Sequence record: OZ035771.1 | Length of the DNA: 64,000 nucleotides | From: Phapecoctavirus DIJ07P2 | Direction: 5' to 3' (one strand) | Part shown: positions 1 through 64,000 of the stretch, piece by piece | Layout: every line of letters begins with the position of its first letter | Numbering within the stretch: the first letter of the stretch is position 1 | Program-made: the position numbers and the translations under genes | Notes under the pieces: generated by a model | What the model was told of the DNA's origin: nothing | The model's database searches: none | The model's input: the letters and a program-made list of their open reading frames with translations, nothing else

Positions 1-681
1 AGCTTCTAAGTTATTCTTTAAGTTTGGTGTTTCGACATAACTTATGTTACCACCATTGCTAATCTGTGCAAAACCTGCTTCATAATCCCATTTTTCAAAA
101 GGATTTGTTACCAACCATACAGGTTGGTGAAAAGAGTTGGTAAGATAATCTCTTTCTACCAAACCTGGGTATTTTTCATTTAAAGCTGTTGCAAACTTAT
201 AGCACAAGGATTCTGCTGGAGTTCCATAAAGACTAAACGCCAAATTAGATCGTTCTTTAAACACAGCACACACATCTTTCATATGTTGCAGAATGCTTTT
301 ACCAAGTTCCTTTTTATCTTTTTCTTCTGGATAAAGGATTTCCAAAGCTTCGGCAAGACCTACATAACCAATACTAATAGAAGCATAACCACCTTCAAAC
401 AAAACACCAATTTCATCATTGGCATTTAAACGCGCTAAAGCCCCTTCCATGAAAAGAATAGGGTTTTCAGATGCTTTGGTATGCCTAATACGGTTTACAC
501 GTAACATGTGAGCATCGTAGGCTATCTCCATATGTTTATTAAGGAGGTCGGTGAAAGATTCTCCTTTACTTCTCGCTTCCGCAGCAATCAGAGGTAAATT
601 GATAGAAACTACTCCAAGGTTGAATCGTCCATCATATTTTTCTCCTTGCTCTGTTGCATAGTATGACAAGAAACTTCTACA
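1..681 (-). CDS. nrdD: Anaerobic ribonucleoside-triphosphate reductase NrdD, exon 2 (3' part; continues beyond window start)
   Basis: Minus-strand translation from 681 downward reads CRSFLSYATEQGEKYDGRFNLGVVSINLPLIAAEA ... GGNISYVETPNLKNNLEA with no stop before position 1; collinear with class III RNR as recalled from T4 NrdD. Confidence 0.85.
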
Positions 682-1451
682 CATTATGTTCAAAGTGGCT
701 CGCAAGGCCACTCCCGCACCATTACGTGCTGCTGCATGTCACCATGCAGATCAGACTATATCTTCATGCTTAAAGCATGTCTACCATTTGGGGTGTCATA
801 GGCTTACACCCTACGCTGCTACATTCATCACAGCTAGTCGTTAGGCATTTCGTAACAGAACTCATAATCATAATTATTTGGTGCTCCTTGCTTTAAGATT
901 GCAGATATTCTTTTTCTGTCCAACCCTAAAGCGTCAGCACAACATCTCAGACTTTTAAAGTAAAAAACTTCACCAGTAGCCTTATGAGTAGCTTTTACAC
1001 TGTGACACCTTGTGTAGAAAGCATAACAGTTATTATCGTAACCCTCTTGCGTGTTGTCTGGACAAGATCCCCACTCAAGATTGTATACACTGTTGTCTTT
1101 CCTATTGTCACCTTTATGCTTCACATAAGGTAAATTGTCTGGATTGGGTAAAAACGCTTCAGCTACAAGTCTGTGCACCCGAAAGCAAACAGTTTTCTTG
1201 TTTTTACGTATTCTGACAAGTTGGTATCCTGTGTTTATTTCTTCCCACGAGCGAAGGATTCTTTCATCCTTATACCTGGTACAATAAACATTTCCAAGCT
1301 CGTCAATTTCATACCCTTCAAAATCACGAATTTGTTTTCTCATATCAGTACCCCCTTCTTCTGTGTTGGGAGTTCTGTTACGTTTAGCACGGGATTGTCT
1401 CTGTTGAGAGTTCCCCCGTTTAGGCAGATTTTACATGAGCAGTTATAGTTT
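682..1451 (-). mobile_element. Group-I-like self-splicing intron interrupting nrdD, carrying an HNH homing endonuclease ORF
   Basis: nrdD reading frame breaks after ...TSMG (last exon codon GGT, ends in U) and resumes at CRSFL; intervening 770 nt begins with in-frame stop, contains core-like sequence CTAAACGGGGGAAC...AGACAATCCCGTGCTAAA and ends in ...AACATAATG (terminal G) before exon 2. Confidence 0.75.
834..1343 (-). CDS. HNH homing endonuclease (intron-encoded)
   Basis: 169 aa; GYEIDELGNVY N-terminal motif and HRLVAEAFLPNP...NLEWGS HNH-type motif; lies wholly inside the nrdD intron. Confidence 0.8.
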   Translation of the reverse strand: MRKQIRDFEGYEIDELGNVYCTRYKDERILRSWEEINTGYQLVRIRKNKKTVCFRVHRLVAEAFLPNPDNLPYVKHKGDNRKDNSVYNLEWGSCPDNTQEGYDNNCYAFYTRCHSVKATHKATGEVFYFKSLRCCADALGLDRKRISAILKQGAPNNYDYEFCYEMPND

Positions 1452-2324
1452 ACCCATACTCGTAACGGTACCATCTGCTGATCCCGTAACTTCTTTGTTC
1501 AAAGGGACAGAAATAAAATCTGGATAAATACGATCAGCACAACATGCCAAAGCTTGTTGCTTAAGGTCGTAGTTAGGATCACTAGGTTTCATGTTAACAC
1601 CTTCTTGTAAAAAGAAAATAACTTTAGGGAATACAGGCGTTACATGATCTTTGCCTAGACCGTTACTATGCACTTTAAGATAGTTAGCTGTGATCATTCT
1701 GCCAAAAACAGAGGTATCCAGACCCATACTGATTGTAATAAAAGGAGATTGTCCATTAACACTCATTAAAGTGTTAACCTGATACAAAAGAGTTTGCATA
1801 GCGTCATATACATCTTGTTCGGTCATTTCTAGGGCTTCTTTCCTTGCATAACAACCGTAGCGACGTTTGGTTATCTCCATGTTTTTAAGGAAACTGGCTT
1901 CAACATAAGGACTAAGACCTTTATCAATGTGCGCACACGTCTGACCTCCATACTGACTGGAGGCAACAGCTTGAATGATTTGAGTTAGCACTGTAGTAGC
2001 TACTCCAATAGATTTTGGTTTTTCTATCTGTGCAGCACCGATCTTAAAACCATTCTCTAACATATCTTGATAATTAACAAGACAACAGTTTGTAAGAGGA
2101 GAGAGTAGGTAATCCAAGTCGTGAATATGTCCAAAACCTTCTGTATGCCATTCTGACAAGTTTTTTGGCAGTATCTGTGTCATTGCCATATGTTTGCTTA
2201 AAATCCCCGCCAAGAGATCTCTATGCGTGTTAACGAGGTGGGAAGGTTTGTTTGCATTCTCTCTAGTGTATGTTTCTGAAGTGCGATCTAAAAAAGAAAA
2301 AACATCTTGGTACAAATCTTTCAT
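1452..2324 (-). CDS. nrdD: Anaerobic ribonucleoside-triphosphate reductase NrdD, exon 1
   Basis: N-terminal part RENANKPSHLVNTHRDLLAGILSKH...HIHDLD...NCCLVNYQDMLENGFKIGAAQIEKPKSIGVAT typical of class III RNR; track ORF 1443-2324 terminates in intron-encoded KL-stop. Confidence 0.88.
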
Positions 2325-2427
2325 TATTAATCCTTATTTTGTGAGTAGAACTATTATTCTACCTCTTCCAACCGAAAAAAGCTTTGAGGGAAATCAAAAA
2401 AGGCGCAAAGTGCGCCTTTAAGTTTTA

Positions 2428-3774
2428 TCATTTGGAGAGGAATTGTCTTCCCATGATCTTACCGTTCTTCACAGCAGTCCCATCGTGTCCATTGTAATCC
2501 CAGGTTCCATCGATATTACGCAAGAAGCTATCACGAACAGTATAGGCTTTACCGTTCTCTACTTTACTTTCTTCCACAATGATTGCCATAACAAGCTTAT
2601 TTTCAATTTCGGTAGTAACCGATTCTTTGATACCCTCTGTAACTTCACGATCATATTGGATATAAACTCGCTCCTCGGTTACTTGCACGTCTACCACATT
2701 TTTAAATGTGTAGGTCTGTTGCGTAGTGTAGAGGACACGAACGACACTCTTCTTACCTACTGGCGGCTTCTGACGACGCTTGCGGTAACGTGGAGACGGG
2801 TTAAGTTTAATATAACCTACAATATCTGATCCATCTCCAGAGTGGCTCCAATACAACGTCTCTGCCAACAAACCTTTTCCTTGGTCCCCATTTCGAAAAA
2901 GAACATTAACAGGACCATCACAAGGGCGTCTACCTCCGATGTGGGCTTGGTATTTTGCTGTTCTTGGGAGAACAAAATATTCTTCAATCTGCCATTCACT
3001 ATCGTATTTCTCCCATTCAAAGTGGTTGGCTTTACATACTTCTAAAACACCATTTTTGTAACGGACTTGAACAAAGTCTTCACAAGGTTGAATACCTGTA
3101 TTAGGAATATAGGTAGGCTCTGTGTCTTCTGGTTCAAAAGTCTCTTTTTGTTGTTCCACATCTTCCACTTTTCTTACATGCTTAGTATAAAACATATCTT
3201 TAAACTCCTGTGCTTCAACCTCAACTGCAAATTCATGTTCTCTGACAGCCGGAGGCACAAGGCTTCCACACTCAAGATGTAGAGCATCCAGACCTGCCAT
3301 TTTATCGTAAAAGATAACTTTTCGATACTTCTTACCGTCTTCTGGAATAGCAGGGTCTACTCGTTTAAGACGGGAAGCATCGCTTTTAGTCCAAAAACTC
3401 TTCCCTGTTGTATTATTGAAAGTAGTAATCATTTCTTCAATTTCTTCTTCAGAAAGGTTACTAGTGTCTGTGTAAACATCTTCAATTTTTAGCGTTTTAG
3501 TTTTCTTAAAAATTAAATCTAGCATTGCATCTCCTGTAAAACGTAGTTCATTATCTCCTACTGTCGGCTCTCCAGTAAATTCATCGGTCCCAACTGTGTG
3601 ACAGATGTATGGAAAATTTGTGCAACCGTGTAAAAGAGCATATTGTCCTGTAAGTTTAGGATCTGTCTCTTTAGTCCAACCATATGCAATCTCAATAGCT
3701 TTGCAAAGCCTATCAAACAAGCCACGATTGTTTGCCGCTGTTACCAAATCCTGTTTATGTGCATATACATTCAT
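2428..3774 (-). CDS. Hypothetical protein (448 aa)
   Basis: Long ORF in operon orientation with nrdD; no motif recognised by eye. Confidence 0.6.
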   Translation of the reverse strand: MNVYAHKQDLVTAANNRGLFDRLCKAIEIAYGWTKETDPKLTGQYALLHGCTNFPYICHTVGTDEFTGEPTVGDNELRFTGDAMLDLIFKKTKTLKIEDVYTDTSNLSEEEIEEMITTFNNTTGKSFWTKSDASRLKRVDPAIPEDGKKYRKVIFYDKMAGLDALHLECGSLVPPAVREHEFAVEVEAQEFKDMFYTKHVRKVEDVEQQKETFEPEDTEPTYIPNTGIQPCEDFVQVRYKNGVLEVCKANHFEWEKYDSEWQIEEYFVLPRTAKYQAHIGGRRPCDGPVNVLFRNGDQGKGLLAETLYWSHSGDGSDIVGYIKLNPSPRYRKRRQKPPVGKKSVVRVLYTTQQTYTFKNVVDVQVTEERVYIQYDREVTEGIKESVTTEIENKLVMAIIVEESKVENGKAYTVRDSFLRNIDGTWDYNGHDGTAVKNGKIMGRQFLSK

Positions 3775-4325
3775 AATAATCCTCCTCGTTTTATTGCAAT
3801 AGATGCCCTAGGCTCTGCGATACCAGTGGCGTATAAATATGGATGACCTTGTGGAGAAGTTCTCATCCCAAACGAACCTAATTCTAACCCATACATATCT
3901 TCCACGTCAAGACCAATATCTGTCTCTATGATTTGAGTTTGAACTTTGTAATACGTCCAAAAGAAATAGCGCATAGTTTCGGCATACTCTTTGATGGACG
4001 CTCCTGGATAAAACTCAATAATTTCCAACTTCAAGAAAATGTTAAAATGAACATCATCTAATTCTTCCTCTGTTCGGTAGCAAGGTGTTAGAGCCATATA
4101 AGGATGATCTGTTGAAAATTCAAAACCATCTTTCTCCATCTGGAGGAAAGACTGCTCTGCACTGGCTACGTAGAACTTACCATTAGGATGCCCCAAGGGG
4201 CGATCCTCTTTACCTTCTGGTAATGTATATGCAAGGATATCTGCATCTACAAGATAAGGGACTTCCAACATCTCCGCAAACCGTCCATAGTAATCAATAG
4301 CTTGAGCAATAACAGCTACGTTCAT
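3771..4325 (-). CDS. Hypothetical protein (184 aa)
   Basis: ORF with 4-nt overlap coupling to neighbours. Confidence 0.55.
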   Translation of the reverse strand: MNVAVIAQAIDYYGRFAEMLEVPYLVDADILAYTLPEGKEDRPLGHPNGKFYVASAEQSFLQMEKDGFEFSTDHPYMALTPCYRTEEELDDVHFNIFLKLEIIEFYPGASIKEYAETMRYFFWTYYKVQTQIIETDIGLDVEDMYGLELGSFGMRTSPQGHPYLYATGIAEPRASIAIKRGGLL

Positions 4326-4573
4326 GATCTTCCTCCTGTGCGGAAAGCGCGTTTAGTAATGTTGGACATAATGATTAAATCTTGTAAAGTCATATCTGGG
4401 AACTGTTGTTCTAAAACTCCCTCGACAGCCCCTATAATATCTGACAATTCAACAAGTTGCATTATTTTGCAATCCTGCTCAACAGCATCAAAAAGTTCTT
4501 CTACTTCCTCTTTAATCTTTTCTATGCTGCCATAAGGTTGTTTCTTAATGTCTGTTATGTGATACCCTGCCAT
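4322..4573 (-). CDS. Small acidic protein, possibly MazG-like nucleotide pyrophosphohydrolase
   Basis: 83 aa with EE..E...D...E..D acidic helix pattern (EEVEELFDAVEQD...LVELSDIIGAVEGVLEQQ); weak by-eye similarity only. Confidence 0.35.
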   Translation of the reverse strand: MAGYHITDIKKQPYGSIEKIKEEVEELFDAVEQDCKIMQLVELSDIIGAVEGVLEQQFPDMTLQDLIIMSNITKRAFRTGGRS

Positions 4574-7204
4574 TTAACGATCCTCTCTGATTTGATTAAT
4601 CTTACGAGCAAGGGCAGCTATAAGCTTATCTTCTTCAGATACAGGAGCCGTGCTCTTACCTAAACGATGCATGTCTAAAATCTCTTGAACAGTTCGGTTC
4701 CATTGCAGACATTTAATACAACGTGTATGTGCAACATACAGAAGATTTCGTTCTGATTCTTCAAGACCTACCCACTCACCCTTCTTATCGTAATTAGAAG
4801 GGAAGTCATTTGCAACAATAACCTGATCCCATTCCAAACCTTTTGATTTGTGGGCTGTAGTTAAAGTAACTTTAGCCGTTGGAGAGTTACGGTGCATACG
4901 TAAAGTGTATGCAATATTATTAGCTTTACCAGAAACAACAATGTTTAAAAGTCGTTTTGCATCAGGATCTGATTCTGCACACTCTACAAATTCTTCCCAA
5001 GAAGTGTAAGGTAGAACTGTCTCATGCTTAACTTTGTCCAAATCACCTCTACGTAAAGCATTAACACTATCAACCATAGAAATGAAATCTTTGGTATCTA
5101 CGTTAATAATAATCTCTTCTCCGTTAGCGATTCGATCCATTGCCTCCATAAGCAAGGTTAAATTCTTGCGAAAGATGATAGTGTAAGGTTTTGTATAGTC
5201 TACAACATCTGATTTGTAGCTACCTACTACAGTATCAAAGCCTTTACCAACCAAAGGATGACGCAAAGGTTCTTTATCGCTTAAAATCATATTGGCAATG
5301 TTTGCCACTTTGGGGCCAAAACGGAAGCAAGCAGTTAATGGAAGCTCTGCCCCATACTTAGCTGTTTCAATCATCATATTAGAGCTACCTCTAAATTGAT
5401 AAATGCAGTTGTGGCTAAGAATTTCATTGCCAAAGAAGTTAGCAGTATCCTCTACTTCAATATCATAATAGATACCCTCACTATCTACAATGTCCACAAT
5501 CTCTTCTGCCGTTACAGTATCACCATCTTTTACCAACACAGACATGCCTTTAAACAAACCCGCTGCCGGAATTAAGTTATATTTGGCAGTGTCTACAGAG
5601 GACATGCATTCTTTTAAAGATGCAAACGGAACTATTTCAAGGATCTTTTGTGCAAAACTCAATGCTTCACAATAAGAATTGAAATATTTACGTACACGGT
5701 AACGACCTTCCAATTTAGCAACACTTACGCTTACACCTGCTTTAATGAGTGAAGCATAGATCGGCATTTCACTTTCTGTCCACTCAAAACTGACTTGTGT
5801 TCCTTTACAACCTTGTGCTCGCAAAGTCACTGTTAACATTTTTCTTTCATCTACTGCACAATTGATGCTGTGCCAATGTGGATAAGCAAAATGATAGTCT
5901 TTATCCTCTAAAAGTTTAAAACCATTCTGTCCGAATTGTTCAAAGATGTTATTGATCCTTTCTTGATTAATGCCGCGTGAACTTGCTTCAAATACACAAG
6001 TAGGAATGCCATATTGTAAACTGTATGCCATTTCTTTTTCCATAGCAGCTTCGCGATTTTCAACAATGTCCAACACCCATAATTTCTGTGCTTTTTCAGA
6101 ACGTGTACGTTGCCCCAGTTTAGAAAAACCTTCTTTATCATCGAATTTGTTAGTGATCCCTACTCGGAAACCTAAATCTTTCCTCCACATTAGGTATACC
6201 ACCATCTGGTCATCTTTCAGAACATAAGATGAAGCCCAAATACGATGGTTATGTGTCATATCTAAAGTTTTACCTGTAGCAGTAATAATATTCCTACCTT
6301 TTGTACGTGTAGATAAAGTCTTATTTGTTACTTTTCTAAATGTAACTTTACCATTAGAATAAGACTCTACCTTATCACCGATTTGCAGGTCTTTCATTGT
6401 AACCTGACCATTCTCGGTGTTAAGTACCGTGTTTTCCGACACACATTGAAATTCATCACCCACAACAACAATACGTTTAGCCGATTTAGCATTACGAAGG
6501 ATAGACAGGAATGCAGGGTTAACATCCTGGAATTCATCTCCAAAAATAATATCGTATCCTAAATCTTCTTTGCTCAATTCAAAGAGTTTCACATAGGTGT
6601 CATGAGTCATAATGGTTTCTGATTTAGGATCAATACGCTCACGCCAAAGTTGCTTCGCATATTTAACAACTTCGTTAATAAGTTTTTGTTCGTTGATGTT
6701 TTTACGTTTTAGGTCTGACATGTGCACTTTAGGAAAATGTTTATGTCCGATATGTTCATCGTCAGAAAACTCATATTTAGCTAAAGTTTGTTTTACCATT
6801 AACCCGATCATTGCACGAGTCAGTAGCACTTTACCATTCTTATCGATCAAGTTCTGAATCTTAAATTTCTTGGCAATCTCACTACCAGTTCCAGCTACGT
6901 TAACATATTGACCTTCTGGACGAGATAATTTGTGTCGAAGGTTTTGTGGAAGACGCTGGTAACAGATAGAATGTAGCGTTCGGCACATAACATTGGGCGG
7001 CATTTTACGTCGAGCTTCCTCTGCCATACTTTTGTTAAATGCCAAATATAGAATACTATCATTTGTGCCATTAGCCAACATATACAGTGTTGACGTTTTA
7101 CCTGATCCAGATTTAGCTTGAATTGTAACGAAACGATTTTCTTTATACCCGCTTTCAATAGCGTATTGTTCATCAGTAGGTGTAAAACTCAATTGTGTAG
7201 ACAC
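4574..7204 (-). CDS. SF1 (UvrD/PcrA-like) DNA helicase containing an intein
   Basis: Walker A AKSGSGKTS, motif II IFGDEFQD, motif III VVVGDEFQ|CIYQFRGS split by insertion, C-terminal TAHKSKGLEW and VAHTRC motifs. Confidence 0.85.
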   Translation of the reverse strand: MSTQLSFTPTDEQYAIESGYKENRFVTIQAKSGSGKTSTLYMLANGTNDSILYLAFNKSMAEEARRKMPPNVMCRTLHSICYQRLPQNLRHKLSRPEGQYVNVAGTGSEIAKKFKIQNLIDKNGKVLLTRAMIGLMVKQTLAKYEFSDDEHIGHKHFPKVHMSDLKRKNINEQKLINEVVKYAKQLWRERIDPKSETIMTHDTYVKLFELSKEDLGYDIIFGDEFQDVNPAFLSILRNAKSAKRIVVVGDEFQCVSENTVLNTENGQVTMKDLQIGDKVESYSNGKVTFRKVTNKTLSTRTKGRNIITATGKTLDMTHNHRIWASSYVLKDDQMVVYLMWRKDLGFRVGITNKFDDKEGFSKLGQRTRSEKAQKLWVLDIVENREAAMEKEMAYSLQYGIPTCVFEASSRGINQERINNIFEQFGQNGFKLLEDKDYHFAYPHWHSINCAVDERKMLTVTLRAQGCKGTQVSFEWTESEMPIYASLIKAGVSVSVAKLEGRYRVRKYFNSYCEALSFAQKILEIVPFASLKECMSSVDTAKYNLIPAAGLFKGMSVLVKDGDTVTAEEIVDIVDSEGIYYDIEVEDTANFFGNEILSHNCIYQFRGSSNMMIETAKYGAELPLTACFRFGPKVANIANMILSDKEPLRHPLVGKGFDTVVGSYKSDVVDYTKPYTIIFRKNLTLLMEAMDRIANGEEIIINVDTKDFISMVDSVNALRRGDLDKVKHETVLPYTSWEEFVECAESDPDAKRLLNIVVSGKANNIAYTLRMHRNSPTAKVTLTTAHKSKGLEWDQVIVANDFPSNYDKKGEWVGLEESERNLLYVAHTRCIKCLQWNRTVQEILDMHRLGKSTAPVSEEDKLIAALARKINQIREDR
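5408..6445 (-). mobile_element. Intein (346 aa) within helicase motif III
   Basis: Starts CVSENTVLNTENGQVTMKDLQIGDKV (block A), has TLDMTHNHRIW (block B), ends YDIEVEDTANFFGNEILSHN followed by extein Cys; codon checks at 6443-6445 (Cys) and 5408-5410 (Asn). Confidence 0.8.
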
Positions 7205-7218
7205 GTATTTCTCCTCTC

Positions 7219-7734
7219 TTAATAAAAACTCTTGACAATCCTCATCATTTCCTTAGCTCTGCTGGCGTAAGGTTCTTTTAGATTAGGTGGCAAATGTGCA
7301 TTAATGTACCCCATTTGTTTTTCCCATGTCCACTTATCTTTAAATCTTGGCATGGTGTCTCCTGCTAAACTGTTTTCTTTTCGTGTTTGAATAATCCAAT
7401 TACATGGAAAATGCACACCACCTTTACGGAAGGGAATATAATGTCCCAATGTGAATGCCTTATTGTTCTTTAAACGTCCAGCTAAATTAAGATTAACAAT
7501 AAGACTACGAAACACGTAGTATTGATAAAGATTGTCAACAGTATATACAGAGTAGTATGCTCTAAGTGCATTATCTCTACTAAGATTACCAACATCCAAA
7601 CTGCACCAGTTTAAATTACTTGGATCGTAGTTGTGATTATCAATCCATTCTTCTCTTTCCTCAAATTCTGCATTAACAGCAGACTGCCCTGCTGTAGATA
7701 CAAAAAGAGAATTTGCATCAAAGAACATACTCAC
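7219..7734 (-). CDS. Hypothetical protein (171 aa)
   Basis: ORF in leftward operon. Confidence 0.55.
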   Translation of the reverse strand: MSMFFDANSLFVSTAGQSAVNAEFEEREEWIDNHNYDPSNLNWCSLDVGNLSRDNALRAYYSVYTVDNLYQYYVFRSLIVNLNLAGRLKNNKAFTLGHYIPFRKGGVHFPCNWIIQTRKENSLAGDTMPRFKDKWTWEKQMGYINAHLPPNLKEPYASRAKEMMRIVKSFY

Positions 7735-7742
7735 TCCCCCCT

Positions 7743-8096
7743 TTAGTTTACATCGTTTAGAGCATTACCAATCTTTAAGATAATAACATCGTTAAGAGCT
7801 TCTTCTCCATTAAGGCCAGAGAAAGCAGGAGTAACGAAAGTTACCATGTAATAATGGTCTTCTTGTAGGATTGCGATAACGCCGTCTAGTTTAACATCTC
7901 CTGTGAAACGAAAAACTTTCAACTTTTGTTCTAAAGGAAGATCTCCTTCGACATTTAAAACCATATCTCCGACACCAAACTTTTCTGCCCCGATGTAGAT
8001 GTAAGCTTGGTCCTCTTTTTTATGGTAATACAATGTTGCTTGTTTGTCTTGTAGTGTTGTGATACCAAACACATCTACATCAATAATATTTTTCAA
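7743..8096 (-). CDS. Hypothetical protein (117 aa)
   Basis: ORF in leftward operon. Confidence 0.5.
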   Translation of the reverse strand: MKNIIDVDVFGITTLQDKQATLYYHKKEDQAYIYIGAEKFGVGDMVLNVEGDLPLEQKLKVFRFTGDVKLDGVIAILQEDHYYMVTFVTPAFSGLNGEEALNDVIILKIGNALNDVN

Positions 8097-8209
8097 AAAA
8101 TTCTCCTCTTATTTTGTGTTGACCTTATTTCGCATTAACCTGTGGGATACAGAGTTGCGAGATCTGTTTAGAACCTTACCAATCCCTGCATGACTATACC
8201 CTTCACTAT

Positions 8210-8572
8210 TTAACCTAAACACATACGTGCGATCAGACCCTGGATGAGTTTATCTGCTTCTTCACGATCATAGTCGGTATCTTCTATACCACCATCTTCG
8301 TCACGATAAACTTTACCTTCCAGGTACCCAGCATCGATCAAACCAATAATCAAATCGAACTGCCAACAAGAATTACCGAAAGGACGTTTTCCACTGAAAC
8401 TGTCTTCTTCTTCCCAAAGTGTAGAGAGCAGTCGTCTGAAATATTCACGCACAGTAACAGTGCCAAGATCATCGTCTTCAAAAACAACATCTAAAGCATC
8501 TGGTTCAGCTTTATCTACAACAGGCACATAACGTTGACCATTAATAACAACATCTACAATCGTTTCTCTCAT
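8210..8572 (-). CDS. Hypothetical acidic protein (120 aa)
   Basis: ORF; overlaps next gene start by 4 nt. Confidence 0.5.
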   Translation of the reverse strand: MRETIVDVVINGQRYVPVVDKAEPDALDVVFEDDDLGTVTVREYFRRLLSTLWEEEDSFSGKRPFGNSCWQFDLIIGLIDAGYLEGKVYRDEDGGIEDTDYDREEADKLIQGLIARMCLG

Positions 8573-8928
8573 TTTTCCTCCTTCTTGTATTCTAAGAACA
8601 TGTCAACTTCATAAGCTGTCCGTTCATCAAATTTGCTAGGATCTACTAAAATAAAAAGTTGTTTATTTATATCTTGAAACTCTTTTACTACAATGTAAAG
8701 GTGTTTCTTACAAGAGAAGCCTGTTGCTTGATAAGCATCACCCCAATCATCCACACCTTTTAATGTTTCTACATACTTACATTTTATTTTATCTTTACCA
8801 TCTTGGTAAAGTGCTTCACCTCCGAACCATGTGAAGAATTTAGTGCGATCTGCCCCAACCTTGAAGCCGTCACGAGCAGAAGCACTGACAGACACCGCCA
8901 ACATTAGGACAAACAGCAACTTTTTCAT
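8569..8928 (-). CDS. Putative secreted protein or lipoprotein (119 aa)
   Basis: N-terminal signal-peptide-like MKKLLFVLMLAVSVSASA. Confidence 0.55.
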   Translation of the reverse strand: MKKLLFVLMLAVSVSASARDGFKVGADRTKFFTWFGGEALYQDGKDKIKCKYVETLKGVDDWGDAYQATGFSCKKHLYIVVKEFQDINKQLFILVDPSKFDERTAYEVDMFLEYKKEEK

Positions 8929-9236
8929 TACATCTCCTCGTCAGACTTTTTGTTTTTGTCGAAGACAACGTGCCACTGGCTACCACACCCATCGTTGATG
9001 TAGAACATGATGTAGTTATCATCTTCATCTACAGCATGTCGGTATTCCAATTCGTAGCTATACAGATGAACATTACCTTCGCAACTAGGAGGATTCCAAA
9101 AGTAGACTTCATCATGAGTTTCACACCACTTGTATTGGCTTAAGTCTTCAAATACCAGTGAAGAAGGGTTTGGATGATCCTTAACAGCTTCTTCGTATGC
9201 CTGGTGAACTTCCACTGCTTTCGTTAATGTGCTCAT
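8928..9236 (-). CDS. Hypothetical protein (102 aa)
   Basis: ORF; start overlaps upstream stop (TAATG). Confidence 0.5.
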   Translation of the reverse strand: MSTLTKAVEVHQAYEEAVKDHPNPSSLVFEDLSQYKWCETHDEVYFWNPPSCEGNVHLYSYELEYRHAVDEDDNYIMFYINDGCGSQWHVVFDKNKKSDEEM

Positions 9237-9409
9237 TATGCCTCCTCATAAGCCTTACAGATGACCAAACGCCAAGTCTGCTTGTAGTGTTCTCTTTTCG
9301 CAAGAGCCTCTTTGTAAGAGGGTATACGTTGCGACAGAAGCATCCATTCACAATCTGCACCCATTCTTCCATAAAGCGCGTAACGGATGTTACTTTGTTT
9401 ATCTCCCAT
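9236..9409 (-). CDS. Hypothetical small protein (57 aa), self-derived
   Basis: ATG preceded by TAAGGAGG RBS; MGDKQSNIRYALYGRMGADCEWMLLSQRIPSYKEALAKREHYKQTWRLVICKAYEEA; stop overlaps next start; preferred over track ORF 9181-9372. Confidence 0.5.
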   Translation of the reverse strand: MGDKQSNIRYALYGRMGADCEWMLLSQRIPSYKEALAKREHYKQTWRLVICKAYEEA

Positions 9410-9452
9410 AAATGCCTCCTTAATCTTGTTTACAAGTATACCCTCTAATTAG

Positions 9453-9650
9453 TTACACTTTTTCCCAAGTACCAAAAGCACAGGAAGGGTAGATTCCAAC
9501 TTGAGGGTTTCCGTTATCATCTTTGAAAGTAAAACTGTTGTTGTCTTTATCAAGAACTGTAGAATAAATCTTACCAACAGTAACGCAGTTGGAAGCTTGA
9601 CCCAGTTCAGTGAGAGTAAGACATTTCATTTTCTGTTTCTTTGTAGCCAT
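9453..9650 (-). CDS. Hypothetical protein (65 aa)
   Basis: ORF with AAGGAG RBS. Confidence 0.5.
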   Translation of the reverse strand: MATKKQKMKCLTLTELGQASNCVTVGKIYSTVLDKDNNSFTFKDDNGNPQVGIYPSCAFGTWEKV

Positions 9651-9732
9651 TTATAAAATCTCCTTAGTAAGTGAATCTTTATTCTACACAAAGAGCTTTG
9701 CACATGTCAAGTAACTCTTTGTCAGATTAGTC

Positions 9733-10002
9733 TTAATGATTGGTGATGTTGATCACAATCTTGGTTTCAACTTTAGCCCAACAGGAGTCTGCTTCATTAA
9801 AACGACTATTCACAATGTATTCTCCTGCACGAGAACCTGTTAAACACACTGCACCTGTATCTGTAGCCAAATAGTATTCTCGTTCTTGTTCATCTACTTC
9901 TGCAATGTAATAGTAGAAAACAGACATAGGTTCAATTTCAGATAAACGGTATAACTTTGGAACAGGGGATTTCTCGATAAACTCAACAGAAGTTTTACTC
10001 AT
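9733..10002 (-). CDS. Hypothetical protein (89 aa)
   Basis: ORF coupled to next gene. Confidence 0.5.
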   Translation of the reverse strand: MSKTSVEFIEKSPVPKLYRLSEIEPMSVFYYYIAEVDEQEREYYLATDTGAVCLTGSRAGEYIVNSRFNEADSCWAKVETKIVINITNH

Positions 10003-10235
10003 TTGTTTTCTCCTAGATCTAAACTAATTAAGAAGTCACGAAGGATGATCATTTGTTCTGTAGACAATGATAATACACCTTCTCCATAAATATCACCAGA
10101 CCATTCAGCAGTAAAATCTAACACACCAGTACCAGGGAACCAGTCTACTGTGATCTGATTACCATTAGAATCAGGTAGTACACCATTAACTAACATAACA
10201 CACTCTCCTATTATTGTTCTTGATCTTACGATCAT
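9999..10235 (-). CDS. Hypothetical protein (78 aa)
   Basis: ORF downstream of intergenic repeat. Confidence 0.45.
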   Translation of the reverse strand: MIVRSRTIIGECVMLVNGVLPDSNGNQITVDWFPGTGVLDFTAEWSGDIYGEGVLSLSTEQMIILRDFLISLDLGENK

Positions 10236-10307
10236 CTACCGATAAGAACAAGTACTTAAATCTCTGTTCTTCGAACATCTAACGATAGAGATTAATCTAT
10301 TACATAA

Positions 10308-10370
10308 TCTACACTCGCTATCGCTCGACCCTTCGGGGTTAGGGTAGCATATTTTTTGAAAAAAGTCAAC
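10308..10370. repeat. Intergenic repeat copy 1 (ACTCGCTATCGCTCG ... TTAGGGTAGCATATTTTTTGAAAAAAGTCAA)
   Basis: About 60 bp near-identical to 36054-36116; includes UUCG-type hairpin and, on minus strand, a TTGACT -35-like box. Confidence 0.6.
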
Positions 10371-10372
10371 AC

Positions 10373-10690
10373 TTATTTTTTGGTAAGTAGATAAATCAAT
10401 TGTTCACCTGCTTCTGGTGCATATAGTGCTTTAGTATCGAAGTCAAAGAAGTGAGTGACCCCTGTTACTTTGGATACCCGGATAGATAATCGTGCAAGCT
10501 TAAGCAGATTATCCATTTCCGCAATCTTTGCACGAAACACTGCACGTGTAGCGTCAAAAGCTGCATGTGGCATGTATTTACGATTTAGACTACTACGTTT
10601 AAATTTACGATAATCTGCAATGATCTTGTTGCGTTCTTTGTTCAAGTGCTTTACCAGTGCAGTGTATACATGTGGTTCTTTGTTAGCCAT
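10373..10690 (-). CDS. Hypothetical basic protein (105 aa)
   Basis: Start moved to internal ATG (MANKEPHVY) preceded by GAGGAG RBS. Confidence 0.5.
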   Translation of the reverse strand: MANKEPHVYTALVKHLNKERNKIIADYRKFKRSSLNRKYMPHAAFDATRAVFRAKIAEMDNLLKLARLSIRVSKVTGVTHFFDFDTKALYAPEAGEQLIYLLTKK

Positions 10691-10895
10691 TGTTAATCTC
10701 CTCTTCATATGTTGGTAGTGCATGGTATGCGATCACAGGTGCCAAGTCAAAATAAAAATGACCATTGATAACAGCTATCGTGCCATTGCGTGTTTTGTTA
10801 ACTTCACAGAATCCCTTCTTGCCGTTTGCCATGATTACAAGCCACTCTCCGATAGGAACATCCTCGGTACCAGATACTTTAATCCATCCACTCAC
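10683..10895 (-). CDS. Hypothetical protein (70 aa)
   Basis: ORF overlapping neighbours by a few nt. Confidence 0.45.
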   Translation of the reverse strand: MSGWIKVSGTEDVPIGEWLVIMANGKKGFCEVNKTRNGTIAVINGHFYFDLAPVIAYHALPTYEEEINNG

Positions 10896-11149
10896 TTTAC
10901 TTCCCCTTTGTAATCGGACACTATACCAGGTCTTACTTTTGCCTTAAGATGTTTCAACTCTACCATAGGAGTTGCCACTTGTATAGGGCTAACTTCAACC
11001 TTGTAGATAGTATATTCATAAGTCGCATATTTACCGATGGAATGCAAATACTTAATTGCGTGTTCAGGGGAATCTGCTTCAACATACCCTAAATCTTTCG
11101 TAGTACGACCTTCGGTATCGCCTTCAGTGGTTACGTGATAAAGTGTCAT
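10892..11149 (-). CDS. Hypothetical protein (85 aa)
   Basis: ORF with ATGA coupling. Confidence 0.5.
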   Translation of the reverse strand: MTLYHVTTEGDTEGRTTKDLGYVEADSPEHAIKYLHSIGKYATYEYTIYKVEVSPIQVATPMVELKHLKAKVRPGIVSDYKGEVK

Positions 11150-11469
11150 AAAACCTCCTTCTGGTTGGCTGCTTCAATCATAACGTTAAGAGTCTCCATA
11201 CCGCTTTCAACTGCTTGAGCAATCTCTTGGAACACTGTTTTCTTAAAGATGTATAAAGATCCTGCCTGTAAGCGTTGCACACAGCATAAGAGGGTTTGGT
11301 GATCCATAACAAAGTCTCCATAAGCACAATCAATTTTCCCTGTGATTGGGTTGTCTCGTGAGCGAGGATCGTATTCTAATGTGATATGCGTTACACCAGG
11401 TAAAGTAACAAACTGACAACGGATGTTGACACGTGGTGCAATTGACACGCTAAACAAACTGTTTGACAT
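11146..11469 (-). CDS. Hypothetical protein (107 aa)
   Basis: ORF with ATGA coupling. Confidence 0.5.
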   Translation of the reverse strand: MSNSLFSVSIAPRVNIRCQFVTLPGVTHITLEYDPRSRDNPITGKIDCAYGDFVMDHQTLLCCVQRLQAGSLYIFKKTVFQEIAQAVESGMETLNVMIEAANQKEVL

Positions 11470-11616
11470 TTAAACCTCCTCGTAGTAAGGCAAAGCTTTG
11501 ATCAGCTGTTCTGAAGTGCCATTCTCTGTCCATGTAACCCCGTTGTCAAGAGAAACATACCCTTTCTTATCGATAAATTTACGGAGACAACCAGTGAACT
11601 TGTTTTTGTAGATCAT
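11470..11616 (-). CDS. Hypothetical small protein (48 aa), self-derived
   Basis: MIYKNKFTGCLRKFIDKKGYVSLDNGVTWTENGTSEQLIKALPYYEEV; stop immediately precedes next start. Confidence 0.4.
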   Translation of the reverse strand: MIYKNKFTGCLRKFIDKKGYVSLDNGVTWTENGTSEQLIKALPYYEEV

Positions 11617-12047
11617 TTCTTCTTTCCTTTCTTTAATTTGTTGTGACCTTTACCCTTATAAAGCTTGTGATTACGAGCAGATGGGTTATTTTGGTTCTCC
11701 AGTCGGCTAACAGGTGTATTCCAAAGATTTCCTGCTACAAAAGATGCTGCCACAAGTTCTTCCAGGTATACGAAATCCAAAGCAGGTATCTTTGTTTCCC
11801 TCATCTTGCGTTCTACATTAGACAACACGCCTTCTTCCTTACTGTCTTCTTTTTCAATTACAGACCAACCCTCTTCCTGCCAAGCTTCCCCTCTGAACCA
11901 AGTTTCCATGTTATAACCGTGTTCGTCGAGAATAACACCATCTCGCATCTCAAACCATTCACCACCGCAAAAATAGCTGTGCTCAACACGTCTACCTTCC
12001 TTCATTGCTTCTTTAGCTTCGGTCCAAGTCAGTTTGATGTTTTGCAT
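11613..12047 (-). CDS. DUF2829-like protein (possible Tad2-type anti-Thoeris sponge) with basic tail
   Basis: WTEAKEAMKEGRRVEH...GGEW...WFRGEAW..EGWSV pattern recalled for DUF2829; first gene downstream of a leftward promoter. Confidence 0.35.
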   Translation of the reverse strand: MQNIKLTWTEAKEAMKEGRRVEHSYFCGGEWFEMRDGVILDEHGYNMETWFRGEAWQEEGWSVIEKEDSKEEGVLSNVERKMRETKIPALDFVYLEELVAASFVAGNLWNTPVSRLENQNNPSARNHKLYKGKGHNKLKKGKKK

Positions 12048-12077
12048 TTGTTTTCTCCTCTCGTTTTGTATGAGTTG

Positions 12078-12105
12078 ATCTTAACAGGACTAAAAAGCAT
12101 GTCAA
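12078..12105 (-). promoter_or_regulatory. Leftward sigma70-type promoter (-35 TTGACA, 16-nt spacer, -10 TAAGAT)
   Basis: Reverse complement of 12078-12105 reads TTGACATGCTTTTTAGTCCTGTTAAGAT; followed by GAGAGGAG RBS and the 11613-12047 ORF. Confidence 0.5.
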
Positions 12106-12108
12106 TAC

Positions 12109-12137
12109 TTGATCTGAAATTATTTTCAGGTATCATA
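12109..12137 (+). promoter_or_regulatory. Rightward sigma70-type promoter (-35 TTGATC, -10 ATCATA/TATCAT)
   Basis: Divergent from the leftward promoter; precedes first rightward gene at 12162. Confidence 0.4.
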
Positions 12138-12161
12138 TATGAATATTAACAAGAGAGGTAG

Positions 12162-12455
12162 ATGATGAACATTACTTTAGCAACTAAGAATATTTCTGAA
12201 ACAATTAACGGTTTTGGTGTCATTGTAGCCTTACACGGTAACAACGAGAAATGGTTGGCTTCTTTTGAAGAGGATCGTCAGCACAACATTATTTTAGATG
12301 CTCCTATAAAAATTATGCATATTGTTGGTGAAAGCAAAGTGCTCACTTCCTCCCGTTCAAAAGAACAAATTACAAATGAATTAGTAAAACTGCTTGACAA
12401 TGTTCTTAACATGTTTGATAATGCACCCATCGATACAAAACGTGTCTTAATGTGA
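12162..12455 (+). CDS. Hypothetical protein (97 aa)
   Basis: First ORF of rightward block. Confidence 0.5.
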   Translation: MMNITLATKNISETINGFGVIVALHGNNEKWLASFEEDRQHNIILDAPIKIMHIVGESKVLTSSRSKEQITNELVKLLDNVLNMFDNAPIDTKRVLM

Positions 12456-12467
12456 GAGGAGAACAAA

Positions 12468-12752
12468 ATGTACTATTCACAAGACGAAGCAGCAAACATT
12501 AAACTGGCAGTTGGCGATCTTATTGTGTCACCTAACTACCATTGGGATAACACAGATTTGGTTGAAGTAGTAACTCATGTTGGGTTTGAGGGCGTTGTGC
12601 TCTACACCCTGGGCGGAGGTGTTGTTGGGGAAATGGAACGTTATACAACAACGAAGAAACTGGTAAGCTCTTATCGCATGTTTTTACACCAAGGTTCGGA
12701 AGAGTATACAGCTTTCTTGTTGAAATTAGACGCAGATCGGGAGAAGGCATGA
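12468..12752 (+). CDS. Hypothetical protein (94 aa)
   Basis: ORF with GAGGAG RBS. Confidence 0.5.
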   Translation: MYYSQDEAANIKLAVGDLIVSPNYHWDNTDLVEVVTHVGFEGVVLYTLGGGVVGEMERYTTTKKLVSSYRMFLHQGSEEYTAFLLKLDADREKA

Positions 12753-13108
12753 TGAAAATTGTACACGATGAAATTCAAATAGAAGAAAGTGACCTGATGG
12801 ATTTGGATGCAGCTTTGGGGAAGGTAATCTATGCAGGAATTAAAGCCTTCCGTGAGAAGGCAAACAATAGCACGTTTGTCATGATCCCCACTAAACTGAT
12901 GCGTGTTTTGTATCCAAATAGAAGTGCGCCGTATACAGATGAAGAAGAGGAGACAGGTAGAAGGGAGTGGTTAAATATTTTAGAAAAGATGGAGAATGCT
13001 TTTATTGATAGCGGTAATCCAGAAATCGTGTATGCTGAAGATCAAAGGAAGGCACGATTAGAGGGCCGTCTTTTATTCGCTAGTTATTTTGATAATCTTT
13101 GGAGCTAA
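12749..13108 (+). CDS. Hypothetical protein (119 aa)
   Basis: ATGA-coupled ORF. Confidence 0.5.
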   Translation: MMKIVHDEIQIEESDLMDLDAALGKVIYAGIKAFREKANNSTFVMIPTKLMRVLYPNRSAPYTDEEEETGRREWLNILEKMENAFIDSGNPEIVYAEDQRKARLEGRLLFASYFDNLWS

Positions 13109-13110
13109 AT

Positions 13111-13287
13111 ATGTCTGAATTCTTCACAATGGCTTTCTTAGGGATCTATCTGATTATTAGTGCTGTTGGCTTAATCATGTCTCTAATAGAAGAAATGGGA
13201 ATTAATTGGAATTGTGCATTCGGTATAGCTCTTATGCTCACTCCGGTTTGGATCTACATCTGCAAAGCAGTTGAACTAATTGGTTAA
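13111..13287 (+). CDS. Small membrane protein (58 aa)
   Basis: Start at ATG (MSEFFT); hydrophobic stretch FLGIYLIISAVGLIMSLI. Confidence 0.45.
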   Translation: MSEFFTMAFLGIYLIISAVGLIMSLIEEMGINWNCAFGIALMLTPVWIYICKAVELIG

Positions 13288-13298
13288 TAGGGGGTAAT

Positions 13299-13550
13299 AT
13301 GATTCAGTTCCAAAAAGGTCAAAAGATGACGGTATACGACGCAAAAGATATGGAATTTGCACTTGAACTTCTCGAAGATGCAGGTTTTGTGTGGATCAAC
13401 GGCGGAGAGAAGCCTACGGCTTGGCTTCCACATGAAAAAGTAGTCAACCACACCTTTCCTGACAGTATCAACTGGCATTCTGATGGTAAGATTTGCCGTG
13501 GAAGTTACCCAACAGGTGTCGAGTGGACCATTAAATTAGGAGGGCTTTAA
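13299..13550 (+). CDS. Hypothetical protein (83 aa)
   Basis: ORF with purine-rich RBS. Confidence 0.5.
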   Translation: MIQFQKGQKMTVYDAKDMEFALELLEDAGFVWINGGEKPTAWLPHEKVVNHTFPDSINWHSDGKICRGSYPTGVEWTIKLGGL

Positions 13551-13551
13551 T

Positions 13552-13890
13552 ATGTTTAGTAAAGAGATGAGAGACGTAATTGCCACTCTGGTAGTTGATC
13601 ATGGTGTTGAAGTTGAGCGTCACGTTTGGAAAGATGAGCCTCCTTTCTTTGATTTGGCATCACGGGCTAAAAGTCACATGTATCTCCTTGAAGACGATAA
13701 GGATTTTATTCTGCGTATGCGTTATGATCGAGAGTTTAGAATTCCTCTTGACACAGATCCTGATGATGTAGTATTGTGGTTGGCAGAGCATTTCGCATTT
13801 AACGCTCTACACGGAAGAAGTTTTGGTAATGAACGTTGGGATACCATTTGTCGTAAACATAATATTGAACCAGAATACGGGAGTCTTTAA
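13552..13890 (+). CDS. Hypothetical protein (112 aa)
   Basis: ORF in operon. Confidence 0.5.
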   Translation: MFSKEMRDVIATLVVDHGVEVERHVWKDEPPFFDLASRAKSHMYLLEDDKDFILRMRYDREFRIPLDTDPDDVVLWLAEHFAFNALHGRSFGNERWDTICRKHNIEPEYGSL

Positions 13891-14141
13891 TGCTAAATAT
13901 CAAGCCTAAGATGATTACTGAAGATCAAAAAGATTACATTTATAAATGTGGTCGGGTGTGGAAAGAATACACTAAAGGTAATGAAGTTATTGTAGTTACG
14001 GAACATGCTATTTCTTTATCAGATCTTTTTGGTGATTATTTGCAAGTCATTAAAATTGGTATTGACAGAGGTTTGGTGCAGGTGTTAACATTATCCCAAG
14101 TTGAAGCAGAACACTTAGACAAAATCATTGTCGAGTTCTAA
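13890..14141 (+). CDS. Hypothetical protein (83 aa)
   Basis: ORF with TAATG coupling. Confidence 0.5.
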   Translation: MLNIKPKMITEDQKDYIYKCGRVWKEYTKGNEVIVVTEHAISLSDLFGDYLQVIKIGIDRGLVQVLTLSQVEAEHLDKIIVEF

Positions 14142-14154
14142 GAGGAGAAAGAAT

Positions 14155-14319
14155 ATGATCTCTTTAGAATCAATAGCTTTTAAGAAGGGGTATACCGCAG
14201 GGTTCAAGTTTGGTATGTTTAATAAAGTAAATCCATATTGTCCAAAGACACACAAAAAGGAATTCGAAGAATGGGAAGATGGATTTTCTAAAGGCTACCA
14301 GGCAAAGGGTTGGTTGTAA
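14155..14319 (+). CDS. Hypothetical protein (54 aa)
   Basis: Start at internal ATG after GAGGAG RBS. Confidence 0.4.
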   Translation: MISLESIAFKKGYTAGFKFGMFNKVNPYCPKTHKKEFEEWEDGFSKGYQAKGWL

Positions 14320-14328
14320 GGAGAGAAT

Positions 14329-14493
14329 ATGATTTTAAACTTCATCATCAACTTGTGTTTGACATTGGGACTACTCTGTGCAATAGTATCCCCTCTGGTT
14401 GGTGAATATTTTTCTGAACTGGCGATGTTTATAGTTCTTGGTGCGGCTGTTGCTAACATGTTTGTCGCTGCGATTTGTATGTTGTGGGAATAG
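14329..14493 (+). CDS. Small membrane protein (54 aa), self-derived
   Basis: TAAGGAGAG RBS; two hydrophobic segments (MILNFIINLCLTLGLLCAIV..., ...AMFIVLGAAVANMFVAAICM). Confidence 0.45.
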   Translation: MILNFIINLCLTLGLLCAIVSPLVGEYFSELAMFIVLGAAVANMFVAAICMLWE

Positions 14494-14504
14494 GAGGGAA
14501 GTTT

Positions 14505-14861
14505 ATGAAAAAATTAATCTTAGCCACATTGCTGGCTACCGTAAGCTTCACCACTTACGCTCAAAAATTTGTAGCAGTTAAAACAGATATTGGTAAAGAT
14601 GTTGTGATCACAGGCAACAAGTTTTACTATACACCTGGGAATGGTGTTCTAGAAGAGTGCAAAGATGTTGAGGCATATACAGGAAAAGAAGATAACACGG
14701 AACGTCCTTTTTATTCGATTATAGCTACTTGCAAAAATGAAATAGTAGCTATTAAACAATACAAAGATGCACCTGGAGGAGAGTACTTATTAATCAAGAA
14801 TATTAAGAGTGAAAAAACTGCAAAGTTTACAGTAATTATTTTAAAAGGAGAAACGTTCTAA
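14505..14861 (+). CDS. Putative secreted protein (118 aa)
   Basis: Signal-peptide-like MKKLILATLLATVSFTTYAQ after AGGAGGG RBS. Confidence 0.55.
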   Translation: MKKLILATLLATVSFTTYAQKFVAVKTDIGKDVVITGNKFYYTPGNGVLEECKDVEAYTGKEDNTERPFYSIIATCKNEIVAIKQYKDAPGGEYLLIKNIKSEKTAKFTVIILKGETF

Positions 14862-16000
14862 TGAAATACACTATTTTTGGAGATGTGGCTGTTGTAAATA
14901 AGGAATATGGTGTTGAAGCTAATAAACTTCCTGCTGGAGTTTGGGTTGTCAACTGCGATCCGCACGGTAACTACTCTTTAGTGCGTGGCGAAAGTTTCTC
15001 TCTTCCGAACACTCTTTATGGGGAAACTAAAGACCGCGCCGCACATATTATTAAAACATTTGCTCGTCGTAGTAAAGAAGGTAAAAATACTGGGGTGTTA
15101 CTGACAGGGACAAAGGGCAGTGGTAAGACGATGTTAGCTAAACTGATTAGCATGTCCCTAATGTCCACAGAAGGTTTAGGTATTCCAACCATTTTGGTGA
15201 CACAGCCTTACACAGATGCTGGATTCTTAGAATTTATGAGTAAAATTACAGATCGTGCTGTTGTTTTATTTGACGAGTTTGATAAAGTGTACGCTAAGAA
15301 AGAAGATCAGGAAGCACTGTTGACCTTGTTGGATGGAACAGGAAGTGGAAATAAACTTTACATCCTCACTAAAAATAGTGGCTATATCTCGGAATATTTT
15401 GTAAACCGTCCTAGTCGTATCTACTACAGTTTCAATTACGATAAACTGTCTAGTGAAACTATGTTAGATTACTTGGATAAGAACTTGGTAAATAAAAAGC
15501 ACGTAGATAACTTCCAACGTTTATGGGATGTTAGCACAGAGTTGTCTTTCGATGTTATTCAAGGCATTGTAGAAGAATTGAATTTCTATCCAAAAATGAC
15601 TTTTAAAGAATGTCTGGAAATGATGGGTATTTCTTTAGGCAACGATGCTAAATGGAATGTGGCTTCTATCGTAGCTAATGGCAAAACACTGAAGGTGAAT
15701 TGGATCAATAACTGGCACGACTTCACCCCTACTAAGTTTTTGTCGGGTGCTTGTTCCCTGAACATCTATCTGCAAAGCTTGAAAGATGATGAAGTTGAAG
15801 CAATGGAAACCAACAGTTATGTTATCCTGGATGAAGATGGTGATCCACATATTGATCTATGTGCAACGGCGGATGGTCTAACTTGTGATCTGATTGAAGG
15901 TGGTAAGATTCTGGTTATGAGCACTACACCAGGAAACACTCTGCGAGTGGTGCTGGAGCCTGTAACACAACGTTCCACCACACTGGGTAGCGTGTTCTAA
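14861..16000 (+). CDS. AAA-family ATPase
   Basis: Walker A GTKGSGKT, Walker B VVLFDEFDK, sensor-like ILTKN. Confidence 0.7.
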   Translation: MKYTIFGDVAVVNKEYGVEANKLPAGVWVVNCDPHGNYSLVRGESFSLPNTLYGETKDRAAHIIKTFARRSKEGKNTGVLLTGTKGSGKTMLAKLISMSLMSTEGLGIPTILVTQPYTDAGFLEFMSKITDRAVVLFDEFDKVYAKKEDQEALLTLLDGTGSGNKLYILTKNSGYISEYFVNRPSRIYYSFNYDKLSSETMLDYLDKNLVNKKHVDNFQRLWDVSTELSFDVIQGIVEELNFYPKMTFKECLEMMGISLGNDAKWNVASIVANGKTLKVNWINNWHDFTPTKFLSGACSLNIYLQSLKDDEVEAMETNSYVILDEDGDPHIDLCATADGLTCDLIEGGKILVMSTTPGNTLRVVLEPVTQRSTTLGSVF

Positions 16001-16017
16001 TAAGGCTACCTTATTAA

Positions 16018-16039
16018 ACCCGCTTCGGCGGGTTTTGTT
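16018..16039 (+). terminator. Intrinsic terminator (ACCCGC-TTCG-GCGGGT + T-tract)
   Basis: GC hairpin with UUCG loop followed by TTTTGTT just after AAA ATPase stop; same hairpin recurs at 39114 and 45251. Confidence 0.6.
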
Positions 16040-16077
16040 ATATTGATTTCAGTTTAATAGGAAGAGAATTGTTAGAT

Positions 16078-17076
16078 ATGCCAGTAAAGAAGAGTATTGA
16101 AACATATATGGAAGAATGTAAGCCGATAGCTGAGGCTAAAGGGATTACCATTCTCGGCACGTATGGAGAAGATAAAGGTGTGCATACGAAGATGATCAAT
16201 AGTTGTGAGCATGGTCATGAATGGAATACTACAACGTTTCACAGTTTTAAAGATGGTCGAGGTTGTCCTAAGTGCGCCTACAGGGAACGTTCGAAAAAGA
16301 GAAGCAAAGCTATCACTATTCCAGACCAGCAACACATACAAGATTTTATGAAGGTAGGTAAATTTAAGGAAGGCACTATTTTCACCAATACAGGGGAACG
16401 TAAAGGGTGTGATATAGTATGGATGGTTGAATGTCCTGTTTGCTCTCATGATGAATATGTGGAAGCTGGGGTGTGTGATGGTAAATTCTATGCTACCGGA
16501 AGTCATCTTAAACGTGGGTGTCTCCCTTGCCGCTGTTCTACGAGTTACAAATACACAGAGGATCAGACCACCTATAGAACAAGAAAGGAAGTAGAAAGGA
16601 GAGGATATATATTGGTAGGATGGATCGGTAAACCTTCAACAATGGGTAAGTTTAAATATAGATGTAAGGAGCACGGGGAACAGATAGGGCGTGCAGATGG
16701 TTTGCTACATAAGGGGAGTGGGTGTCCGCAGTGCGGGGGCCAAAATCAACAACAATGTTACATTAATCATATTTATGATGAAGATGGTATTCTTTGTGCA
16801 CTGAAGTTTGGTATTGCCAATAGTAGTGATCGCCGTATCAAAGAACAGAATAGCCGCAATGTGTTTACTATGAGACAAGTTCAAGTGTGGCAGTTCCCCA
16901 CTGTGAAGCAGTGTAAAAATTCAGAAAAGTATTGCAAAAAGGTGTTAGACACAGAAGCAGTGAGCAAATATGCTATGCCAGACGGCTACACAGAAACAGT
17001 GGAGCTATCTTGTCTGGCATCAATACAAAACATTTATAAACTTTATGGTGGAATATTACAGGAGGAAACATGTTAG
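16078..17076 (+). CDS. Cys-rich protein with repeated G-x-G-C-P-x-C zinc-ribbon-like motifs; possible nuclease
   Basis: DGRGCPKCAY, KRGCLPCRC, GSGCPQCGG repeats; function not assignable by eye. Confidence 0.5.
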   Translation: MPVKKSIETYMEECKPIAEAKGITILGTYGEDKGVHTKMINSCEHGHEWNTTTFHSFKDGRGCPKCAYRERSKKRSKAITIPDQQHIQDFMKVGKFKEGTIFTNTGERKGCDIVWMVECPVCSHDEYVEAGVCDGKFYATGSHLKRGCLPCRCSTSYKYTEDQTTYRTRKEVERRGYILVGWIGKPSTMGKFKYRCKEHGEQIGRADGLLHKGSGCPQCGGQNQQQCYINHIYDEDGILCALKFGIANSSDRRIKEQNSRNVFTMRQVQVWQFPTVKQCKNSEKYCKKVLDTEAVSKYAMPDGYTETVELSCLASIQNIYKLYGGILQEETC

Positions 17077-17435
17077 TTGACGTTCAAATTATGCGCAACG
17101 AAAGAATGGACTTCTTTGAAGCAGTAGAGAAACATCTGATCAGATGGGACTATGAATTTGTTCCTGCTGGATGTGGACCAGTAGAGCATTTAGCGGAAGA
17201 CGACGATGTATACATGATCATTCGTCAAGTGTACCAGACAGACCAGTGTGAAGAAACTCCCGAACTGATTTTGTTTGAGTGTAAAGATCTTGCAAAATAT
17301 TTTGACTATGGCGGAAAAGAGGGTCATAATCTCTCCAGATACAATAAACGTCTACTTATCTTAGACTACATGCGGAACAATAAACACAAACTCATCGACG
17401 CAGACGCAGTTTATGGCTACTGGTGGATGGATTAA
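17070..17435 (+). CDS. Hypothetical protein (121 aa)
   Basis: ORF overlapping upstream stop. Confidence 0.5.
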   Translation: MLVDVQIMRNERMDFFEAVEKHLIRWDYEFVPAGCGPVEHLAEDDDVYMIIRQVYQTDQCEETPELILFECKDLAKYFDYGGKEGHNLSRYNKRLLILDYMRNNKHKLIDADAVYGYWWMD

Positions 17436-17448
17436 CAAAGGAGAAACT

Positions 17449-17628
17449 ATGGCACGTTTAGCAGACCATGAAATCTTTAAACCTATTCTGAACCACTATG
17501 ATGAACTTAAAGCAGTGTTGGATTGTTATAGAGAGGATGAAGAACGTTTGGAAGTCAATCTTAAGATAGTTCTGATGAAAGCTTTTCAAGACGGGCAAGC
17601 TAAAGTTTTAGAAGGCATGAAAAAATGA
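17449..17628 (+). CDS. Hypothetical protein (59 aa)
   Basis: Start at ATG (MARLADH) after AAAGGAG RBS. Confidence 0.45.
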   Translation: MARLADHEIFKPILNHYDELKAVLDCYREDEERLEVNLKIVLMKAFQDGQAKVLEGMKK

Positions 17629-18167
17629 GAATAACTGATGAATATGTATTCTTCTTTTCACATAAAGATGTGTTTAGTAATTGGTATATTGCACCCTTTA
17701 CAGAAACTGAACCAGGTTACAATGAGACTTTCTGTTGTGTTGAGCAATATATGATGTGGCGTAAGGCTTTGCTGTTCAAGGATCATGCGATTGCAGCAGC
17801 TATCCTTGATCACTCAACTATACGTGACAACGAGAGGAAACAAGCATACTACAAACGTATGGGTCGAGCGGTATCTGGTTTTAATAATGATATGTGGGAA
17901 GAGAACCGTGAGCGTATTGTTATGCGAGGTTTATGCTTGAAATATGTACAGAATCCAGATTTGTATGCAGACTTACACCTTTACCAATACAAAACGTTTG
18001 TTGAAGCAAGTCCTTACGATAAGGTTTACGGTATTGGAATGGGAATGTATGAACCAGGGGTGCTAAATCCGGTCAACTGGAAAGGGCAAAATCTTTTAGG
18101 TAAATATCATAACAAACTGATCGAAATACTTTTCCCAGACAAAATACCGCAAAGACGATATTTGTGA
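17625..18167 (+). CDS. NADAR-domain (YbiA/DUF1768-like) protein
   Basis: FFFS..DVFSNWY, CCVEQYMMWRKALLF, VEASPYDKVYGIGMG, GQNLLGKYHNKLIEIL match the NADAR pattern as recalled. Confidence 0.65.
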   Translation: MRITDEYVFFFSHKDVFSNWYIAPFTETEPGYNETFCCVEQYMMWRKALLFKDHAIAAAILDHSTIRDNERKQAYYKRMGRAVSGFNNDMWEENRERIVMRGLCLKYVQNPDLYADLHLYQYKTFVEASPYDKVYGIGMGMYEPGVLNPVNWKGQNLLGKYHNKLIEILFPDKIPQRRYL

Positions 18168-18223
18168 TATTTTAACTTTTTTCATTTTTAGAACAAAGGT
18201 GTCACTTTGTAGCACAGAAATAA

Positions 18224-18259
18224 GGCTCCTACAGCACCGTAGAGAGCCTATTATTTTGT
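18224..18259 (+). terminator. Putative intrinsic terminator after the NADAR gene
   Basis: AGGCTC...GAGCCT stem followed by ATTATTTTG. Confidence 0.45.
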
Positions 18260-18390
18260 CCTATACAAACCCTTGTCTTTTTCAGTTTGCATCACTAGGA
18301 TTCGATCTGAGTGGGTTCCTGAAGGTCTGCCAATAAGATTAAAGGTTATCTCAAATTCCCACTACCTATTATCTCAAAAATCCCTCAAAT

Positions 18391-18456
18391 TATTTAAACT
18401 TTTTAAGAATTTACAAAAGTGAAAGTTGAAAACCAAAATTTAAAGTTTAGGAAAAT
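18391..18456. repeat. AT-rich direct repeat, copy 1
   Basis: TATTTAAACTTTTTAAGAATTTACAAAAGTGAAAGTTGAAAACCAAAATTTAAAGTTTAGGAAAATT; near-duplicate at 18529-18593. Confidence 0.6.
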
Positions 18457-18528
18457 TATCTTAAAATGTCAGATACAAAACAAAACTCAAAAGTCAAGGA
18501 AAATTTTAAAAATTTTGCGCGCCCACAG

Positions 18529-18593
18529 TATTTAAAGTTTTTTTGCTTTTACAAAAATGAAAGTACAAAAGCAAAATTTAAAGTTTACAAAAA
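18529..18593. repeat. AT-rich direct repeat, copy 2
   Basis: TATTTAAAGTTTTTTTGCTTTTACAAAAATGAAAGTACAAAAGCAAAATTTAAAGTTTACAAAAATT. Confidence 0.6.
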
Positions 18594-18607
18594 TTTATGC
18601 AGATGGG

Positions 18608-18655
18608 AATGAGAAGAGTTCTCATATGGAAATGCAAATGATAATGATTCGCATT
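18608..18655. promoter_or_regulatory. Fur-box-like palindromic operator candidates (AATGAGAAGAGTTCTCAT; AATGATAATGATTCGCATT)
   Basis: Resemble the 19-bp Fur consensus GATAATGATAATCATTATC as recalled. Confidence 0.35.
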
Positions 18656-18693
18656 TAGGTTTATAAATGAGATTGATTCTTATTTGATAAGGT

Positions 18694-18714
18694 AAATGAT
18701 AATCATTCTCATTT
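18694..18714. promoter_or_regulatory. Fur-box-like operator candidate (AAATGATAATCATTCTCATTT)
   Basis: About 15 of 19 positions match the Fur consensus by eye; shares ATCATTCTCAT core with sites at 28963 and 29141. Confidence 0.4.
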
Positions 18715-18972
18715 AGAGAATGACGCGCAGGGGCGGTGTTTGTCTCGCGCTCCCGTGTCCCCTCGCCATGTAATAAGAATAACAGATCCAGCCAGGAAAG
18801 CAAGCGATTATTTTATCTTTACATTTCTTTACAAATATATAGCGCCCAGCCTACCGGCGATCAACCTTCCAACCAGCGCCCTGGTATGTTAGCCCCGCCT
18901 TTACGCCGTGGGGGTGGCGCTTCCTCTTCTGTATGTAAAACAGTATAAGCCCGATCCCTGGGCTTGTCAAGA

Positions 18973-19239
18973 TTATTTTTTGTTTTCTTGCCAGGTTAGG
19001 ACACCTAGCCAAAAATGAATATCACCTTTTCCCCAATGTGGTATATTGCTTTCTTTCCCACCTTCACGCGCCCAGGTAAAACCGCCCGTGTAACTTTGTA
19101 ATTGATAACTATCCTCGACCTTATAATCTGATAGGTTGAGAACTGTTTCAACCTTTAAGCCCGTTGCGCTTGCTACCTGGTGCACCGTGCCGCCTTGCCA
19201 GCCCAATGAGTGCATAAGGTGTAATGTAGTATTTGTCAT
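18973..19239 (-). CDS. Hypothetical protein (88 aa) in GC-richer spacer
   Basis: Only leftward ORF in this region; weak RBS. Confidence 0.3.
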   Translation of the reverse strand: MTNTTLHLMHSLGWQGGTVHQVASATGLKVETVLNLSDYKVEDSYQLQSYTGGFTWAREGGKESNIPHWGKGDIHFWLGVLTWQENKK

Positions 19240-19348
19240 GGTGTCGCCCTTTCTTTGTTGTGCGCCCTGGTTGGCGCGGTAGAAAGATGATAGCCCTTTC
19301 CTTTATATATAGCAAGCAAAAAGAAAATAAAAAAGATTGAAAAAGTGA

Positions 19349-19407
19349 TTGACGTTCGCCAGGTGGCGGCATAATATTTACCACGTAGGGCGGCAATGGT
19401 GCCGCTC
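19349..19407 (+). promoter_or_regulatory. Promoter + 5' stem-loop cassette (-35 TTGACG, -10 TAATAT, hairpin GCGGC-AATGGT-GCCGC)
   Basis: 17-nt spacer; hairpin starts a few nt after predicted +1. Confidence 0.55.
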
Positions 19408-19426
19408 ATTATTTGGAATTAAGATC

Positions 19427-19624
19427 ATGGCAACATTGCACATTGTGGCGAAAGCTGGACAAATCAACGTAGTAGTAAACGGTTTTACTGAGTTCAGTCA
19501 TCCCCAGGATGATCATGAAACGGTTTTATCTTTCATTGATTCACTGTTAGAAATGGGAGTCATTACAGAAGACCAGCACGCTACAAAATGCAAACGCGTT
19601 AATCAGATTGCAGGAATAGAATAA
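19427..19624 (+). CDS. Small hypothetical protein (65 aa)
   Basis: First ATG downstream of cassette hairpin; track start at 19349 lies upstream of the promoter. Confidence 0.5.
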   Translation: MATLHIVAKAGQINVVVNGFTEFSHPQDDHETVLSFIDSLLEMGVITEDQHATKCKRVNQIAGIE

Positions 19625-19630
19625 AAAGTA

Positions 19631-19689
19631 TTGACAACAACCAACAACCTGATAAGATGTATCACATAAGGCGGGAAATGGTTTCCCGC
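19631..19689 (+). promoter_or_regulatory. Promoter + 5' stem-loop cassette (TTGACA, TGnTAAGAT, GCGGGAA..TTCCCGC)
   Basis: Extended -10; hairpin followed by ACAACAGAAGAGAG RBS region. Confidence 0.55.
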
Positions 19690-19713
19690 TCACAACAGAA
19701 GAGAGAAATCATC

Positions 19714-19986
19714 ATGGCATCATATAGCGCAACAATGATCGTAGCTGGTACCACTGGTAAACCTATGAGCGGTGGCGGATCTTTCGCTAATATTAATATT
19801 GATGGGCGTTTATCCCTGGACGCAGCGATCACCGTGGCGCGGGAAACATTTAAGAAAGAATGTGATTTCAACAAGCAAGATTATTTAGGTTTTGCTATTG
19901 AAAAAACGGCGCGTTTTGTTGATTATAAAAGTCCGAAAATGGTTGATACTACACTAAAAGCGCAAGATGTAGCCTTTTTGCTTTAA
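19714..19986 (+). CDS. Small hypothetical protein (90 aa)
   Basis: ATG (MASYSATMIV) after cassette and AGAGAG RBS. Confidence 0.5.
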   Translation: MASYSATMIVAGTTGKPMSGGGSFANINIDGRLSLDAAITVARETFKKECDFNKQDYLGFAIEKTARFVDYKSPKMVDTTLKAQDVAFLL

Positions 19987-19989
19987 GGC

Positions 19990-20045
19990 TTGACATTAAC
20001 GAATAATTTGTTAATATGTTACATAAAGCGGGAACTATTCCCGCT
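19990..20045 (+). promoter_or_regulatory. Promoter + 5' stem-loop cassette (TTGACA, TAATAT, AGCGGGAA..TTCCCGCT)
   Basis: Same architecture as other cassettes. Confidence 0.5.
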
Positions 20046-20062
20046 ATTTGTAAGGTGGTAGA

Positions 20063-20320
20063 ATGTTTTACATCAAATTAAAAGGTCACGTGATCGCGTT
20101 CAAGGATAACGCTTTTTACAGATTAGCAAAATATGCGTTAATACATCCCCATTATGTTTATATAAGGGGGCGTGATGAAATAAATATCTTTGATCAAACA
20201 ACATGCGAGAACATCGAGATCCGCAAGGTTGGCGTACGTGACTATCGTACATCTTTCTACCCTTGCAAGGATTCAGCAAGTCTTTTTAAAGTATGCCAAT
20301 TGTTGAAAAAAGGTGGTTAA
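20063..20320 (+). CDS. Small hypothetical protein (85 aa)
   Basis: AAGGTGG RBS. Confidence 0.5.
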   Translation: MFYIKLKGHVIAFKDNAFYRLAKYALIHPHYVYIRGRDEINIFDQTTCENIEIRKVGVRDYRTSFYPCKDSASLFKVCQLLKKGG

Positions 20321-20321
20321 T

Positions 20322-20879
20322 ATGGGCCGCGAATATGTGATCCAGTCTTGGGTAAAACATGAAGCAGATGATCCGCGCATCATTCCTGATTATCTTGTCG
20401 ATGAATCCACGGGCTATAGCGGGGAGCAAATAGGTAACAGATTAGCACGTAGTAACGGCAACGTAAAAGCGCGTTATGTGCGCCCTGGCTGGCTGGCAAA
20501 TGGTAACGCTGATTTATCCAGTGCGGAAGATGCGAGCGACGGCGCGAAAGATAATCCTTTGTACAAAGTTGATCCGGCTTTTCGTGTCCTGGATGAATAC
20601 CCCAGCAAGATAGCGGCGCTCGATCAGGCCCTGGAAAGTAAGCGCATCACCTGGACCGCTTACAACATGGCAAAAAACGTACTTGATGGTAAATTGATTC
20701 AAGCTGAAAGAAAATTAGCCAAAATTGCAGCCATAGCCCAGGAGGAAGACGAGGAGACAACGGAAGAGGAAGAGTACGAAGAGATCCCGCCGTTGTTGTG
20801 TGTTGATGCTTTTCCTGATTATCAGCCGACAGAGGAAGAAAAAAGGATCGCACTAGAAAACTTTGAAAATAGTCTTTGA
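20322..20879 (+). CDS. Hypothetical protein with acidic C-terminal tail (185 aa)
   Basis: ATG after AAAAGGTGG RBS; C-terminus EEDEETTEEEEYEE. Confidence 0.5.
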   Translation: MGREYVIQSWVKHEADDPRIIPDYLVDESTGYSGEQIGNRLARSNGNVKARYVRPGWLANGNADLSSAEDASDGAKDNPLYKVDPAFRVLDEYPSKIAALDQALESKRITWTAYNMAKNVLDGKLIQAERKLAKIAAIAQEEDEETTEEEEYEEIPPLLCVDAFPDYQPTEEEKRIALENFENSL

Positions 20880-20932
20880 CATATCGCCGCCACTGGCATA
20901 ATATTTACCACGTAGGGCGGCAATGGTGCCGC
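20876..20932 (+). promoter_or_regulatory. Promoter + 5' stem-loop cassette (TTGACA, TAATAT, GGCGGC-AATGGT-GCCGC)
   Basis: Near-identical to cassette at 19349. Confidence 0.55.
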
Positions 20933-20962
20933 TCATAGTGAAATTATGCAAGAGGCTTACAA

Positions 20963-21058
20963 TGATTAATAAAGGAAATAGCTTGACGGTTGGAACGATT
21001 AACGCTATCATTCTCGCCGTTCCATTTTGGGTTGTAGTAGCGGCTATTATTTTCTAAA
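20963..21058 (+). CDS. Micro-ORF, hydrophobic peptide (31 aa), self-derived
   Basis: AAGAGG RBS 6 nt before ATG; MINKGNSLTVGTINAIILAVPFWVVVAAIIF. Confidence 0.4.
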
Positions 21059-21066
21059 AAATATTC

Positions 21067-21127
21067 TTGACAACGTTTTTTAATCTGATAAGATGTATCA
21101 CATAGGGCGGCGGAATACTTCCCCGCC
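21067..21127 (+). promoter_or_regulatory. Promoter + 5' stem-loop cassette (TTGACA, TGATAAGAT, GGGCGGCGGAA..TTCCCCGCC)
   Basis: Conserved block TAAGATGTATCACATAGGGCGG. Confidence 0.55.
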
Positions 21128-21148
21128 AAAACAAAAAAGGGTAACACA

Positions 21149-21511
21149 ATGAGCAAGCAAATCAATACTATCATGTTTAATCTGGTATCTTTCCGCGATG
21201 ATATGAAAAATTTACCACGTGAAACGGTTGATATTCATGTTTCAGCTTATCGCGCCCTTATTGACATGTTACCGCTAAAACGTGATCAACATGCCGCTAA
21301 TATGATGCTTAATGCTATGCTTAAAAAGATGATTCAAACGGATCTCACCCTGGCATATGAGTATCAAGGGCGCTTATATGCAAATTACAACAGAGCGGTA
21401 CCTGGTCTGGGAAGTACTGAAGAGTTGCACGGCTTAAACCTGGATCAAAACACTTGGGATAGTATGCGCCGCGTTATGGTATGGGCCGAAAGCGGTAAAA
21501 TTTACGAATAA
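21149..21511 (+). CDS. Small hypothetical protein (120 aa)
   Basis: ORF after cassette. Confidence 0.5.
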   Translation: MSKQINTIMFNLVSFRDDMKNLPRETVDIHVSAYRALIDMLPLKRDQHAANMMLNAMLKKMIQTDLTLAYEYQGRLYANYNRAVPGLGSTEELHGLNLDQNTWDSMRRVMVWAESGKIYE

Positions 21512-21517
21512 AAACGG

Positions 21518-21575
21518 TTGACACTGTTTTTTATTCTGGTATAGTTTATCACGTAGGGCGGCAATGGTGCCGCCA
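21518..21575 (+). promoter_or_regulatory. Promoter + 5' stem-loop cassette (TTGACA, TATAGT, GGCGGC-AATGGT-GCCGCC)
   Basis: Same architecture. Confidence 0.5.
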
Positions 21576-21594
21576 ACAATAAAAGGTTAACATC

Positions 21595-21774
21595 ATGACC
21601 ATCATTGCAAAAACTGAGATTATAGGTTTAGATTCGATCCTCCTGGCTTATGAGGAAACTTTAAAAATGTATGTAGTGACCTATGGTGATTATGTGCGTG
21701 AATACGAATACATTGATCTTGCTTTCGAATGTTACATTCGCCAGGTCAATAAAGCCTATAACGATTATCGTTAA
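21595..21774 (+). CDS. Small hypothetical protein (59 aa), self-derived
   Basis: ATG after AAAAGG RBS; MTIIAKTEIIGLDSILLAYEETLKMYVVTYGDYVREYEYIDLAFECYIRQVNKAYNDYR. Confidence 0.45.
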   Translation: MTIIAKTEIIGLDSILLAYEETLKMYVVTYGDYVREYEYIDLAFECYIRQVNKAYNDYR

Positions 21775-21793
21775 AAGTTTTAGTCTTATACTA

Positions 21794-21846
21794 TTGACAA
21801 TGAGTGATAGTATAAGCATAATAACTTTTATCGGGAATACTTCCCA
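21794..21846 (+). promoter_or_regulatory. Promoter + imperfect 5' stem-loop cassette (TTGACA, CATAAT)
   Basis: Hairpin CGGGAA-TAC-TTCCC(A) degenerate. Confidence 0.45.
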
Positions 21847-21870
21847 CTAACCAAAAAAGAGAGTAATATC

Positions 21871-22236
21871 ATGGCTATTAATATCAATGTTTCCTCTTAT
21901 GCTACCCTGGCTGACACGGCTAAAATTGAATTATCCAGCATTGAGGCGGTGCATATTAGCGCCCGTCGTTGGTTTCAACAGTCCTACGGTAACACATATT
22001 TTTCTTTAATGGTTGACGTTGAGATCGGCGGTAAACTGATCGAGGTGGTTAACGTTCCGTTTCAATATGGTTATGGTGATCATTTTGATACCGTCGCCCT
22101 GGAAGAATTTAGCAAGGTTATTAATATGGAAGGTAAAGAGTTTTCACGCGGCGCGTATCTTTCCCGTTTTTGCCGTGATAATGGGATCACTGTATACAGT
22201 CATGCGAGCGATGTTAAACGTAAAAAAGATTTATAA
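21871..22236 (+). CDS. Small hypothetical protein (121 aa)
   Basis: ORF after cassette; N-terminus MAINI shared with 22744 ORF. Confidence 0.5.
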   Translation: MAININVSSYATLADTAKIELSSIEAVHISARRWFQQSYGNTYFSLMVDVEIGGKLIEVVNVPFQYGYGDHFDTVALEEFSKVINMEGKEFSRGAYLSRFCRDNGITVYSHASDVKRKKDL

Positions 22237-22243
22237 AAAGCAT

Positions 22244-22302
22244 TGACAGCACGAATAAAAAGAGTAAACTGTATTACATAGAGAGCGGGAACACTTCCCG
22301 CC
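22244..22302 (+). promoter_or_regulatory. Promoter + 5' stem-loop cassette (TTGACA, TAAACT, GCGGGAA..TTCCCGCC)
   Basis: Conserved block TAAACTGTATTACATAG. Confidence 0.5.
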
Positions 22303-22326
22303 TCACTGAAAAAAGAGATTAACATC

Positions 22327-22566
22327 ATGGCTAAATCAAAAATGTTCTTAGGTCACAAAAATAAAACTCATTGGAATGTAAGCCTTTGGATTAATAACGA
22401 TGAATCGTTATATCGGTTGGCGAAAGAATTTATCGCCGCTAATACTAATCGTAATGATGCTGCCCGTGATATGATGTTATTCCTGGAACAAACTGGACAA
22501 GATAAAACTCCAGACGGTTTCAAGTATAGCACTACAGCGATCCGCGCCGCGATGGTTGGAATGTAA
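22327..22566 (+). CDS. Small hypothetical protein (79 aa)
   Basis: ORF after cassette. Confidence 0.5.
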   Translation: MAKSKMFLGHKNKTHWNVSLWINNDESLYRLAKEFIAANTNRNDAARDMMLFLEQTGQDKTPDGFKYSTTAIRAAMVGM

Positions 22567-22661
22567 AGGAGATATAAAAATGAAACATCGTTCTACCTAT
22601 CTAACAAAACGTTTTAGCTTAGATCATAAATTGGGCTATTACGGAAGAAATAGAAAATAAT

Positions 22662-22721
22662 TTGACAACGTTTAAAATTAGTGTAAGATGTATCACATAG
22701 GGCGGGAAGTGGTTTCCCGCC
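22662..22721 (+). promoter_or_regulatory. Promoter + 5' stem-loop cassette (TTGACA, TAAGAT, GGGCGGGAA..TTCCCGCC)
   Basis: Same architecture. Confidence 0.55.
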
Positions 22722-22743
22722 AACAACAGAGAGATTAAAGATT

Positions 22744-22971
22744 ATGGCTATCAATATTGTTCGCGTATCCGGCACCGTTGGCACTTCCCAAGTTATTGCA
22801 GTTGTAACAAACAAAAAGATTAATGATGTATGTGAAAGCTTGAATAAGTGGGCTATTGTTAATTTTGGGGAATATGCAAGCGTCGAGTACATCGAATCCT
22901 ACCAGGTGCCAACCATCAGCCTAACCGATCTCAACGTTGATCGCTTGTTGTGCCTGGATGAATTAATCTGA
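22744..22971 (+). CDS. Small hypothetical protein (75 aa)
   Basis: ORF after cassette. Confidence 0.5.
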   Translation: MAINIVRVSGTVGTSQVIAVVTNKKINDVCESLNKWAIVNFGEYASVEYIESYQVPTISLTDLNVDRLLCLDELI

Positions 22972-22982
22972 AAAAAGATTGT

Positions 22983-23037
22983 TGACACCGGAAAGAAAAA
23001 GAGTAGAATATATTACATAGGGCGGCAATGGTGCCGC
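22983..23037 (+). promoter_or_regulatory. Promoter + 5' stem-loop cassette (TTGACA, TAGAAT, GGCGGC-AATGGT-GCCGC)
   Basis: Same architecture. Confidence 0.55.
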
Positions 23038-23062
23038 TCACAACAGAAGAGAGATTATCACG

Positions 23063-23278
23063 ATGGCTAATATCCGCACTTTACTGAAAAATGCAAGTCA
23101 AGTTTTATTTTCAGATGATGAGTATTTCAATAAAGACATTACAGGCGTGAAAAATTTAAAAGACGTGAAGGATGTTATCGGTATTCGTGGATCTTTACGT
23201 AAAGGTGACTACTATGGTAACAAGGTGCAATATAAACTGTCAAAGGATTACAATTTTACTTTGACAATTATTTCATAA
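23063..23278 (+). CDS. Small hypothetical protein (71 aa)
   Basis: ORF after cassette. Confidence 0.5.
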   Translation: MANIRTLLKNASQVLFSDDEYFNKDITGVKNLKDVKDVIGIRGSLRKGDYYGNKVQYKLSKDYNFTLTIIS

Positions 23279-23283
23279 AACCG

Positions 23284-23345
23284 CTTGCAATACTGCAAAA
23301 ATAAAGTAAACTGTATTCATCAAGGCGGTGGAATAGCCAACCGCC
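23284..23345 (+). promoter_or_regulatory. Promoter + 5' stem-loop cassette (CTTGCA, TAAACT, GGCGG..CCGCC)
   Basis: Weaker -35; hairpin retained. Confidence 0.45.
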
Positions 23346-23369
23346 TAACAAAGAGAAGAGGAAAACATC

Positions 23370-23537
23370 ATGATCACTTTCGCTACCCGTGAAGCCGCTC
23401 GCAACGTTGCACGTAAAGTTAACGCCGCCAACCTGGGCGCTACGCTTAAAGCTCCGGTAAAAGATGAATCAGGCAAATGGATCTTCCCTGGTCTGCGTCA
23501 TGCTGACAAGTTAGGTACTTTAAGCCTTAAAAAATAA
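23370..23537 (+). CDS. Small basic protein (55 aa), self-derived
   Basis: GAGAAGAGG RBS; MITFATREAARNVARKVNAANLGATLKAPVKDESGKWIFPGLRHADKLGTLSLKK. Confidence 0.45.
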   Translation: MITFATREAARNVARKVNAANLGATLKAPVKDESGKWIFPGLRHADKLGTLSLKK

Positions 23538-23540
23538 TCG

Positions 23541-23580
23541 TTGACTTTTCGTTATAGCGCCTTACAATGGGCGCTATAGA
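23541..23580 (+). promoter_or_regulatory. Promoter variant (TTGACT, TTACAAT) with hairpin AGCGCC..GGCGCT overlapping the -10
   Basis: Differs from canonical cassette in that the stem-loop spans the -10 element. Confidence 0.4.
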
Positions 23581-23612
23581 GAAGAGAAACCACTACTAAC
23601 AAGGAAACCATT

Positions 23613-23834
23613 ATGATCACTTTCGCTATTGTCGCCGTTGTTGCTGGTCAAGTTTACGTAAATGAGACATTTACTACAGAAGACAAGGCAGCAGGAGATA
23701 TAACCGCCGTTTACAATGAGTGCAAGGCAGTAGAAAGGATGTTAGCGCCTTGTATGCTAATGAGTGAACGCCAGGACGGAATAACAGTATTTACTAACAT
23801 TGGAACAGGGTACCAAATGGTAGTAACAAAATAA
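23613..23834 (+). CDS. Small membrane-anchored protein (73 aa)
   Basis: N-terminal hydrophobic MITFAIVAVVAGQVYV. Confidence 0.5.
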   Translation: MITFAIVAVVAGQVYVNETFTTEDKAAGDITAVYNECKAVERMLAPCMLMSERQDGITVFTNIGTGYQMVVTK

Positions 23835-23837
23835 AGC

Positions 23838-23895
23838 TTGACACCGATTTAATTTTTAGTAAACTGTTACACGTAGGGCGGGAATAGTTCCCGCT
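23838..23895 (+). promoter_or_regulatory. Promoter + 5' stem-loop cassette (TTGACA, TAAACT, GGGCGGGAA..TTCCCGC)
   Basis: Same architecture. Confidence 0.55.
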
Positions 23896-23913
23896 CAAAA
23901 AGAGAGAAAGATC

Positions 23914-24267
23914 ATGAAAGCACAAAATGCAATTAAAGAGTACATCCTTGCCGCTATCGGTTTTAATGATTACGGTATTACAACAGAAAAAGAGAAGATC
24001 GCGGAATTGATGCGCCGTTTTAATTCCGAGTACTGGTACCCTGATAACCAATCACGTTTTAATTATAGTATTGTTAAAGCACTTGCATCATGGTTACAAG
24101 GTTTGCCATCAGATATTAATATCGCTTTCGAATATTGGGAAGTGGATCGCTTGTTAACATCCTGGGGATACATTAAAGAGAATAGCAGCGATGATAAAAT
24201 CCAACGAGAAAGGGAAAATTATTGGCTTTATATTGCAGGCGTGATCCTTGCTTGCTCTTATGAATGA
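23914..24267 (+). CDS. Small hypothetical protein (117 aa)
   Basis: ORF after cassette. Confidence 0.5.
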   Translation: MKAQNAIKEYILAAIGFNDYGITTEKEKIAELMRRFNSEYWYPDNQSRFNYSIVKALASWLQGLPSDINIAFEYWEVDRLLTSWGYIKENSSDDKIQRERENYWLYIAGVILACSYE

Positions 24268-24273
24268 TAAACC

Positions 24274-24328
24274 TTGACAATTTTACAAAACAGTTTAAAT
24301 TAACAATATAGCGGCAATGGTGCCGCTC
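24274..24328 (+). promoter_or_regulatory. Promoter + 5' stem-loop cassette (TTGACA, hairpin AGCGGC-AATGGT-GCCGCT)
   Basis: -10 less clear (TTTAAAT/TAACAAT). Confidence 0.45.
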
Positions 24329-24346
24329 ATATAAAGAGGAAACAAA

Positions 24347-24493
24347 ATGAATACATCTAATCGCGCAGAAAAAATTCAATCTTCCAAGATCCGCAAGGCC
24401 TGGAACGAGGAAGTGATCCGCAAAGGCGACAAGCGTAATAAAACAAAGCGCGGGAAGAGTGACAAATATAATTGGATGGATTTAGAGGATTAA
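24347..24493 (+). CDS. Small basic protein (48 aa), self-derived
   Basis: AAAGAGG RBS; MNTSNRAEKIQSSKIRKAWNEEVIRKGDKRNKTKRGKSDKYNWMDLED. Confidence 0.45.
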   Translation: MNTSNRAEKIQSSKIRKAWNEEVIRKGDKRNKTKRGKSDKYNWMDLED

Positions 24494-24500
24494 CATAACA

Positions 24501-24527
24501 AGGGCGCACCAAGCGCCCTTTCTTTTT
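24501..24527 (+). terminator. Intrinsic terminator (AGGGCGC-ACCAA-GCGCCCT + TTTCTTTTT)
   Basis: GC stem followed by T-tract directly after stop at 24493. Confidence 0.65.
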
Positions 24528-24548
24528 ATATGCAGAGGATAAACAAAG

Positions 24549-24734
24549 ATGACTTTAAACGAGCTTAAAACAGCCTACAACGCAACATTAAAAATAGCCG
24601 TGCGTTACCGTGATGCGTATGGTTTTATCGCGCAGGGCGTGATCCTGGGCTTTTCTGACGATGGTTTGATCTATGTTGATGCACATCACAACAAGGTTAA
24701 ACCTGAAAACGTCATTAATATAAAATATCTTTAA
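24549..24734 (+). CDS. Small hypothetical protein (61 aa)
   Basis: ORF after terminator, no cassette upstream. Confidence 0.4.
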   Translation: MTLNELKTAYNATLKIAVRYRDAYGFIAQGVILGFSDDGLIYVDAHHNKVKPENVINIKYL

Positions 24735-24740
24735 AAATGG

Positions 24741-24800
24741 TTGACACCATAACCGGACCTGTTAAACTGTATTACATCAGGCGGGGAATAGTTCCCCACC
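24741..24800 (+). promoter_or_regulatory. Promoter + 5' stem-loop cassette (TTGACA, TAAACT, GCGGGGAA..TTCCCCAC)
   Basis: Same architecture. Confidence 0.55.
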
Positions 24801-24819
24801 ATACAAAAAGGTAAATATT

Positions 24820-25026
24820 ATGATCACCGCAAAACAAGAAAAAATCATTATCGACGTTGCAGCCGTTGCCGCTATCGCTATTATTGGATCTTATTATGAT
24901 ACCCGTTTCCCGTCGGCTATGCATGAGGTCGCCGCCGTTGCATCAGTTGGCGTACTGTTTTACGTTGGTAAACGCTATTTATCACCAATGATTAACAAGC
25001 TGACACCGTGGAAAAATAAAGGTTGA
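24820..25026 (+). CDS. Small membrane protein (68 aa)
   Basis: Hydrophobic IIIDVAAVAAIAIIGSYY and VAAVASVGVLFYVG segments. Confidence 0.5.
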   Translation: MITAKQEKIIIDVAAVAAIAIIGSYYDTRFPSAMHEVAAVASVGVLFYVGKRYLSPMINKLTPWKNKG

Positions 25027-25078
25027 TCCTGTTTTACATTATGTTATAGTTATCGTGTAGGGCGGCAATGGTGCCGCG
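25023..25078 (+). promoter_or_regulatory. Promoter + 5' stem-loop cassette (TTGATC, TATAGT, GGCGGC-AATGGT-GCCGC)
   Basis: Same architecture; track ORF start at 25068 falls inside the hairpin. Confidence 0.5.
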
Positions 25079-25097
25079 CCCCTTTGAGGATGCAATC

Positions 25098-25382
25098 ATG
25101 AGTAAAGCTAACACCGTGCTAATGTTTTCCCTGATTAATGATCTCGCTTACTTGTCCAACATGACGCAGGAGGGTAACACATTAACGGCAACATTCACCA
25201 ATAAGCTTGACCGAGTGATCATCGTCTCACTGAAAACAGTTAGTAAAGGCTTTTACTTGTTAGCTTATCATTGTATCACTGATACCGATGAGACAAGCCA
25301 GGACTATAGCGCCCCTTTCCCTGAATCAATGGCACGGGAGATCATCGCCGCCGTTGTAAATGATGGTTTGTTTACTGCATAA
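25098..25382 (+). CDS. Small hypothetical protein (94 aa)
   Basis: Start moved to ATG (MSKANTVL) downstream of hairpin. Confidence 0.5.
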   Translation: MSKANTVLMFSLINDLAYLSNMTQEGNTLTATFTNKLDRVIIVSLKTVSKGFYLLAYHCITDTDETSQDYSAPFPESMAREIIAAVVNDGLFTA

Positions 25383-25400
25383 AATAATTTAGAAAAAGGC

Positions 25401-25460
25401 TTGCAATCATTTTGAGATAGTGTATATTTAATTCATAGGGCGGCGGGAATAGTTCCCAAA
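25401..25460 (+). promoter_or_regulatory. Promoter + imperfect 5' stem-loop cassette (TTGCAA, TATATT)
   Basis: Hairpin GGGCGGCGGGAATAGTTCCC degenerate. Confidence 0.4.
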
Positions 25461-25480
25461 GCAAACGAGAGGATTACACG

Positions 25481-25600
25481 ATGAGCAAGTACACAGTAGA
25501 ATACACGGTAGAGAATCCGGCAGTATCCGAAGGTAAAAAGATGACATTTACCATCAGTATAATCGCTTTCGTTGTCACTATCTTATCAATCATCTTATAA
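25481..25600 (+). CDS. Micro-ORF, single-pass membrane peptide (39 aa), self-derived
   Basis: GAGAGG RBS; MSKYTVEYTVENPAVSEGKKMTFTISIIAFVVTILSIIL. Confidence 0.4.
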   Translation: MSKYTVEYTVENPAVSEGKKMTFTISIIAFVVTILSIIL

Positions 25601-25610
25601 GGTGCACACC

Positions 25611-25772
25611 ATGAAAACAACAGATATTATCAAAGAGATCGCCCTTGCCGCTGGCGTTGAGATCGAGGAAGTGATCGCGCTCAATCTTACAGAAAACGAT
25701 CTGCGCAACTATGAAGCGGAAAGCGTGAAAGCAAGTGGCGCGGTCCTGGCATATAATCCGGCTAACAAATAG
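25611..25772 (+). CDS. Small hypothetical protein (53 aa)
   Basis: ATG (MKTTDIIKEI) after AAGGTG RBS. Confidence 0.45.
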   Translation: MKTTDIIKEIALAAGVEIEEVIALNLTENDLRNYEAESVKASGAVLAYNPANK

Positions 25773-25773
25773 T

Positions 25774-25830
25774 TTGACAAGCTGAATCAACCTGATAAGA
25801 TGTATCACATAGGGGCGACAAGCGCCCCGC
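25774..25830 (+). promoter_or_regulatory. Promoter + 5' stem-loop cassette (TTGACA, TGATAAGAT, GGGGCG-ACAA-GCGCCCC)
   Basis: Same architecture with different hairpin sequence. Confidence 0.55.
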
Positions 25831-25849
25831 CTAACAGAGAGATAGAATC

Positions 25850-26128
25850 ATGACCATCGCCAAATTATCCGCCGAAGAAATCGAACAAGTGCTAACTACT
25901 AACCTGGAACAATGGAAACGTGAGGCAGATATACAATCAGCACAATGGCTTAACGAGAAGTTAACACCGGATGATCTGAGTAAGATTATAGATCCTCAAT
26001 TCTACGAAGATATTCACGACACCGTTTTAAGCGTCGAGGATGTACTTGATAAGCATTATATTGCTACTGATTTGCAGGTTTACGGGCGTAAAAACTTTAT
26101 TACTATTCACGACATTTACAATAACTAA
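25850..26128 (+). CDS. Small hypothetical protein (92 aa)
   Basis: ORF after cassette. Confidence 0.5.
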   Translation: MTIAKLSAEEIEQVLTTNLEQWKREADIQSAQWLNEKLTPDDLSKIIDPQFYEDIHDTVLSVEDVLDKHYIATDLQVYGRKNFITIHDIYNN

Positions 26129-26136
26129 GGGATAAC

Positions 26137-26265
26137 ATGAATCCGAAAGATATGCAAGCATGGAAAGGGTACGACGATCTAAGCGCCTTGCGCAATAAGT
26201 CAAGCCGTAACCTTAGACGGTTAGAAGCAAAGAAAAAGAAAAAACAGTTTGACAAGTCCGCTTAA
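26137..26265 (+). CDS. Small basic protein (42 aa), self-derived
   Basis: MNPKDMQAWKGYDDLSALRNKSSRNLRRLEAKKKKKQFDKSA; 3' end overlaps next cassette -35. Confidence 0.35.
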   Translation: MNPKDMQAWKGYDDLSALRNKSSRNLRRLEAKKKKKQFDKSA

Positions 26266-26306
26266 TCTGGTAAAGTGTATCTCGTAGGGCGGCAATGATG
26301 CCGCTC
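26249..26306 (+). promoter_or_regulatory. Promoter + 5' stem-loop cassette (TTGACA, TAAAGT, GGCGGC-AATGAT-GCCGC)
   Basis: Same architecture. Confidence 0.55.
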
Positions 26307-26325
26307 ACAAGAAGAGAGAAAAATC

Positions 26326-26610
26326 ATGAAGATCACAAAAAGCCTAACTAATTATGCAGCACGTCGCGGATTATGCTTAACCGTTGAAAACTCAGGGAAA
26401 GAAGACTTTTTGTGTTTTTGGGAGCTTGAAAATGATTGCGAGTGGATGTTTTCTTATTCTATCTGCGAAGATCAAAACGGTTGTTTGTTAACCTGGCGCG
26501 GTAATATCTATTTACCGGAAGAAATTAAAGAAGAGTTACCAGGTACGATCATGACAGAGAGACAGCTTAAGGAAGTGATCAATTTTGTAGGGCAAAACAT
26601 TAAAAAATAA
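26326..26610 (+). CDS. Small hypothetical protein (94 aa)
   Basis: ORF after cassette. Confidence 0.5.
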   Translation: MKITKSLTNYAARRGLCLTVENSGKEDFLCFWELENDCEWMFSYSICEDQNGCLLTWRGNIYLPEEIKEELPGTIMTERQLKEVINFVGQNIKK

Positions 26611-26611
26611 T

Positions 26612-26674
26612 TTGACAGCACGCAAACAACGTAGTAAAGTTTACCACATAGGGCGGCGGAATGGTCCACCGCTC
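26612..26674 (+). promoter_or_regulatory. Promoter + 5' stem-loop cassette (TTGACA, TAAAGT, GGGCGGCGGAATGGTCCACCGCTC)
   Basis: Same architecture. Confidence 0.5.
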
Positions 26675-26695
26675 ACAACAGAAGAGAAACAAATC

Positions 26696-26866
26696 ATGAT
26701 CCCGACTATGTTTTATGTATCGCGCAAAGGTCACAATATTTTTTGGTCTGAAGATTTAAATGAAGCCATGACGTTTGCCCGTGATCGTGTTGCTATCGGT
26801 GGCGTTAACATCACCGTAACCGATGAAAATGGCATTGAATACTATAACGGCGACGATGAAGAGTAA
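26696..26866 (+). CDS. Small hypothetical protein (56 aa)
   Basis: Start moved to ATG (MIPTMFYVS) downstream of hairpin. Confidence 0.45.
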   Translation: MIPTMFYVSRKGHNIFWSEDLNEAMTFARDRVAIGGVNITVTDENGIEYYNGDDEE

Positions 26867-26931
26867 TTAATAAGGCGGGGAATACTTCCCGCCACGCAGT
26901 GAATTTTCCGTTTGGGAAGTAAAAAATAAAT

Positions 26932-26993
26932 CTTGACGATAATTTGTTATCTGATAGAATGTATTTCGTAGGGCGGGGCAATAAGGCAAGCCC
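26932..26993 (+). promoter_or_regulatory. Promoter + 5' stem-loop cassette (TTGACG, TAGAAT, GGGC..GCCC)
   Basis: Same architecture; a second hairpin (GCGGGGAATACTTCCCGCC) sits just upstream at 26875-26895. Confidence 0.5.
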
Positions 26994-27010
26994 ACAAAGA
27001 GGAAAATAAA

Positions 27011-27379
27011 ATGAGCAAATCAGCAATTAAAGCACTTGAAAAAGCACAAGAAGTGATCGCAACGTCAACCACTGGCGCAAAGGTTAATCTCGTTTGTTAT
27101 CTGACAGATGAAACTATCCGTAAAAATTGGCGTAATGCTGATTTACTGGCTTGCTTATTGATTAATAGTGTCGCTAATGCTTTCCAGTGTGAAACAGCCG
27201 AGAGCCTGGAGGAAAACTTGTTTGATAATATGGATCAAGCCATTGAAACCTATATACAATCAAACCTGGATAGCTGGAACAGTAAAACATGGCCCGACAA
27301 TTTACGCGATACAACTGATCAACTGATCCGCCTTGCCCTGATGGTTGAACGCGATAACGTTTACAACAGCACAAAGTAA
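27011..27379 (+). CDS. Small hypothetical protein (122 aa)
   Basis: ORF after cassette. Confidence 0.5.
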   Translation: MSKSAIKALEKAQEVIATSTTGAKVNLVCYLTDETIRKNWRNADLLACLLINSVANAFQCETAESLEENLFDNMDQAIETYIQSNLDSWNSKTWPDNLRDTTDQLIRLALMVERDNVYNSTK

Positions 27380-27388
27380 GATTATACA

Positions 27389-27410
27389 AGGGCGCACTAA
27401 GCGCCCTTTA
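27389..27410 (+). terminator. Putative terminator hairpin (AGGGCGC-ACTAA-GCGCCCT)
   Basis: GC hairpin after stop; weak T-tract. Confidence 0.4.
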
Positions 27411-27443
27411 ACGTAAAGAAATGTAAATAATGCGCTATCCCTA

Positions 27444-27470
27444 TTGACAGGGGATCGGCGTTATATTATA
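27444..27470 (+). promoter_or_regulatory. Sigma70-type promoter without stem-loop (TTGACA, TATATT)
   Basis: Last promoter of the array, precedes 27518 ORF. Confidence 0.45.
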
Positions 27471-27517
27471 TTTAACTTACTGGCAGCAAACAACGAAACG
27501 AAACAAAGGACAACATC

Positions 27518-27937
27518 ATGAACATTAAATCAAATAATCCAGCTTACTCCTTCGATAACGCTTTTTGTCACGGTAGCGCCGCCAAAGGCTTCGAAATCGA
27601 TGGTAAATTGGTTATCGTGAACGTTGACGGGGAAGAGGTTGCAGTGTATCCGGTAAACGATGTTAAAAGCCGTTTACAATGCCGCATGGATGTTACCGCA
27701 TATCAGCTTGATCCGGTCCGTGTAGTTGCCCTGGTATTAGAGGAAGAGATCAAAGCAATGCATCACAGTAATAAGTTTATTGGTGACGCGCAGGATAATA
27801 TGAACGTTTGCCGCCATAAAGTTAATGAAGCATTGAAAGAATGCGGTTTTAAGGATCTGATGATTAAACGTGATGAAAAATTCCGCTTTCGTAATGACCT
27901 GGCAAACCGGATCTACTCAATCTATGAAGCTTTATAA
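27518..27937 (+). CDS. Hypothetical protein (139 aa)
   Basis: Last ORF of the array, followed by strong terminator. Confidence 0.5.
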   Translation: MNIKSNNPAYSFDNAFCHGSAAKGFEIDGKLVIVNVDGEEVAVYPVNDVKSRLQCRMDVTAYQLDPVRVVALVLEEEIKAMHHSNKFIGDAQDNMNVCRHKVNEALKECGFKDLMIKRDEKFRFRNDLANRIYSIYEAL

Positions 27938-27952
27938 TCGACAACAAAACAA

Positions 27953-27979
27953 GGGGCGCACAAAGCGCCCTTTCTTTTT
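27953..27979 (+). terminator. Intrinsic terminator (GGGCGC-ACAAA-GCGCCC + TTTCTTTTT)
   Basis: GC stem plus T-tract after stop at 27937. Confidence 0.65.
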
Positions 27980-27989
27980 GCCCGAACAA

Positions 27990-28900
27990 TGTTGATAGCT
28001 TTCGCCTATGAAAAACCGACACAGAACAAAACTGAATAAATCGCGGTATCGAGCTAATCAACCAGCAAACGAATAACCATACCTCCCAGGGTTACAGGCT
28101 GTTAGAGAGCCATTTAGAGCGGTTAAAATCGATCAACAACCAACAACAAACCATCAAAAACACCCTTTTACCTCCTTTCTAGTGCAATGATAACCATTAT
28201 CATCTACCCATGATTATCTATGCAATATAAGCGCATAATTATAATGTTGATAATAGTTCGCAACAACTAACCAACAAACAACATAAAACAATAAGCAAAC
28301 TAATCATAATCAAAGGAATAATAGCAAGATGATTGATAACGACAAACAATCGAACCATGATGAATACTAAGCAAGATAACGATAACACGACAAAACAACC
28401 AACTAACGAACAATAACAAACGAAACCATTAAAATAATAACTATTAGCAAAATAGTGCCTGAATGAAATCATTACAAAACGAATCATTCACAGAGTCATC
28501 ATTAGCACGCTATGCCGGACACATAGCGAGCTAATAATAAGCCAACTACACCCCAACAATCATAACCATCGGTGACGGTTATTTCTTGTTACTGCGTAGC
28601 TTGCAATAATTGCAAGCGTAATGACGCTTACACTTATTGCGCTGGCTTATTATTAGCATTATATGTAATTACCAAGATCATAACATTAGCGCAATAACAA
28701 TAGTCATTGTAATAATTACATGAGTTATCACTATCGTTCAGTGTGATCATCATTAGCACAGTGAATAATTGCACGTAGCAACATGAGCGAATAGCGACAG
28801 GTTGCATAGTGTGCACATAGTGTATAAACATACAAGAAAATAAAGGCTAATCTTTTGGGGGCGAATACTATCGCGTAGCGATATGTTGAGCACCTTCTCT
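27990..28900. other. Non-coding region with strong A+C strand skew, GATAA-type hexamers and palindromes
   Basis: Plus strand dominated by A/C (e.g. CAACAACCAACAACAAACCATCAAAAACACC); palindromes TGATAACCATTATCA (28188-28202) and CTTGCAATAATTGCAAG (28600-28616); no convincing ORF. Confidence 0.5.
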
Positions 28901-28962
28901 TAAACGTAAATAAAATCAGAAAATTCTTGATTTATTTTAGTTTTTATGTTAATAAACGTTTA

Positions 28963-28980
28963 AATAATAATCATTCTCAT
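28963..28980. promoter_or_regulatory. Fur-box-like operator candidate (AATAATAATCATTCTCAT) followed by TATAAATA
   Basis: Shares ATCATTCTCAT core with 18694 site. Confidence 0.35.
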
Positions 28981-29140
28981 ATAAATAATAGTCTGCTTGT
29001 CATGAGCGGGATTAGTTGACAATGTTCCGTCATATGATGAAGTTGCCAAGCCATTGATAAATAAGTGTTTGTGTGATTTATAATCAGGTGGCCCACCTTG
29101 TCGCTATGTTGGCATGAGCCTTGCATAAGTCATTGAATAC

Positions 29141-29161
29141 GAATGATAATTATTCTCATTC
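29141..29161. promoter_or_regulatory. Fur-box-like palindromic operator candidate (GAATGATAATTATTCTCATTC)
   Basis: Near-palindrome; matches Fur consensus at most positions by eye. Confidence 0.4.
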
Positions 29162-29501
29162 GCATGATATTTGGGAATTGTCGCTGCGTGGACCTGACGG
29201 CCCGAAAATTCGCGTTAAGCACTTCTTACGTATACGCCATGATTTTTGCCATATGATATTGATTCTATTAGATATTCTTGCCATTATTGCCATGAAACAT
29301 GGTGTCCCGAAATAATCTCTCCCCGTAGATATTTTGGGTTACTTTTTATACAAGAGTGGGGTGTCAAAAATAATCAGTATATATGGGATAATTGATAGGA
29401 ATCCCCTATGATAATTCGATTGTAATTCCCTAAGATTGATCGTATGATGTTGGTGATTGATGATTGCCATGAAAGATGGCTAACGATGAGAGGAGATTGT
29501 C

Positions 29502-29876
29502 ATGCAAGAGAGTAAAAATGTTCCGTTGAGTAGTGCAACATTGCTTCGCTTCTATAAAGCATGGATTGCCAACTATCCTGCAATGAATCGCACAACGAGT
29601 GGCTTATGTGGTTGTCTGGTAGATTATGTAAATGATTTTGTTGGTGAGACAACTAGAGAAGAAGATAGAAGATGGCGGGATAGTTTGTTGGACCGTTTGA
29701 AATATGAAATGAGGAAACAATTTACATGTGCAGGGCTGGACTATAATCTTCCGTTCAATGCAGATTGCATGGATTACCTTTCAGAGTGTATAAACTTGGC
29801 GTGTCATACCAACACGTTACGTCTTCAGTGGGTGAAAGACAGAATTGAAGATGCAAATAATGCTTGCATTGAATAA
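29502..29876 (+). CDS. Hypothetical protein, paralog family member A (124 aa)
   Basis: GAGGAG RBS; shares GLCGCL, LPFN and RLQWVKDRI motifs with ORFs at 33354 and 34659. Confidence 0.55.
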   Translation: MQESKNVPLSSATLLRFYKAWIANYPAMNRTTSGLCGCLVDYVNDFVGETTREEDRRWRDSLLDRLKYEMRKQFTCAGLDYNLPFNADCMDYLSECINLACHTNTLRLQWVKDRIEDANNACIE

Positions 29877-29925
29877 AGATGTTTGTATAATGGATGACAT
29901 AACAGATAGCCAATGAGGAGATGAA

Positions 29926-30135
29926 ATGAAGAATTTGAAAACTGTCACAATGTTCTTGACTAATCCTACACGTGTGCAAGCACTGGCTAAAGCCAGCCGT
30001 GTAGCTGTAGAATTCCAAAACTTTAAGCCGTCCGTTGTGACAGGCAGTGAAACGTGTGTTATCGATTTCATTAACGAATACTTCCGAGGGAATCCGGTTG
30101 GTCGTTACTTTATTAAGGGTCTGAAGGATGCATAA
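29926..30135 (+). CDS. Hypothetical protein (69 aa)
   Basis: ORF with GAGGAG RBS. Confidence 0.5.
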   Translation: MKNLKTVTMFLTNPTRVQALAKASRVAVEFQNFKPSVVTGSETCVIDFINEYFRGNPVGRYFIKGLKDA

Positions 30136-30358
30136 CATGAAACGCATGAAAATTCGTATTGAGAATGATGGTGGTTATAAAGGATTGGCACATGCAAAAT
30201 TTCCACTTGTGTTGGAAGCTACGGTGGAATACAGTGGGCTTGCTCATGTGCGATTCTCGAAGATGATGGAAGTGCAGGAATGGTTTTGGGACGAGATAGA
30301 TGCACGAGAAGGAGAAGATTATGTTTTCTTTCCTCACGAATATAACATTGTCTATTAA
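30128..30358 (+). CDS. Hypothetical protein (76 aa)
   Basis: Overlapping-coupled ORF. Confidence 0.5.
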   Translation: MHNMKRMKIRIENDGGYKGLAHAKFPLVLEATVEYSGLAHVRFSKMMEVQEWFWDEIDAREGEDYVFFPHEYNIVY

Positions 30359-30370
30359 AGGTTGTGTGCA

Positions 30371-30610
30371 ATGATCACACCACAACAGAATGAAGCAGCA
30401 ATGGATCTTCTTGATAGTTTGTATTTCGATAATTGGTACTCTGAATGTGAATGGATGAATATGCAAACTCTGAAAGAGAAGACAAAAGCGTTGATTACAG
30501 TAGATCAATTTCTTGCAGAGACGGAAAGAATGAATTATGATATGGCATCTCGCGCACGACGCGTTTCCATTTTCAATAAAATGTTAGCATTATGGGGAGG
30601 TAGAAAATGA
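30371..30610 (+). CDS. Hypothetical protein (79 aa)
   Basis: Start at ATG (MITPQQ). Confidence 0.5.
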   Translation: MITPQQNEAAMDLLDSLYFDNWYSECEWMNMQTLKEKTKALITVDQFLAETERMNYDMASRARRVSIFNKMLALWGGRK

Positions 30611-30834
30611 GACAATTCACTATACTGGAAGCACATGTGCAATGTGTTGCAGATTATGTCAAAGAACATTCAAGTTTGTTGGATGTAACCTGTGCAGTGC
30701 AAAATGATGTAGGTATTGTCTGTGTGCAACATATCCTATCTGAAACTCGTTACGAAGTATTCCGTGCTACCTTGTTTGGATGTGATCGTGTGAACTGGGT
30801 AAAAGAACGTGTAGCAGAAGAAATAATTGGTTGA
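30607..30834 (+). CDS. Hypothetical protein (75 aa)
   Basis: ATGA-coupled ORF. Confidence 0.5.
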   Translation: MRQFTILEAHVQCVADYVKEHSSLLDVTCAVQNDVGIVCVQHILSETRYEVFRATLFGCDRVNWVKERVAEEIIG

Positions 30835-30859
30835 CAGAAGGATCTGTCTTTGTCATAAT
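30831..30859 (+). promoter_or_regulatory. Sigma70-type promoter (TTGACA, 17 nt, CATAAT)
   Basis: Precedes ORF at 30889. Confidence 0.45.
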
Positions 30860-30888
30860 CATCTCATCGAAACAGAGAGGAGAAAATC

Positions 30889-31302
30889 ATGAAAAAGTTT
30901 ATTTGCACCCGTTCCACTAACAGTGATATCCTTGTAGGTAAGGTTATCAAAGGAGAACTCTTCCATGCAAACGGTAAGAAATATATTCTGCTGAAAGATT
31001 CTTTCAACGGGGAATATCCGCGCTGCACTTTCTTCAATTACAACACTCCATTTGCTTTAGAAGGAGATGCTTGGGAATGGGCTGAACTCAATCCTTGTTG
31101 TGAGGAAGAAGAATCTATGTTCTTAGGTTTAAACGTTTACCGTGTAGATTACACCATGTGCGGAGCGGAACATTCTGTTCGCGTAGAAGCCGAATCCAAA
31201 CTACAAGCACCTTTCAAGGCAGGATTGACTTTGGGTCATTGTTTGGCAAACATTGAAGATGTTGTGATCCAAAGAGTTGTTTTAGAGAAAGAGGCTATTT
31301 GA
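30889..31302 (+). CDS. Hypothetical protein (137 aa)
   Basis: GAGAGGAG RBS. Confidence 0.55.
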   Translation: MKKFICTRSTNSDILVGKVIKGELFHANGKKYILLKDSFNGEYPRCTFFNYNTPFALEGDAWEWAELNPCCEEEESMFLGLNVYRVDYTMCGAEHSVRVEAESKLQAPFKAGLTLGHCLANIEDVVIQRVVLEKEAI

Positions 31303-31327
31303 CAGAAGACGGTACAATATTTAAAAT
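31299..31327 (+). promoter_or_regulatory. Sigma70-type promoter (TTGACA, 17 nt, TAAAAT)
   Basis: Precedes ORF at 31357. Confidence 0.45.
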
Positions 31328-31356
31328 ATAAAGATTAACCACAAAAGGAGAGAAAC

Positions 31357-31656
31357 ATGCAAGTTGAAGACCTGATCAAGATTCTGAATAAAGCCAAAGA
31401 GAAGGGTGCTATCAAAGACTGGAAACGTGAAACAAGTGAAGATTTATCTCATTGTTGTCGAGAATTTTACATTGAAGGTATTGCTAACGATCATTATACT
31501 ATTGAATGGTATATTAACTTAATGACTCTTAAACACGGTTCATTTGAGGTTTGGTTTGATGACATTGATGTAAATGGTTTTCATCCTGGCTATAAAATCG
31601 CTATGCAGTTATCTTATCGTAGAGAAGTTGTAGCACATTTGGGTTTACATAACTAA
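31357..31656 (+). CDS. Hypothetical protein (99 aa)
   Basis: AAGGAGAG RBS. Confidence 0.55.
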   Translation: MQVEDLIKILNKAKEKGAIKDWKRETSEDLSHCCREFYIEGIANDHYTIEWYINLMTLKHGSFEVWFDDIDVNGFHPGYKIAMQLSYRREVVAHLGLHN

Positions 31657-31666
31657 GGAGAAAAGA

Positions 31667-31990
31667 ATGCAAGCAGTTGTTAACGAAGCTATTATGAACT
31701 TATCCTTCTTGTTAGCTGGTTTAGGAGGTGTTCTCATAGGTTTGGCTCTTATCTGGTGTATTCGTCGATTAATCGGGTACCGACAAAAAGGTGTTTCATG
31801 TTTTGTATCTTACAATTTTACAACTGCTTACAGCAATGAGGTTGGATCTGGTAATGCTCAAGCATTTTTACCAACATATCCTCCTACGGTGGAGGATATT
31901 CGAAACTTGGAAGTAGAACTTATGGGACTAAGTGATAACTATACATCTCTCGTTATTCAAAATATTTTTCGACTAAAACAGGAGGCGTGA
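31667..31990 (+). CDS. Membrane protein (107 aa)
   Basis: TM segment LSFLLAGLGGVLIGLALIWCI. Confidence 0.5.
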   Translation: MQAVVNEAIMNLSFLLAGLGGVLIGLALIWCIRRLIGYRQKGVSCFVSYNFTTAYSNEVGSGNAQAFLPTYPPTVEDIRNLEVELMGLSDNYTSLVIQNIFRLKQEA

Positions 31991-32203
31991 ATGAAGGCAC
32001 ATTACCCTCATCCCTTTGATCCTAAAAACAAAGCCGTAATTCTTCGTCAGTGGCAACGGGTTTGTCGTACTAAATGTCCAATTAATAGCCAACACAATGT
32101 GGACAAGGATTATCTTGGGACATTTGTTGAATACACTTACATAGACAAAAACAAGCGTAAACAACATGTCGAGGAATACTGCTTAAAAGTAGAATGGCTG
32201 TAA
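31991..32203 (+). CDS. Hypothetical protein (70 aa)
   Basis: ORF coupled to upstream gene. Confidence 0.5.
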   Translation: MKAHYPHPFDPKNKAVILRQWQRVCRTKCPINSQHNVDKDYLGTFVEYTYIDKNKRKQHVEEYCLKVEWL

Positions 32204-32215
32204 ATAATAAATACC

Positions 32216-32244
32216 TTGACAAGTGTTTATTCGTTTTGTAAAGT
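32216..32244 (+). promoter_or_regulatory. Sigma70-type promoter (TTGACA, 17 nt, TAAAGT)
   Basis: Precedes the recombinase gene. Confidence 0.45.
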
Positions 32245-32273
32245 GAGAATACAGCAATGGTTTAGGAGTGGTT

Positions 32274-32945
32274 ATGAAAAAGTTTGTTGTTTACAGTCGT
32301 CTTTCTAAACAGAAAAAAGGTGAGGCACAATATGGTATGGAGAGCCAAGAGAACGATATCCGTTACTTCTTAGACTCTGTGCCTGATGCTGAAGTTATTG
32401 GTCAATTTTCTGAATACTATTCGGGTAAGGGCGATTGGAAGCAACGTAAGGAACTGGTTAAAGCGGTTGAAATGTGTAAAGCTACCGGAGCAACTTTATT
32501 GGTAGCTAAAGTTGACCGCTTGGGTCGTAACAACGCATCCGTAGCAACTCTTCTAGAAATGATTGATGTTAAGATAGCCATCATGCCAGACGCAGATAAA
32601 ATGGTTATACAGCTTCTGTCTGTTCTGGCTGAACAAGAAGTTAGAGGTATTGCTGATCGTATTAAAAAGGGTCTTGCTGTAGCAAAAAGCAAAGGTGTTT
32701 TATTAGGCAGTGCTAATCCTAAAACTGCTGCTGCACGTAGAAAAGGAAAAATGGAATACAATTCTGTTAAAGCAGACGCTTTTGCAGAGACATTTCGTGA
32801 ACGCTTGGAGATCCTTAGAGATTTAAATACACCTTACAAAACTATTGCTGAAAAATTCAATAGTAAGAAAATAGCAACAGCACGTGGTGGTAAATGGGAT
32901 GCTAAAACTGTTTCTCGTTTGTGTGCCAGACTTAACATTAAATAG
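32274..32945 (+). CDS. Serine recombinase (resolvase/invertase family)
   Basis: YSRLS N-terminal motif, LVAKVDRLGRN, AEQEVRGIADRIKKGLAVAKSKG match resolvase catalytic-domain motifs as recalled; C-terminal HTH-like region. Confidence 0.65.
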   Translation: MKKFVVYSRLSKQKKGEAQYGMESQENDIRYFLDSVPDAEVIGQFSEYYSGKGDWKQRKELVKAVEMCKATGATLLVAKVDRLGRNNASVATLLEMIDVKIAIMPDADKMVIQLLSVLAEQEVRGIADRIKKGLAVAKSKGVLLGSANPKTAAARRKGKMEYNSVKADAFAETFRERLEILRDLNTPYKTIAEKFNSKKIATARGGKWDAKTVSRLCARLNIK

Positions 32946-32953
32946 GAGAGGAT

Positions 32954-33376
32954 ATGAAACAAGAAAATGAATCTGTAGATCACTTAATCATGCTGTCAGC
33001 CCTTTTTGCCGGATGGGACGTATTTTTTGAAAATTTATTCAATTCTGCTACAGATGGTTCCGATTTTATGCGGCAGTTTAAACGACGAACTGTTGAGGAC
33101 TATGCTTTCTATTCAGGTCGGATTGAAAAAGGTTACGAAGATACAAATACAACACTCACCATTAAAGTTTTAGATGTGATGTTTAGTGTTATAGATGCTA
33201 TCGACGAAAGTCTTCCGATCCTAGACAATTGTAATACGAAAGCCTATGTTTACAAAATAGCTCGTGCTTATGTGTCTGCAAACAGTTGTCTTCTTTCCAC
33301 CCAGATTGCCGTGAACAATCTTGCCAACTTGTTTGACGAAGGAGAAACTTTTTATGACAATCGATTTGAAGTGTAA
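32954..33376 (+). CDS. Hypothetical protein (140 aa)
   Basis: ORF with GGAGAGG RBS. Confidence 0.5.
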   Translation: MKQENESVDHLIMLSALFAGWDVFFENLFNSATDGSDFMRQFKRRTVEDYAFYSGRIEKGYEDTNTTLTIKVLDVMFSVIDAIDESLPILDNCNTKAYVYKIARAYVSANSCLLSTQIAVNNLANLFDEGETFYDNRFEV

Positions 33377-33719
33377 GAGGATTCTTTTAGATTTCTATAA
33401 TAATTGGTTAGAACACCTCCGTCTCTTTCCAAGAGAAAGTGGTTACGCTGATGTTGGCTTATGCCGAGGTCTGCGTATGTATATAAGTGATGAATTTCGG
33501 GCCGAGCATTCTTTAGCATATTCTGTTTATGGTATGCAATTAGCCAGTTTTGAAAACGCTGGCTTAGATACAACTTTCCCATTTAACACAGCAAAATCTT
33601 TTGAGCAAGAGTGTAAGGAAAAACGTTGCATGTTTAATGAAAAACGTGTACAGTGGGTTAAGGATCGAGTTAAACAACTGGAACAAGAGTTGGATTTCTT
33701 TTATGACGAGGCAGAATAA
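33354..33719 (+). CDS. Hypothetical protein, paralog family member B (121 aa)
   Basis: Start at MTIDLK after AAGGAG; contains GLCRGL, GLDTTFPFN, RVQWVKDRV. Confidence 0.5.
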   Translation: MTIDLKCKRILLDFYNNWLEHLRLFPRESGYADVGLCRGLRMYISDEFRAEHSLAYSVYGMQLASFENAGLDTTFPFNTAKSFEQECKEKRCMFNEKRVQWVKDRVKQLEQELDFFYDEAE

Positions 33720-33991
33720 TGGATAGACAAACCTTAAAAACAATGGCAGATGCTACTAATTCCCCGTACTTTGAAAAAGTAAGTAAATTGGTAGTTCAAG
33801 CCGCAGAGGAAGGATATTATAACATAAACATCCACAACCCAAATCTTATACTAGAAATGCCAAGTGATAAGAAGATACAAGAGAGTATCTGTGAAGGTAT
33901 TGTTAGTTACTGGCGCGAGCGTGGGTGTGGTGCAAACATGGCTTTAGACAGTGCAAACATTGTAAGATATATAAATATTTCTTGGGGATGA
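33719..33991 (+). CDS. Hypothetical protein (90 aa)
   Basis: TAATG-coupled ORF. Confidence 0.5.
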   Translation: MDRQTLKTMADATNSPYFEKVSKLVVQAAEEGYYNINIHNPNLILEMPSDKKIQESICEGIVSYWRERGCGANMALDSANIVRYINISWG

Positions 33992-33995
33992 TTTT

Positions 33996-34607
33996 ATGAT
34001 TCAATGCACTCATATCCAAATTACTTGGAGAGATGAACTTTACCATTTGGGACAATTTACTGTAGGGGAAACATACCTTGTCATTAAACATAATCCTAAC
34101 ATCGCAAACTTTGACAGGATGGTTCTTGTTGAGGACGATCTAGGTCAAACTTATTCTTTAGATCTAAAATATCCGTTTTCTTACGGCTACGATTGGATCG
34201 TTACTTTTGAAGACGTGGAGGAAAATAAAACAATGAACGAAAAAAATTCTTGGTATTATCGTTGTGAACTGCCGCCAGTAGGTGAAAAGGTTATCTTTGT
34301 TCCTGATTTGGAAAGATATTCTTGGGACAGTTCTTATTCTGTTCCTAAAGAAGGCACCGAAGTTGAAGTTATTGCACATCGCACAACTTCGCATGGTAAC
34401 GATGTAGCAGTTGTTTTCTGGGATGATGAAGGCGCTGCTTGTGCAGGTGGCTTTGTTGCAGGTAATTTTGAACCGCTGCCAGATCCTTTGAAGGAGGCAA
34501 TTTTAGGCGTAGCTTCTTTTGGACTCTCTTACACATCTGCACAAGAGATCGTAGAAGGTATTTTAAACGGTACCGTTCCAAACGAAATTTTTAAACAGAT
34601 TAAATAA
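33996..34607 (+). CDS. Hypothetical protein (203 aa)
   Basis: ORF followed by terminator. Confidence 0.55.
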   Translation: MIQCTHIQITWRDELYHLGQFTVGETYLVIKHNPNIANFDRMVLVEDDLGQTYSLDLKYPFSYGYDWIVTFEDVEENKTMNEKNSWYYRCELPPVGEKVIFVPDLERYSWDSSYSVPKEGTEVEVIAHRTTSHGNDVAVVFWDDEGAACAGGFVAGNFEPLPDPLKEAILGVASFGLSYTSAQEIVEGILNGTVPNEIFKQIK

Positions 34608-34612
34608 TAGTT

Positions 34613-34637
34613 GCACCCCGTTCTGCGGGGTGTTATT
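34613..34637 (+). terminator. Intrinsic terminator (CACCCCG-TTCT-GCGGGGTG + T-rich)
   Basis: Hairpin immediately after stop at 34607. Confidence 0.55.
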
Positions 34638-34658
34638 GTATACGTAAAGGAGGCGCTA

Positions 34659-35019
34659 ATGTATTACACTGAAGACTACATATTGTATAACTTTTTTAAA
34701 GGCTGGTTGAAATGGGCTGAACAAGCTCCTGTCGGAGATTGTGTTTTTCCTTGGGATTCTCGTCAAGGTTTGTGTCGTTGTTTGGAAGATTGGCTTATAA
34801 CCACAAACTACAACTCAGAAACTAAGAAATCTACATCACAGAGACTAAAAAATGTTATTTGAAGAAGATGGTTTAGATCCGATTTATCCTTTCGGTGAGG
34901 AAAGTTTCCACAATGGTCTTTTCCTTGGCACTCAACATTATGATAAAGATCGTGTAGATTGGGTAAAAGAAAAGGTAGCACAGTATGAATGGGGGTTAAG
35001 AATTATCACCGCTGGTTAG
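34659..35019 (+). pseudogene. Paralog family member C with +1 frameshift (possible pseudogene, programmed shift or sequence error)
   Basis: Frame 0 encodes ...GLCRCLEDW... to stop at 34862; +1 frame from 34861 encodes GLDPIYPFG...DRVDWVKEKV, the conserved C-terminal half; A6 run near junction. Confidence 0.45.
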
Positions 35020-35189
35020 AAAGCTATCTTAAGAAATGCGAACTTGGTGTTCCAGGTTATACTTACGACACGGACGAGATTCTTGATGAAATGGAAGTTT
35101 GGTTTAAAGAGCCTCGTGAACTATTGGCAAATATTCTAATGGCTTGGGATGGTACGGCACAAAGCATCGAAGGAGGTAGAAATGAGTAA
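34989..35189 (+). CDS. Hypothetical protein (66 aa)
   Basis: ORF overlapping the end of the frameshifted paralog. Confidence 0.45.
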   Translation: MGVKNYHRWLESYLKKCELGVPGYTYDTDEILDEMEVWFKEPRELLANILMAWDGTAQSIEGGRNE

Positions 35190-35316
35190 GAAATTGTTTA
35201 ATATTCGTGAGAATCGTGATGGATCGTTCTCTGTAGTCAATGAATTTAACGTTTCGGTTGGGACTTTTATTACTAAACGTCAAGCAGAACAAGTAAGAGA
35301 TACTTTAAACAAGTAA
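35182..35316 (+). CDS. Small hypothetical protein (44 aa), self-derived
   Basis: GAAGGAGG RBS; MSKKLFNIRENRDGSFSVVNEFNVSVGTFITKRQAEQVRDTLNK. Confidence 0.45.
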   Translation: MSKKLFNIRENRDGSFSVVNEFNVSVGTFITKRQAEQVRDTLNK

Positions 35317-35333
35317 GTTTTTAAGGGGGACTT

Positions 35334-35753
35334 ATGTTAGGTAAGATCAAAGCTTTTTTCAAACGTGTTATTGAAGGAAGTCCAACAGAAGGTGCATTAG
35401 GAAGATCCCTAACAGGAGAACCACTTGCCATAATTTCTATCAGTCGGCATGGTGGATATTCCATTCGACAAACACCTTTAGGTATAAAAGGTAGTATGCT
35501 TTCTTGGACAATATCTCAAGTTGGTGATAACAGGCTTGCAGCTATAGCATTGCTTCGTGGGGAGTATGACTATTGTTTATCAGCATCTTGTAAAAAGCAC
35601 CTTATAGAGCACATTAGAGACAGAGTAGAAAGAGAAGGCGGATACTTCTTCGAAACTAAGAGAAACCAACAAGGGACTCTTGACTTCACTAAGGTTTACT
35701 GGGACAATCATACTCGTCAAACTGTTGAACAAATTCTGGAGGAAAGATGTTAA
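35334..35753 (+). CDS. Hypothetical protein (139 aa)
   Basis: AAGGGGG RBS. Confidence 0.55.
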   Translation: MLGKIKAFFKRVIEGSPTEGALGRSLTGEPLAIISISRHGGYSIRQTPLGIKGSMLSWTISQVGDNRLAAIALLRGEYDYCLSASCKKHLIEHIRDRVEREGGYFFETKRNQQGTLDFTKVYWDNHTRQTVEQILEERC

Positions 35754-35956
35754 AAGCTTTTGCTATATACTCTACTGTAGGATTCTTTTATTGGATTATA
35801 GTTATTGTTGGATGTTGGTTAGGTTCTTGTGTTGTAATGGGAGAATGGTTAACATACAATGTATTTGAATGGGATGTAGTTTGTAGATCATTACTTGTTA
35901 TATGGACTGTTATTGTTTGTTGGATAACTGTTAGTCTAACATTGGATCTATACTGA
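35747..35956 (+). CDS. Small membrane protein (69 aa)
   Basis: Two hydrophobic segments. Confidence 0.45.
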   Translation: MLKAFAIYSTVGFFYWIIVIVGCWLGSCVVMGEWLTYNVFEWDVVCRSLLVIWTVIVCWITVSLTLDLY

Positions 35957-36053
35957 TTAATAGATGGTAGATAGATGATCATAGTTTATCTACCTTCACT
36001 TACGTTTCATACCTCACTATCGTGAGTAACATGAAACATTATTATATAGAAAT

Positions 36054-36116
36054 CTACTACTCGCTATCGCTCGTAAACATATGTTTAGGGTACCATATTT
36101 TTTTGAAAAAGTCAAT
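36054..36116. repeat. Intergenic repeat copy 2 (ACTCGCTATCGCTCG ... TTAGGGTACCATATTTTTTTGAAAAAGTCAA)
   Basis: Near-identical to 10308-10370, same orientation. Confidence 0.6.
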
Positions 36117-36249
36117 GCTGATTCACCTATCAATTATCTGTTTAAGATAAGTCTTACCTATCAATCTAAGTCTTAACTAGTATTGCACCTATAGTAAGAC
36201 TATTCCTATAGTTATTAACCCTCTTCTTCTGTAGAATGTAATTAGATCC

Positions 36250-36278
36250 TTGACAAACTCACAAAACTTGTGTTACAT
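36250..36278 (+). promoter_or_regulatory. Sigma70-type promoter (TTGACA, 17 nt, TTACAT)
   Basis: Precedes ORF at 36317 with AGGAGG RBS. Confidence 0.45.
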
Positions 36279-36316
36279 TGTGTCTCACAGGTGAATAATA
36301 CCGAACAGGAGGAAGA

Positions 36317-36532
36317 ATGAGTTCCAATTTTCTATACAAAGCAAAAGATTCACGAGATGGAGAGAACCATTGGTGGTTGATCACAGAAGATGGTGTTATC
36401 ATCCTACCGTGGGACGGAGAGACGAAAGTTCAAATATTAGAGAAAGTAAAAGGTGTTAGTTTTAATGTTAGTCATGACATAACAACTTTCAAAGCTTTTG
36501 CTATGAATCCTAGTCTTGTTGCTGAATGGTAA
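36317..36532 (+). CDS. Hypothetical protein (71 aa)
   Basis: ORF after promoter. Confidence 0.55.
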   Translation: MSSNFLYKAKDSRDGENHWWLITEDGVIILPWDGETKVQILEKVKGVSFNVSHDITTFKAFAMNPSLVAEW

Positions 36533-36545
36533 TCCAGGAGAAAAT

Positions 36546-36764
36546 ATGACTAAAATGTATGCAGCCGTTGATAAGCTGGATGGGTCTGATTCTGTTTTTA
36601 TTTTGAATAAAATGGGTGTCTTAGTTTATGCCCGAACTTCTCAAAACATAGAACACCAAGTGGAAGCAGCACAAATTTTAGAGCAAATAACCCCTCCATA
36701 CCTATACTCAAATGTTGAGCGTTTTAACGATGCACTTGGTTTGACGTTAATAGCGGAATGGTAA
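36546..36764 (+). CDS. Hypothetical protein (72 aa)
   Basis: Start at MTKMY after AGGAG. Confidence 0.5.
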   Translation: MTKMYAAVDKLDGSDSVFILNKMGVLVYARTSQNIEHQVEAAQILEQITPPYLYSNVERFNDALGLTLIAEW

Positions 36765-36964
36765 TAATGGCGAAAATGTTGGAAATTGATAATGTCGTAA
36801 CAATCACTACGTCCATACCTTGTCCTCCTATGCCTTGCCCCTATTGTGGTGGTGCAGGATATGTTATGGCGGATGTAGGTCAAATTTACGAGTGTAACCC
36901 GTGCAAAACCACAGGCTATATCGAAATAGAATCAGAGGAGAAACACTATGAGCCAAAACGCTAA
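36758..36964 (+). CDS. Small Cys-rich protein (68 aa)
   Basis: CPPMPCPYCGG...CNPCKTTG zinc-ribbon-like. Confidence 0.5.
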   Translation: MVIMAKMLEIDNVVTITTSIPCPPMPCPYCGGAGYVMADVGQIYECNPCKTTGYIEIESEEKHYEPKR

Positions 36965-37397
36965 AGAAAAAGAAGTAATCACGGTAATCCGTCAGATGGA
37001 AGGTGCCGAAAACAATGCTTTTGTTACTAAGATTCTTCTTAATATCTTTGAAGATATTATTTTAAACAATCCTGGTCATAAAGATTATCAGTATGATGTT
37101 ATGATGGGTGCTTTGCTTGAGATTAACAAAAACACTTTTGCTGAATATGAGCAACACATGCTTTTACCAGAGGAAGATCAGGATTATTTGTTATCTGGTG
37201 CTTTAAGTGCACAAGAAAATTTCTACCACGTTCTTAATATGGCTTATGCAGATGAACTTGCTGTTTCCCTTGAAGAGCGTATTCAAATGGTTCGTGATGT
37301 GATGAATGAACAAATCCAAGAAGTTGAAGACTTGGTAGCAGAACCTTTAGCAGAAATTCGTGCAGCTATTGAAAAACAAAAAGGAACTCAATCATGA
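36948..37397 (+). CDS. Hypothetical acidic protein (149 aa)
   Basis: ORF in operon. Confidence 0.55.
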   Translation: MSQNAKEKEVITVIRQMEGAENNAFVTKILLNIFEDIILNNPGHKDYQYDVMMGALLEINKNTFAEYEQHMLLPEEDQDYLLSGALSAQENFYHVLNMAYADELAVSLEERIQMVRDVMNEQIQEVEDLVAEPLAEIRAAIEKQKGTQS

Positions 37398-37561
37398 TGC
37401 AAGTAGGTGATGTGGTTTGCCTTAAAGGTGCAAACAAACAAATGACAGTAATAGAAAGTTATGGTGAATCTTGTAAAGTAACTTGGTTCGATGAAAACGG
37501 GGAATTGCAACACGCCATATTCGATCAAAAAGCTTTGAGGAAGGTTGAAGAAAAAGAATGA
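37394..37561 (+). CDS. Small hypothetical protein (55 aa), self-derived
   Basis: AAGGA RBS; ATGA coupling to next gene. Confidence 0.45.
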   Translation: MMQVGDVVCLKGANKQMTVIESYGESCKVTWFDENGELQHAIFDQKALRKVEEKE

Positions 37562-37821
37562 GCCATCCGTCAATATTTTTCTGTTTTGTAGATCTTGAAA
37601 ACGAGTCTTTAATCGTTGATAGTGAGGGTTACTTCACTTATTGGGAATCCGAGCACGAAACTATAAGCGTAGTGAAAGAAATTATGCAAACTAATCCAAA
37701 CCTACCAGCACATAAGTACGGTATTGCAAAAGTGTTTGTTACTAAAACAGAGTACACAAAAGAGCGAAGCACTTTGTATCATAATATTGAAGTGATTCAC
37801 TATTTCAAAGATGTTATTTAG
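37558..37821 (+). CDS. Hypothetical protein (87 aa)
   Basis: ATGA-coupled. Confidence 0.5.
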   Translation: MSHPSIFFCFVDLENESLIVDSEGYFTYWESEHETISVVKEIMQTNPNLPAHKYGIAKVFVTKTEYTKERSTLYHNIEVIHYFKDVI

Positions 37822-37829
37822 GAGGTTAT

Positions 37830-38438
37830 ATGGAAGAGAAGATTTGGGATGGTAAAGATCCTTTAGAAGTGGGACATGTAGCACGTGTCAAAAAATCTAC
37901 TACAGGCCCTGGTTTTTCTGGTTCGTATCATATACCAGAAGAGGGTCAGCACGTTACAATTTTGGCTCGTGACAAACAAAACGGAGCAACGCCTGTGTGG
38001 ATTGTTCGTTGGTATGACAAAGATCTTAACATTTGCTTGTCACCTATTATGGCTCATTTGCTGGAAGCCCCTTGCTCTGAAGAAGCTCTCATTTTTGTTT
38101 CGGCTTTTCAGAAAGCCACAGGTTTAACATTAGATGCAAAAGATGTGCAAAAAGCATTTGACATTATTCAGGAAGACAACGATACTACATCTAACGACGA
38201 ACTGGTTGAAGTTACAATCTTATCTTCAGCAGATATTCGAGAGATTGATAATTGTGATTTTCCAATCACATTTAAAATGTCACAGAAAGACGTGCAGTCA
38301 TCTGGAAGTTGTTTTGGTATACCTCGTTGGTTTTTTGATTCTATCAAAAATTCTACTACAGAGGGATCAGATTATGATCAAGATGACATGCTTTGGTTCT
38401 TAAAAAACCGAGAGATTGTTCTCTCACCACTTAAGTAA
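37830..38438 (+). CDS. Hypothetical protein (202 aa)
   Basis: GGAGG RBS. Confidence 0.55.
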   Translation: MEEKIWDGKDPLEVGHVARVKKSTTGPGFSGSYHIPEEGQHVTILARDKQNGATPVWIVRWYDKDLNICLSPIMAHLLEAPCSEEALIFVSAFQKATGLTLDAKDVQKAFDIIQEDNDTTSNDELVEVTILSSADIREIDNCDFPITFKMSQKDVQSSGSCFGIPRWFFDSIKNSTTEGSDYDQDDMLWFLKNREIVLSPLK

Positions 38439-38447
38439 GGAGAAATA

Positions 38448-38549
38448 ATGGTTTCATTTATCGTAGGTGTAGTTGTAGGCTATCTTATTAACAAATATCA
38501 AGACGTTATCACGGCAAAAGTAAAAGACATTTTAGACTCATCTAAATAA
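38448..38549 (+). CDS. Micro-ORF membrane peptide (33 aa), self-derived
   Basis: AAGGAG RBS; MVSFIVGVVVGYLINKYQDVITAKVKDILDSSK. Confidence 0.4.
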   Translation: MVSFIVGVVVGYLINKYQDVITAKVKDILDSSK

Positions 38550-38574
38550 TCTATCAAAGCTGCATCTTCAATAG

Positions 38575-38775
38575 GTGCAGCCTTTTAAAAGGAGATACGG
38601 CATGACTAAACGCACTGATTTTAAATGTATGCATTGTGGGAAATCTTTTGGGGATCATCAAGCTCGCACATTCAATTGTCCACGTAAAGGTCGCGGAAAT
38701 TTTAAAGGTTTTAATACCGCACATGTTTATTCTCCAGATTACGATAAACCAGAAGAAGAAAAATTTGTTATTTAA
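38575..38775 (+). CDS. Small Cys-containing basic protein (66 aa)
   Basis: CMHCGKSFGDHQARTFNCP zinc-finger-like. Confidence 0.5.
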   Translation: MQPFKRRYGMTKRTDFKCMHCGKSFGDHQARTFNCPRKGRGNFKGFNTAHVYSPDYDKPEEEKFVI

Positions 38776-38787
38776 TAAGGAGGTAAT

Positions 38788-39069
38788 ATGGAACTCGTTC
38801 AAGAACTGTATAATGCTTTAGGAGCAAAAGGAAAAGATTGGCCCGAACATGCGCTTATTGCTATAAGAGACTCCGATGGTGAGATTAAGTTTTCAAGCGT
38901 AAGTAAAGAGCACATTGTACAAACAAAACTGGGTATTTATATGCGTGGAACTTATTGCTTATTCAACACCAGAATGGTAGAAGCCCCTGTTATCGAGGAT
39001 GGAACAAAAGGTTGCCCCACAATCGTAACAAAAGCTGAATATGAGAAGTTTTTCTACGCTAAGGCTTGA
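38788..39069 (+). CDS. Hypothetical protein (93 aa)
   Basis: AAGGAGG RBS. Confidence 0.55.
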   Translation: MELVQELYNALGAKGKDWPEHALIAIRDSDGEIKFSSVSKEHIVQTKLGIYMRGTYCLFNTRMVEAPVIEDGTKGCPTIVTKAEYEKFFYAKA

Positions 39070-39113
39070 CACAGAAACAATACTATAGGATAGTGATTCT
39101 ATCGTAGCAATAG

Positions 39114-39136
39114 AACCCGCTTCGGCGGGTTTTTTC
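39114..39136 (+). terminator. Intrinsic terminator (ACCCGC-TTCG-GCGGGT + TTTTTT)
   Basis: Identical hairpin to 16018; strong T-tract. Confidence 0.65.
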
Positions 39137-39160
39137 ATATCTGTAGCAATAGGAGGTCGT

Positions 39161-39391
39161 GTGTTAAATAAAATCGAAGAAGGTTGTATGGCATTTTTGG
39201 TAGATAACCCGTTTCCGTTTATGGTTAAGATCCACATAGGAGAGTATTTAGGTAATGACGAATGGGATTGTAGTATCAATAGTGAAATGCACCACTACCA
39301 ACCAACAATCCTTAAGACGGATCAAATGGCGCGTATTACAGTAGAGGATGAATTGATTATTGAGTTATACGAGAGAGCACTACACAAGTAA
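39161..39391 (+). CDS. Hypothetical protein (76 aa, GTG start)
   Basis: AGGAGG RBS. Confidence 0.45.
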   Translation: MLNKIEEGCMAFLVDNPFPFMVKIHIGEYLGNDEWDCSINSEMHHYQPTILKTDQMARITVEDELIIELYERALHK

Positions 39392-39460
39392 GCTAGAACC
39401 CACCTAAATCAAACAGAGACGCTCTAAAATAGGAAAGGCACCCAAGTGGGTGCCTTTATT

Positions 39461-39733
39461 TTATTCTTCGTTAGATTGCGTTTCAGACGCGTTAAATTCG
39501 GTTTCAGTACAACTTGCTAGGTAACTTATGTTTTGCATCACTACAACTACAGGTGTTTTAAGTTTATCTTCTAGCCCAGCAGCCACTTGAGCCAAGGCAT
39601 TATCAATATTTGATTTCCTAACACCTGTTCCATGCCCTGTTGCCAAGTAAAGATTACCTTCCCCTTTTTGTGTAGCATTAGCAAAGTAGTAAACGTAATG
39701 TGCAAGGTAGTAATCACGGATTTCTTCAGTCAT
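39461..39733 (-). CDS. Hypothetical protein (90 aa)
   Basis: Last gene of the leftward block. Confidence 0.5.
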   Translation of the reverse strand: MTEEIRDYYLAHYVYYFANATQKGEGNLYLATGHGTGVRKSNIDNALAQVAAGLEDKLKTPVVVVMQNISYLASCTETEFNASETQSNEE

Positions 39734-39747
39734 TTTATTCTCCTAAT

Positions 39748-39767
39748 AAGAAAGGGGCCGAAGCCCC
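39748..39767 (-). terminator. Intrinsic terminator on minus strand (AGGGGC-TTCG-GCCCCT + T-tract)
   Basis: Lies between SIR2 stop and next RBS. Confidence 0.55.
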
Positions 39768-39776
39768 TTGAGTGGT

Positions 39777-40577
39777 TTATTTGTTTAAATGGTCTTCAAC
39801 CATTTTGATAAAGCCTTCATCACTGAAGACTGTTCCTGCTTTCTCTCGGTAGACAAGCACTCCACGTTCTTCGTAGAGAGTTTGTTCTACAAAATTCAAA
39901 CCTGGGTTAACTACAACCATCTTAACCCCAATATTCAGGGCAGGGAAGAGTTCCCAGTTGAAGTTGATTACTTGGTTAGAGCAGCCTACAACGATAACCA
40001 TATCTTGTGATGTTAGTTGATCCAGTTTGTGATACATGTCTGTGTAGAGCGGTGCATTCTCACCAAAAAACACCACATTAGGCTTCACATATTTGTAATC
40101 GTCTACATCAATAGCTGCGTAACCCACATCTTTGATAATTTTGTTATCAACAACAACTTCTGGCAAGAAACCATGAACGTGCAATATTTCTTCTCTATCG
40201 ATTCCAGCGCGTTCTAATAGATCGTCAACGTTAGTAGTGATGTTAATAATCCTTTCTGCACCGTATTTTTCGAACCATTCTCCAATCTGAAGATGTGCTG
40301 GATTCGGGTCAACTTTCTCTAATTCCACGCGACGTTTATTGTAGAAGTCGTGAGTTTTACGGTAGAGGTTATATCCTTCCACATCTAAGCCACCCATAGC
40401 ATCAGGAATACCCTGTTCTTGCTGATAACCGGCACGGAAGTTGAAAATGTCACAAACCTCAGAAAGATCATAAGAAGACCATAACGCCTCCCCTGAAGAA
40501 GTATCTGTTCTAAAAGCTGGGATACCGCTATCCACAGATAGTCCTGCGCCAGTTATGAATATGACTCTACGCGGCAT
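39777..40577 (-). CDS. SIR2-family (sirtuin-like) NAD-dependent protein, zinc-ribbon-less
   Basis: GAGLSVDSGIPAFR, TTNVDDLLERAG, LHVHG, VVFFGE, VVGCSNQV motifs; no CxxC pairs. Confidence 0.7.
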   Translation of the reverse strand: MPRRVIFITGAGLSVDSGIPAFRTDTSSGEALWSSYDLSEVCDIFNFRAGYQQEQGIPDAMGGLDVEGYNLYRKTHDFYNKRRVELEKVDPNPAHLQIGEWFEKYGAERIINITTNVDDLLERAGIDREEILHVHGFLPEVVVDNKIIKDVGYAAIDVDDYKYVKPNVVFFGENAPLYTDMYHKLDQLTSQDMVIVVGCSNQVINFNWELFPALNIGVKMVVVNPGLNFVEQTLYEERGVLVYREKAGTVFSDEGFIKMVEDHLNK

Positions 40578-41307
40578 AAATCTCCTCCTTATATTTTTCG
40601 CAAATGCTTTTATTTGCAGGTTTATATTTTTCTTTCATCACCTTCAATCTTAGCTTCTCCAGAGCTATAGCACATCTCTCTGGATCGTTGAAACCATATT
40701 TGCAATACGTGGTCTTGTCAAACACAAACTTGAAAAAGAATGTTCTCTCTCTTGTTGCCACAAACACACAACTTAATCCTGAAGTGTTATCTATACGCTT
40801 CTTTTCTTTTTTGATATAAGATCCTTTCAAAATTTCTTGTTTTGCTAAAGCTCTAGCTACAATAGCTTCCTCTTTAGTTTTGAAACCTGAAACAGAGAAA
40901 GTTTCTTGGTTGTAGTTTATAACCCAAAGAAAAACACCATCCTTTTCATAAATACCTTCTAACCCATCCACATGTCTATTATTATTATTTAATAAATAGT
41001 TACTATCTAATAAATTACTTTCCGCATTATTAAGTTTATTGCCGTCGTCATGGTCTATAACATCTGGACAGTAATTATGGTACATTTTAAAACAAACTCT
41101 GTGCTCCAAGTATACAATACCATCTATTTTGACATGAGAGTAACCAACTTTATCAATAGTCCCTGCAATCTTCCCTGCGTATCTGCTATTCCACCTTTTG
41201 TTCTCTTTTGTTGTAGAAGGTTTAGGTTTCCAAACAAGACGACCATTCTCCACACTAAACCTTGATAACAAGTAATCTCTATCTGGTAAGGGTTTTCGTT
41301 CTATCAT
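40567..41307 (-). CDS. Freestanding homing endonuclease (HNH with AP2-like DNA-binding domain)
   Basis: HRVCFKMYHN...IDHDDGNKLNN HNH-like motif and VSGFKTKEEAIVARALAKQE AP2-like segment; overlaps SIR2 start by 11 nt. Confidence 0.65.
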   Translation of the reverse strand: MIERKPLPDRDYLLSRFSVENGRLVWKPKPSTTKENKRWNSRYAGKIAGTIDKVGYSHVKIDGIVYLEHRVCFKMYHNYCPDVIDHDDGNKLNNAESNLLDSNYLLNNNNRHVDGLEGIYEKDGVFLWVINYNQETFSVSGFKTKEEAIVARALAKQEILKGSYIKKEKKRIDNTSGLSCVFVATRERTFFFKFVFDKTTYCKYGFNDPERCAIALEKLRLKVMKEKYKPANKSICEKYKEEIYAA

Positions 41308-41792
41308 TCACCCTCGTCCTCCTCAAATGGATCATAAGAATCATATTCGTAAGTATCATCTTCTGAAAATTCTACTTCAAAGTAAATATCAAACTCTGCA
41401 AACAAACGTAGAATGTTGGACATGCTGTAATAGTTATCATAAGCTTCCTCTGCTTCATAGTAGAGGCGTAGCAAACGTTCAGCTTCTTCATCTTCTACCC
41501 ATTTATGATCGACATAGACAGAAGCAGCGTAGGTATTGTAGGCTTGTTCCCGAATATCGACAAGATTTCGGCTCAACAGTTCAGGGAAGTCCTTATAATT
41601 TACATTCAGTCTTCCGCATAACCACAAAGCAATATCATGCCAATCTGCATCCATACCACTAAAGCAACTTGCTTCTTCTCCAAAAGAAGCTTCTCCTAAA
41701 TCACCACTAATACGAACAACATTAGATGAATTATAGCCACACGTTTCACAATCAGAGTAACTATTATGCACATTGATATTTACTTGAAACAT
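41304..41792 (-). CDS. Hypothetical acidic protein (162 aa)
   Basis: ATGA-coupled. Confidence 0.5.
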   Translation of the reverse strand: MFQVNINVHNSYSDCETCGYNSSNVVRISGDLGEASFGEEASCFSGMDADWHDIALWLCGRLNVNYKDFPELLSRNLVDIREQAYNTYAASVYVDHKWVEDEEAERLLRLYYEAEEAYDNYYSMSNILRLFAEFDIYFEVEFSEDDTYEYDSYDPFEEDEGE

Positions 41793-41803
41793 ATTCCCTC
41801 CTA

Positions 41804-41835
41804 TAAAAGAAAAGCCCCCTGAAACAGGAGGCTTT
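41804..41835 (-). terminator. Putative minus-strand terminator hairpin
   Basis: AGCCTCCTG-TTTC-AGGGGGCT then TTTCTTTT on minus strand. Confidence 0.45.
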
Positions 41836-41850
41836 GTTCAGATGTTGGCA

Positions 41851-42501
41851 CTATACCAGACTTTGTAGGTATTTGTCAAGGGCTTCTTGATCACCTTGGC
41901 AAACATAGCAACGAAAGTCTTTAACAGATGGTACTTTATTCTCATCCCAGTCCCACATTATATTACCTTTGTAACGTGAACTAGGGAAGTCGAAAAATGC
42001 TGTATGGGTGATGTGGTGTGGACCGCCCCAAACCTCTGTAAAGGTGAACTGCGGATACGCTACCTTCACCGCCTCCATAAACCAAGCTTTACGAATCAAA
42101 GCATTGTTGATAAAATGCGCGTGACGTTCCATTTCTTCCCAGTTCTTCCACACACTTTTCTCGTCAAGGGAGAATACAAGATCCTCTTCAATATACAAGC
42201 CATCTTCGCATTCATCAAAATCTGCCTCAAGACCTCCTACAGGTTCGTCGAGTCTAACACCATCAAAAGCAGAATATACCCACCAACCATCTTCCAGTAA
42301 GGCTTTGATAGGGACGAAGCCTTTATCAGCATATTGATCGAATTGTTTGACACGGTGGCTTGTGCAGTCTTCAAACTCACATTCTAAACGATATGCACCT
42401 TTTCGACGAGCCTCAAGACCGTGTGTACTGAAAATAACAACACTTCCTTCACCATCATTACGATCTACTTGATAAGCAACCACTGGTTTTGAATTTGACA
42501 T
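41851..42501 (-). CDS. Hypothetical protein (216 aa)
   Basis: ORF in operon. Confidence 0.55.
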   Translation of the reverse strand: MSNSKPVVAYQVDRNDGEGSVVIFSTHGLEARRKGAYRLECEFEDCTSHRVKQFDQYADKGFVPIKALLEDGWWVYSAFDGVRLDEPVGGLEADFDECEDGLYIEEDLVFSLDEKSVWKNWEEMERHAHFINNALIRKAWFMEAVKVAYPQFTFTEVWGGPHHITHTAFFDFPSSRYKGNIMWDWDENKVPSVKDFRCYVCQGDQEALDKYLQSLV

Positions 42502-43184
42502 TATTTCTCCTTATCTAGAAGATTGTTAGACAAAAACACTGCACGAGCAAAACCACGTGCGGTTAGTGATCTAAGTTGTTTTGTTTTTGCACTAGCTCCA
42601 CCTAAGCTTTTCCAACCCCAGAAGCAGCCTATATGATCTACTGGTTTCTTCACTGGTTGAACAAAACCATTGCCGTGCCAAATACAAGTTTTCTTTGTAT
42701 ACCCATCACGGGTAGGCATTTTAGGATGAAAGCTTCCTTCCTCTTCAAACAAATACCCACCATACTCATAAGGATCAAAGTAAAAATCTGGTTTACGCCA
42801 TAAGGTTGAAAGTTTACCTACTGGGTTCTCAATCATCCAAGGAACATTATATTTGTTACCCAAAGCTTCCACTACACGAATATTAGCTAAAGCTTCATCT
42901 AATTCCTCTGTGCTACGTTCGTGTTTGCTACCACTACCTGCTAACATAGTGCAAGGTGGAAATCCAAAAATAATATCGGGTTTAGGTATTCCATGATCTT
43001 CAGGGTTGAATGTAGAATCTATCCAAGCATTCACATAGGTTATGTTTGGGTGCTCCATCCTAACCTCGTATTTACCGTGATCCCCTTCATCAGCGTTTAC
43101 ACAAAAACACTTGTGACCTGCTTCGGCATAACGTAACACCATGATCCCAGATCCGTCAAACATAGACAAAACTGTTTTACTCAT
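42501..43184 (-). CDS. Short C5-methyltransferase-like protein
   Basis: Motif I-like SMFDGSG, motif IV-like FGFPPC (Pro-Cys), motif VI-like ENPVG; only ~227 aa; start moved to M15 after GGAGGGG RBS. Confidence 0.45.
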   Translation of the reverse strand: MSKTVLSMFDGSGIMVLRYAEAGHKCFCVNADEGDHGKYEVRMEHPNITYVNAWIDSTFNPEDHGIPKPDIIFGFPPCTMLAGSGSKHERSTEELDEALANIRVVEALGNKYNVPWMIENPVGKLSTLWRKPDFYFDPYEYGGYLFEEEGSFHPKMPTRDGYTKKTCIWHGNGFVQPVKKPVDHIGCFWGWKSLGGASAKTKQLRSLTARGFARAVFLSNNLLDKEK

Positions 43185-43575
43185 TACCCCTCCATTCAAG
43201 ACAAGCCATAACTTTACGCCAATCACTTTCTGTTAGGAAGATCTGTTCTGAACTGATCCACAAATCTAAATCTTCTACATCTGGAAGGCGGTAGCGTAAC
43301 TCCAAGAGATCATGTTCTTCAGGAGAAATGTATCCCAAATGTTCTGCCATATCGTGGAACCAAGCCCAACCGTGCATATTTTTAACTACATGCTCTCGTT
43401 GCGTCATGACTTTACGTTTCAGTCCAAACCAAGAAGTGATTACCACTTTACTCTCTCGGAGACGTTTGTCAATAGCCACTGTTTCTTTTTCGATACTCAA
43501 CAACTTCACTCTTGCTTTGTTGAGATCCGCATGTGTTACTTTGAAGTAACTTTGTGACTGATCACACCAACCCAT
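43177..43575 (-). CDS. Hypothetical protein (132 aa)
   Basis: ORF in operon. Confidence 0.5.
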   Translation of the reverse strand: MGWCDQSQSYFKVTHADLNKARVKLLSIEKETVAIDKRLRESKVVITSWFGLKRKVMTQREHVVKNMHGWAWFHDMAEHLGYISPEEHDLLELRYRLPDVEDLDLWISSEQIFLTESDWRKVMACLEWRGNE

Positions 43576-43576
43576 A

Positions 43577-44248
43577 TCAATAACCTCCTTCGTAAGGTTT
43601 CACCTTAGCCCTATCATAATATAACATCTCTGCCTCCTTCCGTTTACGAATAGCTTCTTCTTTACTGTTACCATAGTATAAACTAATATGCTCTCCATTG
43701 ACTCGGATGTATGCAATCCATTTGCCCCTATCTTTTCTGTATTTTACCCCACAAATACCGGATAGATTATCTTTCCTTAGTTTTTGATCATAAGATTGCA
43801 TTGCGAGTGAAGCCCACTCACAGGTTTCTTTGCTATAAACATCAGCAGAATTAATTCTGTTTAAGGTTGTGTTTTGTGGTCTACTACCCATATCCTCAAC
43901 GAAATTCAAAAAACCTAAGTCCCCCTTCTCTAACCATCTACAGCATACAGAAACTCCACTACCTCCATACTTAGGATAATTCGGTGAGTTCTCATTGGTG
44001 CACCTGTCTATCATGGCATTGTAGGAATTATATGTATATCTATCCTCAATGAACTTGTAATGGTAACGCTCACAACCACAAGATTTAGTTTTACCAGATT
44101 TTAATCTTTCGGCTGTAGTAACAAACTTCTCACCGCAATGACAAATACAATTCCATTTTGTAGATCGTCCAGTCTCCTTAATTGCTACATCAAGAACTGT
44201 TATACCATTGAATACCATTCCAGACAGGTTTTCTAATTTCCTCCCCAT
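43577..44248 (-). CDS. Freestanding homing endonuclease-like protein with AP2-like domain
   Basis: Cys cluster CICHCGEKF...SCGCE and ICGVKYRKDRGKWIAYIRVNGEHISLYYGNSKEEAIRKRKE AP2-like segment; start moved to M27. Confidence 0.55.
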   Translation of the reverse strand: MGRKLENLSGMVFNGITVLDVAIKETGRSTKWNCICHCGEKFVTTAERLKSGKTKSCGCERYHYKFIEDRYTYNSYNAMIDRCTNENSPNYPKYGGSGVSVCCRWLEKGDLGFLNFVEDMGSRPQNTTLNRINSADVYSKETCEWASLAMQSYDQKLRKDNLSGICGVKYRKDRGKWIAYIRVNGEHISLYYGNSKEEAIRKRKEAEMLYYDRAKVKPYEGGY

Positions 44249-44249
44249 A

Positions 44250-45185
44250 CTATTCCTCAAAAGGTTTAAGTAAGTGTTTATTAGCGTGGAATCTTTTGAT
44301 GTAATCATCTTCTCCCATACTTTCATAAAGCTTCATCACGACATGGAAGGATTCATAGGCATATTCACGAAACCAACCACTAGTGATAGATGTGCAAACT
44401 TTAGATAAAGCCATCATAAAACTTTGCTTAGGTGTTGGACCTCCGATCTCTTCACCGAAAGGAATTTGTGAACGTTCCAAAGCCAAAACACACGCTTCTT
44501 CATAAACACCTAACAGGCGCACATGTTTTGGTTGAGCAAAAAACTTTTCTTTGCTGGTCATAACTTCACTTCCATCTTTCATATAAGATTTATATGCTGG
44601 AGCATCCATTACCGCGATTGCTTCATGGATAGAATCATGATCATAAACATACGGAACCTCATCACCTTTAAAGAAGTCTTTACTTTTTACGTTTAAGTTC
44701 GGATGAGAGTAAGTGTATGTTTCTTTCTCACGCAACTCATAAATACTCTTAAGATTTTCTGGGATCTTTGCGCCCAGTGACCGCATGAAATGAATATCTT
44801 TCATAGTTTTAAAGAAGTGAGGACTATCCTTTTTAAAACGATGACTCATTTTAAGAAGGTAGAGCACATCTAAAGGAGCAACAACATGTCCAGCGTAAGT
44901 TCGACGAACATCATCAGAATCTTCACAATAACTAATCAAAGCTTCTGTGCTATCTCCTTGAGAAGCAATATCGTATTCCAAATGTGCACCAGCTATCATT
45001 TTGACGTGGCCTTTGTTCCCTTTACGTTCTACAAGTTCAACAAACTCGTCTTGAGAGAACATTTTTGATAATTCTTCCCACTCTTGTTCTGTACAGAGAT
45101 AATCTAAATCTACACAAGGGCGATACAAGTCTTTTCCCATGTCCATAGCATGAATTTGTAATGCACGGCTACCAATTAACACCAT
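44250..45185 (-). CDS. Hypothetical protein with possible Pol-beta-type nucleotidyltransferase motif
   Basis: LIGSRALQIHAMDMGKDLYRPCVDLDY loosely resembles GS...D.D signature; speculative. Confidence 0.4.
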   Translation of the reverse strand: MVLIGSRALQIHAMDMGKDLYRPCVDLDYLCTEQEWEELSKMFSQDEFVELVERKGNKGHVKMIAGAHLEYDIASQGDSTEALISYCEDSDDVRRTYAGHVVAPLDVLYLLKMSHRFKKDSPHFFKTMKDIHFMRSLGAKIPENLKSIYELREKETYTYSHPNLNVKSKDFFKGDEVPYVYDHDSIHEAIAVMDAPAYKSYMKDGSEVMTSKEKFFAQPKHVRLLGVYEEACVLALERSQIPFGEEIGGPTPKQSFMMALSKVCTSITSGWFREYAYESFHVVMKLYESMGEDDYIKRFHANKHLLKPFEE

Positions 45186-45245
45186 AATATTTCTCCTCTA
45201 TTGGTTGATAGGTTAAGTTTATCAAGCTTCCAGATTTCTGTCAAT

Positions 45246-45266
45246 AAAAAACCCGCCGAAGCGGGT
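45246..45266 (-). terminator. Intrinsic terminator on minus strand (ACCCGC-TTCG-GCGGGT + T-tract)
   Basis: Third copy of the same hairpin as 16018/39114, inverted. Confidence 0.6.
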
Positions 45267-45275
45267 TATTATTTA

Positions 45276-45548
45276 CTAACACATTGAGGAAGAAGAGATC
45301 CAAACACCTCTTGTGGTTAAACCATTTTCATCCAACTCTACACCATAATCTTCACAAATGAAATCAATATAGTGATCTGCGGCTGGCGTTCCTGTAGGGT
45401 AATAAGTTTCTCCGTTACCGTAGTCACCTATCCAAGCTTGTTCCTGAAACTGTTCACAAAGTTCTTCGATTTCCTTACGAAACTTTCTTTGTGCTTGTTC
45501 CATCTCTTTAACTTTCTTTTTTATCAGCAGTTCGCCTTCAGACTCCAC
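45276..45548 (-). CDS. Small acidic protein, W-SSS-C-tail family member 1
   Basis: Ends ...GVWISSSSMC. Confidence 0.55.
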   Translation of the reverse strand: MESEGELLIKKKVKEMEQAQRKFRKEIEELCEQFQEQAWIGDYGNGETYYPTGTPAADHYIDFICEDYGVELDENGLTTRGVWISSSSMC

Positions 45549-45557
45549 AATCTCTCC

Positions 45558-45773
45558 TTAACAGCTACTACTGTGCCAAACGCCTTGAGAATTAACGACG
45601 AAACCATCATCACCTTCACCATAACAAGAAGAGGATTGCCAATCTTCAAAACAGATTGCGTTATCTTCTAAACTAAGACCAAAACCAGCATCTTCAGCTT
45701 CTTTTGTAAGTTCGTCCACTAAAGCCATAATAGCTTGGGCTTTTTCAGTTAATTCTTCAACATTACGATCACT
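45558..45773 (-). CDS. Small acidic protein, W-SSS-C-tail family member 2
   Basis: Start moved to MSDRNVEEL after GGAGGAG RBS; internal EDWQSSSC and C-terminal GVWHSSSC. Confidence 0.55.
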   Translation of the reverse strand, partial: SDRNVEELTEKAQAIMALVDELTKEAEDAGFGLSLEDNAICFEDWQSSSCYGEGDDGFVVNSQGVWHSSSC

Positions 45774-45775
45774 CA

Positions 45776-46051
45776 TTAGTATTTCTCCTCCGGTTGGAAA
45801 ACTGAACGACAAGCCCACATACTAGCTTCTTTTAAATGTTTAATAGCACAACGGATTTGATCAATACGCTCGTATGCAACATCTAATTCTTTTTCTGTGC
45901 CGTCAAAAGACCCATGATATGCTTCACAATACTCTTCCTCTAAAGCTTTGAAGATTAAACCTAAACGCTCTTCTGCATCTTTAATAGCGTTAACCTTGCC
46001 AATCTTATCGTCAGTATGCGCCTTATAACCTTTGATATCTTCGATTCCCAC
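45776..46051 (-). CDS. Hypothetical protein (about 91 aa, GTG start)
   Basis: AGGAGG RBS 5 nt before GTG. Confidence 0.45.
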   Translation of the reverse strand: MGIEDIKGYKAHTDDKIGKVNAIKDAEERLGLIFKALEEEYCEAYHGSFDGTEKELDVAYERIDQIRCAIKHLKEASMWACRSVFQPEEKY

Positions 46052-46062
46052 TTTACCTCCTA

Positions 46063-46260
46063 TTAACAACTTAAAGAAGATGGATGCCAATTTGTCCCAG
46101 TATTCTCATTTTCATCTTCTGGATCATAATAACCACCCATCCCATATTCAGGGGAGAAACGGAAACCTTCTCCAGTCTCGTCTGCTAACTGCTCTGCTTC
46201 CGCTAAAGCATCATAAGCTGCTTTTACGGCTTCTTCTACTGTTTTAAACTTGGTCGTCAT
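46063..46260 (-). CDS. Small acidic protein, W-SSS-C-tail family member 3
   Basis: Ends ...TNWHPSSLSC; GGAGAGGAG RBS. Confidence 0.55.
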   Translation of the reverse strand: MTTKFKTVEEAVKAAYDALAEAEQLADETGEGFRFSPEYGMGGYYDPEDENENTGTNWHPSSLSC

Positions 46261-46534
46261 AAAATTTCTCCTCTCCTAAAGACATGGTGACATGAAATGC
46301 ACGATATGTAAATTCGTTGTCCGTTGTATTTGAATAAAACTCAAATTGAACAACACCGTCTTGAGAAGACAAATACATGCCAATTTGAACTGTACCTTCT
46401 GGTACTAGGTAAGCATACTCTGGGCGTAGTGTTACATTGTAAAAATAAAGTTCACCAACACCCATTTCATCCCAAGCTTCCCAAGCGGTAACGAAGTTAC
46501 TTTCAAAACTTGTTACTGATCCGAACTCTGCCAT
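46244..46534 (-). CDS. Hypothetical protein (96 aa)
   Basis: ORF in operon. Confidence 0.5.
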   Translation of the reverse strand: MAEFGSVTSFESNFVTAWEAWDEMGVGELYFYNVTLRPEYAYLVPEGTVQIGMYLSSQDGVVQFEFYSNTTDNEFTYRAFHVTMSLGEEKFYDDQV

Positions 46535-47025
46535 AAAACCTCCTCAATTTTGTAGTTTGACTCCATCTCCAACACATTTCCACGAACGTCTCTCCGAAGA
46601 AAGGCATAAGCTTTATTAGGTATTGTAGACTCATATTTAACCATATCTGGCACAGCAAAAGATACTACTACTCCTGCTGGGCTTCTGTCAAGAGCCTTAT
46701 TAATATTTCTAAGGATATCGTTAGCCAAGATTTCTGCCAATTCTCCAAGAACAGTTTCTGTTATATCTTTATATCCCATTAAGTATTTGTTGATATCTTT
46801 CATCTCCGTATTGTTCAGAGTATAGTCCAAAGGATAGAAATTCAAAGCGGAGTCACTTTTATGTGTCCACATGAAATGCACCCGATCCGAGCAGAATCGT
46901 AACCCTCTTTGAAGAATATCTTCTACAACAGGCAGAATTTCTTTTGTCACATCATTAACCATGTTGTAATCTAAGATTTCTGCCAAGTTTGTTCTTTGTT
47001 CACCACGTTTACGTTTAGGAATCAC
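46513..47025 (-). CDS. Hypothetical protein (170 aa)
   Basis: ORF in operon. Confidence 0.5.
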   Translation of the reverse strand: MIPKRKRGEQRTNLAEILDYNMVNDVTKEILPVVEDILQRGLRFCSDRVHFMWTHKSDSALNFYPLDYTLNNTEMKDINKYLMGYKDITETVLGELAEILANDILRNINKALDRSPAGVVVSFAVPDMVKYESTIPNKAYAFLRRDVRGNVLEMESNYKIEEVLWQSSDQ

Positions 47026-47620
47026 TTGTTATTGCCCTCATTACCAAAGGTCGTAGAAAATCGTAAATCTCTTGTTTTGTTTTCCCACGAATGTTTAAAC
47101 AAGGAACATTATTGGCTTTAGCTATCTTCCAAGCCGTAGCTGTTCCACCTTTTGCATCTCCATGTTTATCAGTATTAGCACAAGCCAACAAGAAACATGA
47201 TGGAGCAGGATTCTCCAAATCTCTACCTAACACTTGATGCACATTACGTTGGTGCAATTTTCTAGCACCCTGCTTAAGCTTTTCATAGGCTGGGTGAACA
47301 TCTTTGATCCATTGCACAGAGATAGCATAGTTCATTGTATCTGGTTTTGCAAGAACAATAACATCCCCTGGAATCTGATTACCTTTGAAATTTTCCCAAG
47401 GAACATAAATCTCCTTGTTAGTAGGATTTTCAGACTCTTGGACACCTGTTTCAAAAGCAGAATCACTACCCTCTGCCTTCCCAGACCTTAATTTAAACCC
47501 AAGGTTTGAAAGCCATTTCCCTATGCCTACCATCAAAGCCCACTCTTCTTCGGATATGTCTCTACTTCCAACTCCCGTATAGAACAGTTCTGCCATAATC
47601 ACCTCAACAAGTAATTTCAA
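47015..47620 (-). CDS. DprA/Smf-like (SLOG Rossmann-fold) protein
   Basis: YTGVGSRDIS, LRSGKAEGSDSAF, HQRNVHQVLG, GGTATAWKIA segments resemble the DprA fold as recalled. Confidence 0.4.
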   Translation of the reverse strand: MKLLVEVIMAELFYTGVGSRDISEEEWALMVGIGKWLSNLGFKLRSGKAEGSDSAFETGVQESENPTNKEIYVPWENFKGNQIPGDVIVLAKPDTMNYAISVQWIKDVHPAYEKLKQGARKLHQRNVHQVLGRDLENPAPSCFLLACANTDKHGDAKGGTATAWKIAKANNVPCLNIRGKTKQEIYDFLRPLVMRAITSDS

Positions 47621-47912
47621 AAGGTGTATAGGGTTCCGTATTTCTCATGATCCAAGGACTGCTAGGATTGCTCGGATCATAAGGACCAAAAGGTTTTATG
47701 GTAGGTTGTGTTTCTTTCTTCTGAATCTCTTCAAAAATACGACGAAGTTCAGAATATTCTTGATCCACCATAAGATTCGGTGCATCTGATTCTACAGCTT
47801 GCAGATTATCTTCCTTAAAAAGAATCTCACGAACAAGATTAACATCTTCTGTTTCTAAGATAACTTCTTTACGGATATTGCCTACACTTTGAATAATTGT
47901 AATCTTATACAT
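47604..47912 (-). CDS. Hypothetical protein (102 aa)
   Basis: ORF in operon. Confidence 0.5.
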   Translation of the reverse strand: MYKITIIQSVGNIRKEVILETEDVNLVREILFKEDNLQAVESDAPNLMVDQEYSELRRIFEEIQKKETQPTIKPFGPYDPSNPSSPWIMRNTEPYTPFEITC

Positions 47913-48655
47913 TAATCCTCCTCAAGAGTTGAATAAAATTGAAGACCACCGTCCATATCGAAATAAGCAAATGTTAAGTTATTATTGAACACAGATCCAG
48001 TATCCATATAAACACGATTCGCATTGATAATAGGTGTTTTTACATAAGAGTGTCCATGAAACACATAGTCCACACCCATCACAACAGGAAGTTTCATTCC
48101 CTCTTTAGCACAGTCCACCATATCTCTGTCCCACATAAGTGCTTCAGCAAAACGGTTTTCCTGTGTTTTTGTCATCTTCAAAGTGTATTCTGGAATATCT
48201 GTTACAGGGAGATATTCCAAAGAAGATGGATACCCACCATGAATAAACGCAAGTTTCATGCCTCTGTAGTTAACAATGAGAACAACAGGTAAATCTTCTG
48301 TCATCATTGCTAAGGCTGTAGCTCCTTCTTCACCACATTCTTCAAGGACTGTATATCCTCCATTTTGATACCAACACTCGAAGTAGCTACGATCTCCTTC
48401 CAGCATAGCTTTAATCATCATGTCTTCATGATTTCCACGAATAGCATAGCGATTGTGTTTACGAGTAAATTCTAAAACACAACGAAAGTTTTGCTTTCCA
48501 CGGTCAGTAAGATCTCCTAAAGATACAACTACATCTGTATCTCGGATACCTAACTTTGCCTTTCCTTTTTCATACAAATTATAACAACCGTGCAGATCTC
48601 CAATTATAAAAAGATCTTGATCGCTTTTAACAGTAATTTCTCTATGTATGATCAC
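47912..48655 (-). CDS. Ser/Thr protein phosphatase (metallophosphoesterase)
   Basis: GDLHG, GDLTDRG, GNHE calcineurin-like motifs. Confidence 0.8.
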   Translation of the reverse strand: MIIHREITVKSDQDLFIIGDLHGCYNLYEKGKAKLGIRDTDVVVSLGDLTDRGKQNFRCVLEFTRKHNRYAIRGNHEDMMIKAMLEGDRSYFECWYQNGGYTVLEECGEEGATALAMMTEDLPVVLIVNYRGMKLAFIHGGYPSSLEYLPVTDIPEYTLKMTKTQENRFAEALMWDRDMVDCAKEGMKLPVVMGVDYVFHGHSYVKTPIINANRVYMDTGSVFNNNLTFAYFDMDGGLQFYSTLEED

Positions 48656-48981
48656 TTATCCTCCTCAAAATCTAAGAAAATAAAAATATTCACCTTTCCT
48701 TCAATCTTTTGTTCTAAAACAAGATCGGCAAATTCTGCATAAGCTTTCTCTTCAACTTTTTCAATATGCTCTGCGGCATCTTTAAAAGGTGTATCCCCAT
48801 CCACCTTTACTAATAAGAAAAGAGATCGCATTTCGACGCTTTTACTGTTACGAGGAAGGAAATCTACAGCTTCAACAATTCTCCAACCCAAATAGCCAGG
48901 AGTTTTATGAATCTCCCCTAAATGCTTTTCTAAGATTTTACGACCCTCGTCGATAAGGGCTTGTTCTGTAGTAATTTCCAT
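48652..48981 (-). CDS. Hypothetical protein (109 aa)
   Basis: ATGA-coupled. Confidence 0.5.
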   Translation of the reverse strand: MEITTEQALIDEGRKILEKHLGEIHKTPGYLGWRIVEAVDFLPRNSKSVEMRSLFLLVKVDGDTPFKDAAEHIEKVEEKAYAEFADLVLEQKIEGKVNIFIFLDFEEDK

Positions 48982-48991
48982 TCCTTCCTCC

Positions 48992-49582
48992 TCAAATTAT
49001 TAACGAAACCGCATGACTAAATTTTGGTTCAGATATAACCTCTGCTACAGTCACATATGTATCGTGCAGCCAAAAAGATTCTACTCTACAAACACAAATA
49101 CCGTTGATAATGAAATCTACACAGGCTTTATTATTTTCGCACACTTGTTGTCTATAAACAACCCCTAAAGAGTCATAAAGTGATCTCACTGTTGCTACCA
49201 TTTCATCTGTTTCATCTTCGTGCGAAACAAAGAAAACGAATACAGACAAGTTGTTAGCGAAAGTACTGCTATTCTCTACTTCAACCGACTTACAAGGTAA
49301 AAAGGAGTAATATTTACCGTTAGGTATCAATTTCGCCTCAACCTGGTTAAGTATGCTTTGAGATGGTTTTGTTACATAAAAAAGATTTTCTGTTGGGTTT
49401 TCAACATTACTCCTTACTATGCAACGAGTGGGGTTCGAAGGATCAAAAACATGATCGAAATCGACACACACAGGTAAGTTAACAACTTTAAACTTTTTGC
49501 TAAGAATGCTTACTGCGGTAAAAATCAAACCAGCGTTTATTTTGCCAGTGAAAGTTGAACGCATAACTACTCCTCGGATCAT
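48992..49582 (-). CDS. Hypothetical protein (196 aa)
   Basis: ORF in operon. Confidence 0.5.
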   Translation of the reverse strand: MIRGVVMRSTFTGKINAGLIFTAVSILSKKFKVVNLPVCVDFDHVFDPSNPTRCIVRSNVENPTENLFYVTKPSQSILNQVEAKLIPNGKYYSFLPCKSVEVENSSTFANNLSVFVFFVSHEDETDEMVATVRSLYDSLGVVYRQQVCENNKACVDFIINGICVCRVESFWLHDTYVTVAEVISEPKFSHAVSLII

Positions 49583-49773
49583 TCTACCAAAGAGAATTCC
49601 GCCTCTTCCAGGTAGATTACAGACCTTGTTGCATGATATTTAACGCTCCAGAAATTACCTTCGCGCCGTAAAAGTATCTCATTCACATCAAGATTACTTA
49701 GAAAAACCATATAACTTAAAGCTTGTTGACGCGTTGAGAATTGTTTCTCTAAAAGTTCTTCTCCGCTCTGCAT
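49579..49773 (-). CDS. Hypothetical protein (64 aa)
   Basis: ATGA-coupled. Confidence 0.45.
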   Translation of the reverse strand: MQSGEELLEKQFSTRQQALSYMVFLSNLDVNEILLRREGNFWSVKYHATRSVIYLEEAEFSLVE

Positions 49774-49783
49774 AATCCCTCCT

Positions 49784-49810
49784 TAAAAATACTCCCTCCG
49801 AGAAGGGAGT
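49784..49810 (-). terminator. Putative minus-strand terminator (ACTCCCT..AGGGAGT + T-tract)
   Basis: Hairpin followed on minus strand by ATTTTTAA and GGAGGG RBS. Confidence 0.45.
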
Positions 49811-50021
49811 ATAAGTATATCACGTAGTTGTTATGTTGTCTTCTTGGATACCAGAATCCACTTCTGCAAACATATCTTCTGCACTGTAATTATTTCCAGT
49901 CCAGCGTGATAGAAGGATAGCACCAATCTCTTTTGCATGAGATTCAGACTCCGCATAAACGTTAGTCCCAGTGTCACCTTTTTCTTTTCATGTGCATAAA
50001 TGCAGTAATAATTGTAAGCCA

Positions 50022-50258
50022 TTAGTCTTCCCAGTCATTGTTCTCGGTAGAGTGAACCAAAGCTCGCACGATGCCGCCATAGTCTACTGCTTGGTTTGCA
50101 GCATGTTCGGCATAAACTTCAATAGCTTTTTTGAAGAAAAGAGCAGTAGCTGCTTCAATATTATCCATTTCACCCTCTACATCAGTAGAAAGTGAAAGGT
50201 TGAGGCTTTCATCTACTTCATCAAAATCAATAGCCACTGTCATAATTAGTTTACCCAT
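50022..50258 (-). CDS. Hypothetical acidic protein (78 aa)
   Basis: ORF in operon. Confidence 0.5.
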   Translation of the reverse strand: MGKLIMTVAIDFDEVDESLNLSLSTDVEGEMDNIEAATALFFKKAIEVYAEHAANQAVDYGGIVRALVHSTENNDWED

Positions 50259-50270
50259 AGTTCACACTCC

Positions 50271-50780
50271 TTAAACAAAATAAAATGGTTGAGAGAGGCC
50301 CAAACGATTCTTTGGGTCGTATACATACCAAGCGTATGCTGTCTTATCTGTTCCACCTGCAACAAACGAAGGCCGTTCTGAAAGAACTATAAGGTTTGTC
50401 GGTGGATTCTTTTGATGGAACTCTCGTCGTTTCTTTGACTCCAAGAAGCCCAACCGAAGAAGATAAATACAAACATCCGCCTCTTTTAAGCTCTTTTCCA
50501 AGAACTCCATTGCTAACTTAAATGGAGGGTTTGTGATTATAATGTCGGGACGATTTTCCCACTCGTGACTAAAATAATCCTTACCTTCTTCAAGTTCACA
50601 ATATTCTGAACCTTCAGGAAAATGGCGATAAATCGCTTCAGCTTCACCTCTGCAAGGTTCTGCAAAAACCCAACCTTCTTCCTTTAGATTTTTGAAATCT
50701 ATAACACTAAACAAACTATTGATTGCTTTTTGCGGTGTAGGATAATAATCGCTCGTTGGGCGATCATAATCTAATGCCAT
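50271..50780 (-). CDS. Small N6-adenine DNA methyltransferase-like protein
   Basis: IIITNPPF motif (N/DPPF/Y catalytic motif IV); 169 aa. Confidence 0.45.
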   Translation of the reverse strand: MALDYDRPTSDYYPTPQKAINSLFSVIDFKNLKEEGWVFAEPCRGEAEAIYRHFPEGSEYCELEEGKDYFSHEWENRPDIIITNPPFKLAMEFLEKSLKEADVCIYLLRLGFLESKKRREFHQKNPPTNLIVLSERPSFVAGGTDKTAYAWYVYDPKNRLGLSQPFYFV

Positions 50781-51198
50781 CTAAAATCTCCTCTTTTGTA
50801 ATATTATCCAACTCTTTAAAAGATGAAATCTCGTTTAATAATCCTATTTGATCAGCCTCTAGAGGATAAGTGTTTTTATCTGTTTTTCTAGACAAAATAT
50901 CCTCAACAAACTTATCAATAGCCAAAGAAGAATCATAAAATTTTAAAAGTTGGTAATCCATAGGAGATATTTTGTCATCTCTTAGAAATATTTCTAACAT
51001 GTTTTCAGGAGTATCGTGGTTTAGTTTATGTTCACCAAAAATATTAACTTCGTAAACATCTTTGCCAAACCAACGTTTCTTCTTTTCAACAGTATAGGTT
51101 TTTGCCACCAGACCATCTAAACAGTTTCTTGCCCTCTTACATGTTTGACGGTAAGAGTGGATAGCGCCTTCAACAAACTTAGCAGGAACTTGTAACAT
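50764..51198 (-). CDS. Hypothetical protein (144 aa)
   Basis: ORF in operon. Confidence 0.5.
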   Translation of the reverse strand: MLQVPAKFVEGAIHSYRQTCKRARNCLDGLVAKTYTVEKKKRWFGKDVYEVNIFGEHKLNHDTPENMLEIFLRDDKISPMDYQLLKFYDSSLAIDKFVEDILSRKTDKNTYPLEADQIGLLNEISSFKELDNITKEEILDGIRL

Positions 51199-51216
51199 TA
51201 TTAATCTCCTATGTTT

Positions 51217-51238
51217 AAGAAATGCCCCCGAAGGGGCA
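51217..51238 (-). terminator. Minus-strand terminator (TGCCCC-TTCG-GGGGCA + T-tract)
   Basis: Between HslV-like stop and next RBS. Confidence 0.5.
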
Positions 51239-51243
51239 GTTTG

Positions 51244-51936
51244 TTAAATAGCGGTTCCTTCGAAATCCGCCACATTTACGAGATTAATATTTTCAGATTT
51301 AGAAGTCAAGTTGTTTTCTGCAACAGATTTTTCTTCAGTATCCGCCTCGTTACCTGCCACGTTACGAGGTTCTTCTTCACCGTAGGGATTACCGAATTTC
51401 AAAAGATTGATTAATTCTTCTTTGGAGAAGTTTTCTAAATCATCGTCTGTTAATTCAATAATCTCGTCTTGTTCTTCAATAAATGTTTCACCACCAGAAA
51501 AAGCATCTCGCTTTTTAGCTACTTCCATAGCTTGTTCTGGTGTTGCCCCTGCATCAAGAGCAGCTAAAGCAAAGTCTGACCCACTTCCTACTGCATAATA
51601 TTCTTCATCAATCGGATATGCACGTGTTGGATTGTTACCTTCGTGCAGGAAAATACGTCCGTCTGGATGAACAACAAGCGCAATAAACTCTTCATCTTCT
51701 TTATCTGGATCAGAATGAATCATCAAACCAGGGACAGCATCACGTGCTGCTTCGCACTGTAGGTTTTGTTCAAACCATTGAAAGAAAGAAAGCACGGAGG
51801 TCAGACGACCAGCACCACCTACAAGGTAATCTCCAATTTTTCGGACCTTTTTGAAATTAATAGAATCTACACGTCCGCCAAAAGTTACCTTACCATCACT
51901 CAAAATCTTATTCTTGGTTGCAATAATTGTCGTCAC
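51244..51936 (-). CDS. HslV/proteasome-beta-like Ntn peptidase with acidic C-terminal extension
   Basis: MTTIIA N-terminus (Thr after Met), FKKVRKIGDYLVGGAG and YYAVGSGSDFALAAL resemble HslV; about 60-aa acidic tail. Confidence 0.6.
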   Translation of the reverse strand: MTTIIATKNKILSDGKVTFGGRVDSINFKKVRKIGDYLVGGAGRLTSVLSFFQWFEQNLQCEAARDAVPGLMIHSDPDKEDEEFIALVVHPDGRIFLHEGNNPTRAYPIDEEYYAVGSGSDFALAALDAGATPEQAMEVAKKRDAFSGGETFIEEQDEIIELTDDDLENFSKEELINLLKFGNPYGEEEPRNVAGNEADTEEKSVAENNLTSKSENINLVNVADFEGTAI

Positions 51937-52439
51937 TATTCTTCCTCCTCTGTTAATGTTTTAAGAACCGCTTTCCCGCCATTCACATATTTGCAGATGT
52001 ATTCTATCGCACGTAGTGTCTCTTTGTCAACAAAAATTTGATCAGACGTTGCGAGCGGGTTATTAAGAAGATCACTGCAATCACGAACAAGCAGTGCTTT
52101 CTTATTAAACAAATTACTTAAGAACAGTAACTTCGCCTCTTCTTCTGTTATGTGCAGAAGGCTAGGATCGGAGCCAGCTATTCCTATTATACAATCAAAC
52201 AAGCTTTCTTTACTATCAGAAAGTTCTTGAAAATGGTTTAAAAGCCAATCTTCTCCTAGACACCAACATTTAAACATTTCCAGTTTATCTCGGAGGGTCA
52301 TATTCTCTAAAGTAAGAGCAATCTCTTTTTCAATATGGTTTACACAAATTTGACGAAATTCGTTAGGTTTTACGAGTCCCGTTTGATAGCACTCATCTAT
52401 ACCACTTCTTCCGATAGCTATTGTTGCTACACCCATCAA
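51936..52439 (-). CDS. Hypothetical protein (167 aa)
   Basis: Stop-start overlaps HslV-like gene. Confidence 0.5.
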   Translation of the reverse strand: MMGVATIAIGRSGIDECYQTGLVKPNEFRQICVNHIEKEIALTLENMTLRDKLEMFKCWCLGEDWLLNHFQELSDSKESLFDCIIGIAGSDPSLLHITEEEAKLLFLSNLFNKKALLVRDCSDLLNNPLATSDQIFVDKETLRAIEYICKYVNGGKAVLKTLTEEEE

Positions 52440-52471
52440 TCCTCCTTATAAATGGCTTCCCTGCCACGTTA

Positions 52472-53230
52472 TTAAATAAACACTTCAGTAATCAGTTTAG
52501 ACAAACGTCCACGTTTATTATCGTCCGTTGTCAGTTCAACATATCCAATAAAATCTACAATTGGCTCACGAACACCTTCTTCATTTTCTGGATATAAAAG
52601 TTCCAAAATTTGATGCAGACCATTGCTACGTTTTTTAATTGCATATGTCTGGCGAACATCGCCTAATACAATAACATGCGTATTAATACCTGCACGTTCA
52701 ATAAGAAGTTTAAGTGTTTCTGTTGACATAAGTTGTGCTTCGTCAATAATGACAATTGTATTATCCAGGGTAGCTCCCAACAAATAGTTAGGAATATTCA
52801 ATTCGATCTTACCTGATCCAATATCATTTTCCAATTTATTGGCTGTCATGAATTGCTGGAAAATACGTTTTGTAGATTCGTAGTGTGCTGCTAGTTTATC
52901 TGTTTTATCCCCAGACAAGAAACCAATCTGGTCATCTCCGACTTCAGTAGGGTTCTTGATAAAAAGTAGTTTACGGAAGTCTCCTGAACGAAGCATCTGC
53001 AAAGCTTTCCATAAAGCAACAGAGGTTTTACCAGTCCCTGCCGGAGCATTTACAACAGTCAGATCATTCCAAATCATGCTTTGAACAATCTTATTTTGGT
53101 CCCCTTCAGGCATAAATTCATCTAAACGGTAATCGTCATTACCTACCGCTTTTGCTGCATAACGGCTTTCAATCTTTGCTGAATTAGCCAGTTTCTGCCG
53201 TTGTGTTTTAGCTGCGGTTTTATTTCCCAT
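52472..53230 (-). CDS. phoH: PhoH-like ATPase
   Basis: Walker A PAGTGKTS and Walker B VIIDEAQ; start moved to MGNK after AAGGAG. Confidence 0.85.
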   Translation of the reverse strand: MGNKTAAKTQRQKLANSAKIESRYAAKAVGNDDYRLDEFMPEGDQNKIVQSMIWNDLTVVNAPAGTGKTSVALWKALQMLRSGDFRKLLFIKNPTEVGDDQIGFLSGDKTDKLAAHYESTKRIFQQFMTANKLENDIGSGKIELNIPNYLLGATLDNTIVIIDEAQLMSTETLKLLIERAGINTHVIVLGDVRQTYAIKKRSNGLHQILELLYPENEEGVREPIVDFIGYVELTTDDNKRGRLSKLITEVFI

Positions 53231-53246
53231 AGTAGCACTCCTTTTA

Positions 53247-53266
53247 GAAGGGGCCGAAGCCCCTTT
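53247..53266 (-). promoter_or_regulatory. Conserved GGGGC-CGAA-GCCCC stem-loop between lysozyme and phoH
   Basis: Same hairpin as at 39754 and 58609, here without minus-strand T-tract. Confidence 0.4.
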
Positions 53267-53267
53267 A

Positions 53268-53768
53268 TTAGTTGTAAGCATCTAAAGTTCCAGAAGTCAG
53301 AACTTTAATTACTCGTTCAGCACGGTTTGGCGTCTGGCTATACCATCGGCTTTTACGCATGTTTTTACCTGCTTGAGTATAATATGCATTGCTGATTAAA
53401 GTCAAGCTATTTTTAAACCCTTCAGCACCTTTTAACCCCAACTGGAAAACCATGTTGATTATTCCCAATTTACGAGTATCACTCACCTTATCATAGATTG
53501 GTGATAAGATAGCACTGTTTTTTATGTCTCTCTTCACTTTTGCAACATCGTCAGCAAAGATTTGACGGGCTTCTTTTTCTGTGATAACTCCATTGGTCTT
53601 ACGACCAAGGAGATTATCTAAGATTTGAATAGCCTTTGCTTTATCTTTTATTTTAGTCAGAAGGTGTCCTATGCCGACTGTCCAATAACCAAGATGGTCT
53701 TGATAAACAGTAAGCTTCAGTCCTTCATCGACTCGTAGCATATCAAACTCATCTACTACTTTAGCCAT
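53268..53768 (-). CDS. T4-type lysozyme (endolysin)
   Basis: FDMLRVDEGLKLTVYQDHLGYWTVGIGHLLTK and NMVFQLG...SRWYSQTPNRAERVI closely parallel T4 lysozyme as recalled. Confidence 0.9.
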   Translation of the reverse strand: MAKVVDEFDMLRVDEGLKLTVYQDHLGYWTVGIGHLLTKIKDKAKAIQILDNLLGRKTNGVITEKEARQIFADDVAKVKRDIKNSAILSPIYDKVSDTRKLGIINMVFQLGLKGAEGFKNSLTLISNAYYTQAGKNMRKSRWYSQTPNRAERVIKVLTSGTLDAYN

Positions 53769-53775
53769 TTACTTC

Positions 53776-53925
53776 CTATTCGTCATCTCCTACTCCGTGA
53801 TCCAACTCGTTAAACAACAGGTGTTCTGGAGAAGTTTCACGTTTTGGTTTCGTTTTCTTTATGTTGGACTTCAGCTCATTTGCCAAAGCACGAGAAAAGA
53901 TCTTACGTTTCTGTTTACTTTTCAT
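53776..53925 (-). CDS. Small basic protein (49 aa), self-derived
   Basis: MKSKQKRKIFSRALANELKSNIKKTKPKRETSPEHLLFNELDHGVGDDE. Confidence 0.35.
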   Translation of the reverse strand: MKSKQKRKIFSRALANELKSNIKKTKPKRETSPEHLLFNELDHGVGDDE

Positions 53926-53930
53926 AATTG

Positions 53931-54191
53931 TTACTCCGCAATTTGAGCCATGAGATCACGCAGTTCGGTAAAACCGCCTACGTATGTTACCTCCCCGTTC
54001 ACTTCAGACAGAATTTGTGGAAATGTGCGTGGAGGAACTCCGGTAAGATCAACAACTGTTTTAGTCATTGATTCTAAATCGTAGTCTTGGTCAAGACTTA
54101 AATATTCAAACTGTTTATTGCGCATGGTTAATAGTTGTTTTGACATTTCGCAAAATTGACAGTTAGGTTTACCAAAAATTACAAATTCCAT
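53931..54191 (-). CDS. Glutaredoxin/thioredoxin-like redox protein (probable RNR reductant)
   Basis: 86 aa with CQFC active-site motif; lies between rmlD and lysozyme in the nrd operon. Confidence 0.6.
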   Translation of the reverse strand: MEFVIFGKPNCQFCEMSKQLLTMRNKQFEYLSLDQDYDLESMTKTVVDLTGVPPRTFPQILSEVNGEVTYVGGFTELRDLMAQIAE

Positions 54192-55033
54192 TACCTCTCC
54201 TTATTAAGTAATACTGCTAAAGACCGTTCAATACCTTTATTTAAATCTGATTTTGTAAGATAGTGACTGGTTACTAATTGTGACTTCACCGGACGTGCTG
54301 CTGGAGCATTATAGGTTGAAGCTGATACCGCCGATATCTTAACAGGTTCTGGCATCTGTGTCAAGATCTTTTCCGCAAACTCCGCCCAAGAAATAAGATG
54401 GCTTCCTGCAAAATGGTAAGTCTTTACAGATCTTGACCAACCTGTTTTTAATACTTCAAAAATAGCTTCTGCTAAATCTGGGGCATATGTTGGACAAGAG
54501 AACTGATCAGCAACAATAATAAAATCACGTTGTCCATCATTATAGCGAGACAACATGGTTTTTAGAAAGTTATTTCCAAATTCACTATATACAGACGCTG
54601 TTCGAATAATATATGCGTTTGGGTTAACTCCTCGCACCATTTTTTCACCGAGTTCTTTCGTATACCCATAATTGTTTATCGGGTTAGGTGTAGTGTCTTC
54701 AAAAATAGGATGAGAATAATTAAAAATATAGTCTGTAGAAATATGCACAAAATCAATTTTAAGTTTGCTGCACACTGCCGCAATATTTGCAGGGCCATAG
54801 GCATTAACAGCCAAAGCAGTAGCAAAATCCTGTTCTGCTTTATCTACAGCCGTATAAGCAGCGCAATTAATAACACCATCTACATAATCTTCAACAATAG
54901 CGTTTCGCACAGCTTCAAAATTTGTAATATCTACACGTTCTTTAGGATAAATTAAAGACACATTTGAAGGAGCCACTTTACGTAAAGCTTGTCCCAGTTG
55001 TCCATTACCACCCAATACCAGATATGTTAGCAT
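54191..55033 (-). CDS. rmlD: dTDP-4-dehydrorhamnose reductase
   Basis: LVLGGNGQLG Rossmann motif, STDYIF and YGYTK motifs. Confidence 0.8.
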   Translation of the reverse strand: MLTYLVLGGNGQLGQALRKVAPSNVSLIYPKERVDITNFEAVRNAIVEDYVDGVINCAAYTAVDKAEQDFATALAVNAYGPANIAAVCSKLKIDFVHISTDYIFNYSHPIFEDTTPNPINNYGYTKELGEKMVRGVNPNAYIIRTASVYSEFGNNFLKTMLSRYNDGQRDFIIVADQFSCPTYAPDLAEAIFEVLKTGWSRSVKTYHFAGSHLISWAEFAEKILTQMPEPVKISAVSASTYNAPAARPVKSQLVTSHYLTKSDLNKGIERSLAVLLNKER

Positions 55034-55593
55034 ACACCCTCGCTACGTAGCTGTTGAAAAGACTTAGCCATTGCATCTTTTGTTGATAAGATAGGTTTAA
55101 AATCTTCGTCAAAAATCATATCGAAGCCCCAATCAATCCCTATATCAGGATCATCCCAACGTAAACTTTGTTCGCTGGAAGGGTCGTATGGAGTTGTGCA
55201 TTTGTATTCGAAGATAGCATCCATACTCAACACTATAAAACCATGCGCCAAACCAGGTGGAAGCCAGAACTGTGTATGGTGTCGTGCACGAAGAACAACA
55301 CCGTCCCAAGCACCGTAAGTAGGACTATCTTTACGTAGGTCTACAGCGAAATCCAATACTTCCCCACTTACACAACGAACAAGCTTACCTTGCGGATTAT
55401 TTGTTTGAAAGTGCATTCCTCGCAAAACACCGAAGTTTGATTTAGACATGTTATCTTGAACGAAAGTTTGTCTACCGATGATATCTTCGTATTTTTGTTC
55501 ATTATATGTTTCTAAAAAGAAACCACGATCATCTTTATAAACGTCTGGTTTGATAATTACCGCACCTTCAATTTTTGTTTTTTCTACTTTCAT
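55027..55593 (-). CDS. rmlC: dTDP-4-dehydrorhamnose 3,5-epimerase
   Basis: KIEGAVIIKPDVYKDDRGFF, GMHFQ, WLPPGLAHGF cupin motifs; start moved to MKVEKTK after GGAGAG. Confidence 0.8.
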   Translation of the reverse strand: MKVEKTKIEGAVIIKPDVYKDDRGFFLETYNEQKYEDIIGRQTFVQDNMSKSNFGVLRGMHFQTNNPQGKLVRCVSGEVLDFAVDLRKDSPTYGAWDGVVLRARHHTQFWLPPGLAHGFIVLSMDAIFEYKCTTPYDPSSEQSLRWDDPDIGIDWGFDMIFDEDFKPILSTKDAMAKSFQQLRSEGVC

Positions 55594-55737
55594 TTTCTCT
55601 CCGCTAATTTGAGTAGGTATTGCCCGTACTCTGTTTTCTTCAGTGAGTTTCCATGATATACCAAAGTCTCTAAAGAAATCCACCCTTTTTTGAAAGCAAT
55701 TTCTTCCAGGCACGCAATCTTCAACCCTTGACGGTTC

Positions 55738-56658
55738 TCAATAGTTTGCACTCCAACCCAGTTCAGACTCTATCTTAGAAGGATTGATTTCATAACGCAA
55801 GTCATGCCCTTTACGATCTTCAACAAAAGTTATCAAGTTGGAAGAAGGGTAGGTTCCTGCTTCTGGATGTACAGCATCCATGTAGTCACAAACCATATAG
55901 ATGATCTCCATATTGGTTTTGGGATTACGTGTTCCCACATTATACGTTTTACCTGGTTCTCCACCTGTTGCCACTTGAAGAATAGCTCGCGCATGATCCT
56001 CAACAAAAAGCCAGTCTCGCACCTGATCGCCTTTACCATACACCGGAATCTCTTTATTCGTCAAGATACTTGTGATGATTTTTGGGATCAGCTTTTCTGG
56101 ATGTTGATAGGGTCCAAAGTTATTGGAGCAGTTGGTTATCACAACAGGCAAATCGTAGGTACGGTGCCAAGCTTTCACAAGATGGTCAGATGCTGCCTTA
56201 GACGCACTGTATGGGCTTGAAGGGGCATAAGCTGTCTCTTCGGTAAAGGGAACGCCAGAGTCTGCCATATCGCCGTACACTTCGTCTGTGGAGACGTGTA
56301 CGAACATCTTCAGTTTATTCTTTGGGAGGAGCCTTGCAGCTTCCAATAAATTGTATGTACCAATAATATTGGAGTCGATGAAAACTCGTGGATTCTTGAT
56401 AGAATTATCCACATGACTCTCTGCCGCTAAGTGAATGATGAAATCGGGATTGCACTCTACTACTAAACTTTTTACTTGGGCTTCGTTTGCCAAATCTGTC
56501 ATGCTTAGTTTAACGTGAGTGATATCGCCTACATTCTCAATATCTGCTGCATAGCTCATCTTATCAACGACAAAAACTTCGTTATTAGGATCTTGACAAA
56601 GAGAGCGCACCACGGCACTCCCAATAAAACCAAGACCACCTGTTACCAGATAGCGCAT
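55738..56658 (-). CDS. rmlB: dTDP-glucose 4,6-dehydratase
   Basis: MRYLVTGGLGFIGS, YSASKAASDHLV (YxxxK), HVSTDEVYG. Confidence 0.85.
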   Translation of the reverse strand: MRYLVTGGLGFIGSAVVRSLCQDPNNEVFVVDKMSYAADIENVGDITHVKLSMTDLANEAQVKSLVVECNPDFIIHLAAESHVDNSIKNPRVFIDSNIIGTYNLLEAARLLPKNKLKMFVHVSTDEVYGDMADSGVPFTEETAYAPSSPYSASKAASDHLVKAWHRTYDLPVVITNCSNNFGPYQHPEKLIPKIITSILTNKEIPVYGKGDQVRDWLFVEDHARAILQVATGGEPGKTYNVGTRNPKTNMEIIYMVCDYMDAVHPEAGTYPSSNLITFVEDRKGHDLRYEINPSKIESELGWSANY

Positions 56659-56667
56659 CAGTTCTCC

Positions 56668-56994
56668 TTACCAGACGTTTTGTGATACTAATGTTTCAGT
56701 TTCAATATTATACTTATTAAGCAGTTCAAAATAGATCTCATTCGCTTTTTTATTTAAGCTTGTGAGGTCTATGGCACAAGCACCACAGCCGCTACACAGC
56801 TTGACACCGAAGACACAATCTTCAGGATCTGCATCGTACCACGGGGAAATGTTTTCCAAGCCCAAACCTTCGCAGAGAAACCAATTAAAGTCCCCATCGA
56901 ACTGGTCTTCAACTTGTGGGTCGTCTCCAAATATTTCTTTCCATTTATCATATGGTGCACCCTGTAACATACGCCATTCGATATCAATACCCAT
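56668..56994 (-). CDS. Cys-containing small protein (108 aa)
   Basis: CSGCGAC cluster; upstream of rmlB. Confidence 0.5.
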   Translation of the reverse strand: MGIDIEWRMLQGAPYDKWKEIFGDDPQVEDQFDGDFNWFLCEGLGLENISPWYDADPEDCVFGVKLCSGCGACAIDLTSLNKKANEIYFELLNKYNIETETLVSQNVW

Positions 56995-57148
56995 TATTCA
57001 TCTCCTCCTCTTCTTGAGCAGCTTTAATAATTGCTTCATAAATATCGTAAGCAATACCTCCACAACATCTAGCTTCGAAAGCTATTGCTTCTGCAATGTG
57101 ATCTGTTAATTCTCGTGGAATGCGGACATACTCTTTTTCACTCTCCAT
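56984..57148 (-). CDS. Small protein (54 aa), self-derived
   Basis: MESEKEYVRIPRELTDHIAEAIAFEARCCGGIAYDIYEAIIKAAQEEEEMNNGY; overlaps both neighbours. Confidence 0.4.
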   Translation of the reverse strand: MESEKEYVRIPRELTDHIAEAIAFEARCCGGIAYDIYEAIIKAAQEEEEMNNGY

Positions 57149-57290
57149 CTTCTACCTCCAACCCTTCTTTTTCAAAGACTACTACTCGCCCCTCACCATG
57201 ACAATTCAGGCAAGGAAATGTTACCATAATTTCCACTTCCATTTGTCCAGTCCCACCACACACAGGACAAAAAATAAGTTTTTCAGCCAT
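57138..57290 (-). CDS. Zinc-ribbon micro-protein (50 aa), self-derived
   Basis: AGGAGG RBS; CPVCGG...CLNCHG two CxxC pairs; TAATG overlap with upstream stop. Confidence 0.45.
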   Translation of the reverse strand: MAEKLIFCPVCGGTGQMEVEIMVTFPCLNCHGEGRVVVFEKEGLEVEDGE

Positions 57291-57499
57291 TATTCCTCCT
57301 TAATTATTTCAAACTTGGCAACACCATTTACAATAATATGACCACAAGACATAACTCCTAGCCAAGGATCGCCGTTTTTCTTCAGGCGTTTACCGAATAC
57401 ATCACAAAAACCATTCTTCATTTCAGAGGCTTCATAAGAAGCCCCTTTATCAAAAACGTCTTTGAATGTGTCGATTATACCAACACATTTCAAAATCAT
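57290..57499 (-). CDS. Hypothetical protein (69 aa)
   Basis: ORF just downstream of nrdB. Confidence 0.5.
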   Translation of the reverse strand: MILKCVGIIDTFKDVFDKGASYEASEMKNGFCDVFGKRLKKNGDPWLGVMSCGHIIVNGVAKFEIIKEE

Positions 57500-58584
57500 T
57501 CGAAGTCAAGCTCCTCATCATCAGAGAGATCTTTGTTAGCTGAATTTAATTTGTAGTTAGTTAACTGAATCTCTTGGGCTGCTGACTGAATCAAATCAGG
57601 ATTCAACCATTTTTCCATCCAAGCTAAAGGACTATGTTTAGGTGCTTTAAACTTGGCTTTCATTTTCAATCGACGATAAATAGGAGCAGCATTGAAATAA
57701 ACCCATTGTTTAGACAATTCGGCGTTAAGACCTACAATAAAACGCCCTTCACTAAACAGGTAGTCACACCACTGTTCCTCTTGTTCAACAACAGTGTCGA
57801 GAATCAAAGTCAACTCTTCGATATTGTCTTCGTAAATTTTACGCCAAATTGGGTCATGCATCAATGCATCAATTACAGCATAATCCATCTTAACATGCAA
57901 GATTTCATCTAGCATAATTTTCTGGATCAGTTTACAAGCTCCAACAAACAGTTGTTGTTCTGCCATAGCAAAAGTAGCAGAGAAGGAAGATATAAACTGA
58001 ATACCTTCTAACCCAATCAGGGCTACCATCCCTTTAAGAATCAGCAGTCGAAGTTCATCGTTAGCTTCAATCAATCCTAGAGCATACTTATGACCAGCTT
58101 CTTCCAACTGACCCATGATATCAGCAATGATACCCATACGATTGAAAATTTTATCATTAATCATAATCTGATTGATGACTTCGATTGGATCTGGAGTACA
58201 TTGACGGATTATTTCAGAATACGTTAACGCATGGAGAACTTCCATTTCACTCTGCTTCATCATCATAGCACAGGCTTCATTGTTACTCAAGAATGGAGAG
58301 AACAAAGTGATGATTGATTTTGCAAGAGAATCATTTTCCCATTGGAACGATAAGTTTTTAATCATAACATCATAGTTGTTTTTAGAACAAGCTACGAAAT
58401 CTTTACGTGTCTGATCCAAGTTAACTTCGTTTTCATCCCAATCTTGTGCTTTTTGAAGTTTGTAGAGTTTGTGCATTTCTGGATAAGTCACGTTAACAGA
58501 ATCAAAGATCCCTAATTGTTCCCCTAAAAATACTGGATATTTTCCTGTTTTGTAAACTTCATTGTGTAAATTAATTGCTGCCAT
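57496..58584 (-). CDS. nrdB: Ribonucleotide reductase small subunit (class I)
   Basis: 362 aa with E..H iron-ligand motifs (EMEVLHALTYSE, LEGIQFISSF, EILHVK). Confidence 0.9.
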   Translation of the reverse strand: MAAINLHNEVYKTGKYPVFLGEQLGIFDSVNVTYPEMHKLYKLQKAQDWDENEVNLDQTRKDFVACSKNNYDVMIKNLSFQWENDSLAKSIITLFSPFLSNNEACAMMMKQSEMEVLHALTYSEIIRQCTPDPIEVINQIMINDKIFNRMGIIADIMGQLEEAGHKYALGLIEANDELRLLILKGMVALIGLEGIQFISSFSATFAMAEQQLFVGACKLIQKIMLDEILHVKMDYAVIDALMHDPIWRKIYEDNIEELTLILDTVVEQEEQWCDYLFSEGRFIVGLNAELSKQWVYFNAAPIYRRLKMKAKFKAPKHSPLAWMEKWLNPDLIQSAAQEIQLTNYKLNSANKDLSDDEELDFE

Positions 58585-58601
58585 TTAAAATTCTCCTCGA
58601 T

Positions 58602-58622
58602 AAAAAAGGGGGCCGAAGCCCC
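58602..58622 (-). terminator. Minus-strand terminator (GGGGC-TTCG-GCCCC + TTTTTT)
   Basis: Between endonuclease stop and nrdB RBS. Confidence 0.55.
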
Positions 58623-58629
58623 TTTATAT

Positions 58630-59286
58630 TTAGCCTCGAAACACTGTTTTTGTTTCAGCCAGATGCCAATAGAAATCCGCCTTGTTTACAAGAGTGTTGT
58701 ACACCTCTTGATAAAAATGTTCTTCCTCTTTGTAACGATCCGCTGTTTCCCTGATTGACTTAGCTTTATCCTTTAGCCAAGCGAAGTGTGCCTCTTCCTC
58801 TGTAGCGAAGTAACCTAAATGCTTACCTTTGCTCCCAGAAGCTTTGGCATAAATCTTACCATCTTTCCTAACATGTGCTCCTAGTAAGTATTTTCTTTCA
58901 TACCTCTTAGCATAACTTAAGAGTGTATTTATGTAAGGAGGAACAAACCTACAATATTCAGGACAGTAAACAGTATTTCCTTCAAGAACAAGATCTTTAT
59001 CTAAAACAAAGCCTTCCACGTTATGTTCTTGATACCAGTTATCAAAGTTTGAAAAGGTGAACCAAGCATCACACACGGTAACATCTTTATAACCTGGTCT
59101 AATGTTTTCCATACGATATGCGCGATTAAACATGCCTTTCCAAGCTGCATAGGAAGGATCTATGAATGTATTAACCCTTTTTCCATTGATAACACCACCT
59201 TCCCACAATCTACGTTCAACATCCACAATCAAGGGGATTTCTCCCCTCTCTGTGAGAACGGTAACTTTACGTTTACCCTTCTTCAT
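58630..59286 (-). CDS. Freestanding homing endonuclease-like protein (AP2-like domain) between nrdA and nrdB
   Basis: GKHLGYFATEEEAHFAW AP2-like segment; intergenic position between nrdA and nrdB. Confidence 0.55.
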   Translation of the reverse strand: MKKGKRKVTVLTERGEIPLIVDVERRLWEGGVINGKRVNTFIDPSYAAWKGMFNRAYRMENIRPGYKDVTVCDAWFTFSNFDNWYQEHNVEGFVLDKDLVLEGNTVYCPEYCRFVPPYINTLLSYAKRYERKYLLGAHVRKDGKIYAKASGSKGKHLGYFATEEEAHFAWLKDKAKSIRETADRYKEEEHFYQEVYNTLVNKADFYWHLAETKTVFRG

Positions 59287-59297
59287 CTGTTCTCCTA

Positions 59298-61541
59298 CTA
59301 CATTTTACAGGCACTACACCCTTCGTCTTCAGAATCTTCTTGTGCTAAAGAATCTGCTGATTTTGTTCTACTGTTAAGATAATACAACGACTTGCCACCC
59401 AATCTAGCAAAATTCAGAATAAACTGCATCTCGGCTTTCACTGATAAACGTCCACCTACCAATTTAGAATAATCTAGCCAAGAATCACAAGAAATTCCTT
59501 GGTCTGTAAACTTGGTAAAGATACCATACATTTCTGCAAGGTCTTTAGCCGGAGTATCCCAGGCGGATTGGTAGAACATTTTCAGTTTTTCGTAGTCTGG
59601 AACAATAAATAATACACTACCTTTCTGACTTTGTTTATACATAATAGTATCACGAACAGGGTACAGAGAGTTAGTAGTATTGCTTACCAAACTGCTGGAC
59701 TCATTAGGTGCAATAGCAGCCAAGACACTATTACGGATACCACCTTGTTCAATGATTTCAGCACGTAAACCTTCCCAGTCCATTTTAAGATCAAAGTTAC
59801 CGACACTATCTACTGCTTTAGCATAGGTGTCAATCGGTAGCCAACCTTGAGGCCATTTGGTCTTATCGATCCATTCTGCATTACCTTTTTCCTTAGCCAG
59901 ACGCAAAGAGGCTTTTGCCAACCAAAAGTAATGACGTTCTGCAAGTTCATGCATTAATTTTTTAGCATAATCATCTGAATAATTTACAAAATTACTTGCC
60001 AAGTAATGTGCTAAGTTTGTAATGCCTACACCAATAGATCTACGTGCTTTAGCAGTTATTTCGTTATGTTTAAATGGATAATCCATTGTTTCAATAACGT
60101 TGTCAATTGTCAATACAGTGTAGTATGCAACATCCTCATATTCTTCAGGTAATACACGACCAGCAACAATAGAAGATAAGAAACATAAAGCCAATTCTTG
60201 ATCTTCTGTATTTTCACCAGTAAAGAGATCCGGCATACTGTGAAAAGCTTTAGTTGGTAAGAAGATCTCTTGACACAGGTTTGATTGATACACCGTATCC
60301 AAGAAAGGTGTATGGTTGTTAACGTTGTCAGCAAAGAACATGTAAATACGTCCTGTTTCTGCACGTTGAACAATAATCTCTGTCAGAAGATCACGAGCCT
60401 TAACAAATTTTTTCTTAATGCGACGTCGGCTTACTTTGTCATAAACTGCATCAAACTCTTCTTCACTTTTATACAAAGCTTCATAAAGTTCAGGAGCATC
60501 ATCACAACTAACTAACATCCAGTCTTCGTTTTTTGCTGCTCGACGCAAGAACGAACGGTTAACAACAATAGAATAATCCAGTTTGTCTACTCGTTTATCT
60601 ATAGGTGTTGTTGGATTCTTCAGTCGAATCAGATCGTCGAAGTCTGGTTCAAGTATGGTAAAGGTAACTGTAGCACTACCTCCACGGCTTGCTTGCTTCG
60701 AAGCTCCAACACTATCTTCCATCCATTTCAGATACGGAAGAAGACCACCGTGAATAATACGATTATTCTTAACACCTTGACCTGTGGCACGAGTTTGAAG
60801 ATTAACACCAATACCTGCGTTATTCAATGTATACTCATGAGCTAAGTAATTAGCAATGGCTAAAGATTCTGCCGTATCGTCTGCACGGAATAAACAACAA
60901 GACGCACTTCCTTTGATTGGAGTTCGTAGAGTCGTCAGATACGGCGATGGCAGATTAATCTTAAGATCGCTAACATAAGTATAAAGTTTTTTAATATCTT
61001 CTATACGGCGTTCTTTTGGTTGGATCTCCATAACCTTCATTGCGATACCAATGAAAAGAAACTGTGGAGACTCATGCACCACATCGTTTACTGCATCTCG
61101 AATAAGATATTTATCTACCATCTGACGTAAAACAGAATAACCATAAGTTAGATTTTTATTATGCTTTACAATCTTACCGATTTCTTTGATCTCTTCGTCA
61201 GTATAATCCATTTTAGCCCAATGTCCACGTTCTACCATATCATGATAAAAGGTATTCAGTGAAGGGATACTGTGGTATCCCCCATGAGCCTGTTTGTAAA
61301 TCATACCCAGAAGAAGTCTTCCTGCCATATCACTGTAAGCTTGTGTTTTCTTGTCAATACACGCTGCAATCATTGCTTTATGCAGATCACGTGTAGACAC
61401 ACCGTCATAACACCGCTTCACAGCTTCTAATTCAATTTCAGACCAGTTTAGTTTACCTGCTGCAAATTCAGACCACTTGCGAAGTTTTTCTGGATTAAAC
61501 TCCTCTGTCTTACCGTTAGATTTAGTTACAAAACGAATCAA
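59298..61541 (-). CDS. nrdA: Ribonucleotide reductase large subunit (class Ia)
   Basis: 747 aa; N-terminal ATP-cone-like segment, catalytic-core similarity by eye. Confidence 0.9.
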   Translation of the reverse strand: MIRFVTKSNGKTEEFNPEKLRKWSEFAAGKLNWSEIELEAVKRCYDGVSTRDLHKAMIAACIDKKTQAYSDMAGRLLLGMIYKQAHGGYHSIPSLNTFYHDMVERGHWAKMDYTDEEIKEIGKIVKHNKNLTYGYSVLRQMVDKYLIRDAVNDVVHESPQFLFIGIAMKVMEIQPKERRIEDIKKLYTYVSDLKINLPSPYLTTLRTPIKGSASCCLFRADDTAESLAIANYLAHEYTLNNAGIGVNLQTRATGQGVKNNRIIHGGLLPYLKWMEDSVGASKQASRGGSATVTFTILEPDFDDLIRLKNPTTPIDKRVDKLDYSIVVNRSFLRRAAKNEDWMLVSCDDAPELYEALYKSEEEFDAVYDKVSRRRIKKKFVKARDLLTEIIVQRAETGRIYMFFADNVNNHTPFLDTVYQSNLCQEIFLPTKAFHSMPDLFTGENTEDQELALCFLSSIVAGRVLPEEYEDVAYYTVLTIDNVIETMDYPFKHNEITAKARRSIGVGITNLAHYLASNFVNYSDDYAKKLMHELAERHYFWLAKASLRLAKEKGNAEWIDKTKWPQGWLPIDTYAKAVDSVGNFDLKMDWEGLRAEIIEQGGIRNSVLAAIAPNESSSLVSNTTNSLYPVRDTIMYKQSQKGSVLFIVPDYEKLKMFYQSAWDTPAKDLAEMYGIFTKFTDQGISCDSWLDYSKLVGGRLSVKAEMQFILNFARLGGKSLYYLNSRTKSADSLAQEDSEDEGCSACKM

Positions 61542-61557
61542 CTTCTCCTCCCTATTA

Positions 61558-61812
61558 TTAATGCATATTCAAAACATCTACATCATAACCGAACTTCATT
61601 TCATTAAAAAGTCCATTAGCATATAGAAAACCTTCAAAATGAGTTATGTCATCAAACCCTTTTGCTTTTGCTCGACGGTCTGCTTCTTGTCTTTTAGGAG
61701 ATAAACGTTTTGAAGTGTCTAGAATTACAGTTACATTACAACCAACAGTTTCATCAAAATAGACTTCGATTTCACAGCCTTCATATTTATTATCAGTCAT
61801 TGTCCCTCTCAT
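61558..61812 (-). CDS. Hypothetical protein (84 aa)
   Basis: ORF upstream of nrdA. Confidence 0.5.
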   Translation of the reverse strand: MRGTMTDNKYEGCEIEVYFDETVGCNVTVILDTSKRLSPKRQEADRRAKAKGFDDITHFEGFLYANGLFNEMKFGYDVDVLNMH

Positions 61813-62219
61813 TGATTAGCATCATCTGCTTTCGCAGGATCATAAGAGTTACCGAAATCATCCATCTTAATATGTGACGCACCCCAACCTGTAAATTCTT
61901 CATCACCAAAATGAAAAATATCATTTTCTTGATAGATTCGTTTAAAACCACAATTAGGTGAAACAGGGAAAGTGAAAAGCGTTGTATTTGCAAACACTAC
62001 TCGCTTATCGTTATTGCTTCGGATATTCACATTACGCTCAACAGAATAGTGTGAATCTTCAGCCATACCCAGCATTACAAGCGACGCTCTAATAATAGCA
62101 TTTTGTTTCTCGTGTGGGATATTGCCATTGTGTTTATTTGATTCTAGTTTCCAGATAGGGGTAGACATTACAGTAGACATGCTTACGGTAGCCCAAGTTG
62201 TAGTATTTACTAATGACAT
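61809..62219 (-). CDS. Hypothetical protein (about 136 aa)
   Basis: Start moved to MSLVNTT after AAGGAG. Confidence 0.5.
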   Translation of the reverse strand: MSLVNTTTWATVSMSTVMSTPIWKLESNKHNGNIPHEKQNAIIRASLVMLGMAEDSHYSVERNVNIRSNNDKRVVFANTTLFTFPVSPNCGFKRIYQENDIFHFGDEEFTGWGASHIKMDDFGNSYDPAKADDANQ

Positions 62220-62318
62220 ATTTTCTCCTTCATTTTGAATGGGAGGACTCACCTCCTCCCAGTATTGTGCTATATTATACTAAAACTAATACTAAAGTCA
62301 ATAACTATTTAAAACAGA

Positions 62319-63317
62319 TCACCATTTAGTATGATTTGTTAAAAGTTGACGATGTTGAATCCAGCCTTTGAAATTGCCAGACCAAAACTTACCATTACGA
62401 TCTACATGGGTAATACCTGGCTCCCAAGAGTTAAAATCCCAGGGAGCATTGATAAACCAATCTTCAAAACAATTCTCTCCGTATTGTTCGCATGTTTCTT
62501 GCATTGGGGTGGCTTGATGTTCAAACGGAGAAGCATGAACCTTGCGCCCAGTCAGCAAACGACCATAGATATCTAAAGCTTTATCTTTAGTTGCATTTAA
62601 ACGACGATAGCTAACCTGTGCACAACACGACGCTGAAATAGCTTTAGCTTCTTCCAAAGTAAGCATAACAACTTCTCCAGATTCGTCTTGAACACAGTAT
62701 CCACCAAAAACAAAATGATCATCACCTTCTGTGCCAATATTATCGTAGAAATGATCTACATAAGGTGTATGCCATTGTCCTGGTTCCAGCACTTCTGGTG
62801 TAGATTCTTCATACTCTTTGTGCATCTCTTTAGCCAAAGCTTCGATAGTAGGATCAGCTTCTTTGTCATCACGTAGCCACCAGAAATTTTCATACTCTGT
62901 TGCTGTCAGAACTGTTTTAATTCGTTGGAAAGGTTCCAGAAGACGGTTTGCAACTTGTTTGTGGTACCCTGCCAAAGAGAATTCTTCTGCGAAACGTGCT
63001 GCACTAAGCGCGGCAAGATCCCACCACTCTTGAGCAGTATAACCTGCATCAATAAGAGCGTCATGATCAACACCTTTATCCTGCATACCAGGTTGGTTAG
63101 CCCCAAAACGATAAGGACGAGCAGGTTGATTTCGCACCATTTCAATCAGTGTTTTAACAGGTATAGCACGGCTAGAAGCAGCATTACGACTGAACAGGCG
63201 GTGAGTCATCAATTCTGAATGAATAATACGTGGATATTCCAGTTCAAAAGTTACAATCTCTTTTCCGTCTTCAGTGATGGAATGCGCAATAATACTAGCC
63301 GAAATCTGTTTTGTCAT
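62319..63317 (-). CDS. thyX: Flavin-dependent thymidylate synthase
   Basis: ThyX signature-like THRLFSRNAASSRAIP (RHR...S..R). Confidence 0.8.
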   Translation of the reverse strand: MTKQISASIIAHSITEDGKEIVTFELEYPRIIHSELMTHRLFSRNAASSRAIPVKTLIEMVRNQPARPYRFGANQPGMQDKGVDHDALIDAGYTAQEWWDLAALSAARFAEEFSLAGYHKQVANRLLEPFQRIKTVLTATEYENFWWLRDDKEADPTIEALAKEMHKEYEESTPEVLEPGQWHTPYVDHFYDNIGTEGDDHFVFGGYCVQDESGEVVMLTLEEAKAISASCCAQVSYRRLNATKDKALDIYGRLLTGRKVHASPFEHQATPMQETCEQYGENCFEDWFINAPWDFNSWEPGITHVDRNGKFWSGNFKGWIQHRQLLTNHTKW

Positions 63318-63326
63318 TTTTTCTCC

Positions 63327-63935
63327 TTAGTTTTTAAAATTGTTCAAAGTGTTAAAAACGTCCAAACATGTTAGCCACTGATCTTCTAAACCTGTGATCA
63401 CAACATTTGGTTTTTTCTTTAGTTCTTCTAGATGGTTATCTTTATAAGGTGTATTAAAATATATTTTAACCACTTCATCTGGAAAATATAGTAGGTTATC
63501 AGCCCTGTCATCTATTGCTATATCACAAGGCAATAAATATTTTTCTTTTGTAGCAAAAAAGCCGTTACCAGATCCTTTGCTAAAATCAATCGTATCTAAT
63601 GTTCTTAAAACATGTTTATGCTTGGAACTCAAGTGACCACCTTTTGTCACACTTGCGATCAAAATATTGCTGCCTTTCCTTGAAACACACTTTAAGAAAT
63701 CTGGCATACCTGTAACAAAACCCATTGTATCATAGAGATGAGGATTATCCAGGAATCCGTAAGGATCTATATTGAACTCCTCCCTGAAACCAGGGAAGTA
63801 GTTGGTAAGATCGTAGTCTGCATTTTTTGTGAATGTGTCTATCTTAACACCAAGTCCACTAATCTTATTCAACCATTCTAACCAAGCAACATCTAATGGA
63901 GCCACAACTAAATCCCAATCACATACGATCTGCAT
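63327..63935 (-). CDS. HAD-superfamily 5'(3')-deoxyribonucleotidase-like protein
   Basis: N-terminal IVCDWDLVV (DxD) and overall length typical of NT5C-like nucleotidases. Confidence 0.5.
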   Translation of the reverse strand: MQIVCDWDLVVAPLDVAWLEWLNKISGLGVKIDTFTKNADYDLTNYFPGFREEFNIDPYGFLDNPHLYDTMGFVTGMPDFLKCVSRKGSNILIASVTKGGHLSSKHKHVLRTLDTIDFSKGSGNGFFATKEKYLLPCDIAIDDRADNLLYFPDEVVKIYFNTPYKDNHLEELKKKPNVVITGLEDQWLTCLDVFNTLNNFKN

Positions 63936-64000
63936 AAAACCTCCTCTCTCTTTTAGTATAGTTATCTTATACTAACTTTCAATTTCCTGCAATAGGATTT

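Follow-up and report, generated by a model that had tools for sequence, protein, structure and literature searches.

Small phage proteins that share one short terminal sequence are known from T4, where the internal proteins IPI-III carry a common N-terminal capsid-targeting sequence that is cleaved by the prohead protease. A reactive C-terminus of another kind is found in the epidermin-type lanthipeptides, in which the arrangement Ser-x-x-Cys-COOH forms the C-terminal ring. Among the toxin-antitoxin systems, MenA1 is a short antitoxin encoded immediately upstream of MenT1 (PMC7450476), and the MenT toxins place phosphate on their own active-site Thr or Ser (PMC11375011). In the HepT-MntA system, MntA adenylylates its partner HepT (PMC7641770).

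The window analysed here is a stretch of 64,000 nucleotides from Phapecoctavirus DIJ07P2 (sequence record OZ035771.1). A preliminary description of positions 45276-46260 had reported three adjacent leftward ORFs for small acidic paralogs with a conserved tail running from Trp to a terminal Cys. The three leftward genes, here called A, B and C, exist with the tails ascribed to them, and B contains the internal EDWQSSSC that had been noted (residues 44-51). They are not strictly adjacent, however, as an Acb2/Tad1-hairpin gene separates A and B. The coordinates given for A and C were right, whereas B starts at the ATG at 45776 instead of 45773, in agreement with the 219-nt CDS of its ortholog in Schickermooser, the GenBank note of which cites CDD PHA02102. 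The decisive context was the enzyme gene just past a terminator, outside the region then considered. The features, in the direction of the genes, are as follows.

46063..46260, minus strand: tail protein A, 65 aa, pI 4.1, YGMGG type, ending in ...TNWHPSSLSC
46066-46089, minus strand: tail of A, W58-H-P-S-S-L-S-C65
45776..46051, minus strand: Acb2/Tad1-hairpin gene, 91 aa, GTG start; lies within the array but is not a family member
45558..45776, minus strand: tail protein B, 72 aa, pI 4.05, ending in ...GVWHSSSC
45624-45641, minus strand: internal copy of the tail in B, W46-Q-S-S-S-C51, followed directly by YGEG
45561-45578, minus strand: short tail of B, W67-H-S-S-S-C72
45276..45548, minus strand: tail protein C, 90 aa, GTG start, pI 4.4, GDYGNGETYYP type, ending in ...GVWISSSSMC
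45279-45302, minus strand: tail of C, W83-I-S-S-S-S-M-C90
45250..45267, minus strand: intrinsic-terminator-like hairpin AACCCGC-TTCG-GCGGGTT followed by a T run, directly after gene C
45216..45244, minus strand: sigma-70-like promoter (TTGACA, 17-nt spacer, TG, TAAACT) before the enzyme gene, a consensus match only
44250..45185, minus strand: partner enzyme, 311 aa, Pfam DUF7277 + DUF7275, PHROG 2141

The three small proteins have pI values of 4.05-4.4 and net charges of -10 to -13. All of them match PHROG 899 (A, E = 6.1e-13; B, E = 9.5e-6; C, E = 5.1e-14), in each case over the C-terminal part of the profile. In their alignment, Y-G, W, S and the terminal C are invariant; the last residue is Cys, Trp stands 5 or 7 residues before it, and Ser is located at W+3. 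The residues F33, Y39, G42, G43, W58, S61, S62 and C65 of A are invariant in 50 homologs, and C65 is its only Cys. The B-type pattern DW[LQMN][SN]S[SAD]CYGE...W.[SP]SSC is kept in Merlin, 44RR2.8t and IME08, the homologs of C (P0008, P0010 and P0022-P0028) retain GVWISSS[SEQ]MC, and A, B and C are contiguous in a related phage locus (L007). The AlphaFold2 model of A (pLDDT 86.9) consists of an N-terminal helix at residues 8-29 and three strands, with the W58 strand within the sheet.

The pattern W.{1,3}SS.{0,3}C$ is matched by exactly three of the 1873-1874 six-frame ORFs of the window, namely A, B and C, and the chance expectation is 0.088 (~0.09) such tails per ORF set in 500 residue shuffles of all ORFs. 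When A, B and C were shuffled singly, the probability of a tail was 1e-5 to 2.4e-4. A chance origin of the three tails is excluded. The earlier claim of a conserved tail common to paralogs is therefore supported both by the shuffles and by the shared match to PHROG 899, and, as judged from their sequences, A, B and C are true paralogs that appear to be expressed. Pfam, NCBIfam and PADLOC gave no significant match for A, B or C, and a PDB sequence-profile search gave no match for the small tail proteins.

In the profile search, 480 clusters at 50% identity match the family. The tail was kept by 166 of the 175 relatives retrieved and examined (~95%), and homologs in metagenomes and in T4-like phages carry the motif too. 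The tag has the form G-W-x-[S/P/A]-S-S-x-x-C-COOH in 82% of the members and W-x-[S/P]-S-[S/N]-C-COOH in 14%, and its minimal invariant is W-x-x-S...C with Cys as the final residue. In the tail logo of 371 sequences, Ser occupies W+3 in 304 of 305 long tails and in 53 of 53 short tails, and Cys is last. The median net charge of the family is -8. In many members, the acidic linker contains further W-[DE]-S-S repeats of degenerate sequence; a speculative reading of the G-W repeats as a GW-type "Argonaute hook" was also considered. The bodies diverge fast across the family, with the tag fixed, and the small-protein alignments contain no conserved stretch of 7-10 columns. A, B and C thus belong to a large, essentially phage-restricted family of strongly acidic alpha/beta proteins of ~60-120 aa.

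Metal binding had been among the functions first suggested for the tail. An intramolecular metal site, or a disulfide, is rejected because the terminal Cys is the sole Cys in 169 of 371 members (46%), and several conserved Cys/His ligands would be expected for such a site. The view that the family was undescribed holds in that no functional description was found; it is, however, already catalogued as a cluster of hypothetical proteins. PHROG 899 and CDD PHA02102, the catalogue entries of the family, are unannotated sequence clusters and record neither the tail motif, nor the breadth of the family, nor its link to DUF7275/DUF7277. No paper, Pfam family or solved fold was found for the small tail proteins, and the literature search gave no published function for either component of the module described below. 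Searches on PHROG 899, DUF7275/DUF7277, the motif strings and the RB69 ORF names found nothing relevant, and those on Acb2 in Phapecoctavirus, phAPEC8 anti-defense and T4-like hyperplastic paralogs found nothing on the module.

As listed above, a terminator-like hairpin and a promoter-like sequence lie between C and the enzyme gene, and in Schickermooser a terminator is annotated at the equivalent place. The two halves would therefore not be strictly co-transcribed in this window. The Acb2/Tad1-hairpin gene matches PF24729 over the full profile (positions 1-58 of 58) with E = 1.3e-16 and a score of 60.9 bits, the cut-off being 27, and its stop codon overlaps the ATG of B by 1 nt. Acb2 is an anti-CBASS cyclic-nucleotide sponge. 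Like the tail genes, this Acb2-like gene is small, acidic and of the early accessory kind; unlike them, it has an unrelated sequence and no tail. The close relative L007 lacks it, and in Merlin-like phages it is found at a distance of 4-5 kb. A functional tie between the array and Acb2 was rejected, since the arrays of other loci contain no Acb2 homolog. Elsewhere, the neighbours include NAD-salvage-like genes (AB1I1T, Moby and K412), an ADP-ribosyltransferase gene (DLP3) and, in various phages, SIR2 genes. In RB69, the module is located in the e.2-e.3 region, a plastic part of the T4-like genome.

The linkage of the tail genes and the enzyme gene was found to hold in both directions. At least one tail ORF is present in 76 of 80 enzyme-centred viral loci (the best 80 of 201, all with at least 41% identity to the query) and in 79 of 80 when variant tails are counted, as three of the four exceptions have tails that extend 1-2 residues beyond the Cys. 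In these best 80 of the 201 loci, 228 tail ORFs were found, all on the strand of the enzyme, compared with 0 among 10,379 opposite-strand ORFs, and for 214 of the 228 tail ORFs the distance upstream of the enzyme gene is no more than 3 kb. The arrays comprise 1-6 genes per locus, and the median gap between the nearest tail gene and the enzyme start is 311 nt, with many gaps of 8-20 nt. In this window, the enzyme gene starts 91 nt downstream of the stop codon of C on the same strand, and in Stenotrophomonas phage Moby the tail genes are located downstream of the enzyme.

In the reverse direction, starting from the tail proteins, the enzyme was found 11-200 nt downstream in 4 of 4 metagenomic contigs. 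A second reverse test relied on YGMGGTYYP, written as a degenerate DNA pattern that involves neither the tail nor the enzyme. It yielded 13 loci, in which every ORF ends in the tail, and the enzyme is directly downstream in all 10 loci that are long enough to judge. Tail genes are also present beside distant long-form enzymes, a few of which were checked singly, down to ~39% identity. The linkage spans Phapecoctavirus, several Straboviridae genera, Acinetobacter, Pseudomonas, Stenotrophomonas and jumbo phages, and RB69 carries the module as ORF134c, 136c and 137c. The tail family is the only neighbour of the enzyme that is conserved across lineages, and no third component conserved across lineages was found among the neighbours. 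The tail family and the DUF7277/DUF7275 enzyme are a widespread two-part phage module.

This linkage bears on the reading in which the tag acts independently of the enzyme, as a short linear motif with a host target to which it binds or with which it reacts. It could, for instance, be a thiol warhead, ligate a metal in a host enzyme or serve as a docking peptide based on Trp; the two genes would then be linked through a shared pathway or an accessory island. The degenerate linker repeats fit multivalent binding, neighbours of the counter-defence type (Acb2, the NAD-salvage-like genes and the ADP-ribosyltransferase) are found, and the tag stays fixed on fast-diverging bodies. However, the linkage, almost complete in the forward direction and complete in both reverse tests, persists across many phage groups with no other conserved neighbour, which is a pattern typical of direct functional partners and not of co-residence in an island; Acb2, by contrast, is not conserved with the array. 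The independent action of the tag is therefore considered rather improbable.

The enzyme is present in 715 of 50,697 phage records, and the enzyme or module in only 6 of 185,579 species genomes, all six being MAG contigs. The idea of a bacterial defence or toxin-antitoxin gene was rejected, as the enzyme is almost absent from bacterial genomes, and so was a tie to phage tRNA genes, as the window has no tRNA genes. Short-form enzymes pair with another small family, the conserved core of which is likewise aromatic-x-x-Ser, a possible parallel.

The N-terminal part of the enzyme (DUF7277) is a Pol-beta-fold nucleotidyltransferase and the C-terminal part (DUF7275) a conserved helical domain, and the AlphaFold2 model, which has a pLDDT of 92.4, shows the expected Pol-beta nucleotidyltransferase fold. 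The sequence contains the motif hG[GS]...D-x-[DE] and a third carboxylate. The corresponding residues G5, S6, D26, D28 and E70 are invariant in 64 sequences, and in the model G5-S6 is placed at the start of a helix, D26-x-D28 on strand 2 and E70 on a later strand. As modelled, the enzyme has a nucleotidyltransferase fold with its predicted catalytic residues intact. Its closest structural neighbours are the toxins MenT1, MenT3 and MenT4, and by structure it is nearest to the MenT/AbiEii tRNA-modifying toxins and to the ANT/Lnu small-molecule nucleotidyltransferases. At the level of sequence, only DUF7275 and DUF7277 were found in Pfam at E ≤ 0.01, with no match to DUF1814; a PDB sequence-profile search found neither MenT nor AbiEii, and PADLOC gave no match. 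DUF7275 contains invariant His, Asp, Glu and Cys residues and is more conserved than the catalytic core, as would be expected if DUF7275 binds the invariant tag. The enzyme is itself acidic overall (pI 5.7), and there is thus no global charge complementarity with the tail proteins.

The structural neighbours raise the question of a toxin-antitoxin-like system. The enzyme would then be a toxin of the MenT/AbiEii kind and modify tRNA at its 3' end, or another nucleic acid, and the small acidic proteins would be its inhibitors or regulators and not its physiological substrate, with the tail plugging the active site or the terminal Cys ligating an enzyme-bound metal. MenT1 is encoded downstream of the 68-aa long-helix MenA1 (PMC7450476; PMC10435456), so that gene order and partner size are alike. 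The intergenic gaps are very short in many loci, the strongly acidic partners could mimic nucleic acid, and the invariant residues of DUF7275 could hold the metal. On the other hand, there are 2-6 divergent paralogs per single enzyme gene, unlike antitoxins, and the partners are split by a terminator and a promoter in this window. The phages that carry the module are lytic (T4-like, phAPEC8-like and jumbo), for which an addiction module has no obvious use, and the enzyme has no Pfam DUF1814 match. For A, B and C, no homology or fold likeness to a known antitoxin was found. Taken as a whole, this reading seems unlikely, although the gene order, the partner size and the nearest structural relatives fit it about as well as they fit the preferred one.

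A nucleotidyltransferase as the conserved partner also bears on two further readings. In the first, the tag would be a sorting signal, which sends the proteins into the capsid for injection, to export or to proteolysis at a set time. Arrays that encode diverse small proteins with one terminal tag in plastic T4-like regions do resemble internal-protein loci, but the conserved partner is not a protease, portal or capsid component, and the genes are found among early-type accessory genes behind sigma-70-like promoters. Signal peptides are absent from the tail proteins, the N-termini of which are acidic helices, and the Trp strand is folded into the domain in the AlphaFold2 model. A sorting function is accordingly considered very unlikely.

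In the second, RiPP-like reading, the enzyme would phosphorylate or nucleotidylylate the conserved Ser, dehydroalanine would be formed and the terminal Cys would add to it, yielding a lanthionine- or AviCys-like C-terminal ring or an electrophilic warhead. A and C do end in Ser-x-x-Cys-COOH, the arrangement behind the epidermin-type ring, it is precisely the chemically reactive residues that are invariant, and the enzyme family is able to transfer phosphate to Ser/Thr (PMC11375011). However, no lanthipeptide dehydratase, cyclase or decarboxylase domain was found by Pfam in the neighbours (39.8 to 48.7 kb). The only match to a lanthipeptide model is noise (NF038148 for B, E = 0.11, 12.4 bits against a cut-off of 25). 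The spacing from the W+3 Ser to the Cys is variable (+2 or +4), the -3 position of the short form is often Pro or Gly, and the "core" is conserved and the "leader" variable, the reverse of RiPP logic. A lanthipeptide-type RiPP precursor is rejected, as the maturation enzymes are absent and the Ser-Cys spacing is not fixed; for chemistry of this kind by the enzyme itself, the probability is very low indeed.

The best reading overall, which we hold tentatively and at slightly less than even confidence, is that the tail is the handle or acceptor by which the enzyme engages the small proteins. The tag would dock each paralog onto the enzyme as a common handle, and physical docking of this kind is somewhat more probable than not. 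The hydroxyl of the invariant W+3 Ser, and possibly the thiol of the terminal Cys, would then lie in the active-site cleft and accept a nucleotidyl or phosphoryl group; that the tag is covalently modified in this manner is possible but doubtful. The shared modification, or recognition, proposed in the preliminary description gains indirect support from the almost constant linkage of the tail to a nucleotidyltransferase gene. Against this reading, the Trp strand in the sheet of the small protein implies a role of the tag in the fold itself, which may make its entry into an active site less easy. The terminator and promoter before the enzyme gene of this window, the downstream position of the tail genes in Moby and the acidity of both partners also speak against it.

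The divergent bodies may give each paralog its own target or role, and the early-type accessory position near Acb2, NAD-salvage and SIR2 genes weakly suggests host takeover or counter-defence. In its most specific form, which is speculative, the preferred reading takes the tail as a genetically encoded tag through which the DUF7277/DUF7275 enzyme covalently marks an arsenal of small acidic effectors, by nucleotidylylation or phosphorylation at the W+3 Ser or the terminal Cys. Such marking would yield protein-nucleotide conjugates or a reactive C-terminus, which the phages would turn against functions or defences of the host.

An invariant reactive tail (Trp, Ser and terminal Cys) on divergent bodies, almost always beside one enzyme, is a rare pattern, which usually marks dedicated chemistry, either a tag with its writer or an inhibitor with its target. 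If the tail is modified, the module would be a protein-modification system new among viruses, and the small proteins may be counter-defence effectors of a new class; as a tag with its writer, this post-translational modification system would occur in over 700 sequenced phages, among them the model phage RB69. Should the small proteins instead act as inhibitors of the enzyme, the module would be a form of the MenT/AbiE toxin-antitoxin systems in lytic phages, in which the toxin is neutralised in a new way. The phages concerned (phAPEC8-like phages, many T4-like genera, Acinetobacter, Pseudomonas and jumbo phages) matter for therapy and as models, and the presence of the module in RB69 makes genetics and biochemistry immediately feasible.

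Compared with the described systems, the module is similar to MenAT/AbiE (DUF1814) in that the catalytic pattern G-S...D-x-D...E of MenA1-MenT1 is found in the phage enzyme too, and in that, as with MenA1, the gene just upstream of the enzyme encodes a protein of ~65-90 aa that has a long helix at its N-terminus. There is, however, no relationship at the level of sequence, as the phage enzyme matches neither DUF1814 nor a PDB profile, and it contains the large additional conserved helical domain DUF7275. Its partners form arrays of 1-6 divergent paralogs, the invariant C-terminal W-x-x-S...C tag is found only on the phage partners and not on MenA/AbiEi, and the phage module is essentially confined to phage genomes.

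In the type VII system HepT-MntA, a Pol-beta-superfamily enzyme likewise adjoins a protein that is modified on a side-chain hydroxyl (PMC7641770). This mechanism is what is proposed for the tail Ser, here as a proposal only. The partner in that system is a HEPN RNase modified on Tyr, whereas the phage partners are tiny, acidic and without an RNase motif, and MntA is a minimal nucleotidyltransferase without DUF7275. With T4 IPI-III, the tail proteins share the tandem arrangement of rapidly diverging small proteins in plastic T4-like regions and the single short terminal tag; the tag of the phage tail proteins differs in its C-terminal position, in its Ser- and Cys-rich composition and in its linkage to a nucleotidyltransferase.

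Three leftward genes, A, B and C, each encode a small acidic protein with a Trp-x-x-Ser...Cys C-terminal tail. Over the 2 kb around them, identity to nieznany, Schickermooser, phAPEC8 and related Escherichia phages (genus Phapecoctavirus) is 98–99%, and the records of these phages label all genes under the match 'hypothetical protein'. The array and the neighboring enzyme gene are arranged as follows.

46063-46260, minus strand: A, 65 aa, ending ...TNWHPSSLSC
45776-46051, minus strand: Acb2_Tad1_hairpin gene (Pfam match, E = 1.3e-16), between A and B
ATG at 45776, minus strand: B, 72 aa, ending ...GVWHSSSC, with internal ...EDWQSSSC
45624-45641, minus strand: internal tail copy of B (DW[QLMN][SN]S[SAD]C pattern in B-type proteins)
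45276-45548, minus strand: C, 90 aa, GTG start, ending ...GVWISSSSMC
45250-45267: terminator-like hairpin after C
beyond this hairpin: sigma-70-like promoter
44250-45185, minus strand: enzyme gene, 311 aa, after the terminator (DUF7277, E = 8.7e-14; DUF7275, E = 8.7e-75)

All three minus-strand ORFs carry the tails read in the preliminary description, including the internal copy in B, and the proteins are acidic as stated there (pI 4.05–4.4). The start of B had been placed at 45773; the actual ATG is three bases further, at 45776, and opens the 219-nt CDS annotated in Schickermooser. The three genes do share one neighborhood, but A and B, described as adjacent, are separated by the Acb2_Tad1_hairpin gene. 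The genes are closely spaced, and the Acb2 stop codon overlaps the B start by 1 nt. In the alignment of A, B and C, Y-G, W, S and the terminal C are invariant; all three match PHROG 899, a family without known function (E = 6e-13, 9.5e-6 and 5e-14, respectively), and none has a significant match in Pfam, NCBIfam or PADLOC. The tail pattern selects exactly A, B and C among the approximately 1,870 six-frame ORFs of the window, where residue shuffling of all ORFs (500 rounds) gave 0.088 tail matches per set, compared with the three observed, and individual shuffling of A, B and C gave probabilities of 1e-5 to 2.4e-4. These figures and the three-only occurrence exclude chance from composition, the explanation that the preliminary description had named against its own observation.

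With B as the tblastn query, 324 phage records were matched, among them numerous T4-like phages from Escherichia, Aeromonas, Klebsiella, Enterobacter, Citrobacter and Serratia. Both the terminal tail and the internal copy of B are retained by its homologs from Merlin, 44RR2.8t and IME08. A family profile built from 17 sequences was run against 1.84 billion cluster representatives and matched 480 clusters at E ≤ 1e-3; nearly all matches reach the last residue of the protein. The expected recurrence of the motif in homologs was borne out, the tail being terminal in 166 of the 175 sequences in hand. In a tail logo from 371 sequences, the long form G-[G/E]-W-[V/I/Q]-[S>P,A]-S-S-x-x-C accounts for 82% and the short form W-x-[S/P]-S-[S/N]-C for 14%; Cys is the final residue, and the Ser at W+3 is present in 304 of 305 long tails and 53 of 53 short tails. 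The median net charge is −8, and 46% of members have no Cys besides the terminal one. The common body combines an acidic amphipathic helix and an F-x-F strand with a Y-G-M-G-G-x-Y-x-P turn and an acidic linker, the linker often having extra, degenerate W-[D/E]-S-S motifs; the same tail is also found on other body types. The confident AlphaFold2 model of A (pLDDT 86.9) predicts the helix packed on a three-stranded sheet that includes the Trp strand.

In B-type proteins, including homologs in the retrieved loci L002–L004, the internal tail copy is joined directly to a YGEG turn, and a 13-residue insertion relative to A duplicates the tail. Two Acinetobacter phage loci (L112 2883-3068 and L116 2530-2706) hold an array member with a decayed tail that has lost the terminal Cys (...TWSSSWSSSNE and ...VWHNSNWSNSES), with intact members alongside.

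In Merlin, 44RR2.8t, IME08 and one metagenomic contig, the tail genes are likewise followed closely by a gene of this enzyme type. In the best 80 of 201 viral loci centred on the enzyme, at least one tail ORF was found in 76, and three of the four exceptions have variant tails with one or two residues beyond Cys. All 228 tail ORFs of these best 80 loci are on the enzyme strand, compared with zero among 10,379 opposite-strand ORFs, and 214 are upstream of the enzyme gene at a distance of no more than 3 kb; the arrays comprise one to six tail genes, the nearest at a median of 311 nt from the enzyme start and in many loci at 8–20 nt. When same-strand ORFs were clustered, the tail family was the only neighbor conserved across lineages. 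In the reverse direction, four of four metagenomic tail proteins have an enzyme gene 11–200 nt downstream. A DNA pattern for YGMGGTYYP, blind to both tail and enzyme, retrieved 13 loci; every ORF ends in the tail, and the enzyme gene is directly downstream in all ten loci long enough to judge. RB69 encodes tail proteins in ORF137c and ORF136c; its ORF139c (...VGDYGSGRTYYPKG...) and ORF138c (...ITEGAWVSSPALC), at L113 1472-1778, look like a single C-type tail gene that a frameshift in the reference sequence has divided in two.

The enzyme also matches PHROG 2141, and its AlphaFold2 model is confident (pLDDT 92.4). G5-S6 at a helix start, D26-x-D28 in the next strand and E70 in a later strand form the Pol-beta nucleotidyltransferase catalytic pattern and are invariant in 64 enzyme sequences, so that the active site looks intact. 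No sequence-level relationship to DUF1814 or PDB entries was found. The most conserved blocks, SHRFKK, YDHDSIHEA, ALERSQIP and KVCTSITSGWFREYA, are in the helical C-terminal domain, DUF7275. Of 50,697 phage records, 715 contain the enzyme, among them RB69 (ORF134c); of 185,579 species genomes, just 6 do, each as a MAG contig, and five of these six have tail genes as well. An HNH endonuclease ORF (43577-44326, minus strand; PHROG 374, E = 1.5e-62) comes after the enzyme gene, overlapping its 3' end by 77 nt in the longest reading; it is probably a mobile insertion, because Schickermooser lacks it at the corresponding position.

Long-form enzymes (about 300 aa) retain tail genes down to about 39–40% identity to the window enzyme, upstream in Pseudoalteromonas phage H101 (...EWYESRC) and Acinetobacter phages and downstream in Stenotrophomonas phage Moby. 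Short-form enzymes (about 250–260 aa) occur in Streptomyces, Gordonia and KVP40-like or Vibrio phages, and their loci contain no tail genes:

L109 4600-5292: Streptomyces phage Annadreamy
L110 4603-5360: Gordonia phage Bachita
L111 3411-3707: Vibrio phage phi-pp2
L117 4551-4916: Vibrio phage K412

These enzymes adjoin one or two members of a different small uncharacterised family without a Pfam match, whose common motif is ...RYF[QR]KTGYY[DN]SW...EV.P..KTIT.Y. The parallel between its aromatic-x-x-Ser-aromatic core (GYYDSW, GWYQSY, YSYYSY) and the W-x-x-S of the tail may be meaningful.

An invariant reactive tail on fast-diverging bodies, the arrays and one obligate nucleotidyltransferase partner, with DUF7275 as its very conserved accessory domain, suggest that the tail is the enzyme's recognition element; this simplest account would have a slightly better than even chance of being correct. 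Within it, we tentatively favor the tail Ser, and perhaps the Cys as well, as the residue that would receive a nucleotidyl or phosphoryl group. Covalent transfer to protein has precedents in the superfamily: HepT is adenylylated by MntA (PMC7641770), and MenT toxins phosphorylate themselves on the active-site Thr39 or Ser78 once an antitoxin repositions it (PMC11375011). The main rival is a toxin-antitoxin-like module, with the enzyme as toxin and the small proteins as antitoxins. MenT1 is the top structural match of the modelled enzyme, and its gene lies downstream of that for MenA1, a 68-aa helical antitoxin blocking the MenT1 active site (PMC7450476, PMC10435456); however, the divergent paralogs come in arrays, the phages concerned are lytic, and in this window a terminator-promoter pair separates C from the enzyme gene. 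Alternatively, the bodies may act as adaptors steering the enzyme to different targets.

The module is located among early-type accessory genes. Its neighbors in different phages are of the sort that accompany counter-defence genes; as an association, this constrains its biological role weakly. Further genes of the same leftward block are listed below.

39777-40577, minus strand: SIR2-family protein (PF02146, E = 2e-20), about 3.7 kb downstream of the enzyme
40567-41307, minus strand: ORF adjoining the SIR2 gene, below-threshold match to an HNH endonuclease model
47015-47620, minus strand: DprA-like protein (PHROG 768, no Pfam match), upstream
47912-48655, minus strand: calcineurin-like phosphoesterase (PF00149), upstream

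Related records annotate the last of these as a Ser/Thr protein phosphatase; that it lies near a predicted Ser-modifying module may be fortuitous. Acb2/Tad1-hairpin proteins are a family of anti-CBASS cyclic-nucleotide sponges. The Acb2 gene is a lineage-specific insertion, since A, B and C are contiguous without it in the related phage locus L007; as a conserved array part it was rejected, being also 4–5 kb away in Merlin-like phages. The NAD-related neighborhood is recurring: PRPP-synthetase-like (ribose-phosphate pyrophosphokinase) and NAMPT-like (nicotinate/nicotinamide phosphoribosyltransferase) genes adjoin the module in Acinetobacter phage AB1I1T (L112 4827-7466) and K412 (L117 1-2723), only the nicotinate or nicotinamide phosphoribosyltransferase gene in Moby (L115 1-172), and a putative ADP-ribosyltransferase in Acinetobacter phage DLP3 (L116 4683-4997).

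The small family had not been recognized as a described one; a literature search found no paper on it or on the enzyme, which agrees as far as function is concerned, but the family is catalogued, as PHROG 899 and CDD PHA02102 only, and the enzyme only as two Pfam DUFs. There is a substantial, though less than even, chance that the module is a new tag-and-writer modification system. The fold class of the enzyme is already known, as is the pairing of a small partner with a MenT-like nucleotidyltransferase; new features are the tag at the C-terminus, the arrays of paralogs, the DUF7275 domain and the confinement to phages.

Follow-up and report, generated by a model that had tools for sequence, protein, structure and literature searches.

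A peptidase of Phapecoctavirus DIJ07P2 with a modelled proteasome/HslV fold, a fit to the PPH/RPC type and an acidic C-terminal tail

Phapecoctavirus DIJ07P2 (sequence record OZ035771.1) encodes a 230-aa protein whose modelled fold is the alpha-beta-beta-alpha Ntn fold of the proteasome/HslV superfamily. The protein fits the PPH/RPC type of proteasome homologues and stands nearer to PPH than to HslV. The gene lies within the 64,000-nt stretch of DNA that was analysed (hereafter the window), and its features are collected in Table 1. Taken jointly, the evidence makes it quite probable that this is an N-terminal-threonine peptidase of the superfamily that lacks a propeptide, is of PPH/RPC type rather than HslV, belongs to a phage-only sub-clade marked by a C-terminal helix and an acidic tail, and acts in the cytoplasm with no dedicated phage unfoldase. 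The finding is real but ordinary and already known, because the gene is annotated in RefSeq, the PHROG is named, the family was published in 2021 and an HslV-like gene without HslU has been noted in another phage. What is added here is a firmer placement as PPH/RPC type rather than HslV, a controlled absence of HslU, a description of the phage-only tailed sub-clade with its conserved gene order, and the setting aside of two phage ATPases and of head maturation as likely explanations.

Table 1. Features of the peptidase gene and of its genomic surroundings, in coordinates of the window.
Feature	Coordinates	Strand	Details
Gene of the putative PPH-type proteasome/HslV-like Ntn peptidase	51244..51936	-	230 aa, GTG start, stop codon included
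Catalytic core, residues 1-155	51472..51936	-	Alignments A1, A3 and A4; AlphaFold2; Foldseek
Content of the core			T2, D14, K30, G41-A42-G43, G117-S118-G119, D144, S147; H1 at 45-67; acidic loop 68-83
Conserved helical motif 3' of the core, about residues 160-183, LTDDDLENFSKEELINLLKFGNP	51388..51459	-	Alignments and model
Acidic tail, predicted disordered, residues 184-230	51247..51387	-	pLDDT
Ribosome-binding site GAGGAGG	51944..51950	-	7 nt 5' of the GTG, within the final codons of orf167
orf167	51936..52439	-	Stop codon overlaps the peptidase start codon
Terminator-like hairpin TGCCCC-TTCG-GGGGCA plus TTTCTT	51223..51238	-	Directly 3' of the peptidase stop; pattern match alone
PhoH-like P-loop ATPase	52472..53281	-	PF02562, 126.5 bits; upstream of the peptidase; listed as context only, not as a shown partner
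AAA-family ATPase, 379 aa	14861..16000	+	PF00004, 29.9 bits

The superfamily assignment draws on both sequence and structure. The peptidase scores 25.6 bits against Pfam PF00227 (gathering cut-off 22.4, E = 1.1e-5) and matches PHROG 1040, 'peptidase HslV family', at 1.6e-63. A search of PDB chains with its sequence returned HslV and 20S beta subunits only, the HslV chains being the best matches (to 4.9e-9). An AlphaFold2 monomer model was built on 29 homologues, and the pLDDT of core residues 1-155 is mostly above 90. Foldseek aligned this model with a probability of 1.0 to HslV, BPH and 20S beta subunits, and 810 PDB chains were matched at E <= 1e-3. The best matches are the HslV proteins of S. 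aureus, B. anthracis, T. maritima and E. coli (target-normalised TM 0.67-0.70), followed by BPH and then by archaeal and eukaryotic beta subunits.

The residues expected for catalysis are conserved across the family. In three alignments (A1, A3 and A4) reaching down to about 30% identity, M1, T2, D14, K30, G43 and G117-S118-G119 show no variation, and G41, D144 and S147 show little or none. The catalytic equivalents in the proteasome are Thr1, Asp17, Lys33, the oxyanion Gly, Ser129, Asp166 and Ser169, and by alignment the catalytic set of the superfamily is complete in the phage peptidase. The N-terminus reads MTTIIATK, and there is no propeptide. The MTT start is invariant among the aligned homologues, and of 145 representatives newly obtained in a whole-library profile search, 129 share it. 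Methionine aminopeptidase removes the initiator Met where the second residue is small, and from this known specificity we infer that loss of Met1 would expose the Thr nucleophile. Given the MTT start and the lack of a propeptide, methionine aminopeptidase alone would therefore be enough.

These results bear out much of a preliminary description made from the sequence of the window. It had reported a 230-aa protein starting MTT, which is an ORF with a GTG start and a ribosome-binding site. The HslV-like Lys and GSG segments that it pointed out correspond to K30 in FKKVRK and to G117-S118-G119 in AVGSGS. Its proposal of an N-terminal Thr nucleophile agrees with the invariance of T2 and the lack of a propeptide, removal of the Met being deduced. 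It had staked its reading on an Ntn fold and a conserved catalytic Thr; the former is what Foldseek recovers, and the latter is retained throughout the alignments.

Its designation as an HslV-like peptidase holds for the fold and the catalytic set, but the protein is not an HslV orthologue, as judged from the equivalog scores and from the missing H2 in the model. Against the HslV equivalog NF003964 the peptidase reaches 32.2 bits (cut-off 137), and against TIGR03692 it reaches 31.4 bits (cut-off 157.75), whereas the corresponding values for the control, E. coli HslV, are 304 and 288 bits. In the HMM search suggested at the outset, PF00227 was therefore above its cut-off and both HslV equivalogs were below theirs. 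In the AlphaFold2 model, helix H1 (residues 45-67) is followed by a 16-residue acidic coil, VPGLMIHSDPDKEDEE (68-83), and then by the next strand; H2 is absent.

HslV (ClpQ, the peptidase of HslUV) is nonetheless the nearest solved fold (TM about 0.7). HslV itself is a dodecamer built from two hexameric rings. The two share equivalents of Thr1, Asp17, Lys33 and GSG, a Met-Thr-Thr start and hydrophobic residues on H1. They differ in that the phage peptidase is only about 27% identical to E. coli HslV, lacks H2 in the model, is not accompanied by a phage hslU and carries a C-terminal tail. It also reads RDAFSGG where E. coli HslV reads GDICIYT, and RDAFSGG is presumably a motif typical of 20S beta subunits. 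BPH and Anbu resemble the phage peptidase as stand-alone, proteasome-like bacterial homologues with no known unfoldase or partner ATPase gene. The long acidic pore loop of BPH has a possible parallel in the acidic DPDKEDEE (76-83) of the phage peptidase, which lies in the H2/pore-loop region. However, BPH and Anbu both keep H1 and H2, and neither is a phage protein. Anbu furthermore has a long C-terminal helix H5, and BPH gives a poorer Foldseek alignment than HslV (TM 0.54-0.55).

The PPH family was described by Fuchs, Alva and Lupas in 2021 in 'An astonishing wealth of new proteasome homologs' (PMC8665760). PPH proteins are about 140 aa long, have neither H2 nor a propeptide and are encoded by tailed phages (PMC8665760). 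The related RPC proteins carry a C-terminal extension and were reported only from proteobacterial genomes; among the homologues, H2 is missing only in PPH and RPC (PMC8665760). The phage peptidase resembles PPH as a tailed-phage gene product with an M-T-T start, no propeptide, a compact core, the catalytic triad and the oxyanion Gly, a predicted structure in which H2 is missing, and no associated unfoldase gene. In a family-profile search, MTT-starting proteins of 137-160 aa scored 100-124 bits, well above the 43 bits of E. coli HslV. The nearest relatives outside the tailed sub-clade are, at these scores, proteins of about 140 aa that have the properties of PPH.

The correspondence with either published family is incomplete. 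At 230 aa (about 155 for the core alone), the phage peptidase is longer than the roughly 140 aa of PPH, and it adds a C-terminal extension of about 75 residues in which a conserved helix motif precedes an acidic tail predicted to be disordered. With RPC it shares a PPH-like core without H2 and a C-terminal extension pointing away from the presumed ring; RPC, however, is found in proteobacterial genomes, whereas the present tailed sub-clade is found in phage genomes and viral contigs only. The fit to the PPH/RPC type is one of published properties and proxy profile scores, rather than of direct comparison with the PPH/RPC reference sequences (WP_042125023.1, WP_140207863).

The preliminary description had also remarked that no HslU partner accompanies the peptidase, and the searches agree. 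A tblastn search with E. coli HslU at E <= 1e-3 gave no match in the window or in the complete genome of Escherichia phage nepoznato, nor was there one in the 6-kb flanks at 83 phage loci encoding relatives. As a positive control, the same search recovered a strong hslU (>200 bits) at 67 of 80 bacterial HslV-like loci, and in the control loci listed it lies immediately downstream of the HslV-like gene. HslU homologues are present in some jumbo phages of Erwinia and Salmonella. Among the matches listed for the search of phage records there was no Phapecoctavirus, and only four Escherichia-named records matched. An HslV-like gene with no adjoining HslU had been remarked on earlier in a Salmonella jumbo phage (PMC7823757). 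The window does encode an AAA ATPase, which lies 36 kb from the peptidase and is not HslU-like.

The peptidase might instead borrow its unfoldase from the host, as a functional substitute for HslV that docks onto host HslU or another host AAA+ unfoldase and redirects host ATP-dependent proteolysis. The nearest solved structures are after all those of HslV. All identified hosts of the tailed sub-clade (Escherichia, Klebsiella, Vibrio and Aeromonas) are Proteobacteria, and E. coli has hslVU. H2 contributes to the apical docking surface of HslV, as established HslUV structures show. The pocket of HslV that receives the HslU tail includes F54, F57, A79 and K80 (PMC6429459), of which F54 and F57 align with the hydrophobic L49 and F52 on H1 of the phage peptidase. 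A79 and K80, by our reading of the HslV sequence, would lie on H2, and with H2 absent from the model, both the pocket and the docking surface would be incomplete. The scores of more than 100 bits below both HslV equivalog cut-offs likewise weigh against docking onto host HslU, and we consider such a role improbable, if the best placed of the alternatives.

For the favoured reading, a PPH/RPC-type peptidase with no dedicated phage unfoldase, we propose the following course of action. The methionine aminopeptidase of the host would remove Met1 and leave the Thr nucleophile at the N-terminus. The peptidase would then assemble into HslV-like rings; this step is assumed from homology, the model being that of a monomer. 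The assumption is weakened because the loss of H2 could alter the quaternary structure, and Fuchs et al. noted that quaternary structure might differ in several of the new homologues (PMC8665760). From the position of the gene we infer that the peptidase is produced alongside the replication genes. Its targets in the cytoplasm of the infected cell would be proteins or peptides of the host or of the phage, rather than the capsid, and it would need no dedicated phage unfoldase. As a docking or regulatory element it may use the C-terminal helix together with the acidic tail. Degradation of host factors, one of the roles originally suggested for the protein, is possible.

The long acidic tail that had been noted at the outset comprises residues 156-230 and has a net charge of -15 and a pI of 4.05. 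The conserved part of the extension is L-T-x-E-x-L-x-x-[FML]-[ST]-K-E-[EQ]-L-L, which is LTDDDLENFSKEELINLL in this phage. It is kept across the tailed sub-clade down to about 30% identity and is modelled as two helices (164-169 and 172-181) with a pLDDT of about 85. The tail that follows the motif has no sequence conservation, and pLDDT falls below 50 over residues 192-230. Acidity is retained all the same: beyond residue 155, helix included, the extension is acidic in every tailed homologue, with net charges of -2 to -27 that are mostly -9 or lower. The sub-clade comprises 59 cluster representatives at E <= 1e-30 against the profile; among the matches listed, these are 183-350 aa long, with the extension placed after the core. 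Some relatives carry extra C-terminal modules that are absent from the DIJ07P2 peptidase. A SAP/HeH-like reading of these modules was rejected, the only match being a non-significant one to Rho_N (E = 0.39).

Relatives of the peptidase were found by tblastn in 233 phage records (107 Escherichia, 36 Vibrio, 28 Caulobacter, 15 Aeromonas, 10 Klebsiella, 10 Rhizobium and others) and also on 80 viral contigs. The 107 Escherichia phage records equal the count obtained for another conserved gene of the subfamily. When 185,579 species of bacteria and archaea were scanned, with one genome for each, the tailed sub-clade was not found, save for one contig of 425 nt. This contig is 100% identical to phage and looks like phage contamination, and the remaining matches of the scan are at most 37% identical and mostly, at 67 of 80 loci, accompanied by hslU. 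Because the scan gave only this one phage-identical contig, the tailed sub-clade appears, on sequence evidence, to be confined to phages, unlike the published RPC.

A bolder reading of the extension takes the tailed sub-clade as a self-sufficient 'mini-proteasome'. The helix and acidic tail would replace the role of HslU, either by gating or activating the ring or by acting as a nucleic-acid-like or partner-like bait that recruits host proteins, perhaps together with PhoH and, in the coliphages, with orf167. If this were true, the phage would possess a tool for the targeted destruction of host factors, for example defence or nucleoid proteins. We regard it as speculative and put its chances low.

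The peptidase could also be non-degradative, namely a sequence-specific processing enzyme, a connectase-like ligase or a catalytically silent scaffold. The archaeal connectase is a proteasome homologue that acts as a monomeric ligase (PMC8665760). The missing H2 leaves room for non-canonical assemblies, and the tight coupling to orf167 described below could mean a specific substrate or partner. The hallmarks of connectase, however, are a pair of helices inserted between S3 and S4 and the lack of H1 as well as H2 (PMC8665760), while the peptidase model has H1 and no S3/S4 insertion. A connectase-like role is disfavoured because these defining features are missing, and the complete and invariant catalytic set speaks against a pseudo-enzyme. 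A non-degradative function is thus rather unlikely.

The genomic neighbourhood bears on the favoured reading of a cytoplasmic peptidase without a dedicated phage unfoldase. The 4-kb surroundings of the gene are 99.5% identical to those in Escherichia phage nepoznato (Phapecoctavirus, Stephanstirmvirinae) and 98-99% identical to those in dozens of other phAPEC8-like phages. RefSeq labels the nepoznato homologue (JR323_gp217) 'peptidase HslV family', and other depositors have called the gene 'ATP-dependent protease subunit' or 'putative proteasome component'. The peptidase belongs to a same-strand block that encodes NrdA, NrdB, dTDP-sugar enzymes, glutaredoxin, lysozyme, PhoH, orf167, the peptidase and orf144, and that continues with a Dam-like methyltransferase, a Ser/Thr phosphatase and a DprA-like gene. 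This part of the genome serves replication and nucleotide metabolism and is well removed from the structural genes. At every locus with at least 60% peptidase identity, the cassette running from glutaredoxin to the methyltransferase is kept.

The immediate neighbour, rightly described before as an uncharacterised 167-aa ORF, is conserved and has no family assignment. It is 167 aa long from a TTG and 166 aa long from the ATG at 52436 used by RefSeq, and its fold is predicted to be all-alpha. In all loci with at least 60% peptidase identity, orf167 abuts the peptidase with an overlap or a gap of at most 10 nt, and the ribosome-binding site of the peptidase sits in its end codons. The Vibrio- and Aeromonas-type members (34-38% identity) lack orf167, with PhoH still upstream on the same strand. 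Vibrio phage 424E50-1 has a PIN-PhoH fusion, a 58-aa ORF and then the peptidase, and a further locus (L024) has PhoH, a 74-aa ORF and the peptidase. Adjacency to PhoH is the sole recurrent association found for the peptidase.

A phage ATPase, either the PhoH-like protein or the AAA ATPase, might be thought to stand in for HslU. As a P-loop ATPase, PhoH is akin to SF1 helicases, and it is not known as an unfoldase. The order of PhoH, a small ORF and the peptidase is kept across the tailed sub-clade to about 35% identity, even where PhoH is fused to a PIN domain. Yet NrdAB and other neighbours are equally syntenic, so the adjacency may be merely inherited, and on the strength of this synteny we read it as inherited gene order rather than as a functional pair. 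PhoH was also rejected as a general neighbour of PPH genes. A first clustering had placed it beside 10 of 30 PPH groups, but four of these were SNF2 helicases joined by single-linkage clustering, and it is such helicases that made up the apparent 'PhoH' near distant PPH groups. Genuine PhoH adjacency is confined to the tailed sub-clade.

The 379-aa AAA ATPase has a PF00004 domain and is weakly similar to unfoldases of the Cdc48/VAT/Rix7 type. Its homologues occur in 394 phage records, many of them from phages without a peptidase match, among these Enterococcus, Bacillus, Staphylococcus and crAss-like phages, and the peptidase-carrying phages of Vibrio, Caulobacter and Rhizobium are absent from the ten commonest organism groups of the search. 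It was rejected as the dedicated partner because its phage distribution differs from that of the peptidase. Replacement of HslU by either phage ATPase is accordingly very unlikely.

Least likely of all, to the point that we give it hardly any weight, is a role in virion maturation as a prohead or tail protease: phages commonly encode maturation proteases and RefSeq labels no nepoznato gene as a prohead protease, but the structural module is far from the replication and nucleotide-metabolism block that contains the peptidase gene, relatives of the peptidase in very different phages (Caulobacter, Vibrio, jumbo) are also outside structural modules, and the XkdF/S78-like JR323_gp002 beside the portal gene is the likelier head protease. 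JR323_gp002 scores 44.9 bits against Peptidase_S78_2/XkdF (cut-off 24), although RefSeq labels it 'DNA methyltransferase'. A head-maturation role, and with it the processing of virion proteins proposed in the preliminary description, is unlikely because of the gene position and of this separate protease.

In the literature we found no biochemical or genetic study of any phage proteasome homologue (PPH), and nothing on function, transcription timing or proteomics in this phage group. Proteasome-like peptidases are widespread in large phages. The proteasome-like fold is seen in 44 BFVD structure clusters, and the family profile matches about 10,500 cluster representatives. The peptidase studied here is kept across the whole of the Stephanstirmvirinae, phages that infect E. 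coli K-12, and could thus be a convenient entry point and a practical model. It raises the question of how a ring protease works without an unfoldase, and of which proteins the phage must degrade.

Some smaller features of the locus remain to be mentioned. A single base (51936) of the sequence TAGTG is common to the GTG start of the peptidase and the TAG stop of orf167, and relatives keep GGAGG at the equivalent position 5' of the peptidase. RefSeq places a 'repeat_region' feature here; a search for repeats inside the peptidase gene gave nothing above 15-nt chance matches. A sigma-70 promoter within orf167 (52030..52001, 11 of 12 matches) was considered and rejected. Because the synonymous positions vary among relatives, the match is probably a by-product of the codons for VDKETLRAIEY.

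The gene immediately upstream of the peptidase, orf167, is predicted to encode an all-alpha protein (pLDDT 91), a fold for which a comparison with the PDB returned no match. Its strictly invariant motifs are C16-Y17, VKPNEFRQ, VRDCSD and KETLR, and they include two invariant cysteines. In the coliphage relatives, orf167 and the peptidase are translationally linked without exception. A sigma-70-like site lies inside orf167, approximately 65 nt upstream of the peptidase start, and a comparison of synonymous positions with relatives revealed no conservation of this site. The peptidase stop codon is immediately followed by a GC-rich hairpin whose loop is TTCG. Distant phages of the Vibrio and Aeromonas types again show the P-loop ATPase gene PhoH, a small unrelated ORF and a tailed peptidase in this order, and in one of these phages PhoH is fused to a PIN domain (PIN-PhoH).

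Positions of the features discussed (window coordinates unless a locus or accession is named)
Feature	Position	Strand	Remarks
orf167	51936..52439	-	
Sigma-70-like site	52001..52030	-	11 of 12 positions matched; inside orf167
Hairpin 3' of peptidase	51223..51238	-	T-rich stretch follows
PhoH, small ORF, tailed peptidase	L002 3334..5867		
PhoH, small ORF, tailed peptidase	L024 2954..4822		
PhoH, small ORF, tailed peptidase	L003 1541..5885		
Portal neighbour in nepoznato (L086)	NC_052658.1 1313..1792		Outside the window; RefSeq name 'DNA methyltransferase'
UvrD-type helicase, 875 aa	4574..7204	-	Hint/intein-splicing domain matches
AAA-family ATPase, 379 aa	14861..16000	+	PF00004, PHROG 2376
Endonuclease	16069..17076	+	CapR-homology domain, HNH-like features

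Peptidase homologs with an extension after the core can carry extra C-terminal modules (P0133, P0137-P0141 and P0175, at their C-termini; P0061-P0063). Many of them share a conserved module, roughly L..ia..L.v.YAHNIS.EKLa.RLdEKvkEiv, that looks SAP/HeH-like from its sequence; its only Pfam match, to Rho_N, is non-significant. Other tailed relatives possess a C-terminal domain rich in Cys and Trp. The window peptidase has neither module. A 425-nt contig from a 'Lysobacteraceae bacterium' assembly (JAPMLR010000072.1) matches the phage peptidase with 100% identity over the latter's residues 68-208, most likely because the assembly is contaminated with phage DNA.

In Escherichia phage nepoznato, a near-identical relative, the neighbour of the portal gene matches Peptidase_S78_2, an XkdF-type phage protease family, with 44.9 bits (cut-off 24). 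It probably encodes a prohead protease that RefSeq has misnamed.

Because residues 252-598 of the window's UvrD-type helicase match Hint/intein-splicing domains, its gene appears to be interrupted by an intein. The putative counterpart in nepoznato carries the annotation 'DNA helicase / UvrD-type helicase' and has a length of only ~530 aa. Elsewhere in the window, the gene for the AAA-family ATPase adjoins that of the CapR-homology/HNH-like endonuclease. Homologs of this ATPase are common in large phages of Gram-positive and Gram-negative hosts alike.

Follow-up and report, generated by a model that had tools for sequence, protein, structure and literature searches.

How does a phage come to carry rmlB, rmlC and rmlD, three genes of the dTDP-L-rhamnose pathway, inside a nucleotide-metabolism operon with no visible rmlA, and what is the sugar for? 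A sequence-only reading of the 64,000-nucleotide stretch analysed here (the window) had taken this arrangement for a three-enzyme pathway design whose product could glycosylate DNA or virions or remodel host polysaccharide.

The rml operon and its neighbourhood

The window belonged to a Phapecoctavirus, a phAPEC8-like E. coli myovirus, showed 97-99% overall identity with genomes already published, and was collinear with Ro121c4YLVW across its entire length; the rml locus showed 96-99% nucleotide identity to the published Phapecoctavirus genomes covering it. On the minus strand, nrdB was followed by four small ORFs, the three rml genes and a glutaredoxin gene:

57496-58584, minus strand: nrdB, small subunit of class Ia ribonucleotide reductase (Pfam Ribonuc_red_sm, matched by an identical copy of the gene in L006)
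57290-57499, minus strand: 69-aa conserved protein (phrog_4448, E 2.5e-24)
57138-57290, minus strand: 50-aa zinc-ribbon micro-protein with two CxxCxGxG motifs, the DnaJ-type zinc-finger signature (phrog_8027)
56984-57148, minus strand: 54-aa conserved protein (phrog_20683, E 7e-28)
56668-56994, minus strand: 108-aa protein, phAPEC8-type allele with CSGCGAC (phrog_15453)
55738-56658, minus strand: RmlB homologue, C-terminally truncated (TIGR01181, 400.3 bits against a cut-off of 365.1)
55027-55593, minus strand: rmlC, dTDP-4-dehydrorhamnose 3,5-epimerase, intact, 188 aa (TIGR01221, 225.4 bits against a cut-off of 155.75)
54191-55033, minus strand: rmlD, an intact 280-aa dTDP-4-dehydrorhamnose reductase (TIGR01214, 238 bits, narrowly above the cut-off of 224.05)
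53931-54191, minus strand: glutaredoxin-like protein, 86 aa (Pfam Glutaredoxin PF00462, E 1.8e-9, 38.1 bits against a cut-off of 22.9)
53776-53925, minus strand: 49-aa conserved basic protein between the glutaredoxin and lysozyme genes (phrog_14981)

All three rml genes thus passed their NCBIfam equivalog cut-offs, and their placement between nrdB and glutaredoxin stood as first described, except that rmlB was incomplete. The tightly packed array holding them began with nrdB, and a terminator-like hairpin lay directly upstream (58622-58609). The nrdB stop overlapped the start of the 69-aa ORF by 4 nt, rmlC and rmlD overlapped by 7 nt, and the rmlD stop and the glutaredoxin gene by 1 nt; thyX, nrdA, an NT5C-like nucleotidase and the lysozyme gene also lay near this packing of overlapping start and stop codons. 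The glutaredoxin-like protein displayed a CxxC active site (CQFC, residues 11-14) in addition to its family score, and was identical in Ro121c4YLVW and nepoznato.

Stephanstirmvirinae phages share a conserved dTDP-L-rhamnose operon, rmlB-rmlA-rmlC-rmlD, and this locus is that operon, set in a translationally packed array of nrdB, four small ORFs, rml, glutaredoxin and lysozyme. It displayed the synteny of the subfamily module (nrdA-nrdB-small ORFs-rml-grx-lysozyme-phoH) as well as high identity with Phapecoctavirus genomes. About 41 Phapecoctavirus records (among them phAPEC8, vB_EcoM-Ro121c4YLVW, KKP 3954, ukendt and nieznany) harbored the full four-gene set between the small ORFs and glutaredoxin. 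Gene order and neighbours were identical in the sister genus Justusliebigvirus (phi92-like), as in Bas60 PaulScherrer (nrdA-nrdB-small ORFs-rmlBACD-grx-lysin-phoH), apart from an extra 65-aa ORF before rmlB. Protein identity between the genera was 54-64% for RmlB, RmlC and RmlD against 84% for NrdB, and 85% for the 49-aa basic protein. A complete operon had been proposed as a sign of simple acquisition; it does exist in these relatives, at the same locus rather than elsewhere in the genome.

The small ORFs differed in conservation. The 69-aa protein was as conserved as NrdB (84% identity to its Justusliebigvirus orthologue), and the 54-aa protein was 96% identical in phage nepoznato. Of the Cys-rich micro-proteins pointed out earlier, the 50-aa zinc ribbon was conserved across both genera, its 44%-identical Justusliebigvirus orthologue retaining all four Cys pairs, while its Pfam scores stayed below the cut-offs (DUF5351, 23.2 bits against 27; DnaJ_CXXCXGXG PF00684, 22.8 against 32.7). 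CSGCGAC was present in the 108-aa protein as described, but the motif is allele-specific and not conserved: an alternative allele, 61-63% identical, in nepoznato and Bas60 reads LEGGEGS, with every motif Cys substituted.

A private deletion in rmlB and rmlA

Compared with KKP 3954 and Ro121c4YLVW, the window lacked 811 bp, the alignment falling into two BLAST pieces that overlapped by 9 nt:

55743-55751, no strand assigned: deletion junction, imperfect 9-nt direct repeat GTGCARACT (coding strand)
55590-55751, minus strand: 3' remnant of rmlA (glucose-1-phosphate thymidylyltransferase), codons 240-292 and stop (tblastn with Ro121c4YLVW RmlA)

In the relatives, one copy of GTGCARACT lies in rmlB and one in rmlA. 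The deletion took the final 25 codons of rmlB, the rmlB-rmlA spacer and RmlA codons 1-239, leaving rmlC and rmlD untouched; this one event accounts for both the missing rmlA and the truncated rmlB. Absence of rmlA is therefore a private mutation of this isolate within a standard operon, and the idea of a three-enzyme design has to be given up.

The 53 remaining rmlA codons showed 100% protein identity to Ro121c4YLVW (E 1.5e-29), with 5 differences over 162 nt, none of which alters an amino acid in the original reading frame. They lie in a different frame from the truncated rmlB, and their only start is a fortuitous GTG. Searching the window by tblastn with the relative's RmlA returned this one fragment only, and no nucleotidyltransferase or glycosyltransferase family came up in Pfam scans that covered the ORFs near the locus and, within 1-48 kb, 20 of the 21 ORFs reaching 170 aa. 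Full-length RmlA (TIGR01207), scored at 468 bits in the relative against a cut-off of 361, was not found in the window. The earlier statement that the window has no rmlA thus holds for a functional gene, and not for its last 53 codons.

RmlB was 306 aa long, compared to 330 aa in relatives, and matched TIGR01181 positions 1-297 of 321, with 298-321 absent. It keeps residues 1-305 of the full-length 330, after which a single foreign Tyr precedes the stop codon (ending in GWSANY); all 305 residues aligned with Ro121c4YLVW, with one substitution. The motifs GGLGFIG (residue 7), STDEVYG (123) and YSASK (150) were present, and the lost segment aligned to Salmonella RmlB residues 321-341, a C-terminal conserved segment. 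The protein is thus an RmlB by equivalog score and motifs, and is not full-length.

The contiguous junction occurred in none of the phage records searched, and a 27-mer spanning it was not found in viral, metagenome and genome collections. Its absence from every other sequence searched, together with the origin of the window in public reads that were assembled automatically, would fit an assembly or sequencing artefact, the operon being intact in the real phage. Assembler k-mers are typically far longer than 9 nt, so junction-spanning reads must, by inference, exist. In addition, exact look-up of the truncated protein matched two contigs, one of them a 143-kb contig in the Logan assembly of run ERR12949680; a stretch of 18,262 nt without any difference from the window was found on one of the two. 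The flanks were collinear with relatives on both sides. An artefact is accordingly extremely improbable. The deletion is recent, as displayed by the undecayed rmlA remnant, and intact rmlC and rmlD in this isolate therefore prove nothing about their current use.

Retention of rmlC and rmlD and the probable source of their substrate

RmlC, with its own Shine-Dalgarno sequence (GGAGAG), was 100% identical to that of Ro121c4YLVW. Salmonella RmlC (1dzr) was its best PDB match, and His61, Lys70, Tyr130 and Asp173 aligned with the catalytic residues of that structure. RmlD differed by 2 residues from that of the Phapecoctavirus four-gene cluster; it matched Pfam RmlD_sub_bind (E 9e-74) and carried GGNGQLG, STDY (Thr100) and Y122-x3-K126, giving the full Thr-Tyr-Lys triad. 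Since its TIGR01214 score was barely above the cut-off, either L-rhamnose or 6-deoxy-L-talose could be the product.

At equivalog level, the four enzyme families are those of the bacterial rml/rfb genes, and the catalytic residues are conserved (Salmonella enterica RmlB 1g1a and RmlC 1dzr; E. coli RffG 1bxk). Phage RmlB and RmlC were, however, clearly diverged from the enterobacterial enzymes (phmmer E 3e-111 and 4e-56, respectively), so that the phage enzymes are not a recent host capture. The phage genes lie in a nucleotide-metabolism array and not in an O-antigen cluster, with the order B-A-C-D in the phage and, presumably, B-D-A-C in E. coli K-12.

About a third of the Phapecoctavirus records (about 23) carried only rmlC and rmlD, at the same position before glutaredoxin. 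These phages include nepoznato, ESCO37, Mt1B1_P17, ZCKP1 and anhysbys, and the lack of rmlA and rmlB in ESCO37 had been noted before (PMC10269720). As in the window, only rmlC and rmlD are intact there, but the genes were lost at gene boundaries without fragments, through a clean junction at a shared GGAGA ribosome-binding sequence, whereas the deletion in the window is independent, lies inside both genes and left scars. In nepoznato, the loss was accompanied by the Cys-free allele of the upstream 108-aa gene.

A first explanation for these losses is that the pathway is dead in this isolate, rmlC and rmlD being undecayed leftovers of a cluster dispensable under propagation conditions. The very recent deletion is compatible with this, and relatives were damaged too, the rmlB of KKP 3954 being broken by a 2-nt indel and the rmlD of P3322 being annotated as two CDS. 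K-12-type hosts also produce their own dTDP-rhamnose, and laboratory selection on the cluster may consequently be weak. Purifying selection was nevertheless strong in the rmlCD-only lineage (omega of 0.02 for rmlC and 0.10 for rmlD, window versus nepoznato), the rmlCD-only deletion preserved a working rmlC ribosome-binding site, and rmlC was retained in the sister genus as well as in each of the 64 Phapecoctavirus-level records. We consider a dead pathway unlikely.

Supply of the missing intermediate by the host would better explain the pattern. E. coli makes the RmlC substrate, dTDP-4-keto-6-deoxy-D-glucose, via RffH and RffG of the enterobacterial common antigen pathway, and rhamnose-containing O-serotypes also make it with RfbA and RfbB. 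To our knowledge, RmlC and RmlD occur in E. coli only in these rhamnose-containing serotypes. The phage would then need rmlC and rmlD of its own, take their substrate from RffH/RffG, and still be able to drive dTDP-L-rhamnose synthesis in the infected cell. Such host supply could be the reason why rmlC-rmlD was retained genus-wide while rmlA-rmlB was lost repeatedly.

Candidate uses of the sugar

A phage dTDP-6-deoxyhexose pathway feeding some form of glycosylation remains plausible. The glycosyltransferases proposed as a search target do exist: four consecutive glycosyltransferase-like genes (gp027-gp030), next to replication genes, are annotated in a relative. They lie outside the window and were observed in relatives only; exact look-up of one glycosyltransferase allele matched other samples and not the source genome of the window. 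Homologues of gp029 were distributed like those of RmlC (64 records each at identities of at least 95%, with 66 and 65 records, respectively, at 60-80%). This subfamily-level co-occurrence could reflect shared ancestry alone. An unrelated prophage of Enterobacter huaxiensis has a dTDP-glucose-4,6-dehydratase-like SDR with homologues of gp027, gp028 and gp029 around it. The four-gene module would be the likely user of the rml sugar, a step less secure than host supply of the substrate.

The product could instead act on the nucleotide pool and not as a glycosyl donor. Feedback inhibition by dTDP-L-rhamnose is established for RmlA, and inhibition of host RmlA-type enzymes would spare dTTP for phage DNA, while possibly draining the precursor of enterobacterial common antigen. 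The position of the cluster among thyX, nrdA, nrdB, glutaredoxin and the NT5C-like nucleotidase, with overlapping start and stop codons, is in line with such a role, as is the rmlCD-only state, in which no phage RmlA is needed. It is at odds with RmlA and RmlB, which consume dTTP and are encoded by most relatives and throughout the sister genus, and with the conserved glycosyltransferase module, which an independent prophage links to a 4,6-dehydratase. A nucleotide-pool role appears improbable.

DNA rhamnosylation, proposed by Olsen et al. 2020, is the least supported among the three proposed uses. By analogy with the glucosyl-hmC of T4, dTDP-rhamnose would yield rhamnosylated hydroxymethyl-pyrimidines. 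T4-type glycosylation (hmC with alpha- and beta-glucosyltransferases) likewise has a glycosyltransferase of GT-B fold encoded by the phage and a nucleotide-sugar donor that is made or used in the infected cell, but its donor is a UDP-sugar and would here be a dTDP-sugar. No dCMP/dUMP hydroxymethylase (ThyA-family) or TET/JBP dioxygenase, only ThyX (Thy1), was found in Pfam scans of the window ORFs covered and in the annotation of a whole related genome, a search that small or very divergent proteins could escape. The TAGT match covered 36 residues around a generic DxD motif, and generic GT4 enzymes outscored the T4 enzymes. The Vequintavirinae and phi92-like (sister-genus) phages tested were 'exceptionally susceptible' to restriction-modification systems (PMC8594841), and Bas61 and Bas62 were hit by Druantia III and ARMADA II, thought by the authors to recognise unmodified DNA (PMC13463889). 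DNA as the target of the sugar, one of the options suggested for this window, is thus very unlikely, and a phage or cell-envelope component would be the more likely acceptor.

Taken as a whole, an rmlBACD operon with a private deletion, host-fed dTDP-L-rhamnose synthesis and the glycosyltransferase module as consumer is, in our judgement, probably the correct account. The rml cluster is annotated as dTDP-rhamnose genes in GenBank, the Justusliebigvirus genes were described as 'putative dTDP glycosylation machinery' (PMC8594841), and a glycosylation hypothesis for the genus has been published (PMC7552041). With the operon already known from the genus, the finding is an ordinary one, to which the window adds the private deletion.

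Gene content of the nrdB-phoH array

The region and its surroundings shared 96-99% nucleotide identity with published genomes of Phapecoctavirus, a genus of phAPEC8-like E. coli myoviruses in the subfamily Stephanstirmvirinae, and the entire window was collinear with the genome of a close relative, Escherichia phage vB_EcoM-Ro121c4YLVW (Ro121c4YLVW). All genes between 47.9 and 64 kb were carried on the minus strand.

Genes from thyX to phoH, in order of transcription (thyX being the first listed)
62319-63317, minus strand, thyX
59298-61541, minus strand, nrdA
58630-59286, minus strand, HNH endonuclease gene
57496-58584, minus strand, nrdB
57499 down to 56668, minus strand, four ORFs of 69, 50, 54 and 108 aa
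55738-56658, minus strand, RmlB homologue
55027-55593, minus strand, RmlC
54191-55033, minus strand, RmlD
53931-54191, minus strand, glutaredoxin
53776-53925, minus strand, 49-aa ORF
53268-53768, minus strand, lysozyme
52472-53281, minus strand, phoH

Genes from nrdB to phoH overlapped or lay 9 nt or less apart, with the sole exception of the 144-nt gap between rmlB and rmlC. RmlB, RmlC and RmlD all exceeded the curated NCBIfam equivalog thresholds and harbored the expected catalytic motifs, which bears out the gene calls of the sequence-only reading; its description of cysteine-containing small proteins was also correct. Between the HNH endonuclease and nrdA genes on one side and nrdB on the other, a strong hairpin with a T run after it (GGGGCTTCGGCCCC; 58609-58622, minus strand) resembled a terminator, so that nrdB and the rml array may form a transcription unit separate from nrdA. 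The insert splitting nrdA from nrdB (58624-59328) encoded a 218-aa HNH endonuclease (phrog_953; ORF 58630-59286, minus strand). It had no counterpart in Ro121c4YLVW or in KKP 3954, another close relative, and was found at 96-99% identity in 24 records across both Stephanstirmvirinae genera (Phapecoctavirus and Justusliebigvirus), as is typical of mobile homing endonucleases. Directly upstream of thyX, a 202-aa protein (63327-63935, minus strand) matched NT5C (deoxy-pyrimidine 5'-nucleotidase) at 23.9 bits, versus a Pfam cut-off of 24.8, and would add another nucleotide-pool enzyme to the array.

The four ORFs between nrdB and rmlB were conserved, each in its own PHROG family, with no known function. 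Identity between the two genera was 84% for the 69-aa protein and 44% for the 50-aa protein, which kept both CxxCxGxG motifs and displayed Pfam matches below cut-offs. The 108-aa protein (56668-56994, minus strand) occurred as two alleles about 62% identical, only one of which contained CSGCGAC. All motif cysteines were replaced in the allele found in Justusliebigvirus and in nepoznato, a Phapecoctavirus phage harboring rmlC and rmlD only, and CSGCGAC was therefore rejected as a conserved metal or redox site. The nepoznato allele differed little from the one in Justusliebigvirus phage Bas60 (copies compared: L003 5413-5739 and L009 4584-4910), which suggests exchange between genera at this locus.

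Elsewhere in the window, an 876-aa UvrD-like helicase (4574-7204, minus strand) displayed Hint/intein domain matches at residues ~253-599; as the helicase of the relative is only 489 aa long, the window copy seems to carry an intein. The match of a 293-aa ORF (1443-2324, minus strand) to the anaerobic ribonucleotide reductase NrdD model was confined to the N-terminal half (positions 1-263 of 562); this gene seems to be split or interrupted, in agreement with how the relative is annotated. A Sir2-family protein (39777-40577, minus strand) was followed by an ORF of 246 aa that matched HNH_3 below threshold (region 39777-41307); the segment holding this ORF (~40106-41316) had no match in the relative and may be another mobile endonuclease insertion. 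Finally, membership of a 91-aa ORF (~45776-46051, minus strand; 20608-20883 on comparison sequence L006, which has an identical nrdB) in the Pfam Acb2_Tad1_hairpin family suggests an anti-CBASS/anti-Thoeris signal-sponge protein.

An 811-bp deletion across rmlB and rmlA

The locus spanned 4,712 bp in all close relatives versus 3,901 bp in the window. Pairwise BLAST against two relatives returned two collinear pieces; on the window side these overlapped by 9 nt, and in the relatives they were separated by 811 bp. On the coding strand, towards the end of rmlB relatives read ...GGTTGGA-GTGCAAACT-CTACATTT..., and ...CAATTC-GTGCAGACT-ATTGAGAAC... within rmlA, and the window reads ...GGTTGGA-GTGCAAACT-ATTGAGAAC... 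across the junction. The absence of rmlA is thus due to a deletion with its ends in the two copies of an imperfect 9-nt repeat (window 55743-55751). It took out the final 25 codons of rmlB, a spacer of 8 nt and rmlA codons 1-239.

Two scars were left by this event. RmlB stops after residue 305 and one foreign Tyr (306 aa versus 330 aa), and has lost the part aligning to residues 321-341 of Salmonella RmlB. A short ORF (55590-55751) corresponds to RmlA residues 240-292 and is 100% identical in protein sequence to that of the relative; none of its five nucleotide differences would change the protein in the original frame, which points to a recent deletion. The sequence-only reading, which saw no rmlA, was right that a functional gene is absent and missed the remnant. 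No second rmlA or substitute was found in the window by tblastn or by Pfam scans of the larger ORFs, and rmlA occupied essentially one locus per genome in relatives (139 records, 141 places).

Loss of the 811 bp by faulty assembly is unlikely. The truncated RmlB was recorded on two contigs by exact-protein look-up, one of them 143 kb long, obtained by assembly of public run ERR12949680 and identical to the window across the shared 18,262 nt, and a 9-nt repeat is too short to cause a misjoin in k-mer assembly; on these two grounds the deletion is taken as real. The contiguous junction was present in none of 47 INPHARED phage records, and a 27-mer spanning it had no match in IMG/VR viral contigs, JGI metagenomes or GTDB genomes, so that the deletion is taken as private to this isolate among the collections searched.

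Distribution of the rml cluster in Stephanstirmvirinae

The rml cluster of phAPEC8-like phages is already known: annotated since 2012 and discussed since 2020 (PMC7552041, PMC8594841, PMC6969025, PMC10269720, PMC10844046), it bears a dTDP-rhamnose label in dozens of GenBank records. A full-text literature search on the cluster returned hypotheses and mentions at the level of annotation, and no experiment on function.

The full rmlB-rmlA-rmlC-rmlD set was found in about 41 of 64 Phapecoctavirus-level records, and the remaining ~23 harbored rmlC-rmlD only, with an identical boundary in all; absence of rmlA and rmlB has been reported for ESCO37 (PMC10269720). In nepoznato, rmlC directly followed the 108-aa gene, the junction falling inside the GGAGA ribosome-binding sequence common to rmlB and rmlC, and this loss was a clean deletion leaving rmlC expressible. 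Across the group, rmlA/rmlB were lost or damaged in at least three separate ways: this clean deletion, a 2-nt indel splitting rmlB in KKP 3954, and the window's own 811-bp deletion. The rmlC gene was present in every record, and omega between the window and nepoznato was 0.02 for rmlC and 0.10 for rmlD.

Bas60 displayed the same order as Phapecoctavirus (nrdA-nrdB-small ORFs-rmlB-rmlA-rmlC-rmlD-grx-lysin-phoH), the Rml enzymes being 54-64% and NrdB 84% identical at the protein level. As the four-gene order is common to both genera, rmlBACD at this locus is ancestral to the subfamily. The phage enzymes were clearly diverged from those of Salmonella, which rules out recent host capture and indicates an old phage lineage of these genes. 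Two records labelled 'Campylobacter phage B15' and 'A145' (MG065650.1 and MG065645.1) shared 98% identity with genomes of E. coli phages in Phapecoctavirus and Justusliebigvirus, and are probably mislabelled or contaminant coliphages.

Possible fate of the sugar

In the isolate RmlC and RmlD are intact, RmlB is truncated and RmlA is absent. E. coli RffH/RffG make dTDP-4-keto-6-deoxy-D-glucose for enterobacterial common antigen, and to our knowledge RmlC/RmlD occur only in E. coli strains with rhamnose in the O-antigen. Because the common-antigen pathway of the host would supply this intermediate to phage RmlC, RmlC and RmlD are most likely the minimal set needed by a coliphage to obtain dTDP-L-rhamnose in any host; rmlA/rmlB would merely boost flux, with which their repeated loss fits, and the isolate would be functionally equivalent to natural rmlCD-only phages. 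The recent date of the deletion also fits a pathway that is simply dead in this isolate, which we consider unlikely.

The sequence-only reading had proposed a sugar donor for DNA or virion glycosylation, or for remodelling of host polysaccharide, and a search for rmlA and glycosyltransferases. No glycosyltransferase was found in the window (tblastn with four proteins of a relative; Pfam scans of the larger ORFs). The relative's genome encoded four consecutive glycosyltransferase-like genes (gp027-gp030), adjoining primase/helicase and DNA polymerase genes and placed ~13 kb beyond window position 1; exact look-up of the closest glycosyltransferase allele returned only samples other than the window's source. 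Homologues of gp029 were distributed like RmlC (64 records at ≥95% identity and 66 at 60-80%).

Neither PDB (nothing useful) nor NCBIfam (nothing) informed on gp027, gp028 and gp029, and all their Pfam matches were below cut-offs. A match of gp028 to a TET-associated glycosyltransferase (E 1.3e-3, 36 residues around a generic DxD motif) was rejected as evidence of DNA modification. Prophages and metagenomic phages encoded distant gp029 homologues alongside a gp028-like partner, and module homologues sat between lysis and terminase genes in many temperate phages. In an Enterobacter huaxiensis prophage, gp027-, gp028- and gp029-like genes flanked an SDR whose best match was dTDP-glucose 4,6-dehydratase; of all observations, this independent linkage speaks most strongly for use of a 6-deoxyhexose donor by the putative glycosyltransferase module. 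The compact gp027-gp029-like module was also found in a Pseudomonas silvicola prophage and in metagenomic phages (comparison sequences L011, 5797-8921; L010, 7357-8960; and L016-L018, including E. huaxiensis), and no description of what this widespread phage module does appears to exist.

DNA rhamnosylation, proposed for these phages (PMC7552041, PMC10844046), is very improbable: tested phi92-like members were unusually sensitive to restriction-modification systems (PMC8594841), two tested phi92-like phages were hit by Druantia III and ARMADA II (PMC13463889), and no hydroxymethylase or TET/JBP was found in the scanned window ORFs or in the relative's annotation. Pure pool control, in which feedback inhibition of host RmlA would spare dTTP, fits the gene neighbourhood but poorly fits the presence of rmlA/rmlB in most genomes, and we hold it to be improbable, less so than DNA rhamnosylation. 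A more far-reaching reading, possible but less probable than not, is that Stephanstirmvirinae use dTDP-L-rhamnose and the four-gene glycosyltransferase module to attach a glycan containing rhamnose to a component of the phage or the envelope, with RmlC and RmlD as the minimal phage-borne set.

The finding itself is real but ordinary, a known operon with a private deletion, and the remaining interest lies in the function of the pathway and in the isolate as a natural mutant. The module-dehydratase linkage in an unrelated prophage points to a probable destination of the sugar, in phages that therapy and biocontrol collections now widely employ. The pattern of rmlC-rmlD always kept and rmlA-rmlB repeatedly lost has a testable rationale, the intermediate coming from host RffH/RffG. 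If this holds, the isolate would be a ready-made natural rmlA/rmlB knock-out for dependence on the host intermediate, which near-identical wild-type phages could be set against on hosts that have or lack rffH/rffG/rfbA/rfbB.
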